Notes under the pieces: model-generated | What the model saw: only the letters and a program-made list of their open reading frames with translations | The model's database searches: none | Told to the model about the DNA's origin: nothing | Source: Moniliella sp. 'wahieum' | Taxonomy: Eukaryota | NCBI GenBank assembly: GCA_003971905.1 | Contig: RSEE01000002.1 | Location: 682,001-746,000, forward strand | Direction of reading: 5' to 3' | DNA: 64,000 nucleotides | In this document: positions 1 through 64,000 of the stretch, piece by piece | Position numbering within the stretch: the first letter of the stretch is position 1 | Layout: the number at the start of each line of letters is the position of its first letter | Translations under genes and position numbers: made by a program

Positions 1-619
1 CCTCACGTTTCAAGGGCCAATATGTAAAGAGGAAGCTGGAGGATGTTTCGACTGGGTTCTGTTTCATCGGTTTTCTTGCGCCTCGCCAACAAGGAGGATA
101 TGACGGTGATCAACACGAGGTTGTAGTCGACGACGGGGACGAAGGTGCGTCAGGCAATGCGCATTCAGAAGCCTTTGTTGGTCGAGTTGAAACAACTCGA
201 CGCCGGGCGAGGGATCCGGCGGCTAGGCGCGAGGTATGGGTGGTCCGTACGGGTATTAAATGCGTTCTCACAATGGCGTGTGCATTCGACATGTGAAGGA
301 TGTGCGTGAAGGGGGTGGAGAGTATGTACCCTGTCAGTAGCATAGCCCGAAATGGGATGGTGCTCTGCAGCGCGTTGGAGCCAAGGCGGTGTGCGACTAC
401 AATACTGTGAGGGGGAGGTGTTGATGAACGGATAACTGGATGAGATGATGAATGCACGTATGGTTTCATGGAAGGGAGAAGGCATAGTAGGAAGGCCAAA
501 GCACAGTAATGTACATTCGCAAGCATGGCTACAAGTAGGCTGGGCCTCCAACGGGAACGTAACTGGACGGAGCCATAGTTCGAGGTGAGTAGAGTAGACA
601 AGAGGGTAGGCCTGGGTGG

Positions 620-3221
620 CCAAGGTTCGTACTTGGTTACGGTGCTATGCGCAGCACAGCTGCCGGCACAGAGCGGGACCGGCTGTGGTCCCGTAGCGCA
701 GCAATCGCTTCGACCGGCACAGCAGGCAAAGGGTGAGGAGGAAGCGGAAGCGGGAGCGGAAGTTTGGGAGGTGGAAGCTGCGACGACGAAGACGGCACAC
801 GTGCTCGTTTCGACGCGTGCGCGCACGGGAGCAGGGGGTGCGTGTGCGACACGCGCAGCGGCGTAGCCTGGGCTGGACGGAAGCGGCACAGCAGACGGGG
901 ACGGGAAGCAAGCGCAAGGGAGGGAGTGCATCCCCCGATGCTCGCGTACGGTAGGTTGAGCCACATACGGTCCCGACCAAGAAGGCATCCCCATCCACCC
1001 AAGCAGTGGCTCGGAAGCGCCCATCCTCGCTCACGGGTCCACCCGTCAGGTCCGCCTCCGTTTCCGCTCGGAACGCCGTAACCTCCAGCCCCAGCCCCAA
1101 CCCCCGCCCCGACCCCGTCGGAGCAGCCCCAAGCCTGCCCTCGACCCAGGGGCGATGGGGCCGGGGCAGAAGGAAAATAGGGCAGCTGAACCGAGTCGTG
1201 CTGAGCGTGGTTCCGCCCTCCCGTACCGGCGTGTGCAAATGGCGCGGGGGGGGGCAACCCCGACGAAAACGTGGGGTGAAATGGCAGTAGTAGGAGAGAG
1301 AGATGATCTAGTATCCTCACATCTGGTGGTGGCGGTTATCTTGTCCCCGGAAAGACCGTCGGTCAAAACTGAAGTGGAAGCCGGGGCAAGAGTGGACGAG
1401 GATGACAAGGTTGAAGAGAAATCCGGAGAGACAGCAGGCAGATCCAGTTGGTCGTGATCATCTCTCACCACCTCAAGGGTAGGGAGGGGCACCAAGAGCG
1501 CCTCGCTCAATTCTGCTCCACCTCCTGTAGCAAGTCCAGGTCGATGGAGGGCTTGCATTCGGTCCAACAATCTTCCGGCTGCTCGGACCGACGATCGCCG
1601 AGGTGCCATGCCGATGCCGACGAGGCGCGCGCATGACCGCCCGATCCGGCCCGCCGCTCCATCGATACCGCAGCACGCTTCTTCAGTCGCGCCACCGTCT
1701 CACGCGCCTGTGCGCTGAGCAACATCAGGTCCGATGGGCCCTCGATGCAATCCGGCATAGTCGAGGCGGGGACCGAATCCTTGTCCTCTTCTCTTTCTCT
1801 TCCACCTCCATCTCCACATTCTCGACTCCAAACCCGGTCCCCAACTGGGTCCAGCGTCGTTGCGCTGCCAACCAAGTTGGGTCTTGCGCTGCTGCGCTCA
1901 CGCCGATCACCTCAGCAGGCAAACGGAACCGGACAGACTTGCCCCCCCGGCCCGATTGGAGAGTTAGGTGGCCCACCTCGTCACAGCTGGTAAAGTGATC
2001 GGAACGGGCACCGGTTCGCGTGGAGCCAGATATAAGGGGGTTGAATGACAGCTCCGGATCTTCATCCAAACAATCAAGGGGGGGTGTTGGGGTGGGAGAA
2101 GCGTCCATGGGTGCAAGGCAGGAGAGAGGTCAATCAACGAAGCAGGACCAGGACATGGGACAACAGGCGAGGCGAGTGGCGAGATACTTCTCGAGCCGAG
2201 GGAGGGTACAGGACGCAGGCCTGGATCTTCTGACTCGGCATCCGAAGTCAGGGAAACCGAGTCGGAACGGTTGCTCGCGAATGGGACGCCCAACGCAGTT
2301 TCTACCGAACGCAACGCTTTGCTCACATCCACTGGTCCCCGCACAGAAATAGAAAGGCGCACGCTCTGGGCGTGCCGGCGCTTGCGCTGAGGGGTGTGGG
2401 CGGGGGAAACCGAGGGGACCATAGCCCCCCCCGTTCCACCAAGCGAAGCAGCAGAGTAGAAGGTAGGTGAGCGGTGATGCGAGGAAGGCGAGGGCGAGAG
2501 TGAGGGCTCTGCGATTGACTGGGTAGCACCGGTGTGGGGAGGGAGGGAACGCCCAGGCCAGCTGAGCTGAATTGTGCAGTATTGCTAAGGGATAGAGAAG
2601 GTGTAGAGCCTGGCGATCTGGCCGGCGGCGAGGTGCAAGGGGACCGCGACCGGCCAAATGAGAAGGTAGCCAACCGCGACCGCTCAGCGGCCATACCATT
2701 CTGTATTGGGGTGCCAGCAGAGACGCTTTGCCCGACAGAGGCAGGAGGCACAAACTCCTTGTTTGACTGGAATTCAGCACCTATAGTGTCAGTGTCACAG
2801 GCACAGGTGCAGAAGAAACTAGGGGGGACGCACCTCTGCTAATGGGCGTGAAAGGTCCAGCCACCGAGACCGACTGGGTTAATGTCCGTAGGACCGGAAA
2901 CGGGAGGGAGAACTGAGGGTGGGGGTGAAGAAGATGAGCCCAAAACGGCTGTTGGAGGCGGGCACGAAGAAGGCGACAAGTCACGTGTGGGTAGGTCGGT
3001 GAGTGGGAAGGAGGAAGAGCGAGGTGGTGGGATGATACAGGAGATGGCAATGGAAGCGGGGATTGTGCAAGGGATTGACGCGGGAGCAAGGGAGAGGTGT
3101 CAGGCGTGGAGACGGGCAAAGGGAGGGAAATGACGGAATGCGAGTGCGAACGTGAGTGGGAGCGGCGATGAGGCAGTGCCGAGAGGGTAAGAGCAGGCGG
3201 CATGTTGGGAACCTCCATCAC
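620..3221 (-). CDS. Hypothetical Pro/Ser-rich protein, possibly one gene split by frameshifts
   Basis: Chain of overlapping minus-strand ORFs (2781-3536, 1964-2422, 1725-2108, 1507-1875, 1046-1609) with protein-like segments such as DEDPELSFNPLISG and DLMLLSAQARETVARLKKR. No family motif recognised; both ends uncertain. Confidence 0.3.
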
Positions 3222-5968
3222 GAACGGGACGGGGGGGCAGGCGGCGGTCGAGGCGGATGGAGCGGAAGAGGCGATGCAAGGGAGTGCGCCAGAACGGGCA
3301 TCGACGGGGGCAGATGGCGGGGTGGAGGGGGGTGCAGAGGCAGAAACAGAGGCAGAGACAGAGGCAGTGTGGACGTGCCGCGGACGACGTGGGCGTAGAG
3401 ACGAGTGGTGGGGGTGGAGGTGCGGAGGGGAGAAGCTGGGTAGACATGGCAGCGGAAGGGGAAGGGGAAGAGCAGCCAGAGGAAGGGGAAGCTTGGTGCT
3501 GGCGCAGGTGGCTGAGCGCTGATCTGAGATGCGCACGCAGGAGGATCAGGTACAGGCGAAGCGAGTGGCGCGGCACCAGGAAAAGTGGGTGGGAGCAAGC
3601 AGAAGGAGGAGTATGCTGAACCAGAGGCTCAGGCTTGGGGCCGGGTACTGAGTATGGAGTGCCAGTGGCGAGTAGCTAGCGACTAGTGGCTAGCGGCGGG
3701 TGCGGACTAGCCCAGTGTGGCTGCAGTGTGGTCTGAGACATAAGATCCGAGACTCAGATCTGAATCTCTGGCTGAACTATTCTTAACAAGCAAGAGACCA
3801 GTGAGCGTGAGCGCAGCCACAGGCCTTGCGCTCAGCGTCTCGCAGCCGAGGCTCAGCGGCTGCACGCAGCACCAGTGCACCTAACATGCGACGCGTGATA
3901 CATGTGCAGGGAGCGATGGATGATCGATCGTCTGCAGACCGGGGACGCAGGGGAGAAGGGGCAGCGCGTAGCAAGCCCCTGCCCTGCCCAGCCCTGCCCA
4001 GCCCTGAGATGAGAAGCCCCATCTCCCCGACGGAGGCAACCTGGGGCCTGGGGCAGCTGTGCGCGTCTCGCGGTGACACATCTCGTCCCGTCTCGTCCAG
4101 GGTGCCGATCATGCGAATCGATCATGAAACATCGATCACCGATCACCGGCCCCGGCCATCCTGCATCCCTCAGGCTCAGCGCCTCACATGCTCACGCGTC
4201 ACATGCTCAGACGTCGGGCTTATTGTGCGCTAATGCACATCATCGATCATTGCGATCATTGTCTCTCGTCTCCCGCACCGCACTCCACCGTACAGCTCTC
4301 AGATCTCACAGGCCAGCAGCTGGTCTGCTCCCTCAGATCCAGGATCTCATATCTCAGTACCAGTACCTCAATATTCAATCCACGATGCTCCAAAACGGTG
4401 GCCGGTGGATCTGCGCCAAGCACTTAACTTGAGTGCCAAGTGCTGCAAAAACATTCCACATTCAAGCTGAAGGGCGCAAATGTTCCACAGTTGTGCAACC
4501 TCCGCCGCGATTGTATGGCCCTAGATCTTAGATCTTTTTGGAGGTCGAACATTAAGAACGGTCAACTGTACTACTGCTTCAACTGTATACCGTTCGGAGC
4601 CAGCGTACGTCTGAACATCGCCGGAGGCACCACAGACGCGCTGTCTCGTATAGAGGTTGGCGTGCCTATGTTAGCCCATGCCACCATGCCATCGCTTTTT
4701 ACCACTATAACTTTTGCTGTTGCATGTTTGGATTGATATTCGTATGATGCTATTTGCATCAGAGCTCAAAAACAGGAACAAAAATCCGTGCATGAGGGTT
4801 GCGTCTCTGCCTCAAGGGCGACTGAGTCTTCTATTATACTACAAACCACATTAGTACTCTTCTATTCAATCCAAGCAGAACGAGTTCAGTTCTCAACATG
4901 TTTTTTGCGACCTAAGTCGATTCGTTGTCTGTACACGGCCAAGGTGATCCTTGAATGTTGACCACCGTCTAGAGCCCATATCGGCCTTCAGTGGGCCCGA
5001 TGCACATAGTGCACCGGGGTAGTAAGCTCCGGACCTTCCACGAGCTTCCACTGCTGGTGGCCTCCAACTCAGGAGCCTATCAAGGCTCATAGTTCTAACT
5101 CTCCTTAGCTCTTGAATGTCACCGCAATCTCTCATCGCCAGCATCGCCAGCTAGGCATGTGACATTGAATTCATTCTTTGTCTCCATATTCTTTTATCCT
5201 GCTTTTTGGGTTCTTTCTTGTGGCTACCTACTATATATAGGGGCCAAATGTGCTGTTCGTAACTTGACGTTTTTCTGATTTCTGCCGTCCGCTCCCGTCG
5301 TTAGAGCCTCATCCTAAAGACGTGCCATTTTGCCTGGTTGACTATAAACATCCGCCATCCTTTTCTACAAACTGAATCTGTTTCCCAACAATCCGTAGTA
5401 TGTTATACAAAAGTAGCCTTCTTGGCATTCCGAATTCCTGTGGACCTCCGCTGGTATCGACATCGCCTTCGAAAAAAGCCCTGCCAAATACATCTCTGCA
5501 AGCGGAGCAGGTCTGCATTATTCCGCAATAGATTTCTCCAAACACAAGCCAGTCCCGTTCGACTACAGTGGTGAGATCTGAGAAGAAGAGGTTAGCGGTC
5601 AGGGGGCAACTTCCCAGATTCGCGATGCTTCATGGTACTCGTTGAGCCAGTTAGTTGGAAGAATCCTAGTTTCTGTTGTCTGCTGTGTGTGGCTCTATCG
5701 CTTGTACACAGCGTCTCAGCGCGTCAACTACAGTCTTAACAGCAAGGCTGTGTTTAGTTAGCATTTCCCTAATGCGAATGGTGGCCCCATCATGCACACC
5801 TTGCTGTGTCTCCATATCTCACCTCTGTCTACAGTCTTCTCCACAGCATCATCATCATCATGAAGGCCATGCAAATCAACAAGTTGATTGATGCTTGAGG
5901 CTGATATCAAAGCCCGCATGTAATCGTGCGCACACGATGCGCAAAAGCAAAAACATATCGACGCGAAT

Positions 5969-6054
5969 CTCTGCGACCGGGAATCGAACCCGGGTCTCGT
6001 CCGAACGTGCACCGGCATGACAGGGACGTGTCATAGCCACTAAACTATCGGAGA
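5969..6054 (-). tRNA. tRNA-Asp (GTC) with a 14-nt intron at the canonical 37/38 position
   Basis: Minus strand reads TCTCCGA TAGTTTAGTGGCTATGAC A CGTCC CT GTC A [TGCCGGTGCACGTT, 6017-6004] C GGACG AGAC CCGGG TTCGATT CCCGG TCGCAGA G. A and B boxes, anticodon stem CGTCC/GGACG, discriminator G73, and a downstream TTTTTGCTTTT Pol III terminator. Confidence 0.93.
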
Positions 6055-6477
6055 TACTTGAATTGGCAAGTGCCATGCATAAGCCTTGACTTGTCCGTTT
6101 CTAAATGCTGCTCAATATACACCGTGTCAAAGCCACCCACAATAAGCATGCCACCGTCAATGAGCGAAACAGACCTACATCAACTTCCTGAACGAATGTC
6201 CTCTATTCTGGAGAGGGGGGCGTGTCGTTTAGTTTCCATTATACGCCCTTGCTCCCTTTTGCATAACTGTCCCGTTTTCTCTATCATATCTGCATTCTTT
6301 CACATCCGCTTCCTAGTAGCACTTTCTGAAGAGAGTGTGAGCACGACTAACATTTCCCCGGAATGTCTTCTTCCCGGTCGCAGGCCGCAGACAGAAGGCA
6401 CATCAAAACGGAACCTGATCCCATCACGGCCAGGGAGACTCCCGCCAAAAGCCTATAGCGGGGCGAAGGAACCAGAG

Positions 6478-6979
6478 ATGAGTACGACCTGATGAGCGGA
6501 ACATTGTTGTCTCCTTCCCGTCCCTCCTTCTAACAAAAAGTATACCACACGATCGAGAGGTGATGGATTTCTTTGAGCAGGCTAATATTATGAGAGCGAC
6601 AGGAGCGATGTGCCAGACTCTGACTTCAAGAGGCCTCTCGAACCGTTTACGCGCGAGATCTACGGCAACGATGAAGAGAGAGTGTGCATTGTTCAAGACC
6701 TTTCACTCACATCGATGGAGGAGTCAAATTACTCCGTCCAAGAGCGTGTTTCCCTCATTTTCAATCAGCTACGGTCGATGCAGGCTGTTTTCAGAGCTCT
6801 CTGATCCGCGAAGGCGCCAAGACTCTCCAGATGGAATATATGCACCGTCCAACGCGAAGCAAGAATCTTGGCAAAGGGGGGTTTTTAGTGTCCAACCCAC
6901 GCCACAGTATTTCGAGCACTTGAAAGAATACAACAAGATGAGATGCACAATCAAGCCCCAGCAGACCGTCGGGCCGTAG
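6478..6979 (+). CDS. Hypothetical protein of about 165 aa, frameshifted
   Basis: Consecutive open frames can be stitched (DERNIVVSFPSLL...VMDFFEQANIMR / PDSDFKRPLEPF...FNQLRSMQAVF / ...YFEHLKEYNK). No family recognised. Confidence 0.3.
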
Positions 6980-7672
6980 GCCCGATGGTGGTCGCCTACT
7001 AGTATTTGTAGAAAAGCCAACACCTCCTTTGCCCATCAGTGGTCATCGCCCTGAACATCCGAAAGGGGATATGTGTGACATATGTGGGGAGAAAAGAGGT
7101 GGGTATGGGAACTGTCAATGGGGCTACTGGGCGTCTTGCGTGCCCCAACCGCGAGTTGGTTAAGAGATCGCCCATATAGTATCCATCAGATTTACCGACC
7201 ATCCTCTGGCCATCGCCCATCGCCCATCGGGGACGTTGCACCGAATTGCAATTTGAAATCGTCCAGGGATCTGCGGGCGTTGGGCTCGGGCAGACGAATA
7301 TTGGCAGCCGGAGGGCGGCTGAGCCGGAGAGACGATTCGGCGGGTGGTGGCAGGGGGCAGCAGGGGGCAGCAGGGGGTAGCCTGGTCCAAGCGGCGCCAC
7401 ACAGGTGGCTCCGGCTATCGACTATCCCATTCCCGCTTCGGACCAAAGCCGATGGAGCGAATAGCGAATGGAAACCCACCGGGGACATCGGATCGATATT
7501 GGGCCGACCAGTGGGGAAACCAATAAAAATCCGAGCCCAGTGGTCTCATTTGGTTTGTTTCTTCCCAAAGTCCCAACGCCTGCGCCATGGCTTTCCTCTG
7601 CCGTCGCCGCCCTCTGTACGGTCAGTGTCACCACCACCACCACCACCATCATCATCATCCACGTGGGTGAGC

Positions 7673-10317
7673 ATGTCGGCGCACTTGTATACGCGCTTGC
7701 GCATCCACCATGTTTTTGGCGCCAACACCGATGTTGGCAAGACAGTCTTCACCACCGGCCTCTGCCTCGCTGCTGATGCTCTTCCCTCGGTGCCCGGTCT
7801 TGCTCCCGCGCCCGGGCGCGGGGAACAGGCGTACTACTGCAAGCCCGTCCAAACCGGTCCGGAAGATTCGTGGGATGATCGCCATGTGCTCCGGTACGCT
7901 CCACGCACGCATACCTCTCGCCTTTTTACCCTGCCTGTCGCTCTATCGCCCCATGTCGCTGCGCAAGACCATCTCCGCGGTTCCGCCCTGGTCCCAACGG
8001 ACGACCAACTAGTAGCTGCTGCCCAAGCGTGGCTGCGCAACACGGCGCGGACGAGTGCTGGCTTGTCGCAGGGCGCCCAGGCGATCATTGAACCGGCCGG
8101 AGGGGTACACTCGCCCACGCCGATGGGTCGGTCGCTGAGCTCGGTTCTGCGCGCGCTCCGGGCTCCCGCGATCCTCGTTGGTGATTCGCGCCTTGGTGGT
8201 ATCTCTGCCACGCGGAGCGCGTACGATAGCCTGCTCCTGCTCGGGTACGACGTGGATACCATCCTTCTCTTCCCTTCCCGGCGAGACAGGCACAGCTCGG
8301 TACTTGCGCCAACTGTTTAGTGACCCCGACGGGCCCTATGGAACGCGAGGCACCAAGGTATTTTCCCTGGGCGGACCCAATGGTTCTTCTGTCTGGGGTC
8401 CTCCTCCTTCGCGCGGCGCAAACGACGAGGCAAGCATGAAGCAATTTATCAGGGCCTGGTCTATGGGCGTATGGATCAGCCCCAGGGGGCAGAGGAGGAC
8501 AATGGTGGCCTGTTGGCTGCCGTGGCGCATTTACGTCAGAAACACCAGCAGCGGATCGAGGAACTGAGCACCATGGCCTCTCAGACACGCACCACTTGTT
8601 GGTGGCCCTTTACGCAACATGAGCTAACCAAGACCGACAAGGAGGTCATGGTCATTGACTCGGCGTGGGGCGACTCGTTTGATGTTCTGACCGAACCTCA
8701 TGCGGTGCCCGCTTCAAGCCCAAGTCCAACTCCAACTCCGACTCCAACTCCGACTCCACCCCCATCTACCTTGGTCCCGTCGTCGGACCCGGCGTCGGCG
8801 TTGCAGCCTGTGTTTGATGGTTCGGCGAGTTGGTGGACGCAGACGCTGGGCCATGCGGACGAGCGATTGAGCTATGCGGCGGCCGAGGCGTTGGGGAGAT
8901 ATGGGCACGTTCTGTTCCCCAACGCATCCAGCAAGCCTTCGCTTGAGTTGGCCCAGCGTCTTCTGGGCACCTACTCGCCCCCTTCTTCGCACGGCACAGT
9001 GAGCGAGACGGCGGTCGGAGCCGGTTGGGCATCCCGCGTCTTCTTCTCGGACGATGGCAGTACGGGGATGGAGGTGGCGATCAAGATGGGGCTTGCTTCC
9101 TCTCGCGTCCGTTACGCACCAGAATCGAGCGGAGGGGGAAAAGGGGAATGGGCATGGGACATCCTAGGTCTGCGTGGATCCTATCATGGTGATACGATTG
9201 GCGCGATGGACGCGTGTGAGCCTGGTCCGTATTCGGTCATGGTCGATTGGTACCGCCCCAGAGGACTTTGGTTTGCTCCTCCCACCCTGCGCGGCACGCC
9301 CAATGGGGTGTGCGTGCGTGTCCCGCCCGAGGTCAAGCAGCTCTCCCCTACGCTCCCGGACGAGGTGGGGATGGCGCCCATGGCAGCCATGTACGATCTG
9401 CCTCACCGCCTTGTCCATGACAAGGAGCTGGTCGAAGCCTACCGCACCTACATCCGGTCCACCATTGAAACGTACACGAGCCAGGCCTCCAGCCAGCGCC
9501 GGAGACTGGGCGCGTTGGTGATGGAGCCGCTGGTGCTGGGTGCGGGCGGGATGCAATTTGTCGATCCGCTGTTCCAGCGCCTGCTCGTCGACACGGTACG
9601 TGCCAACCCGCACTGGTTTGGCGAACCAGCCGGCGAGAAGGAAGGCTGGCAGGGTTTGCCCATCATCTTTGATGAAGTGTTTGCGGGCATGCATCGGCTC
9701 GGGTACGGTACCTGTGCCACGGCCTTGGGGGTGTGCCCGGACGTGGCTGTGTATGCCAAGATGCTGACGGGCGGGGTGGTGCCGATGGCAGTGACCCTCG
9801 CCAACGAAAGTATTTTCGCCACCTTTGCTCGGTCCGACAAGAAGGTCGACGCGCTGTTGCATGGCCACTCTTACACTGCGTATCCATGGGTGCGCGGTAG
9901 CGAACCGGACGTTGCACATTCTCGATCGGTCGGTGGGCAAGGTACGTGGGACAGGGCAAGCGGAATGGGGTGCTGCCTCGCCTTCCTCCCAGCCGGCGAC
10001 CGGGTCGGCGTGGAGCTTATGGTCGCCCCAGGCAGTGGCCGCATTGGCTTCGACGCCCGGTGTGGATTCGGCGTTGGCGCTGGGCTGTGTCCTGGCCATT
10101 GAGCTGGAGGACAGCTCGGCGGGGTACGGTTCGGGAGTGGCCAAGGGCGTGCTGGACCCTCCGCACCCCAACGCAGCCGGGCGAGCTGGCCATTCACGCG
10201 CGCCCCTTGGGCAACGTGCTGTACCTGATGGCCAGCCTCAACTCGCACGCGAGTACGCTTCGCAAGGTGGAACAGCGTCTGCAGCAGGCTGTGGTGACGG
10301 GGTTCGGGGCGCCCTGA
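7673..10317 (+). CDS. BIO3-BIO1: Bifunctional dethiobiotin synthetase / DAPA aminotransferase (BioD-BioA fusion)
   Basis: N-terminal GANTDVGKT P-loop, YCKPVQTG and EPAGGVHSP (BioD), then CWWPFTQH, FDGSASWWTQ, FFSDDGSTGMEVAIKM, SYHGDTIGAMD, IIFDEVFAG, PLP-Lys motif DVAVYAKMLTGG, LLHGHSYTA and HARPLGNVLY (BioA). About four frameshifts. Confidence 0.95.
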
Positions 10318-11007
10318 GCGGGTGAATGGGGGTCGGGCGCAGCTGGGGTCGAGGATGGGTGTCTAGCAATGCAATCCACTACCGGGAGCGTCTGTAGCAC
10401 ACACTGCTGTCTCTTGGAACATACTGGCATGGTGGGTGATCAGGTGGAGGAAGCGATAAGACGGACGAAGCAGCAGGCCATGCGGACGGGGCCACCAGGG
10501 CAAGCGGGAAGCGAGGCAGCCGAGGGTGGGTGGGAGCGGAGAAGAGCTGCGAAGAGCAGGCGCGTGCGTTTCGCCGTAGCCGGGCCGCGCCCTGCCTGCG
10601 TGCGGCTGCCTCTCTTCTCTCCAGCCGCGCGGAGCGCCGAGCGGGGCCGGGGACACCGCCGCAGTGCCTGCCACCGCTCGCACGTGGTTGGTGCTGCCCG
10701 CGCGGCGCCGCACCGCCCGTCTCGGCCGCCCCGCGACCCAGCCGCCCCGCCGCGCAGCGGCAGTCTCACAAAATTCCATCTGTGCCTGGCGCCCACCTGC
10801 AATATCCACAAGTGACACGGCCTGATATAGATACACTGATCCTTCTCAGATCTCACAGCCGTACAGCCTACCCTACGCGTTACGCGCTATCCGACCGTAC
10901 CTGCAGTCCCACCCGCTCTGGCGGGGCAAGTTTGGGATTTAATCACTCCTCTTCGCGCTCCTTTTTGCTTCTTCGTTTCCCCTTCCCCCCGCACCACCGT
11001 CCCCGCC

Positions 11008-13506
11008 ATGTCCGTCAACTCCCGCGGCCAGTTCTCTGCCCCCGGCAGCGTCCCACGCGACTATGGCCTGCTGCAGGCCCCGCGCTCCACCATGATGCCC
11101 TCCTCCCGCCCCCACTCCGGGCGCTCAGCCCGACGCTGCCGACCTGGAGGAGGCGCGCCAGGCGTTGGAGCGCTACGCTCGTTCGGGCAGCGTCTACGAC
11201 CCGCCGCACATGCTCTCTGACCGCGCTCGTCCCGCCGTCCGCGCCGCCCTTCCAGCACGGCCGGATCGGTTTGGGACCGGTCGCGTGCCAGCAGCCGTGC
11301 CTCGTCTGCCGATCGCACAGGCCCACAGGTACCGCTACCCGCCCCGTTGCCATGCCAATCGCCCATGGATCTGCCCATGCCCATGCCCCTGCGCGCCCTC
11401 GCTCCATTTTGGCTGCGAGCCCCGGTGGTGCGAGTCTGTCGGGGAGGTATCGCGATTTGCTGCTCGGTGGCGAGCCTAACCCACCACCGATCGAACAGTT
11501 CAGCAGCACCTTGACCAGCACCACCTTCTTTCCAGTTCCGAGGGAGGGGTGCCTCCCCCCGTTCGGCGAAGAAGTACGAGCCAGCAACGCGGCCTGCCTC
11601 GCCCGCCTCTGGCGCGCCGATGGTCCGCACGCAAGAACTGGTTCCGCGCCCGGCTGATGTGGTGCAAGTGCGAAATCAGCTGCGTCGGTCTAGTGCCGCC
11701 TTGGCCTCGAGCGATGTGGAGCGCGTGGCAGCCGGGCCCAGTTGGTCAGGCGAACAAACGGCGTTGCTCAGCCATCAGACCAGGCCTGCGTCCTATGCCG
11801 GTGTTGGGTCAAGAACGATCCGGACGCCAAACCGCGGCCAGTGGAGCCGGAAGGATCGGAATCAGATTCGGTCGCTTCGACGGAGGAATCGCTGGCGTTG
11901 GCCGTGCCCGGTCCAGGGGCTGGACGGGAAGAAGCCAAGACGCTAACGTGGTATACGATGCCCATCTTGGGCACCCACTTGCTGAGTTGTCCCTCAGCGT
12001 GGTGACTGTATTTGCTATTGGCCATTTGGGCACAACCGGTACGTATCTTGCCTTGTTTTGCTTTGCTTTGCCTCGAATGTTGCTCAGCAGTCACTGGAGC
12101 TAACCTGACACTCCCGGGTTTGCCCTCCTAACGTAGAACTCGCCGCTGCTTCGCTCGCATCCATGACGGCCAACGTGACTGGGTTCTCGATTCTTTCCGG
12201 GTTCGTCTCGGCGCTGGACTCGCTGTTACCGGCGGCGTACAGTTCGCCGCACCCTTACACGGTGGGAATTTGGACAAACGTATGTGCATCCTAATTGCAT
12301 TGTTGATCGTGCCGATTGTGATCACTTGGTTCCACACCGAGGCCATCTTGATTGCGTTGCGGCAAGATGCCACGGTGGCTGCTATGGCAGCGCAGTACCT
12401 ATCAGTGCTCACGCTGGCTCTACCGGCGTTTGGTGCGTTTGAGATTATTCGTCGGTACCTCCAAGCGCTGGGGCTGTTCCATGCACCTACGATTGCCGTG
12501 GCGGTAGCGTCGGCGTTTAATGTGCCGGCGCAAATTTTGCTCGTGTATGGCCCCGAGAAGGTGCGCATGGGCTTTTTGGGAGCGCCCGTGGCCAGCGTCT
12601 TGTCCTACTACCTCATGCTGGCTTTGGTTTGATGCAGTGCTATGTCGCCCCGCGCGATGCATGGCAAGGCCTGACGCGCAAGGCGTTTGAGCTCAAGGGT
12701 CTGGTCGACGTTTGGAACCTAGGCTTTTCTTCGACCGTGGCCATGGCGGCGGAATGGTGGGCATGGGAGGTGGCGAACCTCATGTCGTCCATGCTGGGCA
12801 CGTCGGCCTTGGCGGCGCAGTCGGTACTGCTAGTAACCTGCAGTTTGACCTACCAGCTGCCGTTGAGCGTCAGTGTAGCCTCGGCTGTGCGGATCGGCAA
12901 TTTGCTCGGGGCCAACCAACCGTACTGGGCTGCTCTGTCGACGCGGATCGCCATGTGGGGAGCGCTGATCTGTGGCTTGCTCAACTCGTCGGCCATGATC
13001 CTCTTCCGTAACCAGTGGGGGTGGATGTTCTCCTCCGACCCCGAGTTGGTCGCGATGATCGCGGTCATCATGCCCTACGTCGGCGCGTTCCAGATCGCCG
13101 ATGGCATCTGTGGTGTTGCGGCGGGCATCCTGCGTGGCAGTGGACGGCAAAGCAAGGGGGCGCTGATCAACTTGTTTGCCTACTATGTAGTGGGCTTGCC
13201 CATCGGAGGCGCTCTGATGATCTATGCGGACTGGGGCTTGCAGGGGATCTGGCTCGGTCTGTCCATTGGTCTGCTGGTCGGCGCAAGCGGCTTCCTGTGC
13301 TCATCTTCCGTACTGATTGGGCCAACGAAGCACAAGAGGTTCGGGCTCGGATGGAGGAGGATGTGCGCTCGAGGAAGAGGATTGTGCTGAGGAGGCCCTG
13401 GAGGAAGAGGCTCGTCTTCTCGATCACGACGAGGGCGAAAGGTGTACGAACCATTGCTGAACGTCAAGATGGTGGTGTCTGTTTGCGTCATTGGCCTGCC
13501 ACTTAA
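11008..13506 (+). CDS. MATE-family multidrug efflux transporter (ERC1-like) with a long low-complexity N-terminus
   Basis: IGHLGTT|ELAAASLASMTANVTG across intron 12039-12136 (GTACGT...CTAAC..TAG), plus RRYLQALG, MAAEWWAWE, SVASAVRIGNLLGAN and GILRGSGRQ...NLFAYYVVGLPIG. Frameshifted; 3' end approximate. Confidence 0.92.
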
Positions 13507-16500
13507 TTCTCTCTGTATTGCCTCCCCCGCGATAGACGGCCATGGGCTTCATTGTTCGTCTAGTATGTCCTTGCCTTCCTCCCTACATCTGTATTCATGG
13601 CTTATTGAATGATGGATGTCCGGCGTCTATAACTGATGGGGCCGTGTGTTGGAGATGTGACGATGCTAAAAGAACAGGCTCGGGGGACGCAGGTGTGATC
13701 TTTCGATGGCGCTCGATTGAAAGTGGTGCGTGGAAGTAGTAGTTCTGTGAATATTGCGTGTGGCATGCGTAAGAAAGCCCTATCGTAGTGTTCGCACAGT
13801 GTAGACTTCTTCGAATGCATGCCCACATTGGAGGTGCCGACGGGCATGGCAGGTGCGTTTGTCAGCAAACTGTCTAAGAGACGCTGGGCGTGGATTGTCT
13901 TGGCCCCGTCGGTCCACTCAGCGCGACTCATGCAGCAGACTTGGCAGCAGCACTCAGCACTCGGCTGGAGAAGCAGAGCAAAAGGTGTTCATTTCGTCGC
14001 GACAGGCAAGCCCCAGTGAGTGGGGCCTTGTGATCTCGAACTTTTGCCACTGCAAAAGGCAGTAGATGGGGAGGGACCTACTACGTATACTAACGGACGG
14101 ACGCTCGTGTGTCGGCTGTTTTGCTTGGTGAAGAGTAGGCTCAGTTGAGGCACAGATGTATTACGCACGCCGATTGATGTGTAGTATGATTACACCAAAG
14201 TTGGGGTCGAGGAGGCAAAGCAAAAGCAAACAAAATTGTACTCATTAGTATAGCCAGCAGGCGCAAAAGGCATGGCGCCACCGACCGACTCTGGGTGTAG
14301 ATCAAGGCGTTGTGAAGAGTAGGGAGTACGGGTTGTTTGCGAGGGGGACCAGCGCCAGGGGGTGGACTACGTTGCGCGTAACAGAGGGAGTGAAAGACGG
14401 TGGCTCTGTATGGCGTGGAGAGGCCAATGAGGTCTTCAAGCTGCCAGGCGAAGAGATTGTGTCGGAGTGTGAGTGAGTGGGATGATTAATGATATTGGAC
14501 AGGCTTTTGGTTGTCGGCCGTGCGCGTGATGGCGAGGGAGGGAGAGACATGCTGACTGTGATGCGTTTGGTACCTGAGCGCCTGAGCGCCCATCGCGGTT
14601 TGAGTGGGGGGTAGAGATGGGAGGAGGAACCTGATTGGTTACAAGGTCGACATGCACTATAGAGTAGCTGCAACGCACTTACTACTACTACTCTTGACAT
14701 GAAAGCTGCGGGATATGAGGAGCCGGCGCGGACATTGAGGACCAAACTCAACACACCTATGCCTGATGAGAGAGACCTAAAGTTTGAAAGGCGCAAAGGG
14801 GTGCAGCAGGAGGGTTATACTCTAATCCAAGTACAGTGCGCTCTGCTGAGCCTCAGGCATCAAAGCGCTGTGCATGTGACGCAGCATACAGAGCTCACAA
14901 TCCGTATGGTGTAGTAGTACCGCGTCATAATAACGTCGGGGGCCGGGGTCCTGCAAACACTTCTTTCAACATGCACCCACCATGCCTTGTCTATCATAGG
15001 CCGAGAGAATGAGAGAGAACCTGAGAGGCCTGAGATGTGCTGCGATTGAAGGGGTCGATGGGCAATTGTTCCGTCAAACTTCCCACAGGGATCGGGAAGC
15101 ATGGCATGTCAAACCAGCCAACTTGTCGGGCATGGGCATGGCCGGAGGAGCGGGGGGAGATGAGGAGCACAAGTGGATTGAAGCGCTTAGAGCATCAGCA
15201 TCTGAGATTTTTTTGGTATGCACAAATGTCATACCCTGAATTATGAGTACAACACAGAAGAGTCCGTCAGTTTTTGTGTGCAGGACGTCTCGAACATAGT
15301 GTGCGGATGAGAGCAGTGTTGCCGAGTACTGTTGGTGTTGAACTTCAACGTTGAGACGTTGAGTGCGCTCTGAATTCAGACACCGTCAAAAGTACCCCAG
15401 TTCGCATCCGCCGACAGCTGTACTGGCCATCGGATTCATACAAATTGCCGTGTTTGGCACATGCAACGACGTGTGGCGTCGTCTCACGCACTCTTATCGA
15501 CCCCCACGCATCACCGGTCACCATCACCCAACATCAAGTACCTAACCTCCGACGTGTGTCGTCGCGGCCCCGGCGCCCAGGACACAGAAGAGATAGTGCT
15601 CGACGATCGATGATCGATGCCTGAGGATCGATGAGATCGATTATCACGGCGACAGGGACATGACGCGTGCCGTAGTGCCGATCGACAAGCTAGCCCAGGC
15701 GCTCCCGCGTATCTGAAACGAGGTGCTGCATGCTGAGGTGGTGATGCGGTTTGAAAAGCTAGTCACATTCGAAAAAAAACAGATTGCCTGGGATAGGGAG
15801 TGCGGAGCATGGGGTATGGAGATCGAGGATGCTCTGGCAGCCTACATGAGCTACATGGCGGATGGACCACCGAGGGTCCAAGCTTCAAGCTTTACGCTTC
15901 AATCTCTTCTTCGCATGCACATACATCTCCGGGGAAAGAACTCCAACTTCGGAGTGCTCCGTGCGTCGAGTAAGAGTAGTCAATACTCAGTGTACTCAGC
16001 TGAGTAGGGAGTACTTCGAGTACTGTTGAGTGGCGGTGTATACCGAGGCCCAGTCCTATACGTAGTTGAAGAGTGCCTCTCTCTAGCAGGTTACGTAGTC
16101 CCGGCGGAGGGGGAGGTGGTCTGAGATCTTTGAGTTCTGACCGGCTGACCTCTGACCGGTCTGACCAGTGATCAATTTCTATGGCCGGCGGGTGACGAGT
16201 TCTAGCCAACCTTGAAATTTCAGAGCGCTCAAGGCGCTCAAGGCGCTCAGGTTCCGCATTGCGGCCTAGGGTCTAGTAAGGCATACGCCGTCCTACGGCC
16301 CCCTATGCTTCCGATTAGCTTCAATTGGCCAGCTCTTGAAATGCGCCAGAACAGGGCTGGTGAGTACGAGGACGGAGTTAGCCAAGGTTAGTGCTAGTCG
16401 TGGGCGCGCTCGTGGCGCTGGTGCGGAATACAGGCTGCCCCCAGCAGCCCAACCGGTAATCGGGGTAACCGGGTCCCCCCGTCTGGGCGCCCCGGCGTGG

Positions 16501-17279
16501 GGAAGTGCGGCCGCGCGCCGCGCGCATGCTGGCTGCGCACCCCCAGCATGCTGCGTGCTGCCGGGCGCTGCGAGTGCTGCCCTGCTCTGCCCCCTGCTGC
16601 GCCCACTGTGCTCCGTTAGGCCGAAGCGGGGGGATGCGGTGACGCGCGATGGGTGACATGACTCAGCCACGCACATCGACAGTGTTGCAGCGCTTGGCGC
16701 CAGGCTGTGCGCTGCTGCGGCGCGGGCGCCTCTGACGCGCTGACGGGTTGCTAGTTAGTAGTTACTTGCTGCTAGTTACTAGTTACAGTTACCAGTTGCT
16801 GGCTACGGATGGCCCAGGCTGGCCCTGCTGGCCCGTCTGTGGCTGCGGCCACTGTGATGCATCCACGTGCATCATGCACCCGCCATCACCACATCACGCA
16901 GCCTCAGGCCCTGTGCCCGCCGCTGGATGCAGGATGCTTCAGCCTCACGCGTCACTAGTCACTCCAGCAGCACACAGCAGCCCTACTCCAGCATGTATCA
17001 TGCATCCCCACTCACCTCACCGCTCACCCCAGCAGCCCAGCCGTCGTCCCTACGTCAGTACTCAGTGCCACCTGGCACCCCCCTGACCCCACCATCTCCA
17101 GCTCCGTCTCCTTCTCCTTCTCCAGCTACGCCTCCATCCATCGTCCCTGCGCCATCGCCTCCACCGTCTCCGCATCCTTTCCCCGCCAGCCCGTTGCATT
17201 TGCCTCCCTTCCCTCTCCCCCCGTCGCCACCGCATCTGCTTTCCCCGCCTCCGCGTTGCTTCCCGCGGCGGGTGCTGCC

Positions 17280-19304
17280 ATGAGCTCCTCCGTCCAGCCG
17301 CACCTGCGGGCCACGCGCAGCTCCACCGGCCGCGCTTCGACCATGCCTCAGTCACCCCGCCAACTGATACATCCTCGCCTAACTCTGCCCCCCCGCTCAG
17401 CCTGTGCGTGCCCCTTGGGCGGTCGGGACTGCTTCGGCCGCTTTCGAGGTGCGCTTACTCGTCATTCCAAGTCCGCCTCCACCCCCCTCCCATCTACGCC
17501 CCTTTCCACCTCGCCATCTTCTTCGCTCCCAGTGCCCGCCCTCCCGTTTCGGGTGTCTTTGGCGTTCCGCTTTCCGAATCGACCGTGTGGCGTGGGCCCC
17601 GTGCCGAGCAGCTCTGGTCTTGCCCCGATGCGCGCGTGCCGGTTGTCGTGCTACGCATTGGATCCCTGCTCAAAGCACATGCGGTTCAGGTCGAGGGCAT
17701 CTTCCGCAAAGTAGGATCTCAGCGTCGCATGCGCGAATTACAAGCCGAGTTTGAGCTCGCCCCTCAATATGGCAAGCAAGTTGACTTTGGCATCGATCCG
17801 CCGTCGTCCAAGCCCTATTACACCGTCCACGACGCCGCCTGCGTGCTGCGCCGCTACCTCACCTCCCTTCCTGACCCCTTGGTACCCCTCGACCTATGGA
17901 CGGAATTTCGCCTGGCCTTGATCGCAAGCAACCCAGAGTACTATGGCATTCCTCCTGTCCCCGTCGCCGACGTGCACGCCCGTCCCTCTGTCGACAAATG
18001 GACTGCTGCCTCGACCGCTTCGGGGGGGCAGATTCTTGCCCCACTCTCTCTACTGGATCGCCCACCGCGGCTTCGGCGCGTCGCACTCCCATTCCTACTC
18101 TCATTCCCCTTCTCCTCCCGCTCTGGTTCGGACTTCACGTGGGCATGATGTGGATGCCGATGCAGGGAGTGCCAATGCTGGGTCTACGTCGAGTGCCAGC
18201 TGTTGGAGCAGGAGGTGGGGCCTCTACTGCATCTAGCTCGGCCGTGCCCATGCCTCCGCTGGAAATCATCCGTTTCGTCAGCTACTTGCCCAATGCCCCC
18301 GTCTGAACCGCGCGACCTGATTTTTTACCTCCTAGAGTTGCTTGCGGTTGTGGCTGCCAACCACCAGGTCAACTTGATGACGGCCGCCAACCTTGCTGTC
18401 ATCTTTCAGCCCAGTTTCTTCAACCACCCTTCCCTACTAGTCCACCCCGAGGAGCACAACTCGCTGTCCATGCGCTCGAGCTTCTCATCCTTCACACCAA
18501 GCCTTGCTTCCCGCTGCAGGCGCCTCCTCGTCGACACCGCCACCACTACCCGGGGCATATCGCTTTCCCAACCCCACCTCCACCCAGCGTTGTCTGAGGA
18601 GGAAGAGATCGAGATACAAGGAACCACCTCTTATGCTGCCAGCCCGAAACTGGTACTGTCTGCACCAGCGGAGACGTCGCCGCTGGCGCCAGGTCAACCT
18701 TCAGCGGGATGTGGCGCGGTGCTTCCAAATCCACAGCAGCGCTGGCTGCATCGGCATCACTGGTACCACTGTACCGTTCGACCTATTCAAGCACGCTGCC
18801 CCCTGCCTCCTCCGAATCACCCCTGAGTGGTGTAGGCTTACTACCTACCGCACCTACCACCCCAACCACCGTTACGACGACGACACCACCGATGGGTGGG
18901 ACCGCCGGGGGCGAGCGAACAGACGAGCTGCACCTGGGCTCGTATAGCACCCACAGCGGTCCCCGCAGCAGTAGTTTGACTGCGCCCACGACCACCAGCC
19001 CAAGTGGGAACGAATGTCGGCTTCTCCGTTGACTTCTCCGTCCTTGCTCTACACCCAGATTCCTCCCACTCCTCCACCCCAAGTCCTTCCTTTTCTCGCT
19101 ACTCGTGCTCCTGCACCATCAGCCAAGCGGAAACCGCCCAGGGCACGCATCATCTCTACTGCTCTCCCTCCCTCATTGGCAGATGAGGCCGAATCGGGAT
19201 CTCTCGCCACACCCACTGCGCCGAACGAGACGGAAAAAGAGGAAGCGATGAAGGCTCCTGTCACCTCGCTTGCACTTCAGGACGACCCGCGCTCCAGCAC
19301 GTAG
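17280..19304 (+). CDS. Rho GTPase-activating protein (Sac7/Bag7-like)
   Basis: VFGVPLSES...VPVVVLRIG, arginine finger EGIFRKVGS, YTVHDAACVLRRYLTSLPDPLVP and YLLELLAVVA...NLMTAANLAVIFQPS. Frameshifted; Ser/Thr-rich tail and termini uncertain. Confidence 0.9.
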
Positions 19305-22291
19305 AGGCATCCGGATCGCGATCTCAAAGGGCTCCAACCAATGCTAACGCACCATACGCCCATTCGGTCTTTCTCCCTCGGTCTCTGGGTCGCACCCTAA
19401 TACGTACCCTACGTACCCTCTGTACCCATCTACTGGCAAGAGCTTGCCATCCGTCCGACCGGCGCCTGGGCTGAGCGAGTTTGGGGAAAAACCGCCGAAT
19501 CGGAGAGGTCGCAAAGCCAGTCTTCCCTTCACCTCGCTCCTCCAGTGCTTCCACCAGTTCTTCCCCCAGTCGACGGAAGAATTCATGGACCAGCGGCTGC
19601 TCGGGCGCAACCTGTTCTCTTCGCCTCATGCTACATCCCCCACTGCCGTCGCAGCAAGCTCCCCCCCGTGCGCGTGCGCGTGCGCCTGCACCTGCGCCTG
19701 TGCCCACTCCCCCCTGTGTCCGCGCTGCCACGCACCGTCCCATTGGCCACCGCCCCGGCATCCAAGGAACCGGTAGCCGGAACAGGTCCCGTGGCTGAAC
19801 TCGGCTTGCGGCCCGGCGGACGACCGCTGCGAGAGGCCTGGCGTTTCGTCACCCCCTCGCGTTCTGCTTCGGGCCGTCGCTTCCCTCGCGCTGCGTCGTG
19901 TCGCAGCGCGGCCGCGGTTTCCCGCTCGGCGTCGCACCGTTCGGCCCACTCGGCACGCGCGCTCCGACCCAACCCACCTAGGGGGTTGGTCGTACTAAGC
20001 TAAGGTATCAACTGAGCCTCAGCTGTCCGACTGTATGCTCCTCATCACGCTGTGCCCCCCCACTTTCCTGCCCTCGAACGTTGGATTGTGCAATGTAGAT
20101 GGACACGGTACTCGGTCCTCGACTCACGCTCGAGCTCGACATTTTCCCGTAACGCATCAGCTTCCAGCTTGACATTGGACACTTTTCTTCTGGTCCCTCT
20201 GGTCTGTTGGTTTTTTTCTTTTCGTTGATCTCTTTTTGGACACTTTTGGGATACCCCCGGTGCCTTGCTGGACCCTCGGCTGTAGACCTGGCAATGGGCC
20301 TTTGGCTGGCACCCCGACCTCTTTTCCCTGTATCTGGGGGACCCCCTGCATTTAATGAAACAGATCAAGGCGCCGCCTGCGATCACTCCACCGCCTCTTG
20401 TCGTCGTAGATGCCGGAGACGTAAGACCTCAGGTGAGGTCATGGGAGCAGAGATGGAGGAACCTCAACTCGGCTCAGGCCTCACCTGATCGATGAACGTT
20501 CAACAACGTGGGCGAGCTTCGGTTGTTTTGCAATTTGAACATGCCCGGTCCACCTGCTGCGTAGGTGCATAGGTCAGCAGCATTTTCGCATTACTAACAG
20601 GCAGAGTAGGGTTGTTGTTCATCTCTTCAACCGCGGGAAGAGCACTATTCCGATGCATCTTCGTCTGTTCCTGAAGCTTCCTCCGCGCTTCCACCATGGC
20701 ACCCTCTTCCTTCTTCCGCCGGCCACCAAGCCGCGTCATAAACGCGCCATGACCAGCCTCGCTTTGGCGCCACTTTGTTGCTGCTGTGGGCGTCGTGGCT
20801 GTCTCGCCTGCCTACCGTGTCCAGCTCGCCCGTTGGGCCACAGCCAAGTGACGCTCGACGACCAGGAACCGCAGGTCGTTCGTGCATCGCTCCCCTGTCA
20901 GACGGGGGAAAAGGTGCCGTTGTCATCGGCTGCACGACATCGTTGGATTGAAATTGCGCCTAGCAAGTAATTCGTTCCCTTGGGTTTTGTTTGCCTTGTC
21001 TATCTCGATATCTGCTGATGCGGTCCATACCTACTCTTGATTAATGATTCCCACCCGTACGTGTTTTCATGTCCTTCTGCGCCCTTGGCCTTCTTTTGGT
21101 AGATGCTTTTCTTATCATACATGTTAGACTACTGAGGCCCTTTTCACGGTACTTTGGCGACACCTACTCGTCTGATCTCCCCTACCCTCCTGCCCTTGCC
21201 TATCGTGGCGCCGTGGTGCTGACCCCAGTTTGTTATGCCCCAGGCCGTGCTCTCATCTGGTGGGCCCCGCTCCGCTTTGCAATGTGTAATTTATGTGCAT
21301 CCTGTATCGCTGTGCCCTGTGCTCGTATCCTCAAGCGGGAAAGCCGCGTGACTCCTTGGTGGTGGGCCCTCCTGCCTCTGGGCCATGCCTGTATGGCATC
21401 GTAATGGGCCCCGCCATGGATTTAGGAATGCGTTTCTTCAGCAAATGGTGACAGGAGACCAGCGGACCCATTTTTGGTAGCAGAGCACTAGTCTCCGTCG
21501 GAGAGCTGGTTTGCACCACAATCAAGACGAATGGGCCTCGTATACCATGCATAACACGAGAGAAACCAGTTCGCTCTCGTAAGAACAACTCCCGAAACCG
21601 TGAGGGGTGGCGTCGACAAGAGAACTAAGCACTAGAGATCGCATGATCCTAAGCACCACCTCGCTGCCGCAAGCACTTGTCTAGCGTTGGCCACGCCTCG
21701 CTTTGGGCCACCGTCGAGTCCAACACGGCGTTGTCCTAGGATGGTAGAAATAAGAGTAAGTTTCTGTGCCCTCCAGAAGCAAGTGAGGCCTGAGGGCATA
21801 CCAGAAGAGATTTGATGTTTGTGTGGCGCCTCGAGACGCTGAGCGTATCGGGGATCATTGCCCGCGCCTGAGCGACAACGGTGCGCTGTTGGCGCAGCTT
21901 GGGCTCGTCTACCCGCCTTGTCCCACTTTTCCAGCGTGGCTTGCTCCGTAGCCGCTTCGGAGTGGTAGTAGCCCCACTTCCTTGGTTAGGCGTTTAACGA
22001 CGCCCGATTGGATGGAAATTTGCCGTTCGACACGGGCTGTGTCCGAGGCCTATGGGAGAGGCAGTGCTGGTGGGCAAGCAAGTGGCTCGGCGGGTTGAAA
22101 CGAACATCCAAGCTCCAAGGCAGTCGGGGTGGTGGCGCATGCACTTAATTACCCCATTCCGCCCCATTCCGCTGGGGACGGTGTGCCGAGCGAATGCGGC
22201 CTGGGCTAGGTTGTGTGGCATGCGAGATGAGTCTCCGCGTGCGAAGGCGACGACCACCTTTCTATCTTCCAGCAACACCCCCGTCGCCGCC

Positions 22292-25200
22292 ATGGAGATG
22301 GACGTTGACGCCCTGGAGCTCTATCCGATCCCAGTTTCCCCCAACCATCTTTAATCGCGCCCCCAAATGATGTGGATGCCCCCCGGGGGATCCAGCGTCC
22401 GAGACTACGACGTTGGATGGCTTGGGCCCTTCTCCAGTCGGCGCGGCTGCGCTCCCAAGGCGGCGCAGGAGGTCTTCACGCTCACCTCCCACGCCGCCAC
22501 TTCTGGCATGAACGTACAACTGGTGCGTCGATGTTCCTGTTGCTCCCCTCTCATACTGTGCATGGCTTGCTCATCCCCGCTTTCCGATGCCTCTAGTGGG
22601 CCTCTCTCATGGGGCGTCTGCGTGATCGTACCCCTGGCTGGTCCGCTGCCTGGGTTGCCGACGCACTTGTCCGCCTCCTGGCCGAGTGCGATGCGTTCTT
22701 CGTCCTGTTCTTGCTTCTTATCTGGGGGCGGCCCTCCGTTCAGACACGCTGGTGGGGTATGACGATGTAGAGCTTGCGCTGTCCAAGTGGCTTTCTCGGC
22801 AGCGGGTACAGCCTGCAGCGGTGGTCTGAAGCTCTGCCCGCGTGGTCTACCATCGGCAGCCTCCTTGCGACCACCCTCCACCACCATCTCCCCCCTGGAT
22901 TAGAACCATCACTGGAGGACATGGATTCCTGGCCCGTGTCAGATCTGGTCACATCGTTCCAATCGATCAATCTCCTTTTCAGTTGCTCACTTCGATGCAA
23001 CTCCCACCCCCGATACGCCTGCGCTCATATTTGTCTTGGTGCGCATTCTCGGGCACCAGCTGTTTCCTAGAGTCGATCGTGCCGTACCACCTGACTGGGC
23101 ATCTTCTACCTCGCCTCCCCCGGCCCAGATGGAAAACCGCGAACCTGCTTCACACGCAAATCTCGCAATCAACTAGCCTTCTGGTGAACCAAGCCAATGC
23201 GTTTGTTTCTCCGTCTTCCCCTCACTGGAAAGAGAACTTTCTCAGACAATTATGGTCGCCAATGGCCTTCTGAGTCGTCTTTCCCCCTTGTGGCAAGGGC
23301 ATCACGCTCTCGCTGCCCCTGAAGTTGTTCAAGATGTCGCCCCTGACCCACATTTAGTCGCTCTGGTCACCACCCGACCACATCTTCAACTCGCTCTCGC
23401 CATTCCTGCTCTCCTCCAGGGCCTCGCCTCTCCGAGAATATGGTTGCTCTCCAGACCATCCACTCTGACACTGCGGTAGTAATTGCTAACCTGTCGGACC
23501 CCGGATTGCCTTGGGATGCCAAACTGCATCTACTCCAAGCGTTGGCTCGCACCCGTCACACTGCTCCTGCACAGATGGGAAAAGTAACCACCCCCCCCCA
23601 CACCCCCTCTGCCCCAGATGTATTCAACACGGTTGCGTTTGAGCTCTTACACGCTGCCACCGTGTACGCACATGCTGCTCTTCCTCACCGGGAGGCGCTG
23701 TGGTAAGCATTAGCATTCTGTGTGCGGTGCTTCCAGCACTCTTGGAACAGGTGCCATCTGCTTTGACAGCAGAGCCGGGGATCCAACTGACTTGCGACTC
23801 GGCGTTACGTGCTGTGCTGCTTCTTGATGCCGAGCTGTTTCGGGCAATCGAGTCGTTCGGTCCATCCCAAGCGGGTGCGCCCAGCAGTACTGGGTAGCCA
23901 ACGGTGGGATGGACCTGGGGGAGGCACAACGACCTGTTCGAACTTTCCTCCTTCGCTCGCTCGAGGAGCATCACCTCCTCTCGGTCGAAGTAGTTCACGA
24001 CATTCCTCTTCAGACCCGGCTATCAGCCTGGCATACTCCGAGGCAACGAGTACCAGTGCCATATGAGAGCGAACAGCAAGATTTGGCCCTCACGTCACTA
24101 ATTGAGCAGTGGGTTTCCTCTGAACCCCCGTCAGAGGTGCTGGCCAAGCTCATCACTGATTTTGGCTCGGCCCCTTTGCTTATGGCCAGTCAAAGCCCAC
24201 ATCACTGCATCCTTGATGGGACGAGACGTGGAGGCGGCCTCGGCTTGGTGCTCGGCGTTGATTCACCCTTACCCCCAAGCTGAGGGACAAGTCAGTCCCG
24301 CCTCGCACCTTACGCCCTCGGTCCCAATGGGGGCAAAAGGCTTGGCGTTGGCACTGATGCTGTGCCCGGGACGGGATTAGGGGCCAGAGCTAAAGCAGGC
24401 GCCTCTATGCCTCTGGACGCTGTTTTGCTCTTTTGCACACCTGAGCAGCTCATACCCCTATGTGCACTTGGCTAGCCAACGACTGTACCTCTGAATATGC
24501 AGGGGAAGAAGCCCGAGCGGTTGGGGGATTGGTTCTCTTTCTCCAATTCGTCACATCTGTTTACAGTACCCACTTGTCCCCCACGCTCCCTCCCGGCTCG
24601 GCGGGATCATTGACTTCATCGCCCGCTGTCTCTGTAGTACTACGGTCGGCGCGTTCTTCTACCTCGGCTACCTCGTGTACTTCTGCTGTCCAGCCCGAAC
24701 CGCTCATCTCCCGTTGGGTCACTGCTCTGTTTGGATCCGGAGGCATATCGGATGATCTGTTGCAGGACTCCCCACCGCATGTGCTCGTCCAGCTCACTCC
24801 GATTCTCTTTGACCAATCGATCCGTGCTGCGCAAAGGGGCCTCTTGGACTCGGACACTCTCCGCTCGGGCTTGACCTACTTTTTGGAGGACCCATTGCAT
24901 TACACGTTGCCCGCAGCCATATTTTGGTTGGTGCGGCAAATTTGGACCACGCCAGCCTTTTCCCCAGTGGCCAGCCAGCAGAAGACCGCGTTGCGACTCC
25001 AGGATTGGCCGATGCCTCACCCCTCGCGACGCCGGTCTAACCCCCTGGCCGTTGCCCCAGCCAGCTGGGTGCATGCAACAGCGCACCGCAAGGCCATGTT
25101 GAGTGAGATTCTGATTATGCTCCTGCGAAGCGACAAGTGTCCGTTGCCCGTTCGTGCGATTGTTGCGCCCGATGTGCTGGCGCTCCCGAGCGATATTCTT

Positions 25201-25894
25201 CTTCCTCTTAGGGGGGAAACGAGCCCGTCCGCCGATCCGGCTCAGGTGGAGGCTCAAGTCAAGATGATAAGGCGGCGCTCCAGCGCTTCCAGGTCCTGCT
25301 CAAGACGGCTTGGTCTACCCTCCACCGTGGGCCTGGGGATTCTGGGTTGAGACTGCTCCTTCAGGCTAGCCAACGACCCGCTTGGGCCCAAGCCAGCGTC
25401 CTTCTTCCCTCTTGCACCATTCCACCGAAAACGAGGATCGAAAAACTATTGATCGCAATCCCAGGTCCCAACCAGGACTTGAGCCCCTTTGTCGCATCGT
25501 TGGCCGGCATGGTTCTCCTTTCCCCAACGCGTTGTTACCAGCTGTGATGCATGCTTCAGCTCATACCCTGGAACCCATCTCGGTTGCCGTCACGGTTCTG
25601 GCTACATTCGTGCGGCTGGGACTTGGTGCTGCTTCGTCGGACGGGGCGGGTGGATTGTCGCCATCGGATGTTTCCGAAGTGGCTTGTTTCCTTGCCTCGC
25701 GCCTGGGCCGGTTGCGCAAAATCCGATCGACTTGCCGTCGGGCACGAGAAAGACCCTTCTCCTACTTGTTGAAGCTGCAGGAGCAATTCCCCCTCCCGCC
25801 TCCAGCGGAGAATGACGCTCTCACGCCCAAGACTCATGGGTGGGTTGCGCTGAAAGAAGTGCTGACGTTGGACCACGAAGCATTCGTGGTGTAA
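22292..25894 (+). CDS. MED5: Mediator subunit Med5 (Nut1)
   Basis: Block LISRWVTALFGSGGISDDLLQDSPPHVLVQLTPILFDQSIRAAQRGLLDSDTLRSGLTYFLEDPLHYTLPAAIFWL matches the recalled fungal Med5 pattern. Flanked by Leu-rich ORF pieces over about 3.6 kb; many frameshifts, start uncertain. Confidence 0.75.
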
Positions 25895-26623
25895 TTCCCT
25901 CCCTTGCTGTCCAGCCAAATCGCCATTAACGCCAATGATGTGGTCAAGGTCAACATGTACATTTTCGTTGGATCTCGGCAATTGACGCGTGCCATTGACA
26001 TTGACAATCCTCTGGTACCTACAGGGGGCGGGGGCAGGGTTCTTTCCTCCCTCTCTCCCCGCCTATGCCTCTCTCGGCTCCCTACTAGCAGTCTTTAACA
26101 GTGAAGGCAATGCGTCTAGCGTTACTCCACCTCTGGAACACGGTTCTTTTTTCCTCTCTTCCCTCATGTTAGCGCAGCCAATATCTATCAACTAATGCCC
26201 TCCAAGCCCCGCAGGCTTATTGACCTGGTGGCTCTTCAAAGGAGTTACAGACGATAGGACACTCATGGGAAGAAGAACGTGCTCTCAGGGTGAAGATACC
26301 AGATTGAGGGGGGGAGGCCGCGGTGAGGCCTCTTATGATTCTTGCTTAGCTACCACAGTTTCCCTCCAAAATCCTTCCGCCGAAAGGTCCAATGGCGAAA
26401 AAAACCGCTGTTCCCATTGCATAGCCTGCATAATCCGTTCGATTCTTCGCCTTCTGCCATGTTGGCCATCCATCTATGTGAGAAGTAGCGCGCATACAAT
26501 GCATAGGATTGTGTTTTGATCCACGGCCAACTGCCAGTGAGAGGACAGGTACATGCTGGTCGCCTGCGCCCGAGCGAGCGGCATACCAATGGTGGGGTAG
26601 AGGGGCCAACCCAGCAAGCGCAC

Positions 26624-27515
26624 TTAGAGCTCGCCAGCAGCAAACGCAGCCTTCTTGGCGCGATGCGCTCCTTGCGTTGGGCGTAAGTGAGCTTGACCTG
26701 CTTGAACTTGAGCGACTCCTTCTTCCAGTGCTCCACGTCCTTCTTGGTGGGCTCAAAGTCGGGGTTCTCCCGAATCTGCTCGTACGCCTTCTCGTAGATC
26801 TCCTCAATGTCGTCGGACGAGATGTCGTCGGCAAGGTACGAAGCAAAGTGCTTCTTGAAGCGCTCATCGTCCTCCTCCTCAAGCGACTCCATAAACTCGG
26901 CCACGTGTCCGCCAAAGATGTGCGGAGAACGTCAGCGTCAAGCTCCTTCTCCTCGGCATCGTAACCAGGGAAGCGCTTGGGCGAGTGGGGCACAAAGAGA
27001 CCACCGTCCGACGCACCCTTCATGGCGGCAAACACGCGCGATCCGGTCGACGTGCGCTTGAGACCGACATCAAGGAACACCTTGAAGGGACGAGGAGCAC
27101 CTTCCTCCTCCAATGCCTCCGTCTCGGTGAACTCACCGTCGGGCTCGGCCACACCTTCGTACTTCTCGTCCAGGCCCAGCTTCTTGAGCGCACGGCGGGC
27201 AACCAAGAGACCCGTGGCGTAGGCGGCCGTCCAGTTGGACAGGCCGTGGTTAATGCCGTACTTGGGCAGCTCCTTAGAGTGCGCGTGGGCAAACACAACG
27301 TCGCCCTGGATCTTGGCCGCGACAATCTGCACCGTCACGTACTTGTTGGAGAAACGGACGACGAGGCGGTACTTGGGCGCATTGTACTTGTTCTTGGCCT
27401 GGGTCACCAGGGCGCGGCGGGCCGCAAAGTCCGTCTTGCCCTCACGGCGACGACGGTACTTGACTTGGTACCGCGAGAAGTAAGCGGAGGTCTTGACTTG
27501 CTTGACGAACGCCAT
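26624..27515 (-). CDS. RPL5: 60S ribosomal protein L5 (uL18)
   Basis: MAFVKQVKTSAYFSRYQVKYRRRREGKTD, KYRLVVRFSN, FLDVGLKRTSTGSRVFAAMKGASDGGL and IFGGHVAEFMESLEEED. No intron seen; indels near 26925 and 26660. Confidence 0.98.
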
Positions 27516-27578
27516 TGGGGCCGATGGGGTAGAGACCTAGACCGGCAGCTGGCTTGGCGGCCAACGAAGGAGGGCGTA

Positions 27579-27588
27579 ACCCTACCCT
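27579..27588. promoter_or_regulatory. Homol E-like box (ACCCTACCCT) in the RPL5/RPL15 bidirectional promoter
   Basis: Exact ACCCTACCCT in the 268-bp divergent spacer, with a partial inverted copy GTAGGGTT at about 27688-27695. Homol E is a known fungal ribosomal-protein promoter element. Confidence 0.65.
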
Positions 27589-27783
27589 GCCCTCTCGTCT
27601 CCTTTGCTCCAGCGGCGGCGCGAGATACACAGAGGCGCCATGCGGGCAGGCGGCAACGAAATCCCAGGTGCTGCGGCGTATTTAATAGTAGGGTTGTCCC
27701 TGCGGATTCTCTTCGCAACTTGGAGGCCCTTGGCTCAGTGCAGCTGGTGCTCGCCTGACGTCTGCCGCCAGCCACAGCCAACG

Positions 27784-28391
27784 ATGGGTGCCTACACGTA
27801 CCTCCAGACGCTCTACAACAACAAGCAGTCGGACGTGCTCCGCCTGCTGTTCCGTCTCCGCTGCTGGGAGTACCGCCAGCTGAATGCGATCCACCGCGCC
27901 TCGCGCCCCTCGCGCCCCGACAAGGCCCGCCGTCTCGGGTACAAGGCCAAGCAAGGCTACGTGATCTACCGTGTGCGTGTGCGCCGTGGTAACCGCAAAA
28001 AGCCCGTCAGCAAGGGTATTACCTACGGTAAGCCCGTGCACCAGGGTGTCAACCACCTCAAGTACCAGCGCACCCTTCGTTCGACGGCGGAGGAGCGCGT
28101 GGGCAAGAAGTGCGGCAACCTGCGCATCCTTAACTCGTACTGGATCAACCAGGACGGCATCTACAAGTACTACGAGGTGATTGCTGTCGACCCCTCCCAC
28201 AAGGCCATCCGCCGTGACGCGCGCATCAACTGGATTGTGGGCCAGAAGCACCGCGAGTCGCGTGGCCTTACTGCCACGGGCAAGAAGAGCCGCGGCTGGG
28301 CAAGGGCCACCGGTACAACAAGACCCAGCACGGTGGCAAGAACGCCACCATCAAGAAGCGCGACACGCTCTCGCTCCGCCGCTACCGCTAA
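27784..28391 (+). CDS. RPL15: 60S ribosomal protein L15 (eL15)
   Basis: [20 protein letters not shown]...[37 protein letters not shown] and [12 protein letters not shown], ending LRRYR-stop. One frameshift near 28296. Confidence 0.98.
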
Positions 28392-30036
28392 GCGGCTGGT
28401 TGACTGGGACCCATGCGGTCTGGCGTTCATGCTCGGAGCCTGTCTTGTGGTGGTGGTTACTTTGGCCTGTGACGCTAGGCGTGCTCTTTCTGTGGTGCCG
28501 TTCCCTGCATGGGGCAGGACGGAACGCGCCAACAAAACCCTATGGCATCCATGCTATTCCCTTCTTCATCTCACCATAGCTGCGTGGCAAGGACTTCTTT
28601 GCACGGAGACGATAGTAGCAGCGACAGCGTGCATTGAAACACATACCTTGTGAGGCCTACCTATGGCATGTGGGATGGAGAGAGAGTTCGCGTTCCAAGT
28701 ATTCCACCCGTGCCTGTCGAAGCTTACCAAGGACGAAACGTCGACCTGCATAACCACCTCGTTGGCAAGCCTTTCTGTACAACCTTCTACCACATGTCGC
28801 AGACAGTGCGAACATGCCAAGTCATATATCCCTGTGCCTCGCGGCCCGTCAGCGGTTGTTTCAGGGTGAAGCCAACCTCCCATCCTGATGGGCTCTCAGT
28901 TGTACCGGGCCCGCACGTATAATGCATCCGGACTGAACAAGAGCCTTGCAACGAAAGCGATGACGGTGGGACCTGTACGTGCCGCCGACGGTATCAAAAG
29001 CAGCACAGAGTCGGAGCTTACGGTGGCGGGAGGGATGGGAGGCAAGGAGGATGAGGGGAGGACGAGAGCGTCTTCATTCCGAAACGGATACCGCGACGGA
29101 TGCCGCGACGTCGTATCGGGGCGCAAGAGGGGTACGTGGGTGGGGCACAGTGTCTACGTATGCTATAGGTGGACTGGACGCTTTGAGGCTACGGATGCCA
29201 TCGATAGAAGCCCTGAGCAAAGAGAAACATATGCGCACAGAGGGATAGCTGCATGTCGGCACCAGGGATGTGAACGCATGTGAGCGATACAATTGGTGGG
29301 CCGCGCATGGGGCTTCGCCTGTCGGGCACGTGCGGGGGGGGCAAAGATGCGAAAAGGACGTCGTGGTACCACACTAGCATCATGGACCAAGACATTGGCC
29401 GACGGATGCGGGCCAGGGCCAACCTACTGTGTGAGCATCGTGCGATGGGGCGGGTACGATAGACGGTAGCAGAGATCAGAGATCAGAAAGATCCGACATA
29501 GAGATCAAAGTAGCGAAGAGGACAGGTTGGGCGCCCCTCAACGAACAGACGTCGCGTGGTACTACCCCGACACACACCTACGTAAAGAATCAGGCACTGT
29601 GAAAGTGGGAGGGGGGGGGGGACGACCCCGCCCCGAGCATGTCTATACTAGACAATTTGGTTATGGCCACTTAGCCCTGCCAGCTTGCGTACTGCGTACC
29701 TCTTCATACAAGCTATCCAACGACGAAAGCGGATGCGCGGGGGACCCTCGGCCGCCCCGCGTGGCCACGACATCGCTTGCTTACAGGATGTGAAGGGCGG
29801 TAATCGGCAAAGCCAAAGACCAGGTCAAGCCCAAGTCCCAACGGTGTCGTACACGCAGGGCCGTGCCGTGCTCGCCTTATCCTCTGCCCTCTACCCATAC
29901 CCACTAAACTTTACCCAAACCACACCTATTGGAATTCTGGCCTACCCGGACCGGCCCGGAGCGGGATAGCGGGCGACTACCTGCGCAAGGGAATCTTTAG
30001 GTGAGGGAGGGGATAGGGGTAGGCGGGGCGCGATGG

Positions 30037-30076
30037 CGTTAAGATGTACGTTAAGATGTACGTTAAGATGTACGTT
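30037..30076. repeat. 12-bp tandem repeat (AAGATGTACGTT)x3
   Basis: Three perfect copies at 30041, 30053 and 30065, followed by a GATC-rich tract. Confidence 0.9.
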
Positions 30077-30515
30077 AGATCGATGGACCGGCTGATCGTT
30101 GATCGGTTGATCAGTGATCGATCGATAGATCCATACATCGACAGGAGATATGGATCCGAGATACCGGGGTACCGTACGTGCAGCCCATCCGACGGAGGCG
30201 CCTCGCCTTGCCCCGCGACCGAGTCGGCAGCGGCAGTCGGCAGTCGGCACGTGCGTTAAGAGGGGTATACAATGTGACACAGACGGCGACGGGAAGGCCA
30301 AAGCACGTCCACGGTGGCTCGGGGGTAAGCTGACGTGGAGGAGGGGGGGGGCGAGGAAGGAGGTTGGGTCCCCAATGGGCGTATGCTTGGCGTGTCAGGG
30401 GGAGGTCCCCTTGGGCCAAGGGCAGATACATGGGATACAAGGGTGGAGGGGTGGAGGGGTGGAGGGGCGGAAGGGCGGGGGGTGTGGTAAAGCAAGGGGG
30501 GCAAGGCGGGGTTTG

Positions 30516-33500
30516 TCACAAGGCATTGGCTACCCTCATACTCCTCTCCCTCCTTCCCTCCCCCTTCCCCGACACATGGTGAGCCCAACATGCCTGTTCC
30601 CTTCTGCCCGCGAGTCCATGTCCCTGACCAAGACCATGCCCGTGCCCATGCCCGTGCCCATACGCGTGCGCGTGCGCGCCGTTGCTCCGCCCTTCGCCTA
30701 AGTCCATCAAGAAGACATTAAGAAGCTTGTTCGGAGAAGGAGCGAGGCAGCGCATAATAGTCGGTTGGCGGCTGAGACGGATAAGGCTCGGGCAGGTCGG
30801 CGGCGGGGCGAGACGCGGTGCTGGGATGGAAGCCGGATCGAGCTGGAAGGGCGCATACTGGATATGAGAAGGCCCCGGAGGCAAGGACAACGCAGCACCA
30901 CTTGCTCCTGCTCCTGCTCCGGCTCCTGGTCCTGGTCCTTGCCTGGGCCTGCTCCTGGTCCTTGTCCGGGAGCCGGAGCGGGAGCCGGAGCAGGCTGGGA
31001 AGAGTACAAGGTATTTTCCCAAGCGGGTGGAGGATGTGATCCTGGACCTGGACCTGGACCTGATCGTGGCCGTGGCCCAGGCAAAGTCCTGCGACCCTGC
31101 GCGCACCATGGTCGCTTGTGCAGGGGACATGTATGGGGTGGGGAGGGCGGGGGACCGTCTGGGACCTGTACGGCCGGGGAGAAGATACCAGTTTCGTTCG
31201 GGACATGACCAAGTTGGACGCGGGGAACGGGTAGAAGGATAAGGTAGACCCTGATCCGGACAGCGTCGGTTCCATGTTCAATCCGAGCATGTCGGAAGGG
31301 TGTGCGAGGGCTGCCGCGGCGTGCGGAGAGAGCGGGGGCAAAGGAGGTGCAGCCGGCTGGCCAGGGTCGAGTTGGAGGGGTTGGAGAGCGGGCGGGAAGA
31401 AGGGCGGTACGGATGAGACGATGAGGTGCATGTGGTGGGAGTGGACTCGAGGCAGACCAGAACGAGAGGAGAGGGAGACCCCACGGGACCGGCTGCGGCC
31501 TTGGGATCGTCGTCCACTGTCGGACGCACGAGAACGTTGGAAGGACGAGGATTGATGGCGGGGGAAGCGTGGACGTGAGGGCCCAATAGGTTGCTCAAAT
31601 CATTGAGCAATTGCGAGTCCACCGATCCCTGGGTGCTGGGCGCCTTACCCCGCGGCGCTCTCATGCGCGTGGGCGCCCCATGGTGGACTGCGGACCAGAG
31701 AGGGTGAAAAGCGCGAGTAGTGGGACTGCACACTGGCACGATCGAAGCTCGACACACTCCCGGCTGACAAAGCAGTGCCGGTCCGGGGTGCTCGGACGCC
31801 CAAATGGACCGACTGGGAGGACGGGTCGTAGAGCCAGGGGGCTGCCAAGACGCAATCGAAGTATGGCCTGTTAGGCTCGTGCCGGCATCCCCAGCCACGG
31901 GCCCCGAACCGTATGTAGGGAACGGGTCCGACCGGCCCGTTTGCGCCGAGGCAATGCTCCCCGCGCACGGCATGCTGGGGGCGCATGGGGTCCGTGTAGG
32001 ACCAGTGAGGTGCATGACCCCGCGCATCGGAGGGCACGACGGCCGCACCAGCAGAGGCAAACGCCATGCTTGCTCCGGGACCAGCAGAGGAATTGGAAAC
32101 GGCAGACAGAGCTGGGGAGGAGGGGCCAAGCCCAAACTCTTGTCCTGGACTATGACTGTCGAGCGCGGCAAGCATCTCTCGACAGGCTGGTGGGACTGCC
32201 AGGGCGGCGGGTGGTACAGCCCTGCTGTATGCGGGTCGAGGTACTGCGGAGCAGGGGGTGGGTCCTCCCGACGCCCCGGTTCTCGTCAATGTGCGATAGT
32301 GAGGGGCCACAGGACTTGGGGCTGCTCCCTTGGGATCGATGGAGCGCAGGCCGACTGTACGGCGGGTTAGCAGCGCTCGGGCACGACCTTGACCGGGACC
32401 CTTGTCCTTGTTGTGGTTGTTGCTGTTGCTGTTGCTGTTGTTGAAGTCCATTTCTCTCTGCGCACTGGCGGCATAGCCAGATGCATCGGACACCATTGAT
32501 GGGGCCGGGCCATGCAGCACGGAAGGAACATAGCGGCTCGTATCAGTGGAGGCGTACTGGCAAGCCTTGGGATTCAGCAGGTCCCAAAGGAGCGGGTGGT
32601 GGTAGTTGAGGGATGGTTGAGCGCGTTTGGGAGTGCGCATGAGTGCGGTGGTAGTCATGATAAGGGTCGTGGACGGTGGCGGCCGTGCTTCCGGTGCCGA
32701 GGGAAGAAACGGAACCAGGATCGGGGCCTCGGCCCGCCTGTTTGCTAGGATCTGGGCGCTGAGAGGGAGCAAGAAACTCGGATGTGGCAGCGGAAACGGC
32801 AGGGGCAACGGCAGGTACGGAGGGGGGAAGCAGGAGGTAGAGGGCGCTGGGTAACCGGCATGAGCCAAGCTGGGGGGCGTGATGGATGAGATGACAGAGG
32901 AGGCAGCCGTCGAGGCAGACCCTGCCGTGCCTGGCGGCGGTGCGGAGGGGGAAGCACGTTGCGCCGATGGTGGTGGGGAGGTTGGAGCTTAATGGCATCT
33001 TCGACAATATAGGGGAAGTGGAGACACTCTGCCGTTGGTCGCGCAGCCGGATCGTACCGCAAAAGCTCTTGAATCAAGCGATCAAGTTGGTTGGGATTTT
33101 GGTTCCAAAAAGGGTGGAGAATTCGACGGGTGGGCAGCGGGGCCATACCAAGCCATTTTCTGCATTAGCATTTCCCCCTCGGGCCATGGCCCGCCACCGA
33201 CCGATCTGTTGGTGCGTGAATCCACCCCCCACTCACTCGAAGGCGAGCCAAGTGTTTCCGAGATGAGCATCAGCTGAGCAGATTCGTTGAGTCCAGGAAA
33301 TAATGGCTCGAGGTTAATCAGCTCGGTCATGATGGCGCCCAGCGCCCACAAGTCGACTGGGGCAGAGTAAGTAGTAGAGTGGAGCAGCATCTCAGGGGCA
33401 CGATACCATCGCGTTGAGACGTAAGTTGAGTATGGCGGGCTTGACGACAGTTCTCGTGCTAGACCAAAATCGGCGATCTTGACCACGACGGAAGTCCTGT

Positions 33501-34309
33501 TCGAATTTCCCAGGCCGAGTCGGGTTGGGGTAGTTGACCAAGCCCAGGTAGTGAGCAGGAGATTCTCTGGCTTCATGTCGCGATGAAAAAAGCCATGGGC
33601 GTGGACGTGGGCAAACCCTCGAGCGTCTGCGAAAAGATGGGGCAACGAGACCGCCAGCGAGAGCACGGCCCTTGCGAACCTTGGTCTTGGAACAGGTTGC
33701 CCTCGAGCGACTCGAAGACAAAATGCAACTGGAGGTGCCGGGCATGAGGAAGGCGTCGTAGAGGGTAACGATATTAGGATGATGGGATTTCGAGAAGAGA
33801 CTGGAAGAGGAACAGGGAGGGTTAGCAACCGAGTGCAAAGAGCAAGACAGACATACTCGCAGCTCGCGCAGGCGGAGACAGTCATGCCAGTTGGCATAGG
33901 CTTCTTCATGCGCTTGATGGCGACCAAGCGTTTCCCCTTGAATTCGGCGGCACGCGTGGTGTGCATGGTGCTGGGCACCATGTCGTCGGGGAGAGGGGAC
34001 TTCCAGTTGGCAAGGAAGACGGTGCCAAAGGAGCCGTTCGCCGATTTGCGGATGACATCGAACTCGCGTGGGCCGATGCGCATGAGATCGGCGGCGGTGC
34101 GTGGAGGGGGGCGGGGGCGGGGGCGGCGCTGGCGGGGGCGGATGGGCCGGGGGCGCCGGCGTCGTGGGGAGCATATGTGGCGCCATCGGATGCGATGGCG
34201 GTGCGGCCAGACATGGGCATGGGCCTGGCGGCCCTGGCCGAGGCACAGACATGGGTGTGGAGGCGGAGGCGGCAGGCAGGGCGGGTGGAGCGTGCCGGGG
34301 CTGGCTCAT
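30516..34309 (-). CDS. IME2: Ime2/Crk1 (MAK/RCK-family) Ser/Thr kinase with a probable long low-complexity C-terminal tail
   Basis: [54 protein letters not shown]...[16 protein letters not shown] and [12 protein letters not shown]. Intron 33801-33856. Kinase domain at about 33000-34080 is secure; assigning 30516-32900 to the same gene is inference. Confidence 0.85.
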
Positions 34310-36117
34310 CGCACACTCACTCGCTCACTCACTCGGACACGGCGGTGCCGAGGCGCATGGCGCCGCGTGGCGAAGGGGCGAGGCGGGGGGAGGACGAGGG
34401 CGGGGGCGGGGCGAGGAGGGCGGGCAGACGGGCGGGCAGAGATGCGAGGCGAGGCGATGCGGACGAGGCGATGCGGACGAGGCGAGCGGACGAGGCGAGG
34501 CGGCGGCGGCGGTGGCGTGGATGGGTGGAGAAGGGAGGCGGCGGGCACTGGGACGGACCGGTGACCTGCTGCCTGCAGGGCTGCGTCCCCACGCAGCGCG
34601 CATCACCCATGGCCGCCGCTGCGACGGGTGACGCGTGCTGCTGCTTTAGATTTCCGCGGGATTCAAATTTGGAGGCGAGATGCGGCAGCCAGTGCGCCCC
34701 CGCGCTCAGCTGCGGCGCATGGAGGTGAGCGTGGCGGGCATGCGTGATGCATCAGCACTCCCTGCTCATGCATGTGCATCACTGCGGCCGAGCTGAGCGC
34801 TGCGATGCCAGCCGCTGCTCGGGGCTGGTCTTTGCGGCTGCTACGTACCCTGTGCATGTGTGTACGTACAACCGGCTGCCCCCGCGCGCCCCCCATCACT
34901 CCTCCAGCACGCTATCTCCCCTCCGCTCCTCGGCCGCTCCTCTCAGCACTCCCGCACCGCGCCAGGCCCCCTCCTTCCCCGCCCTCCTCTCCTCTCCTTC
35001 CTTCGCCCTCCTCGGCTCAGCGCTGGCGCTCCCGTTTCTCCCCGCCCCGCCCCATCCCACCCACCCACTGCCTCTCGCCCTCTTCTTGGCGCACGCGTAC
35101 CCCTCCTGGCGCCCGTCGGCGTCATGTACACTGAGCTCGTGCTCCCCACTACCCAGCCACACGAAGCGGTGACTCCCGTGTCTGTCACCGCCCGCCCGAT
35201 TGTGGTTCGATGCACCGAAGCTCGACGAGCGATGTGCTTGCCCAAACCCTGCGCGTATCCGATCCGCTAGCCGCGTCCCGCTGAACATCGAAGGCTCCCC
35301 AGAGTTCTCCTGGCTGTCCCGCTCGGCCACGCCACCCACGCTTCGCTCGGAGAATCCCCATGCAACGAACGGCGCTCCCCAACCGAGCCACGCGCCAACC
35401 ACGCAAGGGAGCTGGAATCTGGAAGCCGGGACAGCTTCGCGCAGATGCTCCCCGCGTCCCCGTACGGGGCAGCAGGCCAGTGTCGGCCGCGTACACATGG
35501 CAGAGAAACGCCTGCAGAAACACGCAGCACGCCAGGGGGGCGTTGCTGCGTGCCAGCCGAGAGGCGGCTGTCTGGCGTGGCAGCGCACCTCGCCACAGCA
35601 AGCCGGCACGCCCCTGCCCTGCCCAGCGCCTGCCCCTGCCTGCCCCTGCCTGCCCCTGCCGTGTCGGGCGTCCCGGTGCAATCAAGCCCGCACCCCCCCA
35701 CCCCCCCCCGCTGCACGGGGCCCGTGTGAGAGTGGCGCGCGCAGCCTGAGTGCTACCGCGCCCACTCCCAAGCCTCAGCGCCTCAGCGCCGCAGGCATCA
35801 ACCCTACTCGTACCCAGTCTCAGTACTCTGTACTCGGCTACGCGCCACACAGGGCGATGCGTTGACCTGCTGAGACTCCGCGCCCAGCCAGCACCAGGCC
35901 TGAGGCTAAGGTCTGGCCTTAGGGTTATTAACGTTCAACGTTAACGTTTGCTAACTACTACTACTTGGCCACCCAAACTCTCAACGTCCCAAGCTGAACA
36001 AATCATGTCCCGCAGGGTATGCCCAACGGCAAGTACCACCACGGATCATCGATCATTGATCATTAGTCATGCATCGTACATCAGTAACTGAGTCGAGTAC
36101 GTTGAGTGTACATTGAA

Positions 36118-36165
36118 CGTTGGGGCGTTGAGACGTTGGGACGTTGAGACGTTGCGACGTTGAGT
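36118..36165. repeat. 8-bp tandem repeat (CGTTGRGA)x6, degenerate
   Basis: cgttgggg cgttgaga cgttggga cgttgaga cgttgcga cgttgagt. Confidence 0.85.
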
Positions 36166-37004
36166 ACTTCGTACTGAGGTACTGAGACCCAGTACTGAGA
36201 CTGATTAATGATTAATCGATTAAACCAGTTCTGCCCACCTTGCAAACAAACCCGCGCCTCGACAGCCTCGACGCATGTGCCGGCTCCGACGTGCGACAGG
36301 CGGCTGTCCCCAACGTTGGCAGCCCCTGCTTTGGTCACATGTCACACACACTCGTGTCCCTGTTTAAATTTTCACGTTAAAAACAATCGAAAGTGACATG
36401 GACGCATGACGCGTGACGCGATTGAATATCTTGATCCTCTTGTTATCCCCACGCCATCAGCTTATACCCGTCGTACCCGTTGATGGGGCATCCACCATCC
36501 CGGGGGCATCGGACAATGATGAATGAGCGCTGAGCATCGGACCTTGAATCATACCAATTGCATATTTCTTGGCCAGCCGGCGGCGCCTGATACCTCAGGA
36601 CTCACTCAGTCCTACTGCTCAATAAGGCTCAGGGGATCTTTCCCCGCGTAGAGGGAAAATACAGCAGGGATGTTGAGGTTGAACTCAACGCCGAGCTAGT
36701 AGATTGAGGAGCCTCGTTCGGCATGTCGTAGAGCGCGCAATACTATCGAGGCAAGGAAGCATCGTTGTCCTGTCGAAATGAAATGTTGAACGTGCAGGAC
36801 AACTCATTGCGCCAGGCGGAATTGTGGAGGGATGGCTCATCGCCATCGCTCATCTAACTGGATCGATTCCCCCGTTTCTTCTGCTTTAATGGCTTTTGGC
36901 ATTTGACATCCCCCAAGCAGCAACTCCTTGTGCCTCCAAGAAAGGCGCTCCCAAAGTGTGGCAACCTCCTTCCAATCAGTTGACCCCGATCACCACAACC
37001 AAGC

Positions 37005-37815
37005 ATGCCTCCACCCGGCGCCAACACCACATCCCCAATTACTTGGGAGCAACATGCCATGATCGAGTTTGCCGTCAAGGCTGCCGAGACGTTTGTCAGC
37101 GCCTACTACTCGGCCTCTGACGCCCCTACGCGTGGTGAGGTACGTTGCCTGTCTTGGTCGTGTATTGCCCAAGCTCTGACCATTCTCCCCCCCTCGGTTG
37201 TTTGCTATGCCAGCTTCTGCCAACACTCTACTTGCCCGATAGCACACTCGCTTGGAACGGCAACGCTTTCCAAGGCTCGGACGCCTTGGCGCACCTCTTG
37301 TCGCAAATGCCAGCGACTAAGCACGAAGTTCTCGGCTTTGACTGCCACCCCGTACATGGTGGAATCAGCACGGGTACGTTTTCCTCCTCCCCCTTCTCCT
37401 CTCCTTCCGCCTTCTGCCCCTCTGCATAGAAAGTATTTGACTGACAAGCAGCTTGGCTATAGGCGCCATTGCACTTCCCACGCTAGTCCTGACTGTGACT
37501 GGGATAGTAACCCATCATGCCCCTGGTTCGGTGACTACCTTGACCGAGACCAATGAGCCTCGTTCTGTCCAGGGCAAGCGGAGCAAGCGGGCCGGAGGCA
37601 ACGACTACGGCGATGCGCCCATCAACTCTCTTCCCGCGCGTTTACTCAAACCTTTGTCCTGGTTCCTGGCCAGTCGGACGGCGGCGTCAACGTCTCGGTT
37701 CCTCTTACCCCCGCCGCGAGCCACCCAGCCCCCTACAGGGCCACCACCACCGGCCCAACTGTTGCTGGCCGGACAAGTGTTCATCCGCGCCGACAGCTTC
37801 CGCTTCGTTGGCTAG
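37005..37815 (+). CDS. NXT1: NTF2-related export protein NXT1/p15
   Basis: AAETFVSAYY, LYLPDSTLAWNGN, MPATKHEVLGFDCHP, LVLTVTGIVTH and C-terminal FIRADSFRFVG. Introns 37140-37213 and 37374-37462 splice in frame. Confidence 0.85.
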
Positions 37816-38431
37816 AACATCTCAATTCCAATTCCGTCGTTTCGTCCCACTCCCCCACCCCTGCCCATTGCGTATTTGCGTGCGTGACGCGACGGTGGTT
37901 CAAAATGTTAGCATCCCAGGCCATCCGTGATGAGCCGGCGCGGATGCCCTCTTGTACAAGTATTCCTTTTTACCCTCAGCAGCCATACATTCCCGTCTCG
38001 TCCCGTCCGTCGTGCATAGCGCCAGGGGACACCCGTCCCTCGGGCCTCATCCTGCTCGGTGGTTACAATGCAAAAAGCAAAGGGGTAGATAGCATATGAT
38101 GCTGCGTCATCATGCAGCAGCGTCTGCGCCGAAGAGGTACCTAGTGGGCCCTGTGTGCGCCTGGAGCAAAACCGAGTGCTCGCAGTGGCCTGAATACGCG
38201 CTGGACAGCCGGAGCAGGCCGGCGCTTGCAAGGGGACTAGTGACGTCACCGCACCCCTTCAGCTCCACCCGCGTACGTAAGCGTATGCCTGCGAGGCGCG
38301 CGCAGCCCACAGCTGGGTTTGGCAGATGCATGTGGACGCACGGGGACGGCACTCAGCCGCGGCTGCTGCCCTTGGGCATGGGTTAGCATGGTTATGAACC
38401 GACCCACCGCCACTCCGCCCACGCCCCCGCC

Positions 38432-40879
38432 ATGGACGACGACAACCCCTGGGAGGCCTCCTCGCCTTGGGGGCAGGACGCTGCTCCTCTCGATGCCATC
38501 CTGCCCCTCCTCCCCTTCCCCTGCCCCTCCCCCCCCCGCCCACAGCCGCCGCCACCGCGCCCGCCTTGCCCCCCGCAGCCCATCCGCTCAGCCTCGACCC
38601 CGTCGACGAAGACGGCCTGACTGGGGCATTGAGCGTTCTGCTTCGGTCCCGTCTCCTCATGCCACGCCCCCCAATGCCAGCCCACCCCATCCGCCCTGCT
38701 CTCCCTCCGCCCCAAGCCTCTCCCCTTGCCAAGCCCGTTGGTCTGTCCGATCCCGCTCCTGAGATCACCCCCAAGCCAGCAGAGTCCGAAACGGTTGAGG
38801 ATCCCTGGGCACCACCGCCTTGGGTGGAGCCGAACCTTTGACTCCTCCCTCTGCTGCCGTCGGTTCGGCTCGTATCCCTTCCCCTGTCCCTGTTGTGCCC
38901 CCTCCTCCCCCCCGACTGGCTTTTCCAATCTGGCAAGCTCCATTGACGATGACGCCTCGCCATGGGGTCCCCCGCCAGCACCCGAACCGGAGGTTGTGCC
39001 CGCAGAGGCAGATACGATGACCAAGTCTGCATTGGAGGACACACTGTCCAAGCGCTTTGCTGCTCCCAGTCCTGACCAATCCGATCCGAACCTGCTCCTC
39101 CAACCGAACCTCCCGTCGCCACTTCTTCCCACACTGATACCGATCCCAAGCCCGCCGCTGCAGACGTTGACAAAAGGAGGAACCCCCCGTTGCTGGCGGC
39201 ATGTTCTCCAAGCTCAAGGGCATCATGTCCAAATCGGGCACGGCCACACCCAAATCGGTCGAAGGAAGGAGTTCGAGTGAGCTGGCCAACCCCCTATCGC
39301 CCACGCCAGCTGCCGCGAGTGCTGTCACTTCCTCGCCCACGTCTGGGGCGGCAGGCGCAGCGCAGGCTCTGGCACTCAGCCTGCACCTTGGCTCGCACGG
39401 CTCAAAGCCAACCAAAAGTCCCACGGCCGCACCTCTAGCAGCACCGACTTGACCCCCGACGCTAAGCCAGGCGCGACCTCTGCCCCGGGTTTAAGCAGTT
39501 GACAAACAACAATGCCCCCGCCCCACGAGGCGCCAAATCGGTACTTTCAGCCTGGTTGGCTGGACCTAGTAAGCCCCAGGTGGTATCGGCGGAAGATGAA
39601 GACGAAGAAGATCTCGTTTCAGGGGTCCCCGGCTCAGGTGCTGGTTCCGTTCCGGCGTCGGCGGTATCCCCCCTTCGTTCGCGTCAGGTTCGGCTGCACC
39701 GGCGGCTAACCAGGATCTTCTCTCCTTTGACCCTGAACCCGCCAAGCCGTCGGCTCCGTCGGGCGCAGCGGGTGGTGGAGCTCCCTCAAGACGCGTGCGA
39801 CGTCAGCGACGACAAGTGATAAGCGCCTCGCCCTCCTCGGCGTCGTTGGGGACCGGACAGGCTCCCACCGCCTTTGGTGCCAGCGACTTGGACTGGCTCG
39901 AGTCCACTTCCCGCCAAGGCGCCTACTCGGCTCGAGGACCGGACAGGAATGGGTGTCGATTTGCTAGGAGACACGGCGGCGTATGTGGGTGAGATTGGTG
40001 GGTACGGTTCGGGGGGGATTGGGAGCGAGACACAGCCAATCACATTTACCTCCTCGAGCAAGGACGAGAAGGAATTCTTTGGCTCGTCGCTGTTGGGCAA
40101 ACCAAAGCAGCGCAAGCCCCTGTCGCGTGCGGAGCAAGAAAAATTACGTGCGCAACAACTCGCTGCTGCCTCGTCGGCGGGAGGGTACCGGGACGAAGTG
40201 GGGACATTCCCTTCCTACGATAGGTCGTACGACTATGACGATTCCAGTTCCCGCCCCATTGGGGTGCTGCCCCCAGGATGGTGGGTACAGCGATCAGCCA
40301 CGCCAGGTGCGGTCCTACACAGACGCCGATGATGATCTTCTCAGTTCCCGCCCGGGCTTATCTTCGTCCCCGTCCCGCCCTGCCCAGCGCGGACCACAGC
40401 CTTGGGTTGCTCCCGCCGCCGCCCCATCCAGCACCTCTACAACAACCCATCTTGCTGTGCCGCCCGTATCCGATTTGCTCGGTGACTTGTCTGGCGACAC
40501 TTCTTTCGGAGACTTTGCTTCGTCTACCCCCTCTGGTCAGGCCGAAGGGAGAAACAAGGTGGACCCGTTCCAAGATCTCATCCAATCCTCCACCTCACTT
40601 TCCTCGAGCACAACTGCAACCGCACCTCGACCGCCAACGGCTCCCACCCACTCCCTCTTCCACCAAGACTGCAACGGGCCTATCGGGTGGGATGAGCACG
40701 TCGGGATCCTTGTCGGGTCTTTCCTGGCTGCCCCCCGCCGACGGACACGGCTGCGGCTCACAACAACAAGGGTTCGGCATCGCCTCTACCCAGCCTCGCC
40801 AGTTCGGGTCGGGGAACACCGACGTTGCCGCCTGCGCCAGCACGAGCGCCGGCGCAGAGCAGCGTGGCGGACGACCTGA
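38432..40879 (+). CDS. Hypothetical disordered Pro/Ser-rich protein
   Basis: ATG at 38432 (MDDDNPWEASSPWGQD), recurring DPW/NPW/SPW and DLLGD/DPFQDLI motifs across frameshifted ORFs. Resembles trafficking-adaptor tails, but no family identified. Confidence 0.5.
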
Positions 40880-41435
40880 AATTGCTGGCCGACCTATGAA
40901 GCGCGAGTGTTGGAGGGTGGGATCGAGTGACATGGTGCGACGGCTGGTATGGTTTGGTCCCACCTGGGTTGGCATGGTTGGGCTTTGCCGAGGCACTGCC
41001 AGGGCATCGCGCACGAGCGTTAGTACCACGTCCCGAGGAAGAAATCCAGGTGACTTTAGCTCGTATCGGCACCGAGGCCACTCGCTATTCAGTTCAGCAC
41101 CTTGGTAGCTCGGCTGCATCCGCCGCGCATCAAGGTCATGGCGTAGGGGTGTCAACGTGGATTGATGACCATGCAACGTGCAACTGAGCCAAGCCTAGTT
41201 GGGCGTAAGCCTCCCCCGCTTCACGCAGATTTGTGTCAAGCTCGATGGCTTATCAATCGCATTTGCATCTACATGCCTATACTCGCTTTACAGTTGGGGC
41301 ATGGGCAGGATATGGCCAGATGATGAGGAGTATGTAGTGTCCAAAGGGAGGAGAGAGAAAGGGGGGAAACATATCCTGTAGCTGTGGGCGTAGCTAAGCG
41401 CTCACAGCTCACATGTGAGCTCACATGCCACATGC

Positions 41436-43659
41436 TCACACCACATCTTCCACATACGTTGCGGGGAAGATGCCCGTGCCGCCAGTGGGGTTGATGCCTT
41501 GGATCCAGCCGGGCGCAACATCCCGTCCGAGCGGGTCAACTCGACCTGATTGGCTTGCAACGACATCTCGTCGTCCGCACTGGCTTCAAAATCATACAAG
41601 GCCCGCACCCGGTCTCGGCTCGAGCCCGCGCCAGGCGAGCGGTCACCAGCACGTCTTCCAGTGCAAAGTCAACATACGCCGATGGGACCAAGCCCGCCTG
41701 CCCCCTCGTTGGATACCTTGGTCCAGCCCGTCTGCTCGTCGTCGGCAGTGACAAGCCACAGCGCCTCCCCCGCAGCCACACTCAGTTCGTCGGACCCGAG
41801 GCATCAAACGCATATAGCGCCCTGCCTTCGGTCCGCGGGGGAGAGGCGCACTGGGGGCGGCCATGGTGGGGGGGGTGGCACGGCGTGCGCGGGCACGGGC
41901 ACGGGGCTAGGGGAGAGGGAGAAGGAGGTGGTGGTTCGGCTAGGAGCAGAGGGCTTGGTGGACTGACGGCTGAGGGAACCAGAACCAGAAGCAGAACGAG
42001 AAGAGTAGGTGGAGCTGACCGTTGCCACGCGCGCCAGGCGCCTGATTTGCGTAGCGACTTGGGGCATTCGGGTGGTAGACGTAAGGAGCACTTGGCGTGG
42101 GCCGCAGCTCCGCACGATTGACACTGCACCGCTTGTTTGTTGATCCCCCAGACCGAGTTGGTACAAACGACACACGAGGTAGGAATCTTGAATGTGGTCG
42201 CCTTGAACGTGTGGGGACGAGCATCTTCCGGCACGTCGCCCCCCACCTCCACCAGCAACTCATCCTCTACCAACAAACACGATTCCTTCAGCTGCAAAAG
42301 CAACAACGGGTATTGCCTCTTCAACACGCCCTGCCAGATGGAACAAAAACCAGTCAGTCTGACCCCTTCCCCCCCCGACCCAGTCTCTCGCCAGAGTATC
42401 TTATCTTACCTGCAGCGCTTCGCCGTCCCGTACGGGGCCTTGGCCCAACTTGGCAGACAACGTCTACTCGCCCAGCGCCTGCTGCGTGCGCGGACTGATG
42501 TCCCTGAGCAATTGCCGCGCGCGAATCAGCCGGTTTCGAGCAAGGGATGCGCATCGGGCTCCACAACAAAGTCGGGCGTATCGTAAAACGTGGGGAAGGG
42601 CTCAAACTTCCACTGCTGTGGACCAGGCCAAGAGGTCTGGTTAAAACGAGCATAGAGCGCTTGGTCCTTGCTTGCATCAACACCGCCCACTGCTTTTTCC
42701 GTGTCGTCGACGTACCCCCTTGTCCGTTCGGCTAGGGTAAGAAAATGCTGGTTGGCTCGTTGCAGGCGACTGGTGAGATGTTCGGTGGTCAAGGACCAAA
42801 GACGTTGTAATCCCTAATGAATCCCCGCCAAGTCGTGTCAGTGGACCCTTACGCAGGATGAAAGGAAGAAAGGAAGGAGGGGAGGCAGGAGACAGAGCAA
42901 ACGTACATCCTCCAGCGACGGAATGGAATGGGCAAAGTAGTGCGCGCTAGCCTCATTGGCCACTGCAATGGCGACCAAAAATGCGTTTTTGGCATTCTTT
43001 TGGTCGAGTTCAGCGGCCGCTTGCTCTTCAAAGCCTTGTCGGACGATTTTTCATGCGCCTCCCGACGTTCAACACGAAGCCGCTGCGTCTCAAGGACTTG
43101 CGTCGCCTCGTCGTAGTCTGCTTCGCCTTGACCCGCTCGTCCCATTCTTGGTCCCGGTTGGTTTTGAGTTTGCGCTGAAAGTCCACGTGCTGGACCAGGT
43201 TTGGGTCAGTATCTCGTCCAGTTCGCCCGCCCCTCTCGCGAGCAAGGAACGTACCGCCTTGAGCAGACCATCGTCCTGGGACTGGATCCGGTTCAGATCA
43301 GCCACGACGCTGGTCAGTGCCTCGGCGAGGGCGTCGTGAGCAGTGGCAGAGGCCTCATGGTTGTCCAGCACTTTGGTTAAAAACGTCTGGAACGAGCTCT
43401 TGTTGCTGGGATCGGCGGCGTTCCAGGCAAGGTGGGGAGACGGACCAACGCACAGCTCACCCAGGCGGCGATCACGCTGGGTACGCGTCTTACGCACCAG
43501 CGCCTGGACCTTGGCAGCATGCTCGCGCTCAATGGCAGCGTATTCGTCCAGATGGCTGCCCAGGTCGCCGAGCTGGGCGATGTGCGCAGCGACAAAGGCA
43601 GCGAGCGGGTCAAAGTGGTCAGGGAGCACCTGCCCGAGCGCCACGGTTGGGTCCGGCAT
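41436..43659 (-). CDS. BZZ1: BZZ1-like F-BAR / C1 / tandem SH3 protein
   Basis: F-BAR start EYAAIEREHAAKVQAL, C1 domain HTFKATTFKIPTSCVVC...CQSCGAAAHAKC...EC, and SH3 domains RALYAFDAS...GLVPSAYV and RALYDFEASADDE...GIFPATYV. Likely introns near 42320-42410 and 42845-42905. Confidence 0.9.
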
Positions 43660-44087
43660 GGGGGAACGGGATGGAGGGGGATGGAGGGAGACGTGGGCAC
43701 CAGGCCTAGCAGCTGGATGGGAGCAACAGGCGAAGCGCAGCCAGCTCGCTGGCATCCATTCTCGGATCTCAGACTCAGATCCCAGCGCGCTCAGCCTCGC
43801 AGCGCTCCACTTGGATGGAGCGCAGTCGTCCATCGGCGCCGCCGGCAGTGTCAGCGTCACGCGTCACCAGTGAGGATTGCCAGATGTTGCAATGTTGCAA
43901 AACAGGTTGTGTTCAATGCAATTGTTCAGCCCCGCCCTCCAAGGTCGATGTAAGGTCGCGTCGCATGGCACATGCCACCAGCACGCGCAGTGCTTTCTGT
44001 TGGGCAGATCCAATGCGCTCTCCATCCACCCGCCGCCACCACCATCCACACCCTCCATCCACCATCCGCCGCCCATCCCAAGGGTAA

Positions 44088-46049
44088 ATGCCATGCTCCA
44101 GCGACGCCTCCCACGTCTCGTCCAGCTGGTTCGACCATCTCTCCCTCGGCCACCACCGCCATCCCCACACGTCCCCTCCGCATCCCCGCCAACCGCATCC
44201 TCCTCCTCCTCCCCAGCAGCACCGCCACCCGAACGGGCCCCCATCCTCAGCGCAGGCTTCTGCACCCCCTCCCTCCCCACCAACCCACCGGCTTCGTCCA
44301 TACGTTCCCCTCAGTCTCCTCCCCTCCCTTGAGTGCCGCTTCGCCCTCCCATCCCGCGTCCCCCCTCCCAACGTGCCGGTCCTGTGCCAAAAGGCACGCC
44401 AAGTGCAAAAAGTTGGTGCGTGAACTGGCTGCATTGGATGCCAAGGCGCAACAGTACCAGAAACTTGGCCGATGCAAAAGCCAATGAAGCTGCTGCTCAG
44501 GAAGAAACCGCCGTGCTCAAGCCCAAGCCCGAGAAGCAGAGAAGAATGCCGATACGGCGCAGCCGACGCCCAGAGTGCATATAAGCGTGCTGAGGCGGCG
44601 GAGCGCAAACTGAACCAACTGCAAACAGCCTGGGCCGAGATGCGCGCGTTGATGAAAAGACACAAAGAAGAAGCTACCACACCAAACCAAGACGTGTCCG
44701 CCGCGCCCCCTCCTACACATACCTCCCCAATACCGGGGCCACGCCGTGAACGTGACCCAGATTCCTCCTCCCTATGCTTGTCGAAGTCTACCGGTCCCCC
44801 GCCCATTGAACCGTTCAGAGCAGGTCAACATCTCCAGATGCGTCCACGAGTTTGGATGCCAAAACCGATACGGCGCGAAAGGCAAACACCTCCATCCGCT
44901 CTCGGCTTCAACGAAAAGGGAGGCCTGTCCAGCCCGCAGCCCGCTCCGGTGGACGCACCGTTTTCCTCCAAGTCGCCAATTCGTCTTGAATCTCTCGCCG
45001 CCCTCTCCTCTGCGGGAACGTCACCCTCGTATAAGGTAACGACATCCGCCCACATCAATGTGGCTGAAGCGAGACAACGACTGCCTCTCCCCATCATCCG
45101 CCCTTATCGTTAAAGGACGCCGCCCCACGCGCGCGCCTGACTCTAGCCCGAAGAAAGCGGTGAAGAGGGAAGCTACTGACGTCCAGGGTTCCAACAAACT
45201 CAGCCGCCCCTCCAAACGGCCATGCCCCGACGGCCTTGCTCTGGACTCATCTAACGCAACCCACCTCCCTGCTACTACCACCCTTGGGCCCCAACCTCCG
45301 CCTCCCTCTACTACCTACAGAGTGACCAGGCTAACCGCCAATGATTCCGCTGATAGCCCCAGAGAGGCCATGGGGTACTACGCCCGCTCACAGGGATCGT
45401 CAAAAACGGAACCAAACGTGCCTGTCCATAGACCTACCCGTCCACGCTGTCCATCCGTTCCGTTCGAACGACCAAGCGCCCGCCGCCTCCCGAAAGCCCC
45501 CATGCCCCTCCCCTGCCGCGCCCGGCGTATCCAACTCTCGCCCCCGTCACGCTCGGTACCTCGATGCGCCCGGCGGGACAACTGTCCGTATACCGTAAAC
45601 TCCAGATGGCCCACCCCGATCACGAGAGGCACGCTTCGACTCCAGAGCGGGTGCGATGGTGAGCACCGATGTGGTGCGCAACCGTTCGGAACGGCGGCGG
45701 ATGATTGGCATGGACTGTGCGTGTTGCTCAGAGGTGCGTACTGGCTGCCCCCCAACCAGGTGGTTCCCCTGCGTTTCCGTTTCGCTCTACCATCCAACAA
45801 CTAACTGTGCCAGGACAACGTGACCAGTATTGGGAATCCAAGCGACGCTCGTTATTAGCTTGGCATAAGGGCGACGCAGCCAAAGCCGATGAGGAGTTAC
45901 GGTCATTTATGCATGCCACCTCACGCCACCGTGTTCACCAAGTTCCCGTGGCGGAAGAGGAACGGTGTGAGCCGATTGGCTTTGCTGGCGAGACGCAATG
46001 GCTGCTCGGCCAAGTGGGTTCAAGCGACGAACTGAAGCGCGCAACGTAA
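44088..46049 (+). CDS. SAE2: SAE2/CtIP/Ctp1 DNA end-resection factor
   Basis: N-terminal coiled coil (LVRELAALDAKAQQYQKL, AERKLNQLQTAWAEMRAL). C-terminal VVRNRSERRRMIGMDCACCSE|YW (CxxC, intron 45734-45827), then SRHR...IGF..TQ. Start uncertain. Confidence 0.82.
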
Positions 46050-46410
46050 TGGCGTGATCCGATCCTTCTCCCCTCTTGTTTGTCCTATTATATGAGGAGC
46101 CTGCTAAACCCACGGCCACCCGATGCTGCTACTACACCTGCCCCGCTTAATTGACGGAACCCCACCTAATCTTGATCTGCATTCTTTGCTTCTTAAACCT
46201 ATAAAGAGCCAACCTATCCCACCCTTTCTACAAAAACACTCCAACAAGCGCATATGGTGCATGCTCGCACCCTTAACTATACAATCACAGGAAAAGGAAA
46301 AGAAGGCCGCAAATGAGAGAGGGGGGGGGGGTTAAAATCAACAGAGGAAAGATGTTCCACTCCCTTCTTCACCTTCTCCAACTCCAATCAGCTCGTCCAC
46401 GGATACCCGA

Positions 46411-47747
<1,337 letters not shown>

Positions 47748-47861
47748 GGTGATAATGGTCCGAGCAGCACAGACGGCGGAGAGAGGAAAAGGAAGAGGGG
47801 GAGAGAGGGCGGTGGGCTGGTTTGCGCAAGAAAACAGGGGAAGGCGGGTGAGGCCGTGGTG

Positions 47862-47870
47862 TTTATATAG
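47862..47870 (-). promoter_or_regulatory. Putative TATA box of MET17
   Basis: CTATATAAA about 115 bp upstream of the ATG, followed by a pyrimidine-rich leader. Confidence 0.5.
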
Positions 47871-49120
47871 CACGTCAGGGTGGCTCGGCTGCTGCTGCAG
47901 GCGGTTGGACCTTGCGCCCACCCACGCAAGCGAAAGATGTGGATCAACGATCACACATCCAAGCAGGGCGAGGCACCGGCAGTGGCGCGGCATTCGTCAG
48001 TGCTGTGTCCGTGTCCTGGCAGAGTGTGACTCGGTCCCCAGCTGAAAATAAACACTTTGCGTAGTATGACAACAGCATTAGTACGTACTCGTCGTATCAC
48101 AGGACTCATACTGCTCGCACTGGTCACTATCATACGGGCACTACGGTCACTTGCCCCGTTCCTATACGCGATTCCGACTGGCTGTGGGCCTGGCAGCAGC
48201 AGCACTGACCGGATCCGACCTGGCTGGCGGGGCTGGAGACCGGCTTGAGCCGTCGAGTTGGGTGGGCAGGCGACAAGAAGTGGGGACAGGGACAGTCGGG
48301 AGAAGCGGAAGGCCTGAGGGGGTGCTGAATCATCGACCAGTCACCGGCACCGCGCGATTAGGCGTGCTGGCTGGGCTGGCAAGCGGGCGGGGGGCGGTGT
48401 GGGATTCTGAGCTCTGAGCGAGCGGAGGGGGCGATGCCTTCTTGCGTCATCGCCTTGTGGGAGCACGGCGGCGGGTGGACGGACTTATACGTGACGCTAC
48501 GCATCAGGTGCAGGTGTCCGACTGGAAGCTTCCAGCGGGCGATTTGCATCGCGCCAAGCAGCAGGCGTCGGGCACGAAGCGCACGTGAAGCCGCCAACTC
48601 GAAGCCCGCCGCGGACAGGGGCGCGGCGGAGTGTCTGCGGTTGGCCACGGAGGCATCGCAGGCAGAGCAGGGTGGCTTCGGCTCGCCAGCGTGGTCCTCC
48701 ACTGCTCGGGTGGGTGGTTGGGCTCAGCCTCATGCAACCAGCACACACTGCCCCCCTGCCGCCACAGCTACATTTCATTGTTGCACTAGCACGTGCTTGC
48801 GCTGGCTGATTGCCCTGGTTTGTCCGCCCATGCCATGACGACTGCCGCTGACGATATTGATGCCGTGCCGAGCACAGAGTGCTCCCATCTGGTCGGAGCC
48901 ATTCCGTCGGCCTTGTCCGTAGGTCCGTCGCAGGGGGCGGTGGGCCCACCGCCCTCTCTCTCTGCAAACCCCGCCGTTGCCCCACCGCCCCTCTGGCGTG
49001 TGTCGGGACCGGAGTACTCAACTTGAGTCCAACTGAGTAGTACCATTCGAAAAAAGGTGTTTGGGTGTTTGGGGTTGCTTCCATTGTTTCCCACCAGCCA
49101 AGCGCCTGTGAGCGGCGCGG

Positions 49121-49147
49121 GTTTGGCTAGGTTTGGCTAGGTTTGGC
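49121..49147. repeat. 10-bp tandem repeat (GTTTGGCTAG)x2.7
   Basis: gtttggctag gtttggctag gtttggc. Confidence 0.85.
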
Positions 49148-49420
49148 CCCACCTTTGCCCTGTTCCCCCATTTCATCTCTCGATCTCACCCTTTTACCGT
49201 TCTTGGTTAGATCTTCCCGGTTACCGGTTACCATCCAGCAGCACCACAACCCTGTCGCACCGATGCTTGCCAGTGCGTCATACATCAGCACGGAGGCTCA
49301 GCGCTGGCTGAGCTCAGCGCTCCCGGCCTGAGCCCAACAAGCCAAGCCGACCATCGTTGGCATCATCAGATCTCCTCCCATCCTCCCATCGCAGAACTCT
49401 ACCAACGTATCCGCCCTCGG

Positions 49421-49480
49421 CATCAGTACGACTCCGTACGCATCAGTACGCATCAGTACGCCTCAGTACGCCTCAGTACA
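49421..49480. repeat. 10-bp tandem repeat (CMTCAGTACG)x6
   Basis: catcagtacg actccgtacg catcagtacg catcagtacg cctcagtacg cctcagtaca. Confidence 0.9.
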
Positions 49481-49800
49481 GTACCCTCAAACTACAACCT
49501 CCCCTTCTTGCCTACGCTGCGCTTCATGCACCAATGCCGGTATTGAATGACGCGCACGGACGTTGCGATGGATGGATATCCATTGATAAACCCGAGTGCC
49601 GAGAGATGGGGGTGGGGGTGGTATACGGCAACCGCCTACTCCGACTTGTCATTTGTGCTACTACGCCTTGAGACCTTCTGCAGGTGCTACCGCGGCTTCC
49701 TCTGCAACACATGGATCCGCGATCGGTAGTCAGCTCAAACGTCAGTACCACAGTGTTCAGCGCTCACGTGAGAACGCGCGCACACAACCCAAGGCAGCTA

Positions 49801-50331
49801 CTACGTACCGTGCAAGAAGGCCATGATCATCCTGGGCGAGGGAAAGAAAGGTGTTAGTATATCGATCTTGGGTGGAGCACTGAGGACACTTTCAAACCCG
49901 AAACCAAACGAGGAATGAGAGGCCAAGCAAGCGAGAGTGTACATACCGGTAGAGACAGTAGAAGAACATGAGCAGGTAGAAGCCCAGCTTGAAAAAGGCT
50001 GCTTTCTTGTACTGGGGCAGGGTGCGGAAGATCTCGGTGGCATCGAGCTTGGCGGATCCAGAACGGTACTTGAGTGCATTGTACACCAGCAGGGGCAGGT
50101 TGAGCACGAACGGCGTCAACTGTCCCGAAAGCAGGTACAGGAGGGTCATTGTGGCGTGAACCAGCATCTCGGGTCCAACAAAGGCCAACGGTTGACCTTG
50201 GCACAAAGGTCAATGGGATTGATGTAGTCGCACTCGAGGTCCGAGAACATGATGACGTAGAACACCATCGTGAACATCAGCCCGGCGGAAACCAGGATAC
50301 CGAGGATAAAAAGCCCCGCCTCCCACGACAT
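49801..50331 (-). CDS. ERV14: Cornichon-family ER cargo receptor Erv14
   Basis: MVFYVIMFSDLECDYINPIDLC, LNLPLLVYN and LDATEIFRTL...KLGFYLLMFFYCLYR|MIMAFL. Intron 49832-49946. Confidence 0.95.
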
Positions 50332-50578
50332 CTTGATCAAGGCTGAAGAGAGCTCGCACAGAGAAGGAGGCAGCGGGGCGAGAAGGCGCAGGACCGCCCC
50401 CAAACCAAGCGGCCTGGCCAGGTATGGGTTGAGAAGTGGCACCACCAGCGGAATTAGCGATGCGAACTTCCGCTGGTCGGGGTTATTGGCAACCGAGCGC
50501 ACGCCCCCACCCGAGTGAGTGCCTGCTGCCGGTTACCCGCCGCCACCTCCACCTCCCCCTGCGTCGCTCTCCCTCTTC

Positions 50579-51174
50579 ATGCCGCCGCCGACGCAACAGT
50601 TTCTGGTCCCATCAGCGCTCCCCAAACCGTAGAGGCGGTTCCCCTACCCCATGCGTTGTCTCCCGATGTGGCAGCCAAGTACCGTGGCGGTAGTGGAGGA
50701 CATGCAGCCTGGGCCGGCCATGTGTGTGTTTCGGGATGCGACGATTGACCGGGCGCTGATGGTGGCACACGACCACGACTATAGCCAATTGCCGCTTGTT
50801 TCCAAGGATCGGAAGTTGTTGGGGTACGTGGACGTGGGACAATTGCAAGCCCGTGTTCAGGCCGGGCAGTCCCAGCCCTCTGACCGCGTCGATTCGGCAA
50901 TGATCAAGTTCCACACCCCCTCAGGTGGCAAGAGCAAGTACCACGTTATAACACCCCAAACGGATCTGGATGATCTGGAAGGTACGTTGTCGTGATGGGT
51001 ACGCTTAGTAGCGGTAGAGAGGGGAGTGGCAAGGCTGACTGGTTCGGCAGAGTTTCTCAAGTCCCAGCCATTTGCCTTTGTCACGGATGGGGGGCGGTCG
51101 TTTGTGCTGGGTGTGGTGACGCGGGATTGGACAAGTGGGTGGAGCGGAGGAGTGGGGCAAGTGTGTTGGGAAGG
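50579..51174 (+). CDS. Small CBS-domain protein; appears to continue into TAF10
   Basis: KYRG..VEDMQPGPA, AHDHDYSQLPLVSKDRKLLGYVD and VITPQTDLDDLE|EFLKSQPFAFVTDGGRSFVLGVVT. Intron 50982-51050. Confidence 0.8.
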
Positions 51175-51585
51175 ATGGTGAGAGAGACGGAGAATCCAGT
51201 ACTAGCCCAACGTACCGAGGAAGGAGCGCGCAAGAACCGGTCTGTGACCGAGCTGGTGCAAGCGCTTGACGACTATTCCCCACTCATTCCCGACAAGGTG
51301 GCCGACGTTTACCTCGAACGTGCCGGATTGGAGTGCGACGACCTACGCCTCAAGCGCCTCCTCTCGCTTGCAGCGGAAAAGTTTGTATCGGACATTGCGG
51401 AAGATGCGTTCCTTTATGCCCGAATCCGGTCCAATGCCGGGCCAGGCGGGAAGGGCGAACCGACCCAACCACCCTCGGATGCTGCGCCACGCCACCGTAC
51501 CCGTCCTGTTCTCACCATGGATGATCTTAGCGCCGCTTTGGCCGAGTGGGGCGTAAATGCGCGCCGGGCTGATTCTTTCCGCTGA
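51175..51585 (+). CDS. TAF10: TFIID/SAGA subunit TAF10
   Basis: LDDYSPLIPDKVADVYLERAGLECDDLRLKRLLSLAAEKFVSDIAEDAFLYARIR...VLTMDDLSAALAEWGVN, the TAF10 histone-fold pattern. Confidence 0.93.
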   Translation: MVRETENPVLAQRTEEGARKNRSVTELVQALDDYSPLIPDKVADVYLERAGLECDDLRLKRLLSLAAEKFVSDIAEDAFLYARIRSNAGPGGKGEPTQPPSDAAPRHRTRPVLTMDDLSAALAEWGVNARRADSFR

Positions 51586-51961
51586 CCACCCTCGCTTGTC
51601 CTTCTCTCTTGTTCTGCACTTTGAAGACTCCATCCATGGTCTGCCATACAGGGCCATTGCTGCGCATGGACAAGAAGATAGCACGTGGAGGGGATTAGAA
51701 AAGACCAAGCCATCACCAAAACAGCCCTGAGTGCGTATAACCATCACCCAAGTGGACGTGTGTAAATGTGCGCTTGGTACGACGAGCGAGCAGACGAGCC
51801 AGAAACGTTGAACATGAATAAACGCAACGCAAATTAATACAAAAATAAATTAAAATTAAAAGAGCGCCAGGCTTCTTCTGAGGGTCGCCACAAGGGGTGC
51901 TTACGCTGAACGAACGGGCCACGGAGGAAGCTGGTAGGTCTCCACCAAGCTAGACTCCTCC

Positions 51962-52436
51962 ATGTGGCCATTTGGAAGCAGCAAGAACAGCGCCAAAGAC
52001 GCTGGTGGTGGTGTTGACACGGAGGCACGTGCGCCAACGCGCTCCCAGAGGAAAGCATGCTGGGACAGACGCGATGCCTATTTTGCCTGCCTCGACAAGA
52101 ACTCCATCGTCTTCCCCCCCGGCCTGGACCCGGTGGAGGATCGAAGCCGAGTGTCGAAGGAGAAGCTGGCGGAGATTGACTTCCATCTCAAGGAAGAGCT
52201 AGACAACGACCCGTGCACCAAGCTACGCACCAAGTACGAAGGTGCCTGCTCGCAGTCATGGGTACGTCGCTTTGTTCTTCTCATGTGCTCTGACGACATG
52301 CTCCTAACGCATGGGCCCGGGACAGATCACCTACTTCAACAACCGGAGAGTCAACCTGGAGCGGCAAAAACGCGCGATGAAAAAGGCCGCCGAGACGGGT
52401 GGGACGGTGATGAACTCCCCCATGTCCGGTTTGTGA
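51962..52436 (+). CDS. COA6: Cytochrome c oxidase assembly factor Coa6 (COX6B family)
   Basis: APTRSQRKACWDRRDAYFACLD...C-x10-C-SQSW|ITYFNNRR. Intron 52262-52325 splices in frame to a stop at 52434. Confidence 0.88.
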
Positions 52437-52604
52437 AGCGAAGGCCAATTCTGGTGGCCCTCGGTTTGCCCTCCTCCCCTAGGAGGTATTGTGATAGTAA
52501 GGGAACACCAATCCTCACCAGGGCAGAGATGAGCTATCAACGTGGCATTGCGATGCTGAGACCAAAATTATAGACAGATGGGTATGTGCGGACGAGTCAA
52601 CCGG

Positions 52605-54335
52605 TCAAGTAGAGTCAAGACTGCCACCGATCCGGCTTTGGGTACGAGTGGAAGCTGGAACGCTGTCTAGCTGGAACGCGGGGACCAAAGTGGTCAACAG
52701 GACAAATATGGCGTTTTGGATCTCGATGAGGTGCCCAAGCAAGGTGTGCAGCTGAGTGGGACTCAAGCTGTTCGGAACAGTGCTACTTGAAGGAGGCCCT
52801 GTTTTGCTCAGCCCCGAGGGGGACGAAGAATAGGACCAGGTTATGCCGAGAGACGATGGTGCACAGTGGGAAATACCAAGGAAAGGTGGATGAGCCAGTG
52901 CTTCTCCCTCTGTACAGGTAGGGGAGATGCCATTAATGAAGCGTACAGCGGCTTTGCGCAATGACGAGGCGATATTGACCTCTCGGGGCGCATTGACCGC
53001 AACAAACTGAATGTAGATATCGAGGGCTTTCTCGAAAGCTGCTGATGGTGGGCGTGTAGCTCGCCTTCGGGGTCCAGGGAGAGTGTGGTAGGAAGAGAAG
53101 GTGAAAATGGCTTAAGTCGATACCAAGGTCGGGCCAAACGCTGGCCTGCATCAGAATGCTGGGACGGTCTCGGTAGATCCGGTCCTGAGGCCAAGGCAAA
53201 AGCAGAGGTAAAGCTGTGATACTGCCGACGCAGACCATCCATGTCAAGCCAAAATGCCAGATTCTCCTCGGCATGCTGGGTGCGGAGAAAACGACGAAAG
53301 AGAGCAACCTGAGTAGGGTCATGCAAGATTTGCCTTAGCTGCTCTTGTTTGGAACCACTCCACTCCAGTAGTTCAACCTCGCTAGTCTCTGAAGCGGACG
53401 TTTCCTCGAGCGACATGGGGTAAGCGAGCATTCGACCCAATTGGGTCAATTTGTAGAAGACCCGCGCATGTCGTACAAATCGCAACCGGTCCACATCATG
53501 TGAGTCCGGTGAAGGCGAAGTCAATGAGCTCACCCACTCTTCCCGTCCTTCTGCTCCGGCATCGTCAAGACAAAGCTCTACCCATCGCCTCTCAAAAAGT
53601 AGAGGAAAACGTGGCCAGCTTCAGCAAAAGTGTTTACCGTTGAATGGTTCAACAGCCAAGCCGCTGCGTCCAAGCCGCAAAAACAATGCGTGCAGCGTAC
53701 CAACTGATCAGGGGACTGTATTTCTAGATCCTGCATATGGACGCCTTTCTGGTGCACATTCACGCGTTGTGGAAGAAGCTTGTTGTACCGTATGGAAGCA
53801 TCAGATGAAGTAGGTGCAGCACCAGCAAAGTGACGAAAAAGAGTTTCCATGAATGGGCCGGCCAAGCTGAGGCTGTCATCCCTCTCCCTACGGGGGAAGT
53901 GAAAGAGATGGATTGGGGGGCCGTGGTACTGCTGGAAAAAGCTTGTGCTCATCCCATTTGCCAACATAAACTCCTGGACGACGCAGACGCCTTTGGTGAC
54001 AGTACCAATATTCCTCGACCCTCTCGTATGTGGGCCATGGAACGCGGGTCATGGGCATGGTGGATAAGCTGGGCATCCAGCATAACCTGCAGCATCTCTA
54101 GCCCCTGCGTACGCGAAAAGTGGAACGCTTTGGTAGTCGCCACCACAACCGTTCGAGTGGGATTGCTAGTGCTCGGGCGGCGCTCTGTGTGGCAAAGCTG
54201 AAGTGAGGCCATGTTGTCCAATGCCTCGTCCGGAGTGAATGAGTTGGCGTAAGTACGGAAGTTGCGCTTGTGCTGGCGTAAATCGAGCGAAGCAATCAGG
54301 GTGGAAAATAGCTCGAACAGGCTCTGTAAGGTCAA
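52605..54335 (-). CDS. RGS protein with DEP domains (FlbA/Sst2/Rgs1 type)
   Basis: LFSTLIASLDLRQHKRNFRTYANSF, LSPKG.., ERDDSL...LFRHFAG, HCFCGLDAAAWLL and RGS box LRQILHDP...LFRRFLRTQHAEENLAFWLD. The first exon lies upstream of 54335 and was not resolved. Confidence 0.88.
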
Positions 54336-57300
54336 ACAGCAGGCACAAAAGCGTCAGCTTCACATAGCTTTCACATCATCTCCACAGGACTCTCGGAATG
54401 ATGGCCGATGATGAGAGAGATGTGCGAAGAACCACACAACATGGCGAAACAAATCAAGGGGATGTGGACCAACCGAGGCAAAGAGTGTACCGACTCCTGT
54501 GACGCAGAATCTCTTCCGACGTCACCAAGGAGACGGGAGCTAGGCTGTGAGGGGCCATTCACCTAAAAGCGCTCGGTTATGGAGAGGGGTTGATGAGAGT
54601 GGTGGAACGTGGTGAAGAGATGCGACGTGAGATGTGAGAGGTCGCAAACACAGGATGTGGGAAGGGAGACCTCGAGCGGCCTCGACGATGGAGCAAGTCG
54701 GCGAGAAGGGCCGAAGGAACTTACCAGATATACGAGCCCCACACGACTGACCACTGAATGTCTCGTCTCGTTTGTTTGGGTAGTCGCTGCGGGGGGGGGA
54801 TATCTTAGAGCGTCGCCAAGCAACCAATACATATATCACAACCCAGCTTAGAGAGCTTTTTCCTTGCTGTGGGAACAGAGGATCGGGTAAAGAGGGATCG
54901 ATCCGTACTCAGTCGGAAATAATCATGCGTGCCATGCACATCCACCCTGTCATGCTCCGAAATCAGAAAGGTATAATGGGAGCTGTCACACTGCAAGCCC
55001 TTTTGAAGGGTGGGGTTGGGGCTGATCCATCCACTGTAAAAGGAGACGAGGTAATGAGGGACGGTGGGGTGCATAGTAAAAGTGTATATACATCTAGTTG
55101 GGACCATGCGCCACATATGAGTCATGAGATGGCCCTCAGTGGACGCATCCTGCAACGTTGTCTGAGCTCGGAACTCTTCGAACTCCTTTGACCGTACCTT
55201 GCATAACTAAGGCAGACAGCCATGACACCTTTCTGAAAGGCATGCGCCCTCAGTCCAATAATCAAGGCGGAGACAGACCTGGCCAGGCTCTATCGCTAGG
55301 GTAGAAACGAGCCCCTGCTATAGCTCCTCGAACGAAGAGGAGAGAGATTATGCTGCAGCGCATCATCGATCATATCATCTTCCCTTCTCTCTCCGGCATC
55401 AGACACCACATGTTGCATCTTACTTCCCGCCCACCCTGTCCGTCCTCCAAAGCCCCCCCCCACCTCTTCCACTTTTTGTACTGAGTACTCATTGTACTCA
55501 TCCCCTCAAGTTCTCCTTCCATAGACTGAGTATAAGTTACCGCCATATTCCTCGTTTTCACTTTACACTTCCTTCACTCGTATTTCACGGCACTCTTGAA
55601 CCTCTCAGATATCCTATACCTCTCACAAATAGTACCGTCCTTCCGGAATTATCGTCCCGTCATCGAACATAATTGGAAGCGAAGCGGTCTTTTGTTGCCC
55701 ATTTTGCAGATGAAAATCTTCTGAATCCCGCCAGTGGTTTCCAAACGGATGTACCACCGCGAATACGGGACATTTGGGGACGAGAGGACGGTGGGCATAT
55801 GAAGGTGATTATGACGGATGAACGTTCTTGTATAAAACAAGTATTTTCCAGTGGCAACACTTCTTTCAATTATTGCCAGTGTCGGTGGCATAACCCGCAC
55901 CCCTTGTCATCTTCATGACAACAGGGGATAGAATGAGAATGATGGGGGCGTCGTTGGGTTTTTGGCGTCTCGTTCTCGCAATCGGCCTACTGGTCGGTAT
56001 ACCTGAGGTGCAGCTCTCATTTCCCTTTTGCATTCAACAAAAGCATAGGGGTCTTCCCGTCAACATGCACCATGCACTTTTCGGGATGCACGTTTGTGCC
56101 TCATCGACCTCATCCCCTCTCGTCTCCGTATCTACTAAGGCGCGATCCACCTTCTCATCTCTGCTCCATCAAACTCCTGTGGCCCTCGGTAGTGATACTA
56201 ATATTGCAAAAATACGCTTTTGCTTATCCTCCACTGCATTTCCTATTTTTTTCCGCAGCCACAGTTCATTGAGAATGTAGGTGCCCAGCTTGGAGGGCAC
56301 AAGGCATGCTTGAGGATCGAAGGCTTCTCGTCTACCCTTTACTTTTATGGGCCGACACAGCGTCCACGTTCTCCCTATCGATATGGCAGGTTGCGCGCCT
56401 TCCCCTTTCCGGATCATTATGGAACCGTGAACTCGGGTTACACTATACCGTCTCTGGTTTTGCCATGATATATCTTCGGCATCGTTTTTTCTCAACTGCC
56501 GACTGCAGGCTATACGGGCTACGTTATCGATATTTCTGTCGTGATAGTACGGCTACGTCATCTTGGCCTCTGTTTTCATTCGACCCCCGATGTTCGAGCA
56601 ACACTTCATCATCTCTCTTCTGCTCTCGTAGATCGTATAGCTCGCATATCATGCATCACTAGTCACTATGCCCTAGTCACTCTAGTCACTTGCCACTAGT
56701 CACGATACAGTCACCACTTCGTGAACAAAATACGATATTGTCTCTACATTTTCACGTGCTGTTCTCTGCGCTGAAACAATCTTCCTCAGGCCTACATACC
56801 GTTTGTAAAAGACCAGGACCCGACTGACATTTACGCTGGAAAACCGCTTCTGTGTGTTGACGGTTGATGTTGAATGGTTGAAAGCGTTGAAGCTTTTCAA
56901 ATTGTACGGTTCGTATCCTCCGTCTGCGTATTCACATTCATGGGCTGAGGCTAGTCCAACCTTCAAGGCAACCGTGGACAAGGCAAGCGCCAGAAGCAGG
57001 AAGGGAACAGGAAGAGAGAGAACAGGAAGCTCACCTGTGCAGGGTGGGAACAGTCAGAGATAGCTTCTTGTAAGCTACTGACGCTAGTTCAACCTTCAAG
57101 CTTCAACCTTCAATGCAACAGGGAGAAGAGGAAGGAGGGAAACGAGGACGCGACGGTAACCAATCCGGGGAGCGGGTTGAGTCGCGGAACTCTATAGCCA
57201 GTTCCGCTTGCCAGCGACATGGCCGATCAAGCCATCACATGCGTCACACCAATTGGTGCCACATGCCACCACACTCCAACATCCTCGGCTGGCGCTCAGA

Positions 57301-57499
57301 TCTCAGACGTCGCCCTTTTACGAAGCCACCCCCACCTCTATACTCTTCACAAGTGTCACCAATGTAATGTCACAACTTTCAGATCCCTTCCAGCATCCCA
57401 TATGCGACTCCCAACCGAAAGCTGAGGCCTCAAGCTAGGTCTCAAGGAGGCTGCGTGGCGGGACCCATCGCTGCACTTTGGGCCAGCGTGAGTACACGG

Positions 57500-60010
57500 A
57501 GAGTACGAGAGAGTATACCTCGTACAAAACGCGATAAACGCGTAACGCGTAACGCGTAGGCGTAAAGGTGGGTATAGTAACGTTTAGAACCCCACCACAT
57601 GCACGCACCGCGTGGCGCGTGAGCTTTGCTGCCGCGATTATATGATACAGGGGACGCCCTCGGTCCAACGTAAATGCTTCGTCAAAATAGAGAAAATGGG
57701 GCGCTGTGATCTGTGTGATCGACTTGATCCTGCAAAACACTATTGGTGCATCGATAATCGATAACCGATAACGATAATCGATAAAATTTAAACCTGATCT
57801 ACCTCTGAGATCTGGATCTGATCAATCTCCAAAACCTACCCAGCTCCAAAGCTAAAACGGACATATGTTGGCGCTGGCCAGCTTCTAGCGCTAAGCTAAG
57901 GCAGGCTAAAAGGTTTAGTTGCCATGGCCTGCGATGGCGCAACGGATTCGGATTTGCTAGGTCTCCCTTCCTTCAAGCTTTTCTAGCTTCCTTCAAGTAT
58001 TAATGCTTCAGGCTTCAGGCTGAGTGAAGCTAGTGAAGCTTCAGATCAGGCCTGAGCCTCAGGACTCAGGAGCCTGAAGATTTTGGACTGATCCGGGGCT
58101 CAGCCTGAGCGCCCTGAGCGCCCTGAGAGCCCTCAGGCTGAGGGCCTGTGGCCCGAGGCCTGTGCATGTGAGTTCTGAAGAGGGCTTGAAACGTATCAAG
58201 CATCCAATGCTTCACCGTGAACGCGTGACGCGTGAAGCTTGAAGCTTGAAGCTTGAAGCTTCTGGGATCTGAAGCTCTGAAGCTTGAAGCCTGAAAACGA
58301 TATATAGAACAGCAGTCTTTGATGGCCTGGGTCTGGACGGCTCAGTCGCAATAGTCACTCACTAGTCAGCGCTGAACGTTTGTGGCCTGTGCGCGTTGTT
58401 AAACGTCAAGGGCTGAGCAAGGGTTGGGTGGGGCAAGGCTGGGCAAGGCAGAGAAGGCGGGGCAAGCGCTTAGGCTAAGCGCTAAGCTTAGCGCTAATAC
58501 CCCACCGGCGAGGCTTGATCAGCCGGCCGGTGCATTGTCTCGGTGGGTCTGAGAAGATGATGATCGTTCAACGTGTGCAATTAAAGACCCATGTAGTTGA
58601 GCGCCATTTGCCATCCTTCACATGTCACAGGGGGCTCTGGCGTTCTGGCGCGTTGTGGCGCTCAGCCTCTGCGCCTTGGCGCTCAGGTTATCCGGCTAGT
58701 TATCGATTATCGGGTACCGGTTTAGCTTTAAGGCCGGGAGGGTGTGGACGTGTTTAGCCCAAGGTGCTAGTATACGTATCAAGTTGAAGCTTGAAGCATC
58801 AAGCATCATGCATGAAGCATCAAGCATCAAGCTTCAAGCTTCAAGCTTCAAGCGCTTCAAGCGTCCTTCACGCATCATGCATTGCAAATCCAGGAGCGGG
58901 AAAGAGCGGCACGTGTGCGAAATATAGGAGAGGGGTGGCCTGCTGTGCATGTGACCGGTGACTGGTGACTGACCAAGCGCTTTTTACAGGTGCTTGGTTC
59001 CGGCCAAGCCGCACCGACAGCCACACCCATCGGATCCTGACTATTAGTTAACGACTCTGATTAGCTAATGGCATGTGATTAATATTTAATAGTTAAAATT
59101 GATTAATGATCGATGATCGGTGACCGATGATCGATGACTGTCGCATGTCGCATGCCATATATCATGCATCATGTGCATCATGCATCATGTCGATTTGATA
59201 CATGCCGTACATCTTCATGTCACTCATGTCACGATGTCACTCGAGCGAGGCCTGAGGCCTGAGGCCTGAGGAGGGGTACGCGAGACTCAGTACTTGGTCG
59301 TACTTCTCCTTACTTGCCCTGTTCGGGATATAAGTCGTACTACGGATACGGGTTCTCGGGCTCAACCGTGAGGCTGAGCCTCAGCGCCAGCGCTCATCCT
59401 GGGCATAGGGGTGAGGCTCACCGCACCAGCGCTTAGCTCTTAGATTTACAGGGGTGGTGGTCTGGTCGACATCCCCGTCTCAGATCCATGCTTGTGCTCA
59501 GTACTCGTACTCGTGTCGCCGAGCAAGTGACAGCAGTACCCACAGCGCCCAGGCGCACGATCTAGAGCAAGCCAGAGAGAGGGCTAGGCCAGGCTGGGCC
59601 AGGCTGGGCCCCAGCGATTCCCCGAGTCCCGCACCCGCCAACATGGGCGGCGTGTACCACGTACCCACAGTCTACGTACCCTGGCCGTGCACGCCTGCCC
59701 CACGAGCACCCTGGCCTGCTCGATCACATTTCACGACCAGCATCGATCACCTGTCTCACACATGCCACATAGCAGCCGCCATGCAGTACTGCGTAATGCT
59801 TCCGGGCATGTCCTCCGCGACGCTGGCCAGCACCCAGGGGGCTTGGCGCGAAGAGGAGCCCAGGCGCCGCGTCGAACGCCGATGCGCTCGCTGCATCGGT
59901 CGGTGCCGCCGTTGGCAACTGTGGGACCGTAGCGCCAACCTGTTACCGGTTACCAGCGGTTACGCGCGCTCAGCCTTGCGCTCAAGCGCTCAAGCTTCAA
60001 GCTTCTAGCT
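57500..60010. repeat. Largest cluster of 7-bp-period palindromic microrepeats (A-N4-T-N)n
   Basis: Examples: ACGCGT-A x3 (57538), ACGCGT-G x2 then AAGCTT x4 (58221-58261), ACTAGT-C-AGCGCT-G-AACGTT (58361), AGGCCT-G x3 (59248). Confidence 0.9.
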
Positions 60011-60645
60011 CCCAGCCTGCTCCAGCCCGAGGCTCAAGTCCCCAGCCAGGCTTGGACTTCGGCGTTAAGCTTGGGGTCGGACCGGGATCAGTACCAGTGC
60101 CGCCTCTCCGGCTGTTGGGTGAGCGTGGCTCGTGTGCTTCGCGCTGACCATCCTCTTCTTAATCATTGCCTTCCAGCCTACCTCACGCCTCACCTGTCTG
60201 TGCAGCTATCCTTGCCACCACCACCACCCCTCTCGCCCTCCAGAGCACCTCTCCTGTCTCTCCGCCAGTGGCACACTCCCTCGCCACAATGCTGTCCACC
60301 ATCACCAACGCCCTCCAGCAGCCCCTCTTCCTCTGGCTCCTATGCTGCTGCCCCTGCCATCACCGCCCCTCACGGGCTTGTCCGCTGCCGTTGACTTCAT
60401 GCTCCCACCTCGCTCTGCGCCTCCCCCAATGAGCAGCTCAGCCCCCACCGCCTTCTGCCAGCACCAACACCAACAGCTTTTTTGACTTGGCTCCATTGGA
60501 TCTGCCCAGCTACCCCCCCTTGCAATCCTCGGCCAATGCTACCCCCCTCTGACCCACCTCCGCCCACATTGCCGGCCCCAACAGGCCCCACTACCACCGC
60601 ATCCCCTCCACTTCCCAGACCCAGACCCAGACCCACACCACCACT

Positions 60646-62001
60646 ATGTTTGGCACCCTCTCCCCAACGGACCCGGGATCTACTGGCTGCGAACCCGCTC
60701 CTGCCCTAAAGCACAGCGAGCCCGATTCGTTAGGTACGCCTCCCGATCCTGCTGTTGTTGCTGCTTTGGCCCCACGTACGGCCGAGTACAACAACCTCTC
60801 CGCCCCTCAACCGTCCTCTACTACCGCGCCCGCCTCCGCCCTTCGGACCCATCCGGAGCCGGTGTCGATGACAACAATCTGGGCGAGCTGGGTGGAGCAG
60901 AGGGGGACCGCAAGACACGATTTGTGTTCAAGCTGCATCGGATGGTCGAAGATCCTGAATGCCAAGATACCATTGCCTGGAGCCCGACAGGAAACAGTGT
61001 GATCATCTCGGATGTGGACGCATTTTGTGCCAGCGTGTTGGGCAAACACTTTAAGCACAACAATTTCAGTTCCTTTATCCGTCAACTCAATATGTTCGTC
61101 TCTGTCTCCAACTAATTCCCTTTTGTTTGAGAATGCAGTACTGACTTGGGGCTTCTCTCCAGGTATGGATTCTACAAGGTCAACAAAACCCACCGTGCTG
61201 CGCGGGCGTCTGGTCAGCCGCAGGCATGGGAGTTTAGCCATGCCTCCTTCGCCGCCGCGGACGGATTTGCTCGAAACGATTCGCCGACGGACGTTGGACA
61301 CGGAGAGTGTGCGGTACGAGGCGACGCGGGACCTGCAAAACGACATCAGCATTTCCTATGCTTATGTGCAATCCCAATTGTCGAACGTGTCGGATGCATT
61401 GATGACGAGCAAGGCGGAGAATGCGGCGCTGTGGTCCTTTGCTTTGCAACTACACTCTACCCTCTCCCAAGTGGTGGACTGTACCAATTTGACCAATGTG
61501 GTTCATGTGCCGCCCCTGCCTGCTCATCGCGCCTCCTCGACCTTTGACACACGCGCCTCGGTCTCTGAACCACCACCAATCTTTGCGCATGCCCTCCCAC
61601 CTTTGACCCCGAGCTCTCAGCCCCAGCTGCACCCCACAATGGCCACTCATCAACGTCCCGTCACGGCTCCAAGCAGTCGCAGAGCATGCCTCATGAGACC
61701 AATATGCTCTTCAGCGCCGCCCCTCGGCGTGTCTGTGCAACAAGCGCCCACATGGGCCTATCGTGCCTCCTCAATTGACAAAGAAAGCATGCTGGCCTCG
61801 CAACCGCAACAGTTCTCTTTCCAATCGTCTGTGCGATCGCGACCCTTTGGCTCGATGCAGCCGCCTTCACACACCAACCTCTACGCTAACATGCAACTCC
61901 CCGGGGCACCAGCTGCAGTGGAGCAAGAGCGTCCGTTGAAACGAAAGGCGGCTGAGGCGGATCTCGTTCCCAACTTGGGTTTCGATCTTCTTGAAGAGTA
62001 G
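60646..62001 (+). CDS. HSF-type DNA-binding domain transcription factor
   Basis: FVFKLHRMVED...IAWSPTGNS...VLGKHFKHNNFSSFIRQLNM|YGFYKV...WEFSH, followed by a coiled coil (VQSQLSNVSDAL...ENAALW). Intron 61094-61162; the start could lie further upstream. Confidence 0.92.
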
Positions 62002-63199
62002 GAACCCCTTCCCCCCCCCCCGCCCCCCCCTTCCCCTCGCCCATCCCCTTCACGCCCCAAGCTCATTTCACACCCCGCTTTCTTTCGAATGTACAACAGC
62101 CCCCCCATAGCTCAGTTCTTCCATTGATGGTGATCCCCTACGTTGTCTGGAGGGGCCATTTTTCTAAGCCCAAGCCATTCTTTCCTACCCCTTGTCTCTC
62201 CCCTTCAACGGGGCGGAGGGAAAGGTGGAAGGCAGACCCGCATACCCTCTTGCGCCCTTGGCAGGTGCACGGCGTACAGCGCCGTATATGCCATCCATCT
62301 CGTCCCTCACCCCTATTGCTGCTCCTCTGCCTATTTGATGCGCGAGTCCCTTGCACCTTGCCCTGTGCAAAAACCGATTTCGATGGATGTTAGTCTGTTC
62401 TCTGTATCATGTATCAATGCAGCCTTTCGTCCTGACCTTTGTACGGATGGCTCCCTCCATAGTGAGGAGGTCGTCCTGTTCCGCGCCGATCAGGGTCGAT
62501 GGCTACGTCGTGGCGCATGACCTACATTACCATCCCTGTTTTCTCTGGCTACGGCGGGGGAGGGCATACTCCCTGGCAGCCGAGTGTCGTCCTTGCGTGG
62601 GATGAACTTGATGCGCGTCTCCGTCGGCCTACGTTTCCGACTGAAGGTGCCGGCTTGCTGTGCCCCCCTCTGAAGAATGGGTTACCTGGGACCGGCAAGT
62701 AGTCTCTGCCCTCGGTGCTGTCGCCATAGCATCCTTTTATCGATTATCGATCAGATCCTTCTGTTGGTGGTCGCAAGACACAGCGAACACTATGAATACG
62801 CCTGTGCCAGCTTCCCACACTTTTCATGTTGGGGTTGTAGTCTCTGTTGTATACTTTTGTTGCTCCTATAGCCTTTTGGCCAAACCCACTCGATGCAGTC
62901 AAACTCGACCGAGGTGCGCAGCAAAACCGCCGTGTGAGCGCCAAGTAGTGTTTTCTTTGATGGAGTACAGAGAGCAAGCAGACAATGGGCATCAAGTAAC
63001 GTATCGGAGTCCTGTACTCTTATTAGTAGAAGCGGCTGATGCAGATGGGGGCGAAGACACCTTCAATCGATTGTCGATGAATGATGCATGATGGTTGTCG
63101 ATGATCGATGACGTTGCATTACACACGTTACACGCTGGAAGCTGAATTGATACACGTAACGTAACGCATTAAACGTTAAACGTTAACGTCAATCCAGCG

Positions 63200-64000
63200 T
63201 TACCGGTTACCAGTTACCAATGGCGCCCTATGCTCCGGCGCCATCACTACGCACTTGGGCAGACGCACTGACATGCAGGTCACACTAGGATACCAAGAAA
63301 GCTTTGGGTCAGCATCAAGACGAGAGAGAGAGCACACACCAGAATTGAACAAACGTACCATCCCTCGAGTTTTTCAAAATCTCCAATGTCGGCAGTGTGC
63401 ACGGTCAGACCACGAGACTCCCACTTTCTTGGTTTCAGGCGCATCAGCCGACATAACCACCTCGTTGGGACCCACACCACACGACGACCGCCACACCATG
63501 CTCCTCGGGAACAGGAACGTAGTCGAGGCCCGCCTCGCGGAACACCTTCTTGGCCTCCTCATCAACGATCGGGTCAAACCCAATAATGGTGCCGTCGGGC
63601 AAAGCTGTCACAGCACTCTTGAGATGCAATGCCTTGGTGATGGGGACAGCGATGACGCGGTAGCCGCGAGGCTCGAGGAGCGCTTTCAGTCCATCCCGCC
63701 CAGCTTGGTTCGTCCGCGCCGATACACCGACAAAGACAAGCTTGCGGTCCTCTAGCTTAGGATGTCGCCTCCATCCAAAGTAGCCGGTGGGGAAAGGCGT
63801 TCGAAGGCCAAGCCAAACTGGTTTGTTATGCTTGGCCAGCAGCCGAGGAGCCAGCCACCTCGGGTTGGCGTGGGGACAGAGCCGGGACTGCACTGCATCA
63901 ACAAGCCCTTGTCCTTGCCAGCGAGGGCATGGAAAAGAAAACGAGCTGATCTTCAATGAACACGCCATCGGGAGCGTCGGTTGGAGGACATACTCCAGCT
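63200..64000 (-). CDS. Dimethylarginine dimethylaminohydrolase (DDAH, amidinotransferase fold), 5' part outside the window
   Basis: PDGVFIED, TLDGGDIL, VGVSARTN.AG, LHLKSAVTALPDG and DIGDFEKLEG|CVTCMSVRL after splicing intron 63285-63358. Catalytic Asp/His/Cys motifs are present; exact stop uncertain. Confidence 0.88.

Follow-up and report, generated by a model that had tools for sequence, protein, structure and literature searches.

Short tracts punctuate the intergenic DNA of a 64-kb window (the whole stretch of DNA analyzed here, from one assembly, to which all window counts refer), and they follow a rule of symmetry and spacing that is independent of sequence. In these tracts, palindromic hexamers that begin with A and end with T succeed one another every 7 bp, separated by a single spacer base, so that each junction reads T-N-A. 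Framed differently, their building block reads TNA-(4-bp palindrome)-TNA. Chance falls far short of explaining the pattern, which resembles what an unusual habit of DNA copying or repair would leave behind. We take the tracts for neither a gene, an RNA, nor a mobile element, and assign a probability of roughly 40% to the reading that they are the neutral, non-coding product of a local mutational process combining 7-bp duplication with strand-switch copying.

We counted 307 A..T palindromic hexamers in the window, against 167.1 ± 13.6 in 200 dinucleotide shuffles. Pairs of them at a lag of 7 bp numbered 29, compared with 0.41 ± 0.63 and a maximum of 3 over 200 such shuffles; lags of 14 and 21 bp gave 15 and 12 pairs, and the remaining lags from 1 to 24 gave between 0 and 5. 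At lag 7, the other hexamer classes contributed 4 (C..G; 1.78 in shuffles), 1 (G..C; 1.89), and 0 pairs (T..A; 0.49). The lag-7 peak and the A..T bias on which a sequence-only reading of this DNA depended are therefore both present. Twelve kinds of hexamer take part in the 29 pairs and 10 of the pairs unite unlike palindromes, which bears out its claim that the tracts are not one microsatellite family. An independent tool found 47 occurrences of TNA-N4-TNA-N4-TNA, against 4.94 ± 2.14 (maximum 10) in 100 shuffles. All 29 lag-7 pairs fell outside Pfam-supported coding segments, which served as the proxy for coding DNA; self-trained codon usage made few genes stand out besides those for ribosomal proteins.

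The signal is densest at 57500-60010, upstream of a gene with a heat shock factor (HSF)-type domain. There, we found 63 A..T hexamers (9.0 ± 2.9 in 500 shuffles, maximum 20) and 19 lag-7 pairs (0.06 in shuffles). All 16 possible kinds of A..T hexamer are present, where at least 11 had been claimed, and 11 kinds take part in lag-7 pairs; the six tracts originally quoted all lie where they were placed. The statement that this grammar fills the region was too strong, as A..T hexamers cover 14.9% of it and perfect period-7 arrays 11.8% (2.4% and 0.7% elsewhere). The sequence-only reading also missed that the grammar marks about five further intergenic zones of the window, and outside 57500-60010 there were 10 lag-7 pairs against 0.53 expected. 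Coordinates are collected in Table 1.

Table 1. Palindrome tracts and flanking genes in the 64-kb window
Position	Strand	Feature	Remark
4522..4536		AGATCT-T x2 array	Fourth intergenic zone; isolated TNA-palindrome-TNA units at 3515-4370
15605..16961		ATCGAT-G, AAGCTT-C, ACTAGT-T, ACGCGT-C-ACTAGT	Second zone, upstream of RhoGAP gene
35928..36420		AACGTT-C, ATCGAT-C chain, ATTAAT-G, ACGCGT-G	Third zone
49209..49232		ACCGGT-T array	
52608..54353	-	RGS/DEP-domain gene	Left flank of the gap; RGS E 7.5e-08; DEP E 3.3e-05 (below Pfam cut-off)
56649..56703		ATGCAT-C-ACTAGT, then decayed ACTAGT-C array	Same intergenic gap as the tracts upstream of HSF
57538..57558		ACGCGT-A x3 array	
57750..57790		A-spacer chain: ATCGAT, ATCGAT, ACCGAT, 1-nt-deleted unit, ATCGAT, AAATTT	
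58000..58145		Second lattice: odd palindromes CTNAG-S-CTN'AG, TNA centers 6 nt apart	Also holds CCTGAGCGC x3.3; DNA fold z = -4.6
58221..58262		ACGCGT-G x2, then AAGCTT-G x4	Spacer unchanged where palindrome switches; DNA fold z = -5.7, TGA triloops
58361..58381		ACTAGT-C-AGCGCT-G-AACGTT	Three unlike palindromes in 7-bp register
58464..58497		Nested AGCGCT/AAGCTT palindromes	19-bp odd + 18-bp even
58784..58854		Nine-unit chain: AAGCTT, AAGCAT, ATGCAT	Mixed G/C spacers
59079..59137		Eight-unit chain: AATATT, AATAGT, AAAATT, ATTAAT, ATCGAT, ATCGGT, ACCGAT, ATCGAT	One mirror pair, 59116-59128: ATCGGT-G-ACCGAT, mirrored about spacer
59157..59189		ATATAT-C-ATGCAT + ATGCAT-C array	
59247..59271		AGGCCT-G x3.6 array	
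59985..60005		AGCGCT-C-AAGCTT-C-AAGCTT	
60486..61115	+	Exon ORF with HSF-type DNA-binding domain	Right flank of the gap; PF00447, E 3.3e-19
62737..63219		ATCGAT-T, ATCGAT-G, AACGTT-A, ACCGGT-T	Zone downstream of HSF gene

The RGS/DEP gene on the left lies on the minus strand, so that the roughly 5-kb gap before the HSF gene is probably a divergent promoter region. The window carries the fungal genes Med5, RGS, HSF, and RPL5, and the RPL5 product is 80-82% identical to Exobasidiomycete proteins; judged from these sequences, the host resembles the Exobasidiomycetes. No longer homologues of a 447-aa ORF at 31648-32988 were found among the 8000 candidates scored. A known RNA gene was rejected after finding no Rfam match at E≤0.1 in 54500-60500 and no tRNA in the window. 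Arrays of heat-shock elements, in which inverted nGAAn units follow each other directly every 5 bp, were likewise rejected: we counted 8 occurrences of GAANNTTCNNGAA with at most one mismatch where 9.99 ± 3.49 were expected, and one, at 58255, falls in the region. A centromere-like AT trough does not fit a G+C content that falls only to 0.50-0.55.

The window holds 84 TNA-pal4-TNA units (pal4, a 4-bp palindrome). They use 15 of the 16 inner palindromes roughly evenly, the commonest in 13 units, so that symmetry and period are kept and sequence is not, as the earlier reading had proposed. G+C-rich inner palindromes show no preference, and hairpin stability was therefore rejected as the driver of usage. 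In 64 units both spacers are the same base, in 15 they are complementary, and in 5 they differ in another way; where they are unlike, they are thus complementary in 15 of 20. Among the 51 isolated units, the corresponding counts are 37, 13, and 1. On one side, 34 of these isolated units prolong the 7-bp period by exactly two bases, and 17 have no extension; by our reading, unrelated sequence comes next in 13 of 18 cases with a right-hand extension.

Symmetry is tied to the period. Of 45 perfect period-7 arrays, 25 combine a palindromic hexamer with a single further base (A..T hexamers in 22), where the random fraction would be 0.110; periods 5, 6, 8, and 10-12 show no excess and period 9 is symmetric in 1 of 11 arrays. 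Arrays with one to three extra bases (periods 8-10) are likewise made of TNA and a 4-bp palindrome. Odd palindromes with 5-base arms centered on TNA numbered 40 against 11.6 expected, and centers of ANT, CNG, and GNC were not enriched. With arms of at least 6 bases, odd palindromes numbered 44 against 19.9 ± 4.3 and even ones 20 against 18.4. Predicted DNA folds of the longer arrays (z -4.9 to -6.5) are hairpins capped by TNA triloops.

Most arrays have 2.0-2.6 copies and they remain at 2-4. About 15 imperfect units occur in 13 chains, beside ten perfect yet unlike neighboring hexamers, and the spacer is unchanged in 7 of the 10 heterologous neighbor pairs. Array ends have a variable phase, none of them fixed. 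Spacer orientation has no polarity toward either flanking gene, and we rejected stop-codon modules pointing to the genes for this reason. A 7-bp duplication of a palindromic target was rejected because the arrays differ in phase and the junctions between unlike palindromes do not form odd palindromes. A model in which a 4-bp palindromic target is duplicated and T-S-A is left over was also rejected: only 1 of 27 pal4-TNA-pal4 structures was without both A and T flank, which makes TNA-pal4-TNA the primary unit.

The pattern is lineage-specific: in 46 control metagenome loci the TNA-pal4-TNA unit occurred 104 times against 138 expected, compared with 72 against 7.3 in the window, and the control loci showed no enrichment. 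The same rule recurs in a few eukaryote-like metagenome contigs (L047, L079, L011, L087, L090, and L118), of which L079 and L047 were called eukaryote-like from ORF structure alone, with one kinase as the only hit of a Pfam scan of long ORFs. The full-text literature searched contains no account of an A-N4-T-N heptamer rule, and the pattern appears to be undescribed.

We infer the following mechanism, and its neutrality, from the present-day sequence. A short 7-bp tandem duplication or slippage would give arrays of 2 to 4 copies. Such an array would match its reverse complement at 6/7 of its positions, with two dyad axes per unit, and a growing strand could therefore switch during replication or repair and copy the opposite strand, as in quasipalindrome template switching. 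Copying over the center of a hexamer would turn any half-site into a perfect palindrome, and copying over the spacer would mirror variants and flip the spacer to its complement. The array may be tolerated because the odd spacer prevents one long perfect palindrome. In this Exobasidiomycete-like fungus, the products would build up where intergenic DNA is long, of promoter type, and probably divergent.

Several observations count for duplication with strand switching. The tracts combine sequence independence with strict symmetry, the symmetry is confined to period 7, and both dyad axes are enriched. The spacer counts fit duplication plus spacer inversion. Perfect unlike neighbors beside imperfect units, together with the one mirror pair, point to symmetrization and not to independent point decay, and the variable phase of array ends is as slippage and decay would predict. 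Other observations count against it. The T-N-A junction does not follow from it: A-N-T, C-N-G, and G-N-C should do equally well but give 0, 1, and 4 pairs. Nor does it account for the exact period of 7. An intrastrand hairpin cannot form from a palindrome of only 6 bp, and symmetrization would therefore need interstrand switching on very short homology. The patchwork of unlike units at 2.0-2.6 copies resembles many independent creation events more than microsatellite slippage, and the two-base extension of isolated units fits a discrete event better than decay.

The literature on template switching offers a close mechanistic comparison for this reading. In yeast, switching reportedly homogenizes the arms of inverted repeats and inverts their spacers (PMC8604942, PMC13100816). 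Quasipalindrome switching likewise generates short palindromes and completes imperfect ones, whatever their sequence; it replaces the spacer between the arms with its complement and has been reported in promoters and highly transcribed DNA (PMC8604942, PMC13100816, PMC3820800). The known cases are single imperfect looped inverted repeats, whereas our tracts form a 7-bp periodic lattice, and no T-N-A requirement is described for them.

A discrete breakage-and-repair event is an alternative that we consider possible, if unlikely. An enzyme would cut symmetrically at T-N-A, for example next to the T on both strands, and each repair would leave TNAxy + y'x' + TNAxy, with two palindromic nucleotides added and the site re-copied by way of hairpin-capped ends or fold-back priming. 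T-N-A is the sole fixed sequence and reads alike on both strands, the arbitrary inner palindrome has exactly the 4 bp expected of two flank bases and their complement, the extra xy is the one-sided extension seen in 34 of 51 isolated units, and the arrays of periods 8-10 are built in the same way. Among 93 length-5 period-7 runs, 15 (16 with one that fits both forms) are 12-mers of the form abcde-e'd'-abcde, where about 5.8 are expected, and 8 of them begin with TSA. Many independent short events crowd promoter-type DNA, and palindromic footprints copied from the flank are the known signature of hAT excision through hairpins (PMC4561436). A symmetric cut-and-hairpin should, however, yield both products, and the mirror product, with palindromic bases from the TN side, never occurs among the 93 runs; on the same ground we rejected a model of symmetric 5-bp duplication plus palindromic additions. 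The 17 isolated units without extension also count against such an event, complementary spacers would demand an additional step, and the 98 ORFs scanned in the window hold no transposase Pfam domain to supply a candidate enzyme. The cutter could be a domesticated transposase, another nuclease, or a topoisomerase-like activity that cleaves both strands beside T. That a lineage-specific activity of this kind, directing nicking or hairpin formation to T-N-A, repeatedly breaks promoter DNA in this fungal clade is a suggestion that we make with considerable doubt. Excision footprints of TNA-duplicating cut-and-paste transposons (PIF/Harbinger-like), each visit leaving a duplication and two bases per inverted end, are quite improbable. 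TNA-duplicating transposons favor promoter regions, and TNA + 4-bp palindrome + TNA is formally a complete Tc1-type footprint with TNA in place of TA. Spacers alike on both sides in most units, and unchanged across most pairs of unlike hexamers, also suit such footprints. The inner four bases are too diverse for transposon ends, though, and their even use would require about 15 families with unlike terminal dinucleotides; further, some spacers are complementary and not duplicated, and the duplication has no fixed phase. Within the 64 kb there was no TNA-flanked inverted-repeat element and, in the 98 ORFs scanned, no transposase domain; of 1876 terminal inverted-repeat pairs, 29 had 3-bp direct flanks, against 29.3 expected, and in none of the 29 were these TNA. 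The footprint consensus of hAT elements, nTnnnnAn, predicts T..A hexamers, of which none pair at lag 7, and hAT footprints were rejected. Excision by mPing/PIF elements (PIF/Harbinger, the TNA-type superfamily) is precise and, if imprecise, retains both duplications without a 4-nt insert (PMC4561436). The local palindrome-generating process proposed in the sequence-only reading is the best reading, and its version based on TNA-targeting transposon footprints found no support.

Selection is another weaker rival, alongside transposon footprints, to the neutral mutational reading. The arrays would be cis-elements whose structure, whatever their sequence, serves as a signal in divergent promoters: they might be prone to form cruciforms or hairpins, exclude nucleosomes, or dock a dimeric or structure-specific protein. 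We think this improbable. A rough gene map places the four main zones in long, probably divergent (5'-5') gaps, three periods of 7 bp amount arithmetically to two helical turns, stable hairpins are predicted for the longer arrays, and the rule recurs in the few unrelated-looking eukaryote-like contigs. Against this, units decay freely, arrays are short and heterogeneous, the tight divergent promoter of RPL5/RPL15 has no arrays, spacers lack polarity, heat-shock elements are not enriched, and an inner sequence that is arbitrary yet palindromic goes beyond what protein recognition explains. We give almost no credence to chance, ordinary microsatellites, or an assembly artifact. The (AAGCTT-S)3 array alone is common in metagenome contigs (at least 121 loci), but every statistic exceeded every shuffle, at least 12 unlike units follow one rule, the rule is found in six separate zones and in the independent contigs, and the control loci lack it.

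The tracts also differ from familiar repeats. Micro- and minisatellites share with them short, non-coding tandem arrays in head-to-tail period and decay by point mutation; unlike these, the tracts place at least 12 unrelated units under one symmetry rule, hold unlike perfect palindromes in register within one array, and stay at 2-4 copies. DNA polymerases in vitro can extend self-complementary short repeats by fold-back and slippage ("hairpin elongation" or ab initio synthesis), a tendency that the tracts' units would share, but that process involves high temperature, long homogeneous arrays, and even-length units, with no TNA rule. Bacterial intergenic heptamer repeats (Xanthomonas GGGAATC and cyanobacterial STRR) resemble the tracts in having period 7, intergenic location, and hairpin capacity (PMC4692102). 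Their inverted pairing has one counterpart here, the arrays at 58222-58262 and 58814-58854 (41 nt, 88% complementary, 551 nt between). They are prokaryotic, though, with G-rich non-palindromic units, one unit per family, and no A..T or TNA rule, and their symmetry arises from two opposed arrays, whereas the tract unit is itself self-complementary; with fungal genes in the window, we rejected a bacterial heptamer-repeat hairpin element. Excision footprints of Tc1/mariner and hAT elements share with the tracts a direct repeat of a short target around a tiny palindrome, near genes (PMC4561436), but the tracts differ in their unrestricted inner palindrome, some complementary spacers, variable phase, and the lack of a parent element in the window.

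If the tracts are neutral debris, they still caution against taking such arrays for regulatory motifs. The specificity for T-N-A and period 7 points to a sequence-specific step, which may be an enzyme or a preference of DNA structure. An enzymatic writer of palindromes, if true, would leave a new, readable mutational signature and be a de novo source of promoter DNA, possibly co-opted as a sequence-independent structural element. Because dense restriction-type palindromes and potential hairpins adjoin genes, the tracts could affect promoter evolution, DNA fragility, and genome assembly or alignment. For in vivo work on short template-switch and duplication mutagenesis, they would provide a clean signature that can be counted. 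They would also show that a eukaryotic genome can construct a considerable part of the DNA near its promoters (here 12-20% of a 2.5-kb gap) by a rule of period 7, dyad symmetry, and a T-N-A junction, and not by sequence.

The A-N4-T-N heptamer grammar exceeds chance by a wide margin. Across the whole window, A..T hexamers (6-bp palindromes that start with A and end with T) numbered 307, against 167.1 ± 13.6 in 200 dinucleotide shuffles. Pairs of them with starts 7 bp apart (lag 7) numbered 29, against 0.41 ± 0.63 and a shuffle maximum of 3, and 10 of these 29 joined two unlike palindromes. The sequence-only reading had proposed runs of A..T palindromes at this spacing, and its six quoted tracts, between 57538 and 60004, were all present in place. 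The same comparison gave 4 lag-7 pairs vs 1.78 in shuffles for C..G hexamers, 1 vs 1.89 for G..C, and 0 vs 0.49 for T..A; C..G and G..C hexamers were depleted overall (273 vs 333 and 289 vs 342). A..T pairs also peaked at lags 14 (15 pairs) and 21 (12), with 0 to 5 at each remaining lag from 1 to 24. The pattern TNA-N4-TNA-N4-TNA occurred 47 times, against 4.94 ± 2.14 and a maximum of 10 in 100 shuffles.

The flagged region, 57500-60010, held 63 A..T hexamers (9.0 ± 2.9, maximum 20, in 500 shuffles) and 19 lag-7 pairs (0.06). The rest of the window held 244 hexamers (157 in shuffles) and 10 pairs (0.53), with enriched zones at about 3.5-4.7, 15.3-17.0, 35.7-36.9, 49.0-49.8, and 62.4-63.3 kb. 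All 16 of the 16 possible A..T hexamers were present in the flagged region, where at least 11 inner palindromes had been claimed. That the grammar fills this region was an overstatement: A..T hexamers cover 14.9% of it and perfect period-7 arrays 11.8%, compared with 2.4% and 0.7% outside.

Almost all of the excess hexamers have a T two bases upstream or an A two bases downstream; those with neither flank numbered 121, with about 105 expected as estimated from base frequencies. Because the excess is tied to these flanks, the elementary unit is TNA-(4-bp palindrome)-TNA, where N is the spacer base. It occurs 84 times in the window: 33 times in the flagged region (0.44 in shuffles) and 51 times outside (6.45). 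Palindrome-TNA-palindrome was also considered as the primary unit, but its 27 cases were nearly always flanked (A and T in 19, one of them in seven, neither in one), and that reading is therefore secondary. The 84 units used 15 of the 16 inner palindromes, the commonest in 13 units, with no preference for G+C-rich ones. Their spacers were mostly C or G, though every base is possible, and the two spacers of a unit agreed in 64 cases, were complementary in 15, and differed in some other way in five. For the 51 isolated units (11 expected by chance), these counts were 37, 13, and one.

Array symmetry is confined to period 7. Perfect period-7 arrays (at least 2 copies) consisted of a palindromic hexamer plus one base in 25 of 45 cases (random fraction 0.110), 22 of them of A..T type, and each of the remaining 20 was within one broken pair of symmetry. 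Among perfect arrays in the window, symmetric ones were not in excess at periods 5, 6, 8, or 10-12, and 1 of 11 was symmetric at period 9. Enrichment extends to both dyad axes. With TNA at the centre, odd palindromes numbered 262 vs 178 for 3-base arms and 40 vs 11.6 for 5-base arms; with ANT, CNG, or GNC at the centre, they showed no enrichment in the window. With arms of at least 6, odd palindromes numbered 44 vs 19.9 ± 4.3 and even ones 20 vs 18.4 ± 4.4.

The data comprise 64 kb of one assembly, which is fungal nuclear DNA with a G+C content of about 58%. In protein comparisons, RPL5 was 82% identical to that of Tilletiaria and 80% to those of Tilletiopsis and Meira, and for a homocysteine synthase exon all named relatives reached at most 66%. 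Thus, the host is Exobasidiomycete-like, within Ustilaginomycotina, without a close annotated relative. The neighbouring AAA_26 and aminotransferase domains would fit the fused gene of the biotin pathway that fungi and plants are known to have. An RGS/DEP gene on the minus strand and the HSF gene on the plus strand bound a gap of about 5 kb that contains the flagged region; on a rough gene map, this gap is probably a divergent promoter region. All 29 lag-7 A..T pairs fell outside Pfam-supported coding segments. Long gaps were rich in A..T hexamers, unlike the short RPL5/RPL15 spacer.

Features of the window, with coordinates where available
Feature	Position	Strand	Remarks
AAA_26 (dethiobiotin-synthetase-type) and class-III aminotransferase domains	7079-10099		Neighbouring ORFs; Pfam
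RPL5/RPL15 divergent pair	26349-28650	minus/plus	Spacer of ~250 bp without any A..T hexamer
12-bp perfect tandem repeat CGTTAAGATGTA, x3.4	30037-30077		Intergenic; several imperfect 7-8-bp arrays adjoin
Period-8 array TTGAGACG	36113-36164		TNA + 4-bp palindrome + extra bases
16-bp perfect palindromes AGCTCACATGTGAGCT and CATGTGAGCTCACATG, overlapping	41395-41427		Period-7 repeats GCTCACA and CACATGC adjoin
Period-10 array GCATCAGTAC	49420-49479		TNA + 4-bp palindrome + extra bases
CTNAG-S-CTN'AG clusters	58000-58145; 59360-59420		TNA centres 6 nt apart
Period-9 array CCTGAGCGC	58104-58133		TNA + 4-bp palindrome + extra bases
41-nt inverted repeat, 88% complementary	58222-58262 (G-spacer array); 58814-58854 (C-spacer array)		Encloses 551 bp of unique sequence; target duplication not evident
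HSF DNA-binding domain	60486-61115	plus	Pfam
Med5, RGS, RhoGAP, RPL5, RPL15, TAF10, COX6B, Cornichon domains			In window; Pfam

A second lattice, CTNAG-S-CTN'AG (S, C or G), is made of odd palindromes, including some of 17 and 19 bp, and has the TNA centre in common with the heptamer grammar. Period 8-10 arrays in the enriched zones consist of TNA, a 4-bp palindrome, and 1-3 extra bases. Rfam yielded no family at E ≤ 0.1 in 54500-60500, the tRNA search found none within the window, and heat-shock elements were not enriched there (8 vs 9.99 expected).

For controls, metagenome contigs were scanned for three AAGCTT-S units, giving at least 121 loci; most among the matches listed held the seed array only. 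Contigs with at least 3 such units include some of 0.7-1.8 Mb, with G+C of 0.30-0.66 among the matches listed. With L060 left out of the array count since it overlaps L059, the matches listed held 186 non-seed period-7 arrays in 638 kb, 15 of them (8%) palindrome plus one base and eight of those A..T. Non-AGCT TNA-pal4-TNA units numbered 104 vs 138 expected in the 46 loci of at least 4 kb among the matches listed, and 72 vs 7.3 in the window. The control loci lack enrichment, so DNA in general does not carry the grammar. The eight A..T arrays among the matches listed lay in six contigs of 0.42-0.54 G+C (L047, L079, L011, L087, L090, and L118), as in AAGCTT-C-AAGCTT-T-ATCGAT-T-ATCGAT of L047; five more period-7 arrays in these six were T-S-A plus a non-palindromic 4-mer. 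Thus, other eukaryote-like genomes show the grammar as well, in weaker form.

Since the inner sequence is arbitrary yet strictly palindromic, protein recognition is no explanation and the DNA must have templated itself. Our preferred but tentative reading, with a probability of about 0.4, joins two kinds of error that are already known, tandem duplication or slippage and strand switching. Short tandem duplication or slippage would give the 7-bp period and identical spacers, and symmetry would come from the growing strand switching onto the opposite strand, which should be easy given that each array matches its reverse complement at 6/7 of positions. Switching over the hexamer centre would turn any half-site into a perfect palindrome; switching over the spacer would mirror variants and flip the spacer. 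Consistent with strand switching, unlike spacers were complementary in 15 of 20 units, the mirror pair ATCGGT-G-ACCGAT was seen, and perfect-but-different neighbours numbered 10, against about 15 imperfect units, with the same spacer in seven of the 10. In yeast, promoters included, template switching is described that homogenises the arms and inverts the spacer (PMC8604942, PMC13100816, PMC3820800). Longer arrays are predicted to fold into hairpins in which TNA forms the triloop and each unit has one mismatch (z −4.9 to −6.5); predicted folding of short arrays was indistinguishable from shuffles.

However, slippage with strand switching does not predict T-N-A, and most arrays have only 2.0-2.6 copies, with many unrelated units side by side. 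The period runs exactly two bases further, on one side, in 34 of the 51 isolated units; by our reading, sequence beyond the right-hand extension is unrelated in 13 of 18 cases. The form abcde-e'd'-abcde accounts for 15 (16 with one that has both forms) of 93 length-5 runs, with about 5.8 expected. The few copies, two-base extensions, and excess of this form suggest discrete creation events, and we therefore keep T-N-A-directed breakage with hairpin or fold-back repair as the main rival; it is unlikely, and is weakened in that its mirror product was never seen in length-5 runs and no candidate enzyme emerged. Selection for a structural signal in promoters is rather improbable: units decay freely, the tight RPL5/RPL15 promoter has no arrays, and polarity is absent. 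Transposon excision footprints, which the sequence-only reading had raised, are very improbable, although the TNA-pal4-TNA layout formally corresponds to a complete footprint of the Tc1 type. They do not hold up, given the diversity of inner palindromes (15 of 16 kinds), the occurrence of complementary spacers, the variable phase, and the absence of parent elements from the window. No transposase domain was found by Pfam in any of 98 ORFs scanned, and 3-bp direct flanks accompanied 29 of 1876 terminal inverted-repeat pairs (29.3 expected), none of the 29 being TNA. The behaviour of the TNA-type superfamily also argues against them: mPing excises precisely via overhangs from its own target duplication, whereas the palindromes in hAT footprints are copied from the flank (PMC4561436).

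The heptamer grammar is a real and strongly non-random feature, and apparently an undescribed one, as the open-access literature searched yielded no description of the A-N4-T-N rule. The tracts are best classed with template-switch and slippage-generated repeats, and their T-N-A and period-7 specificity deserves genome-wide and comparative work.
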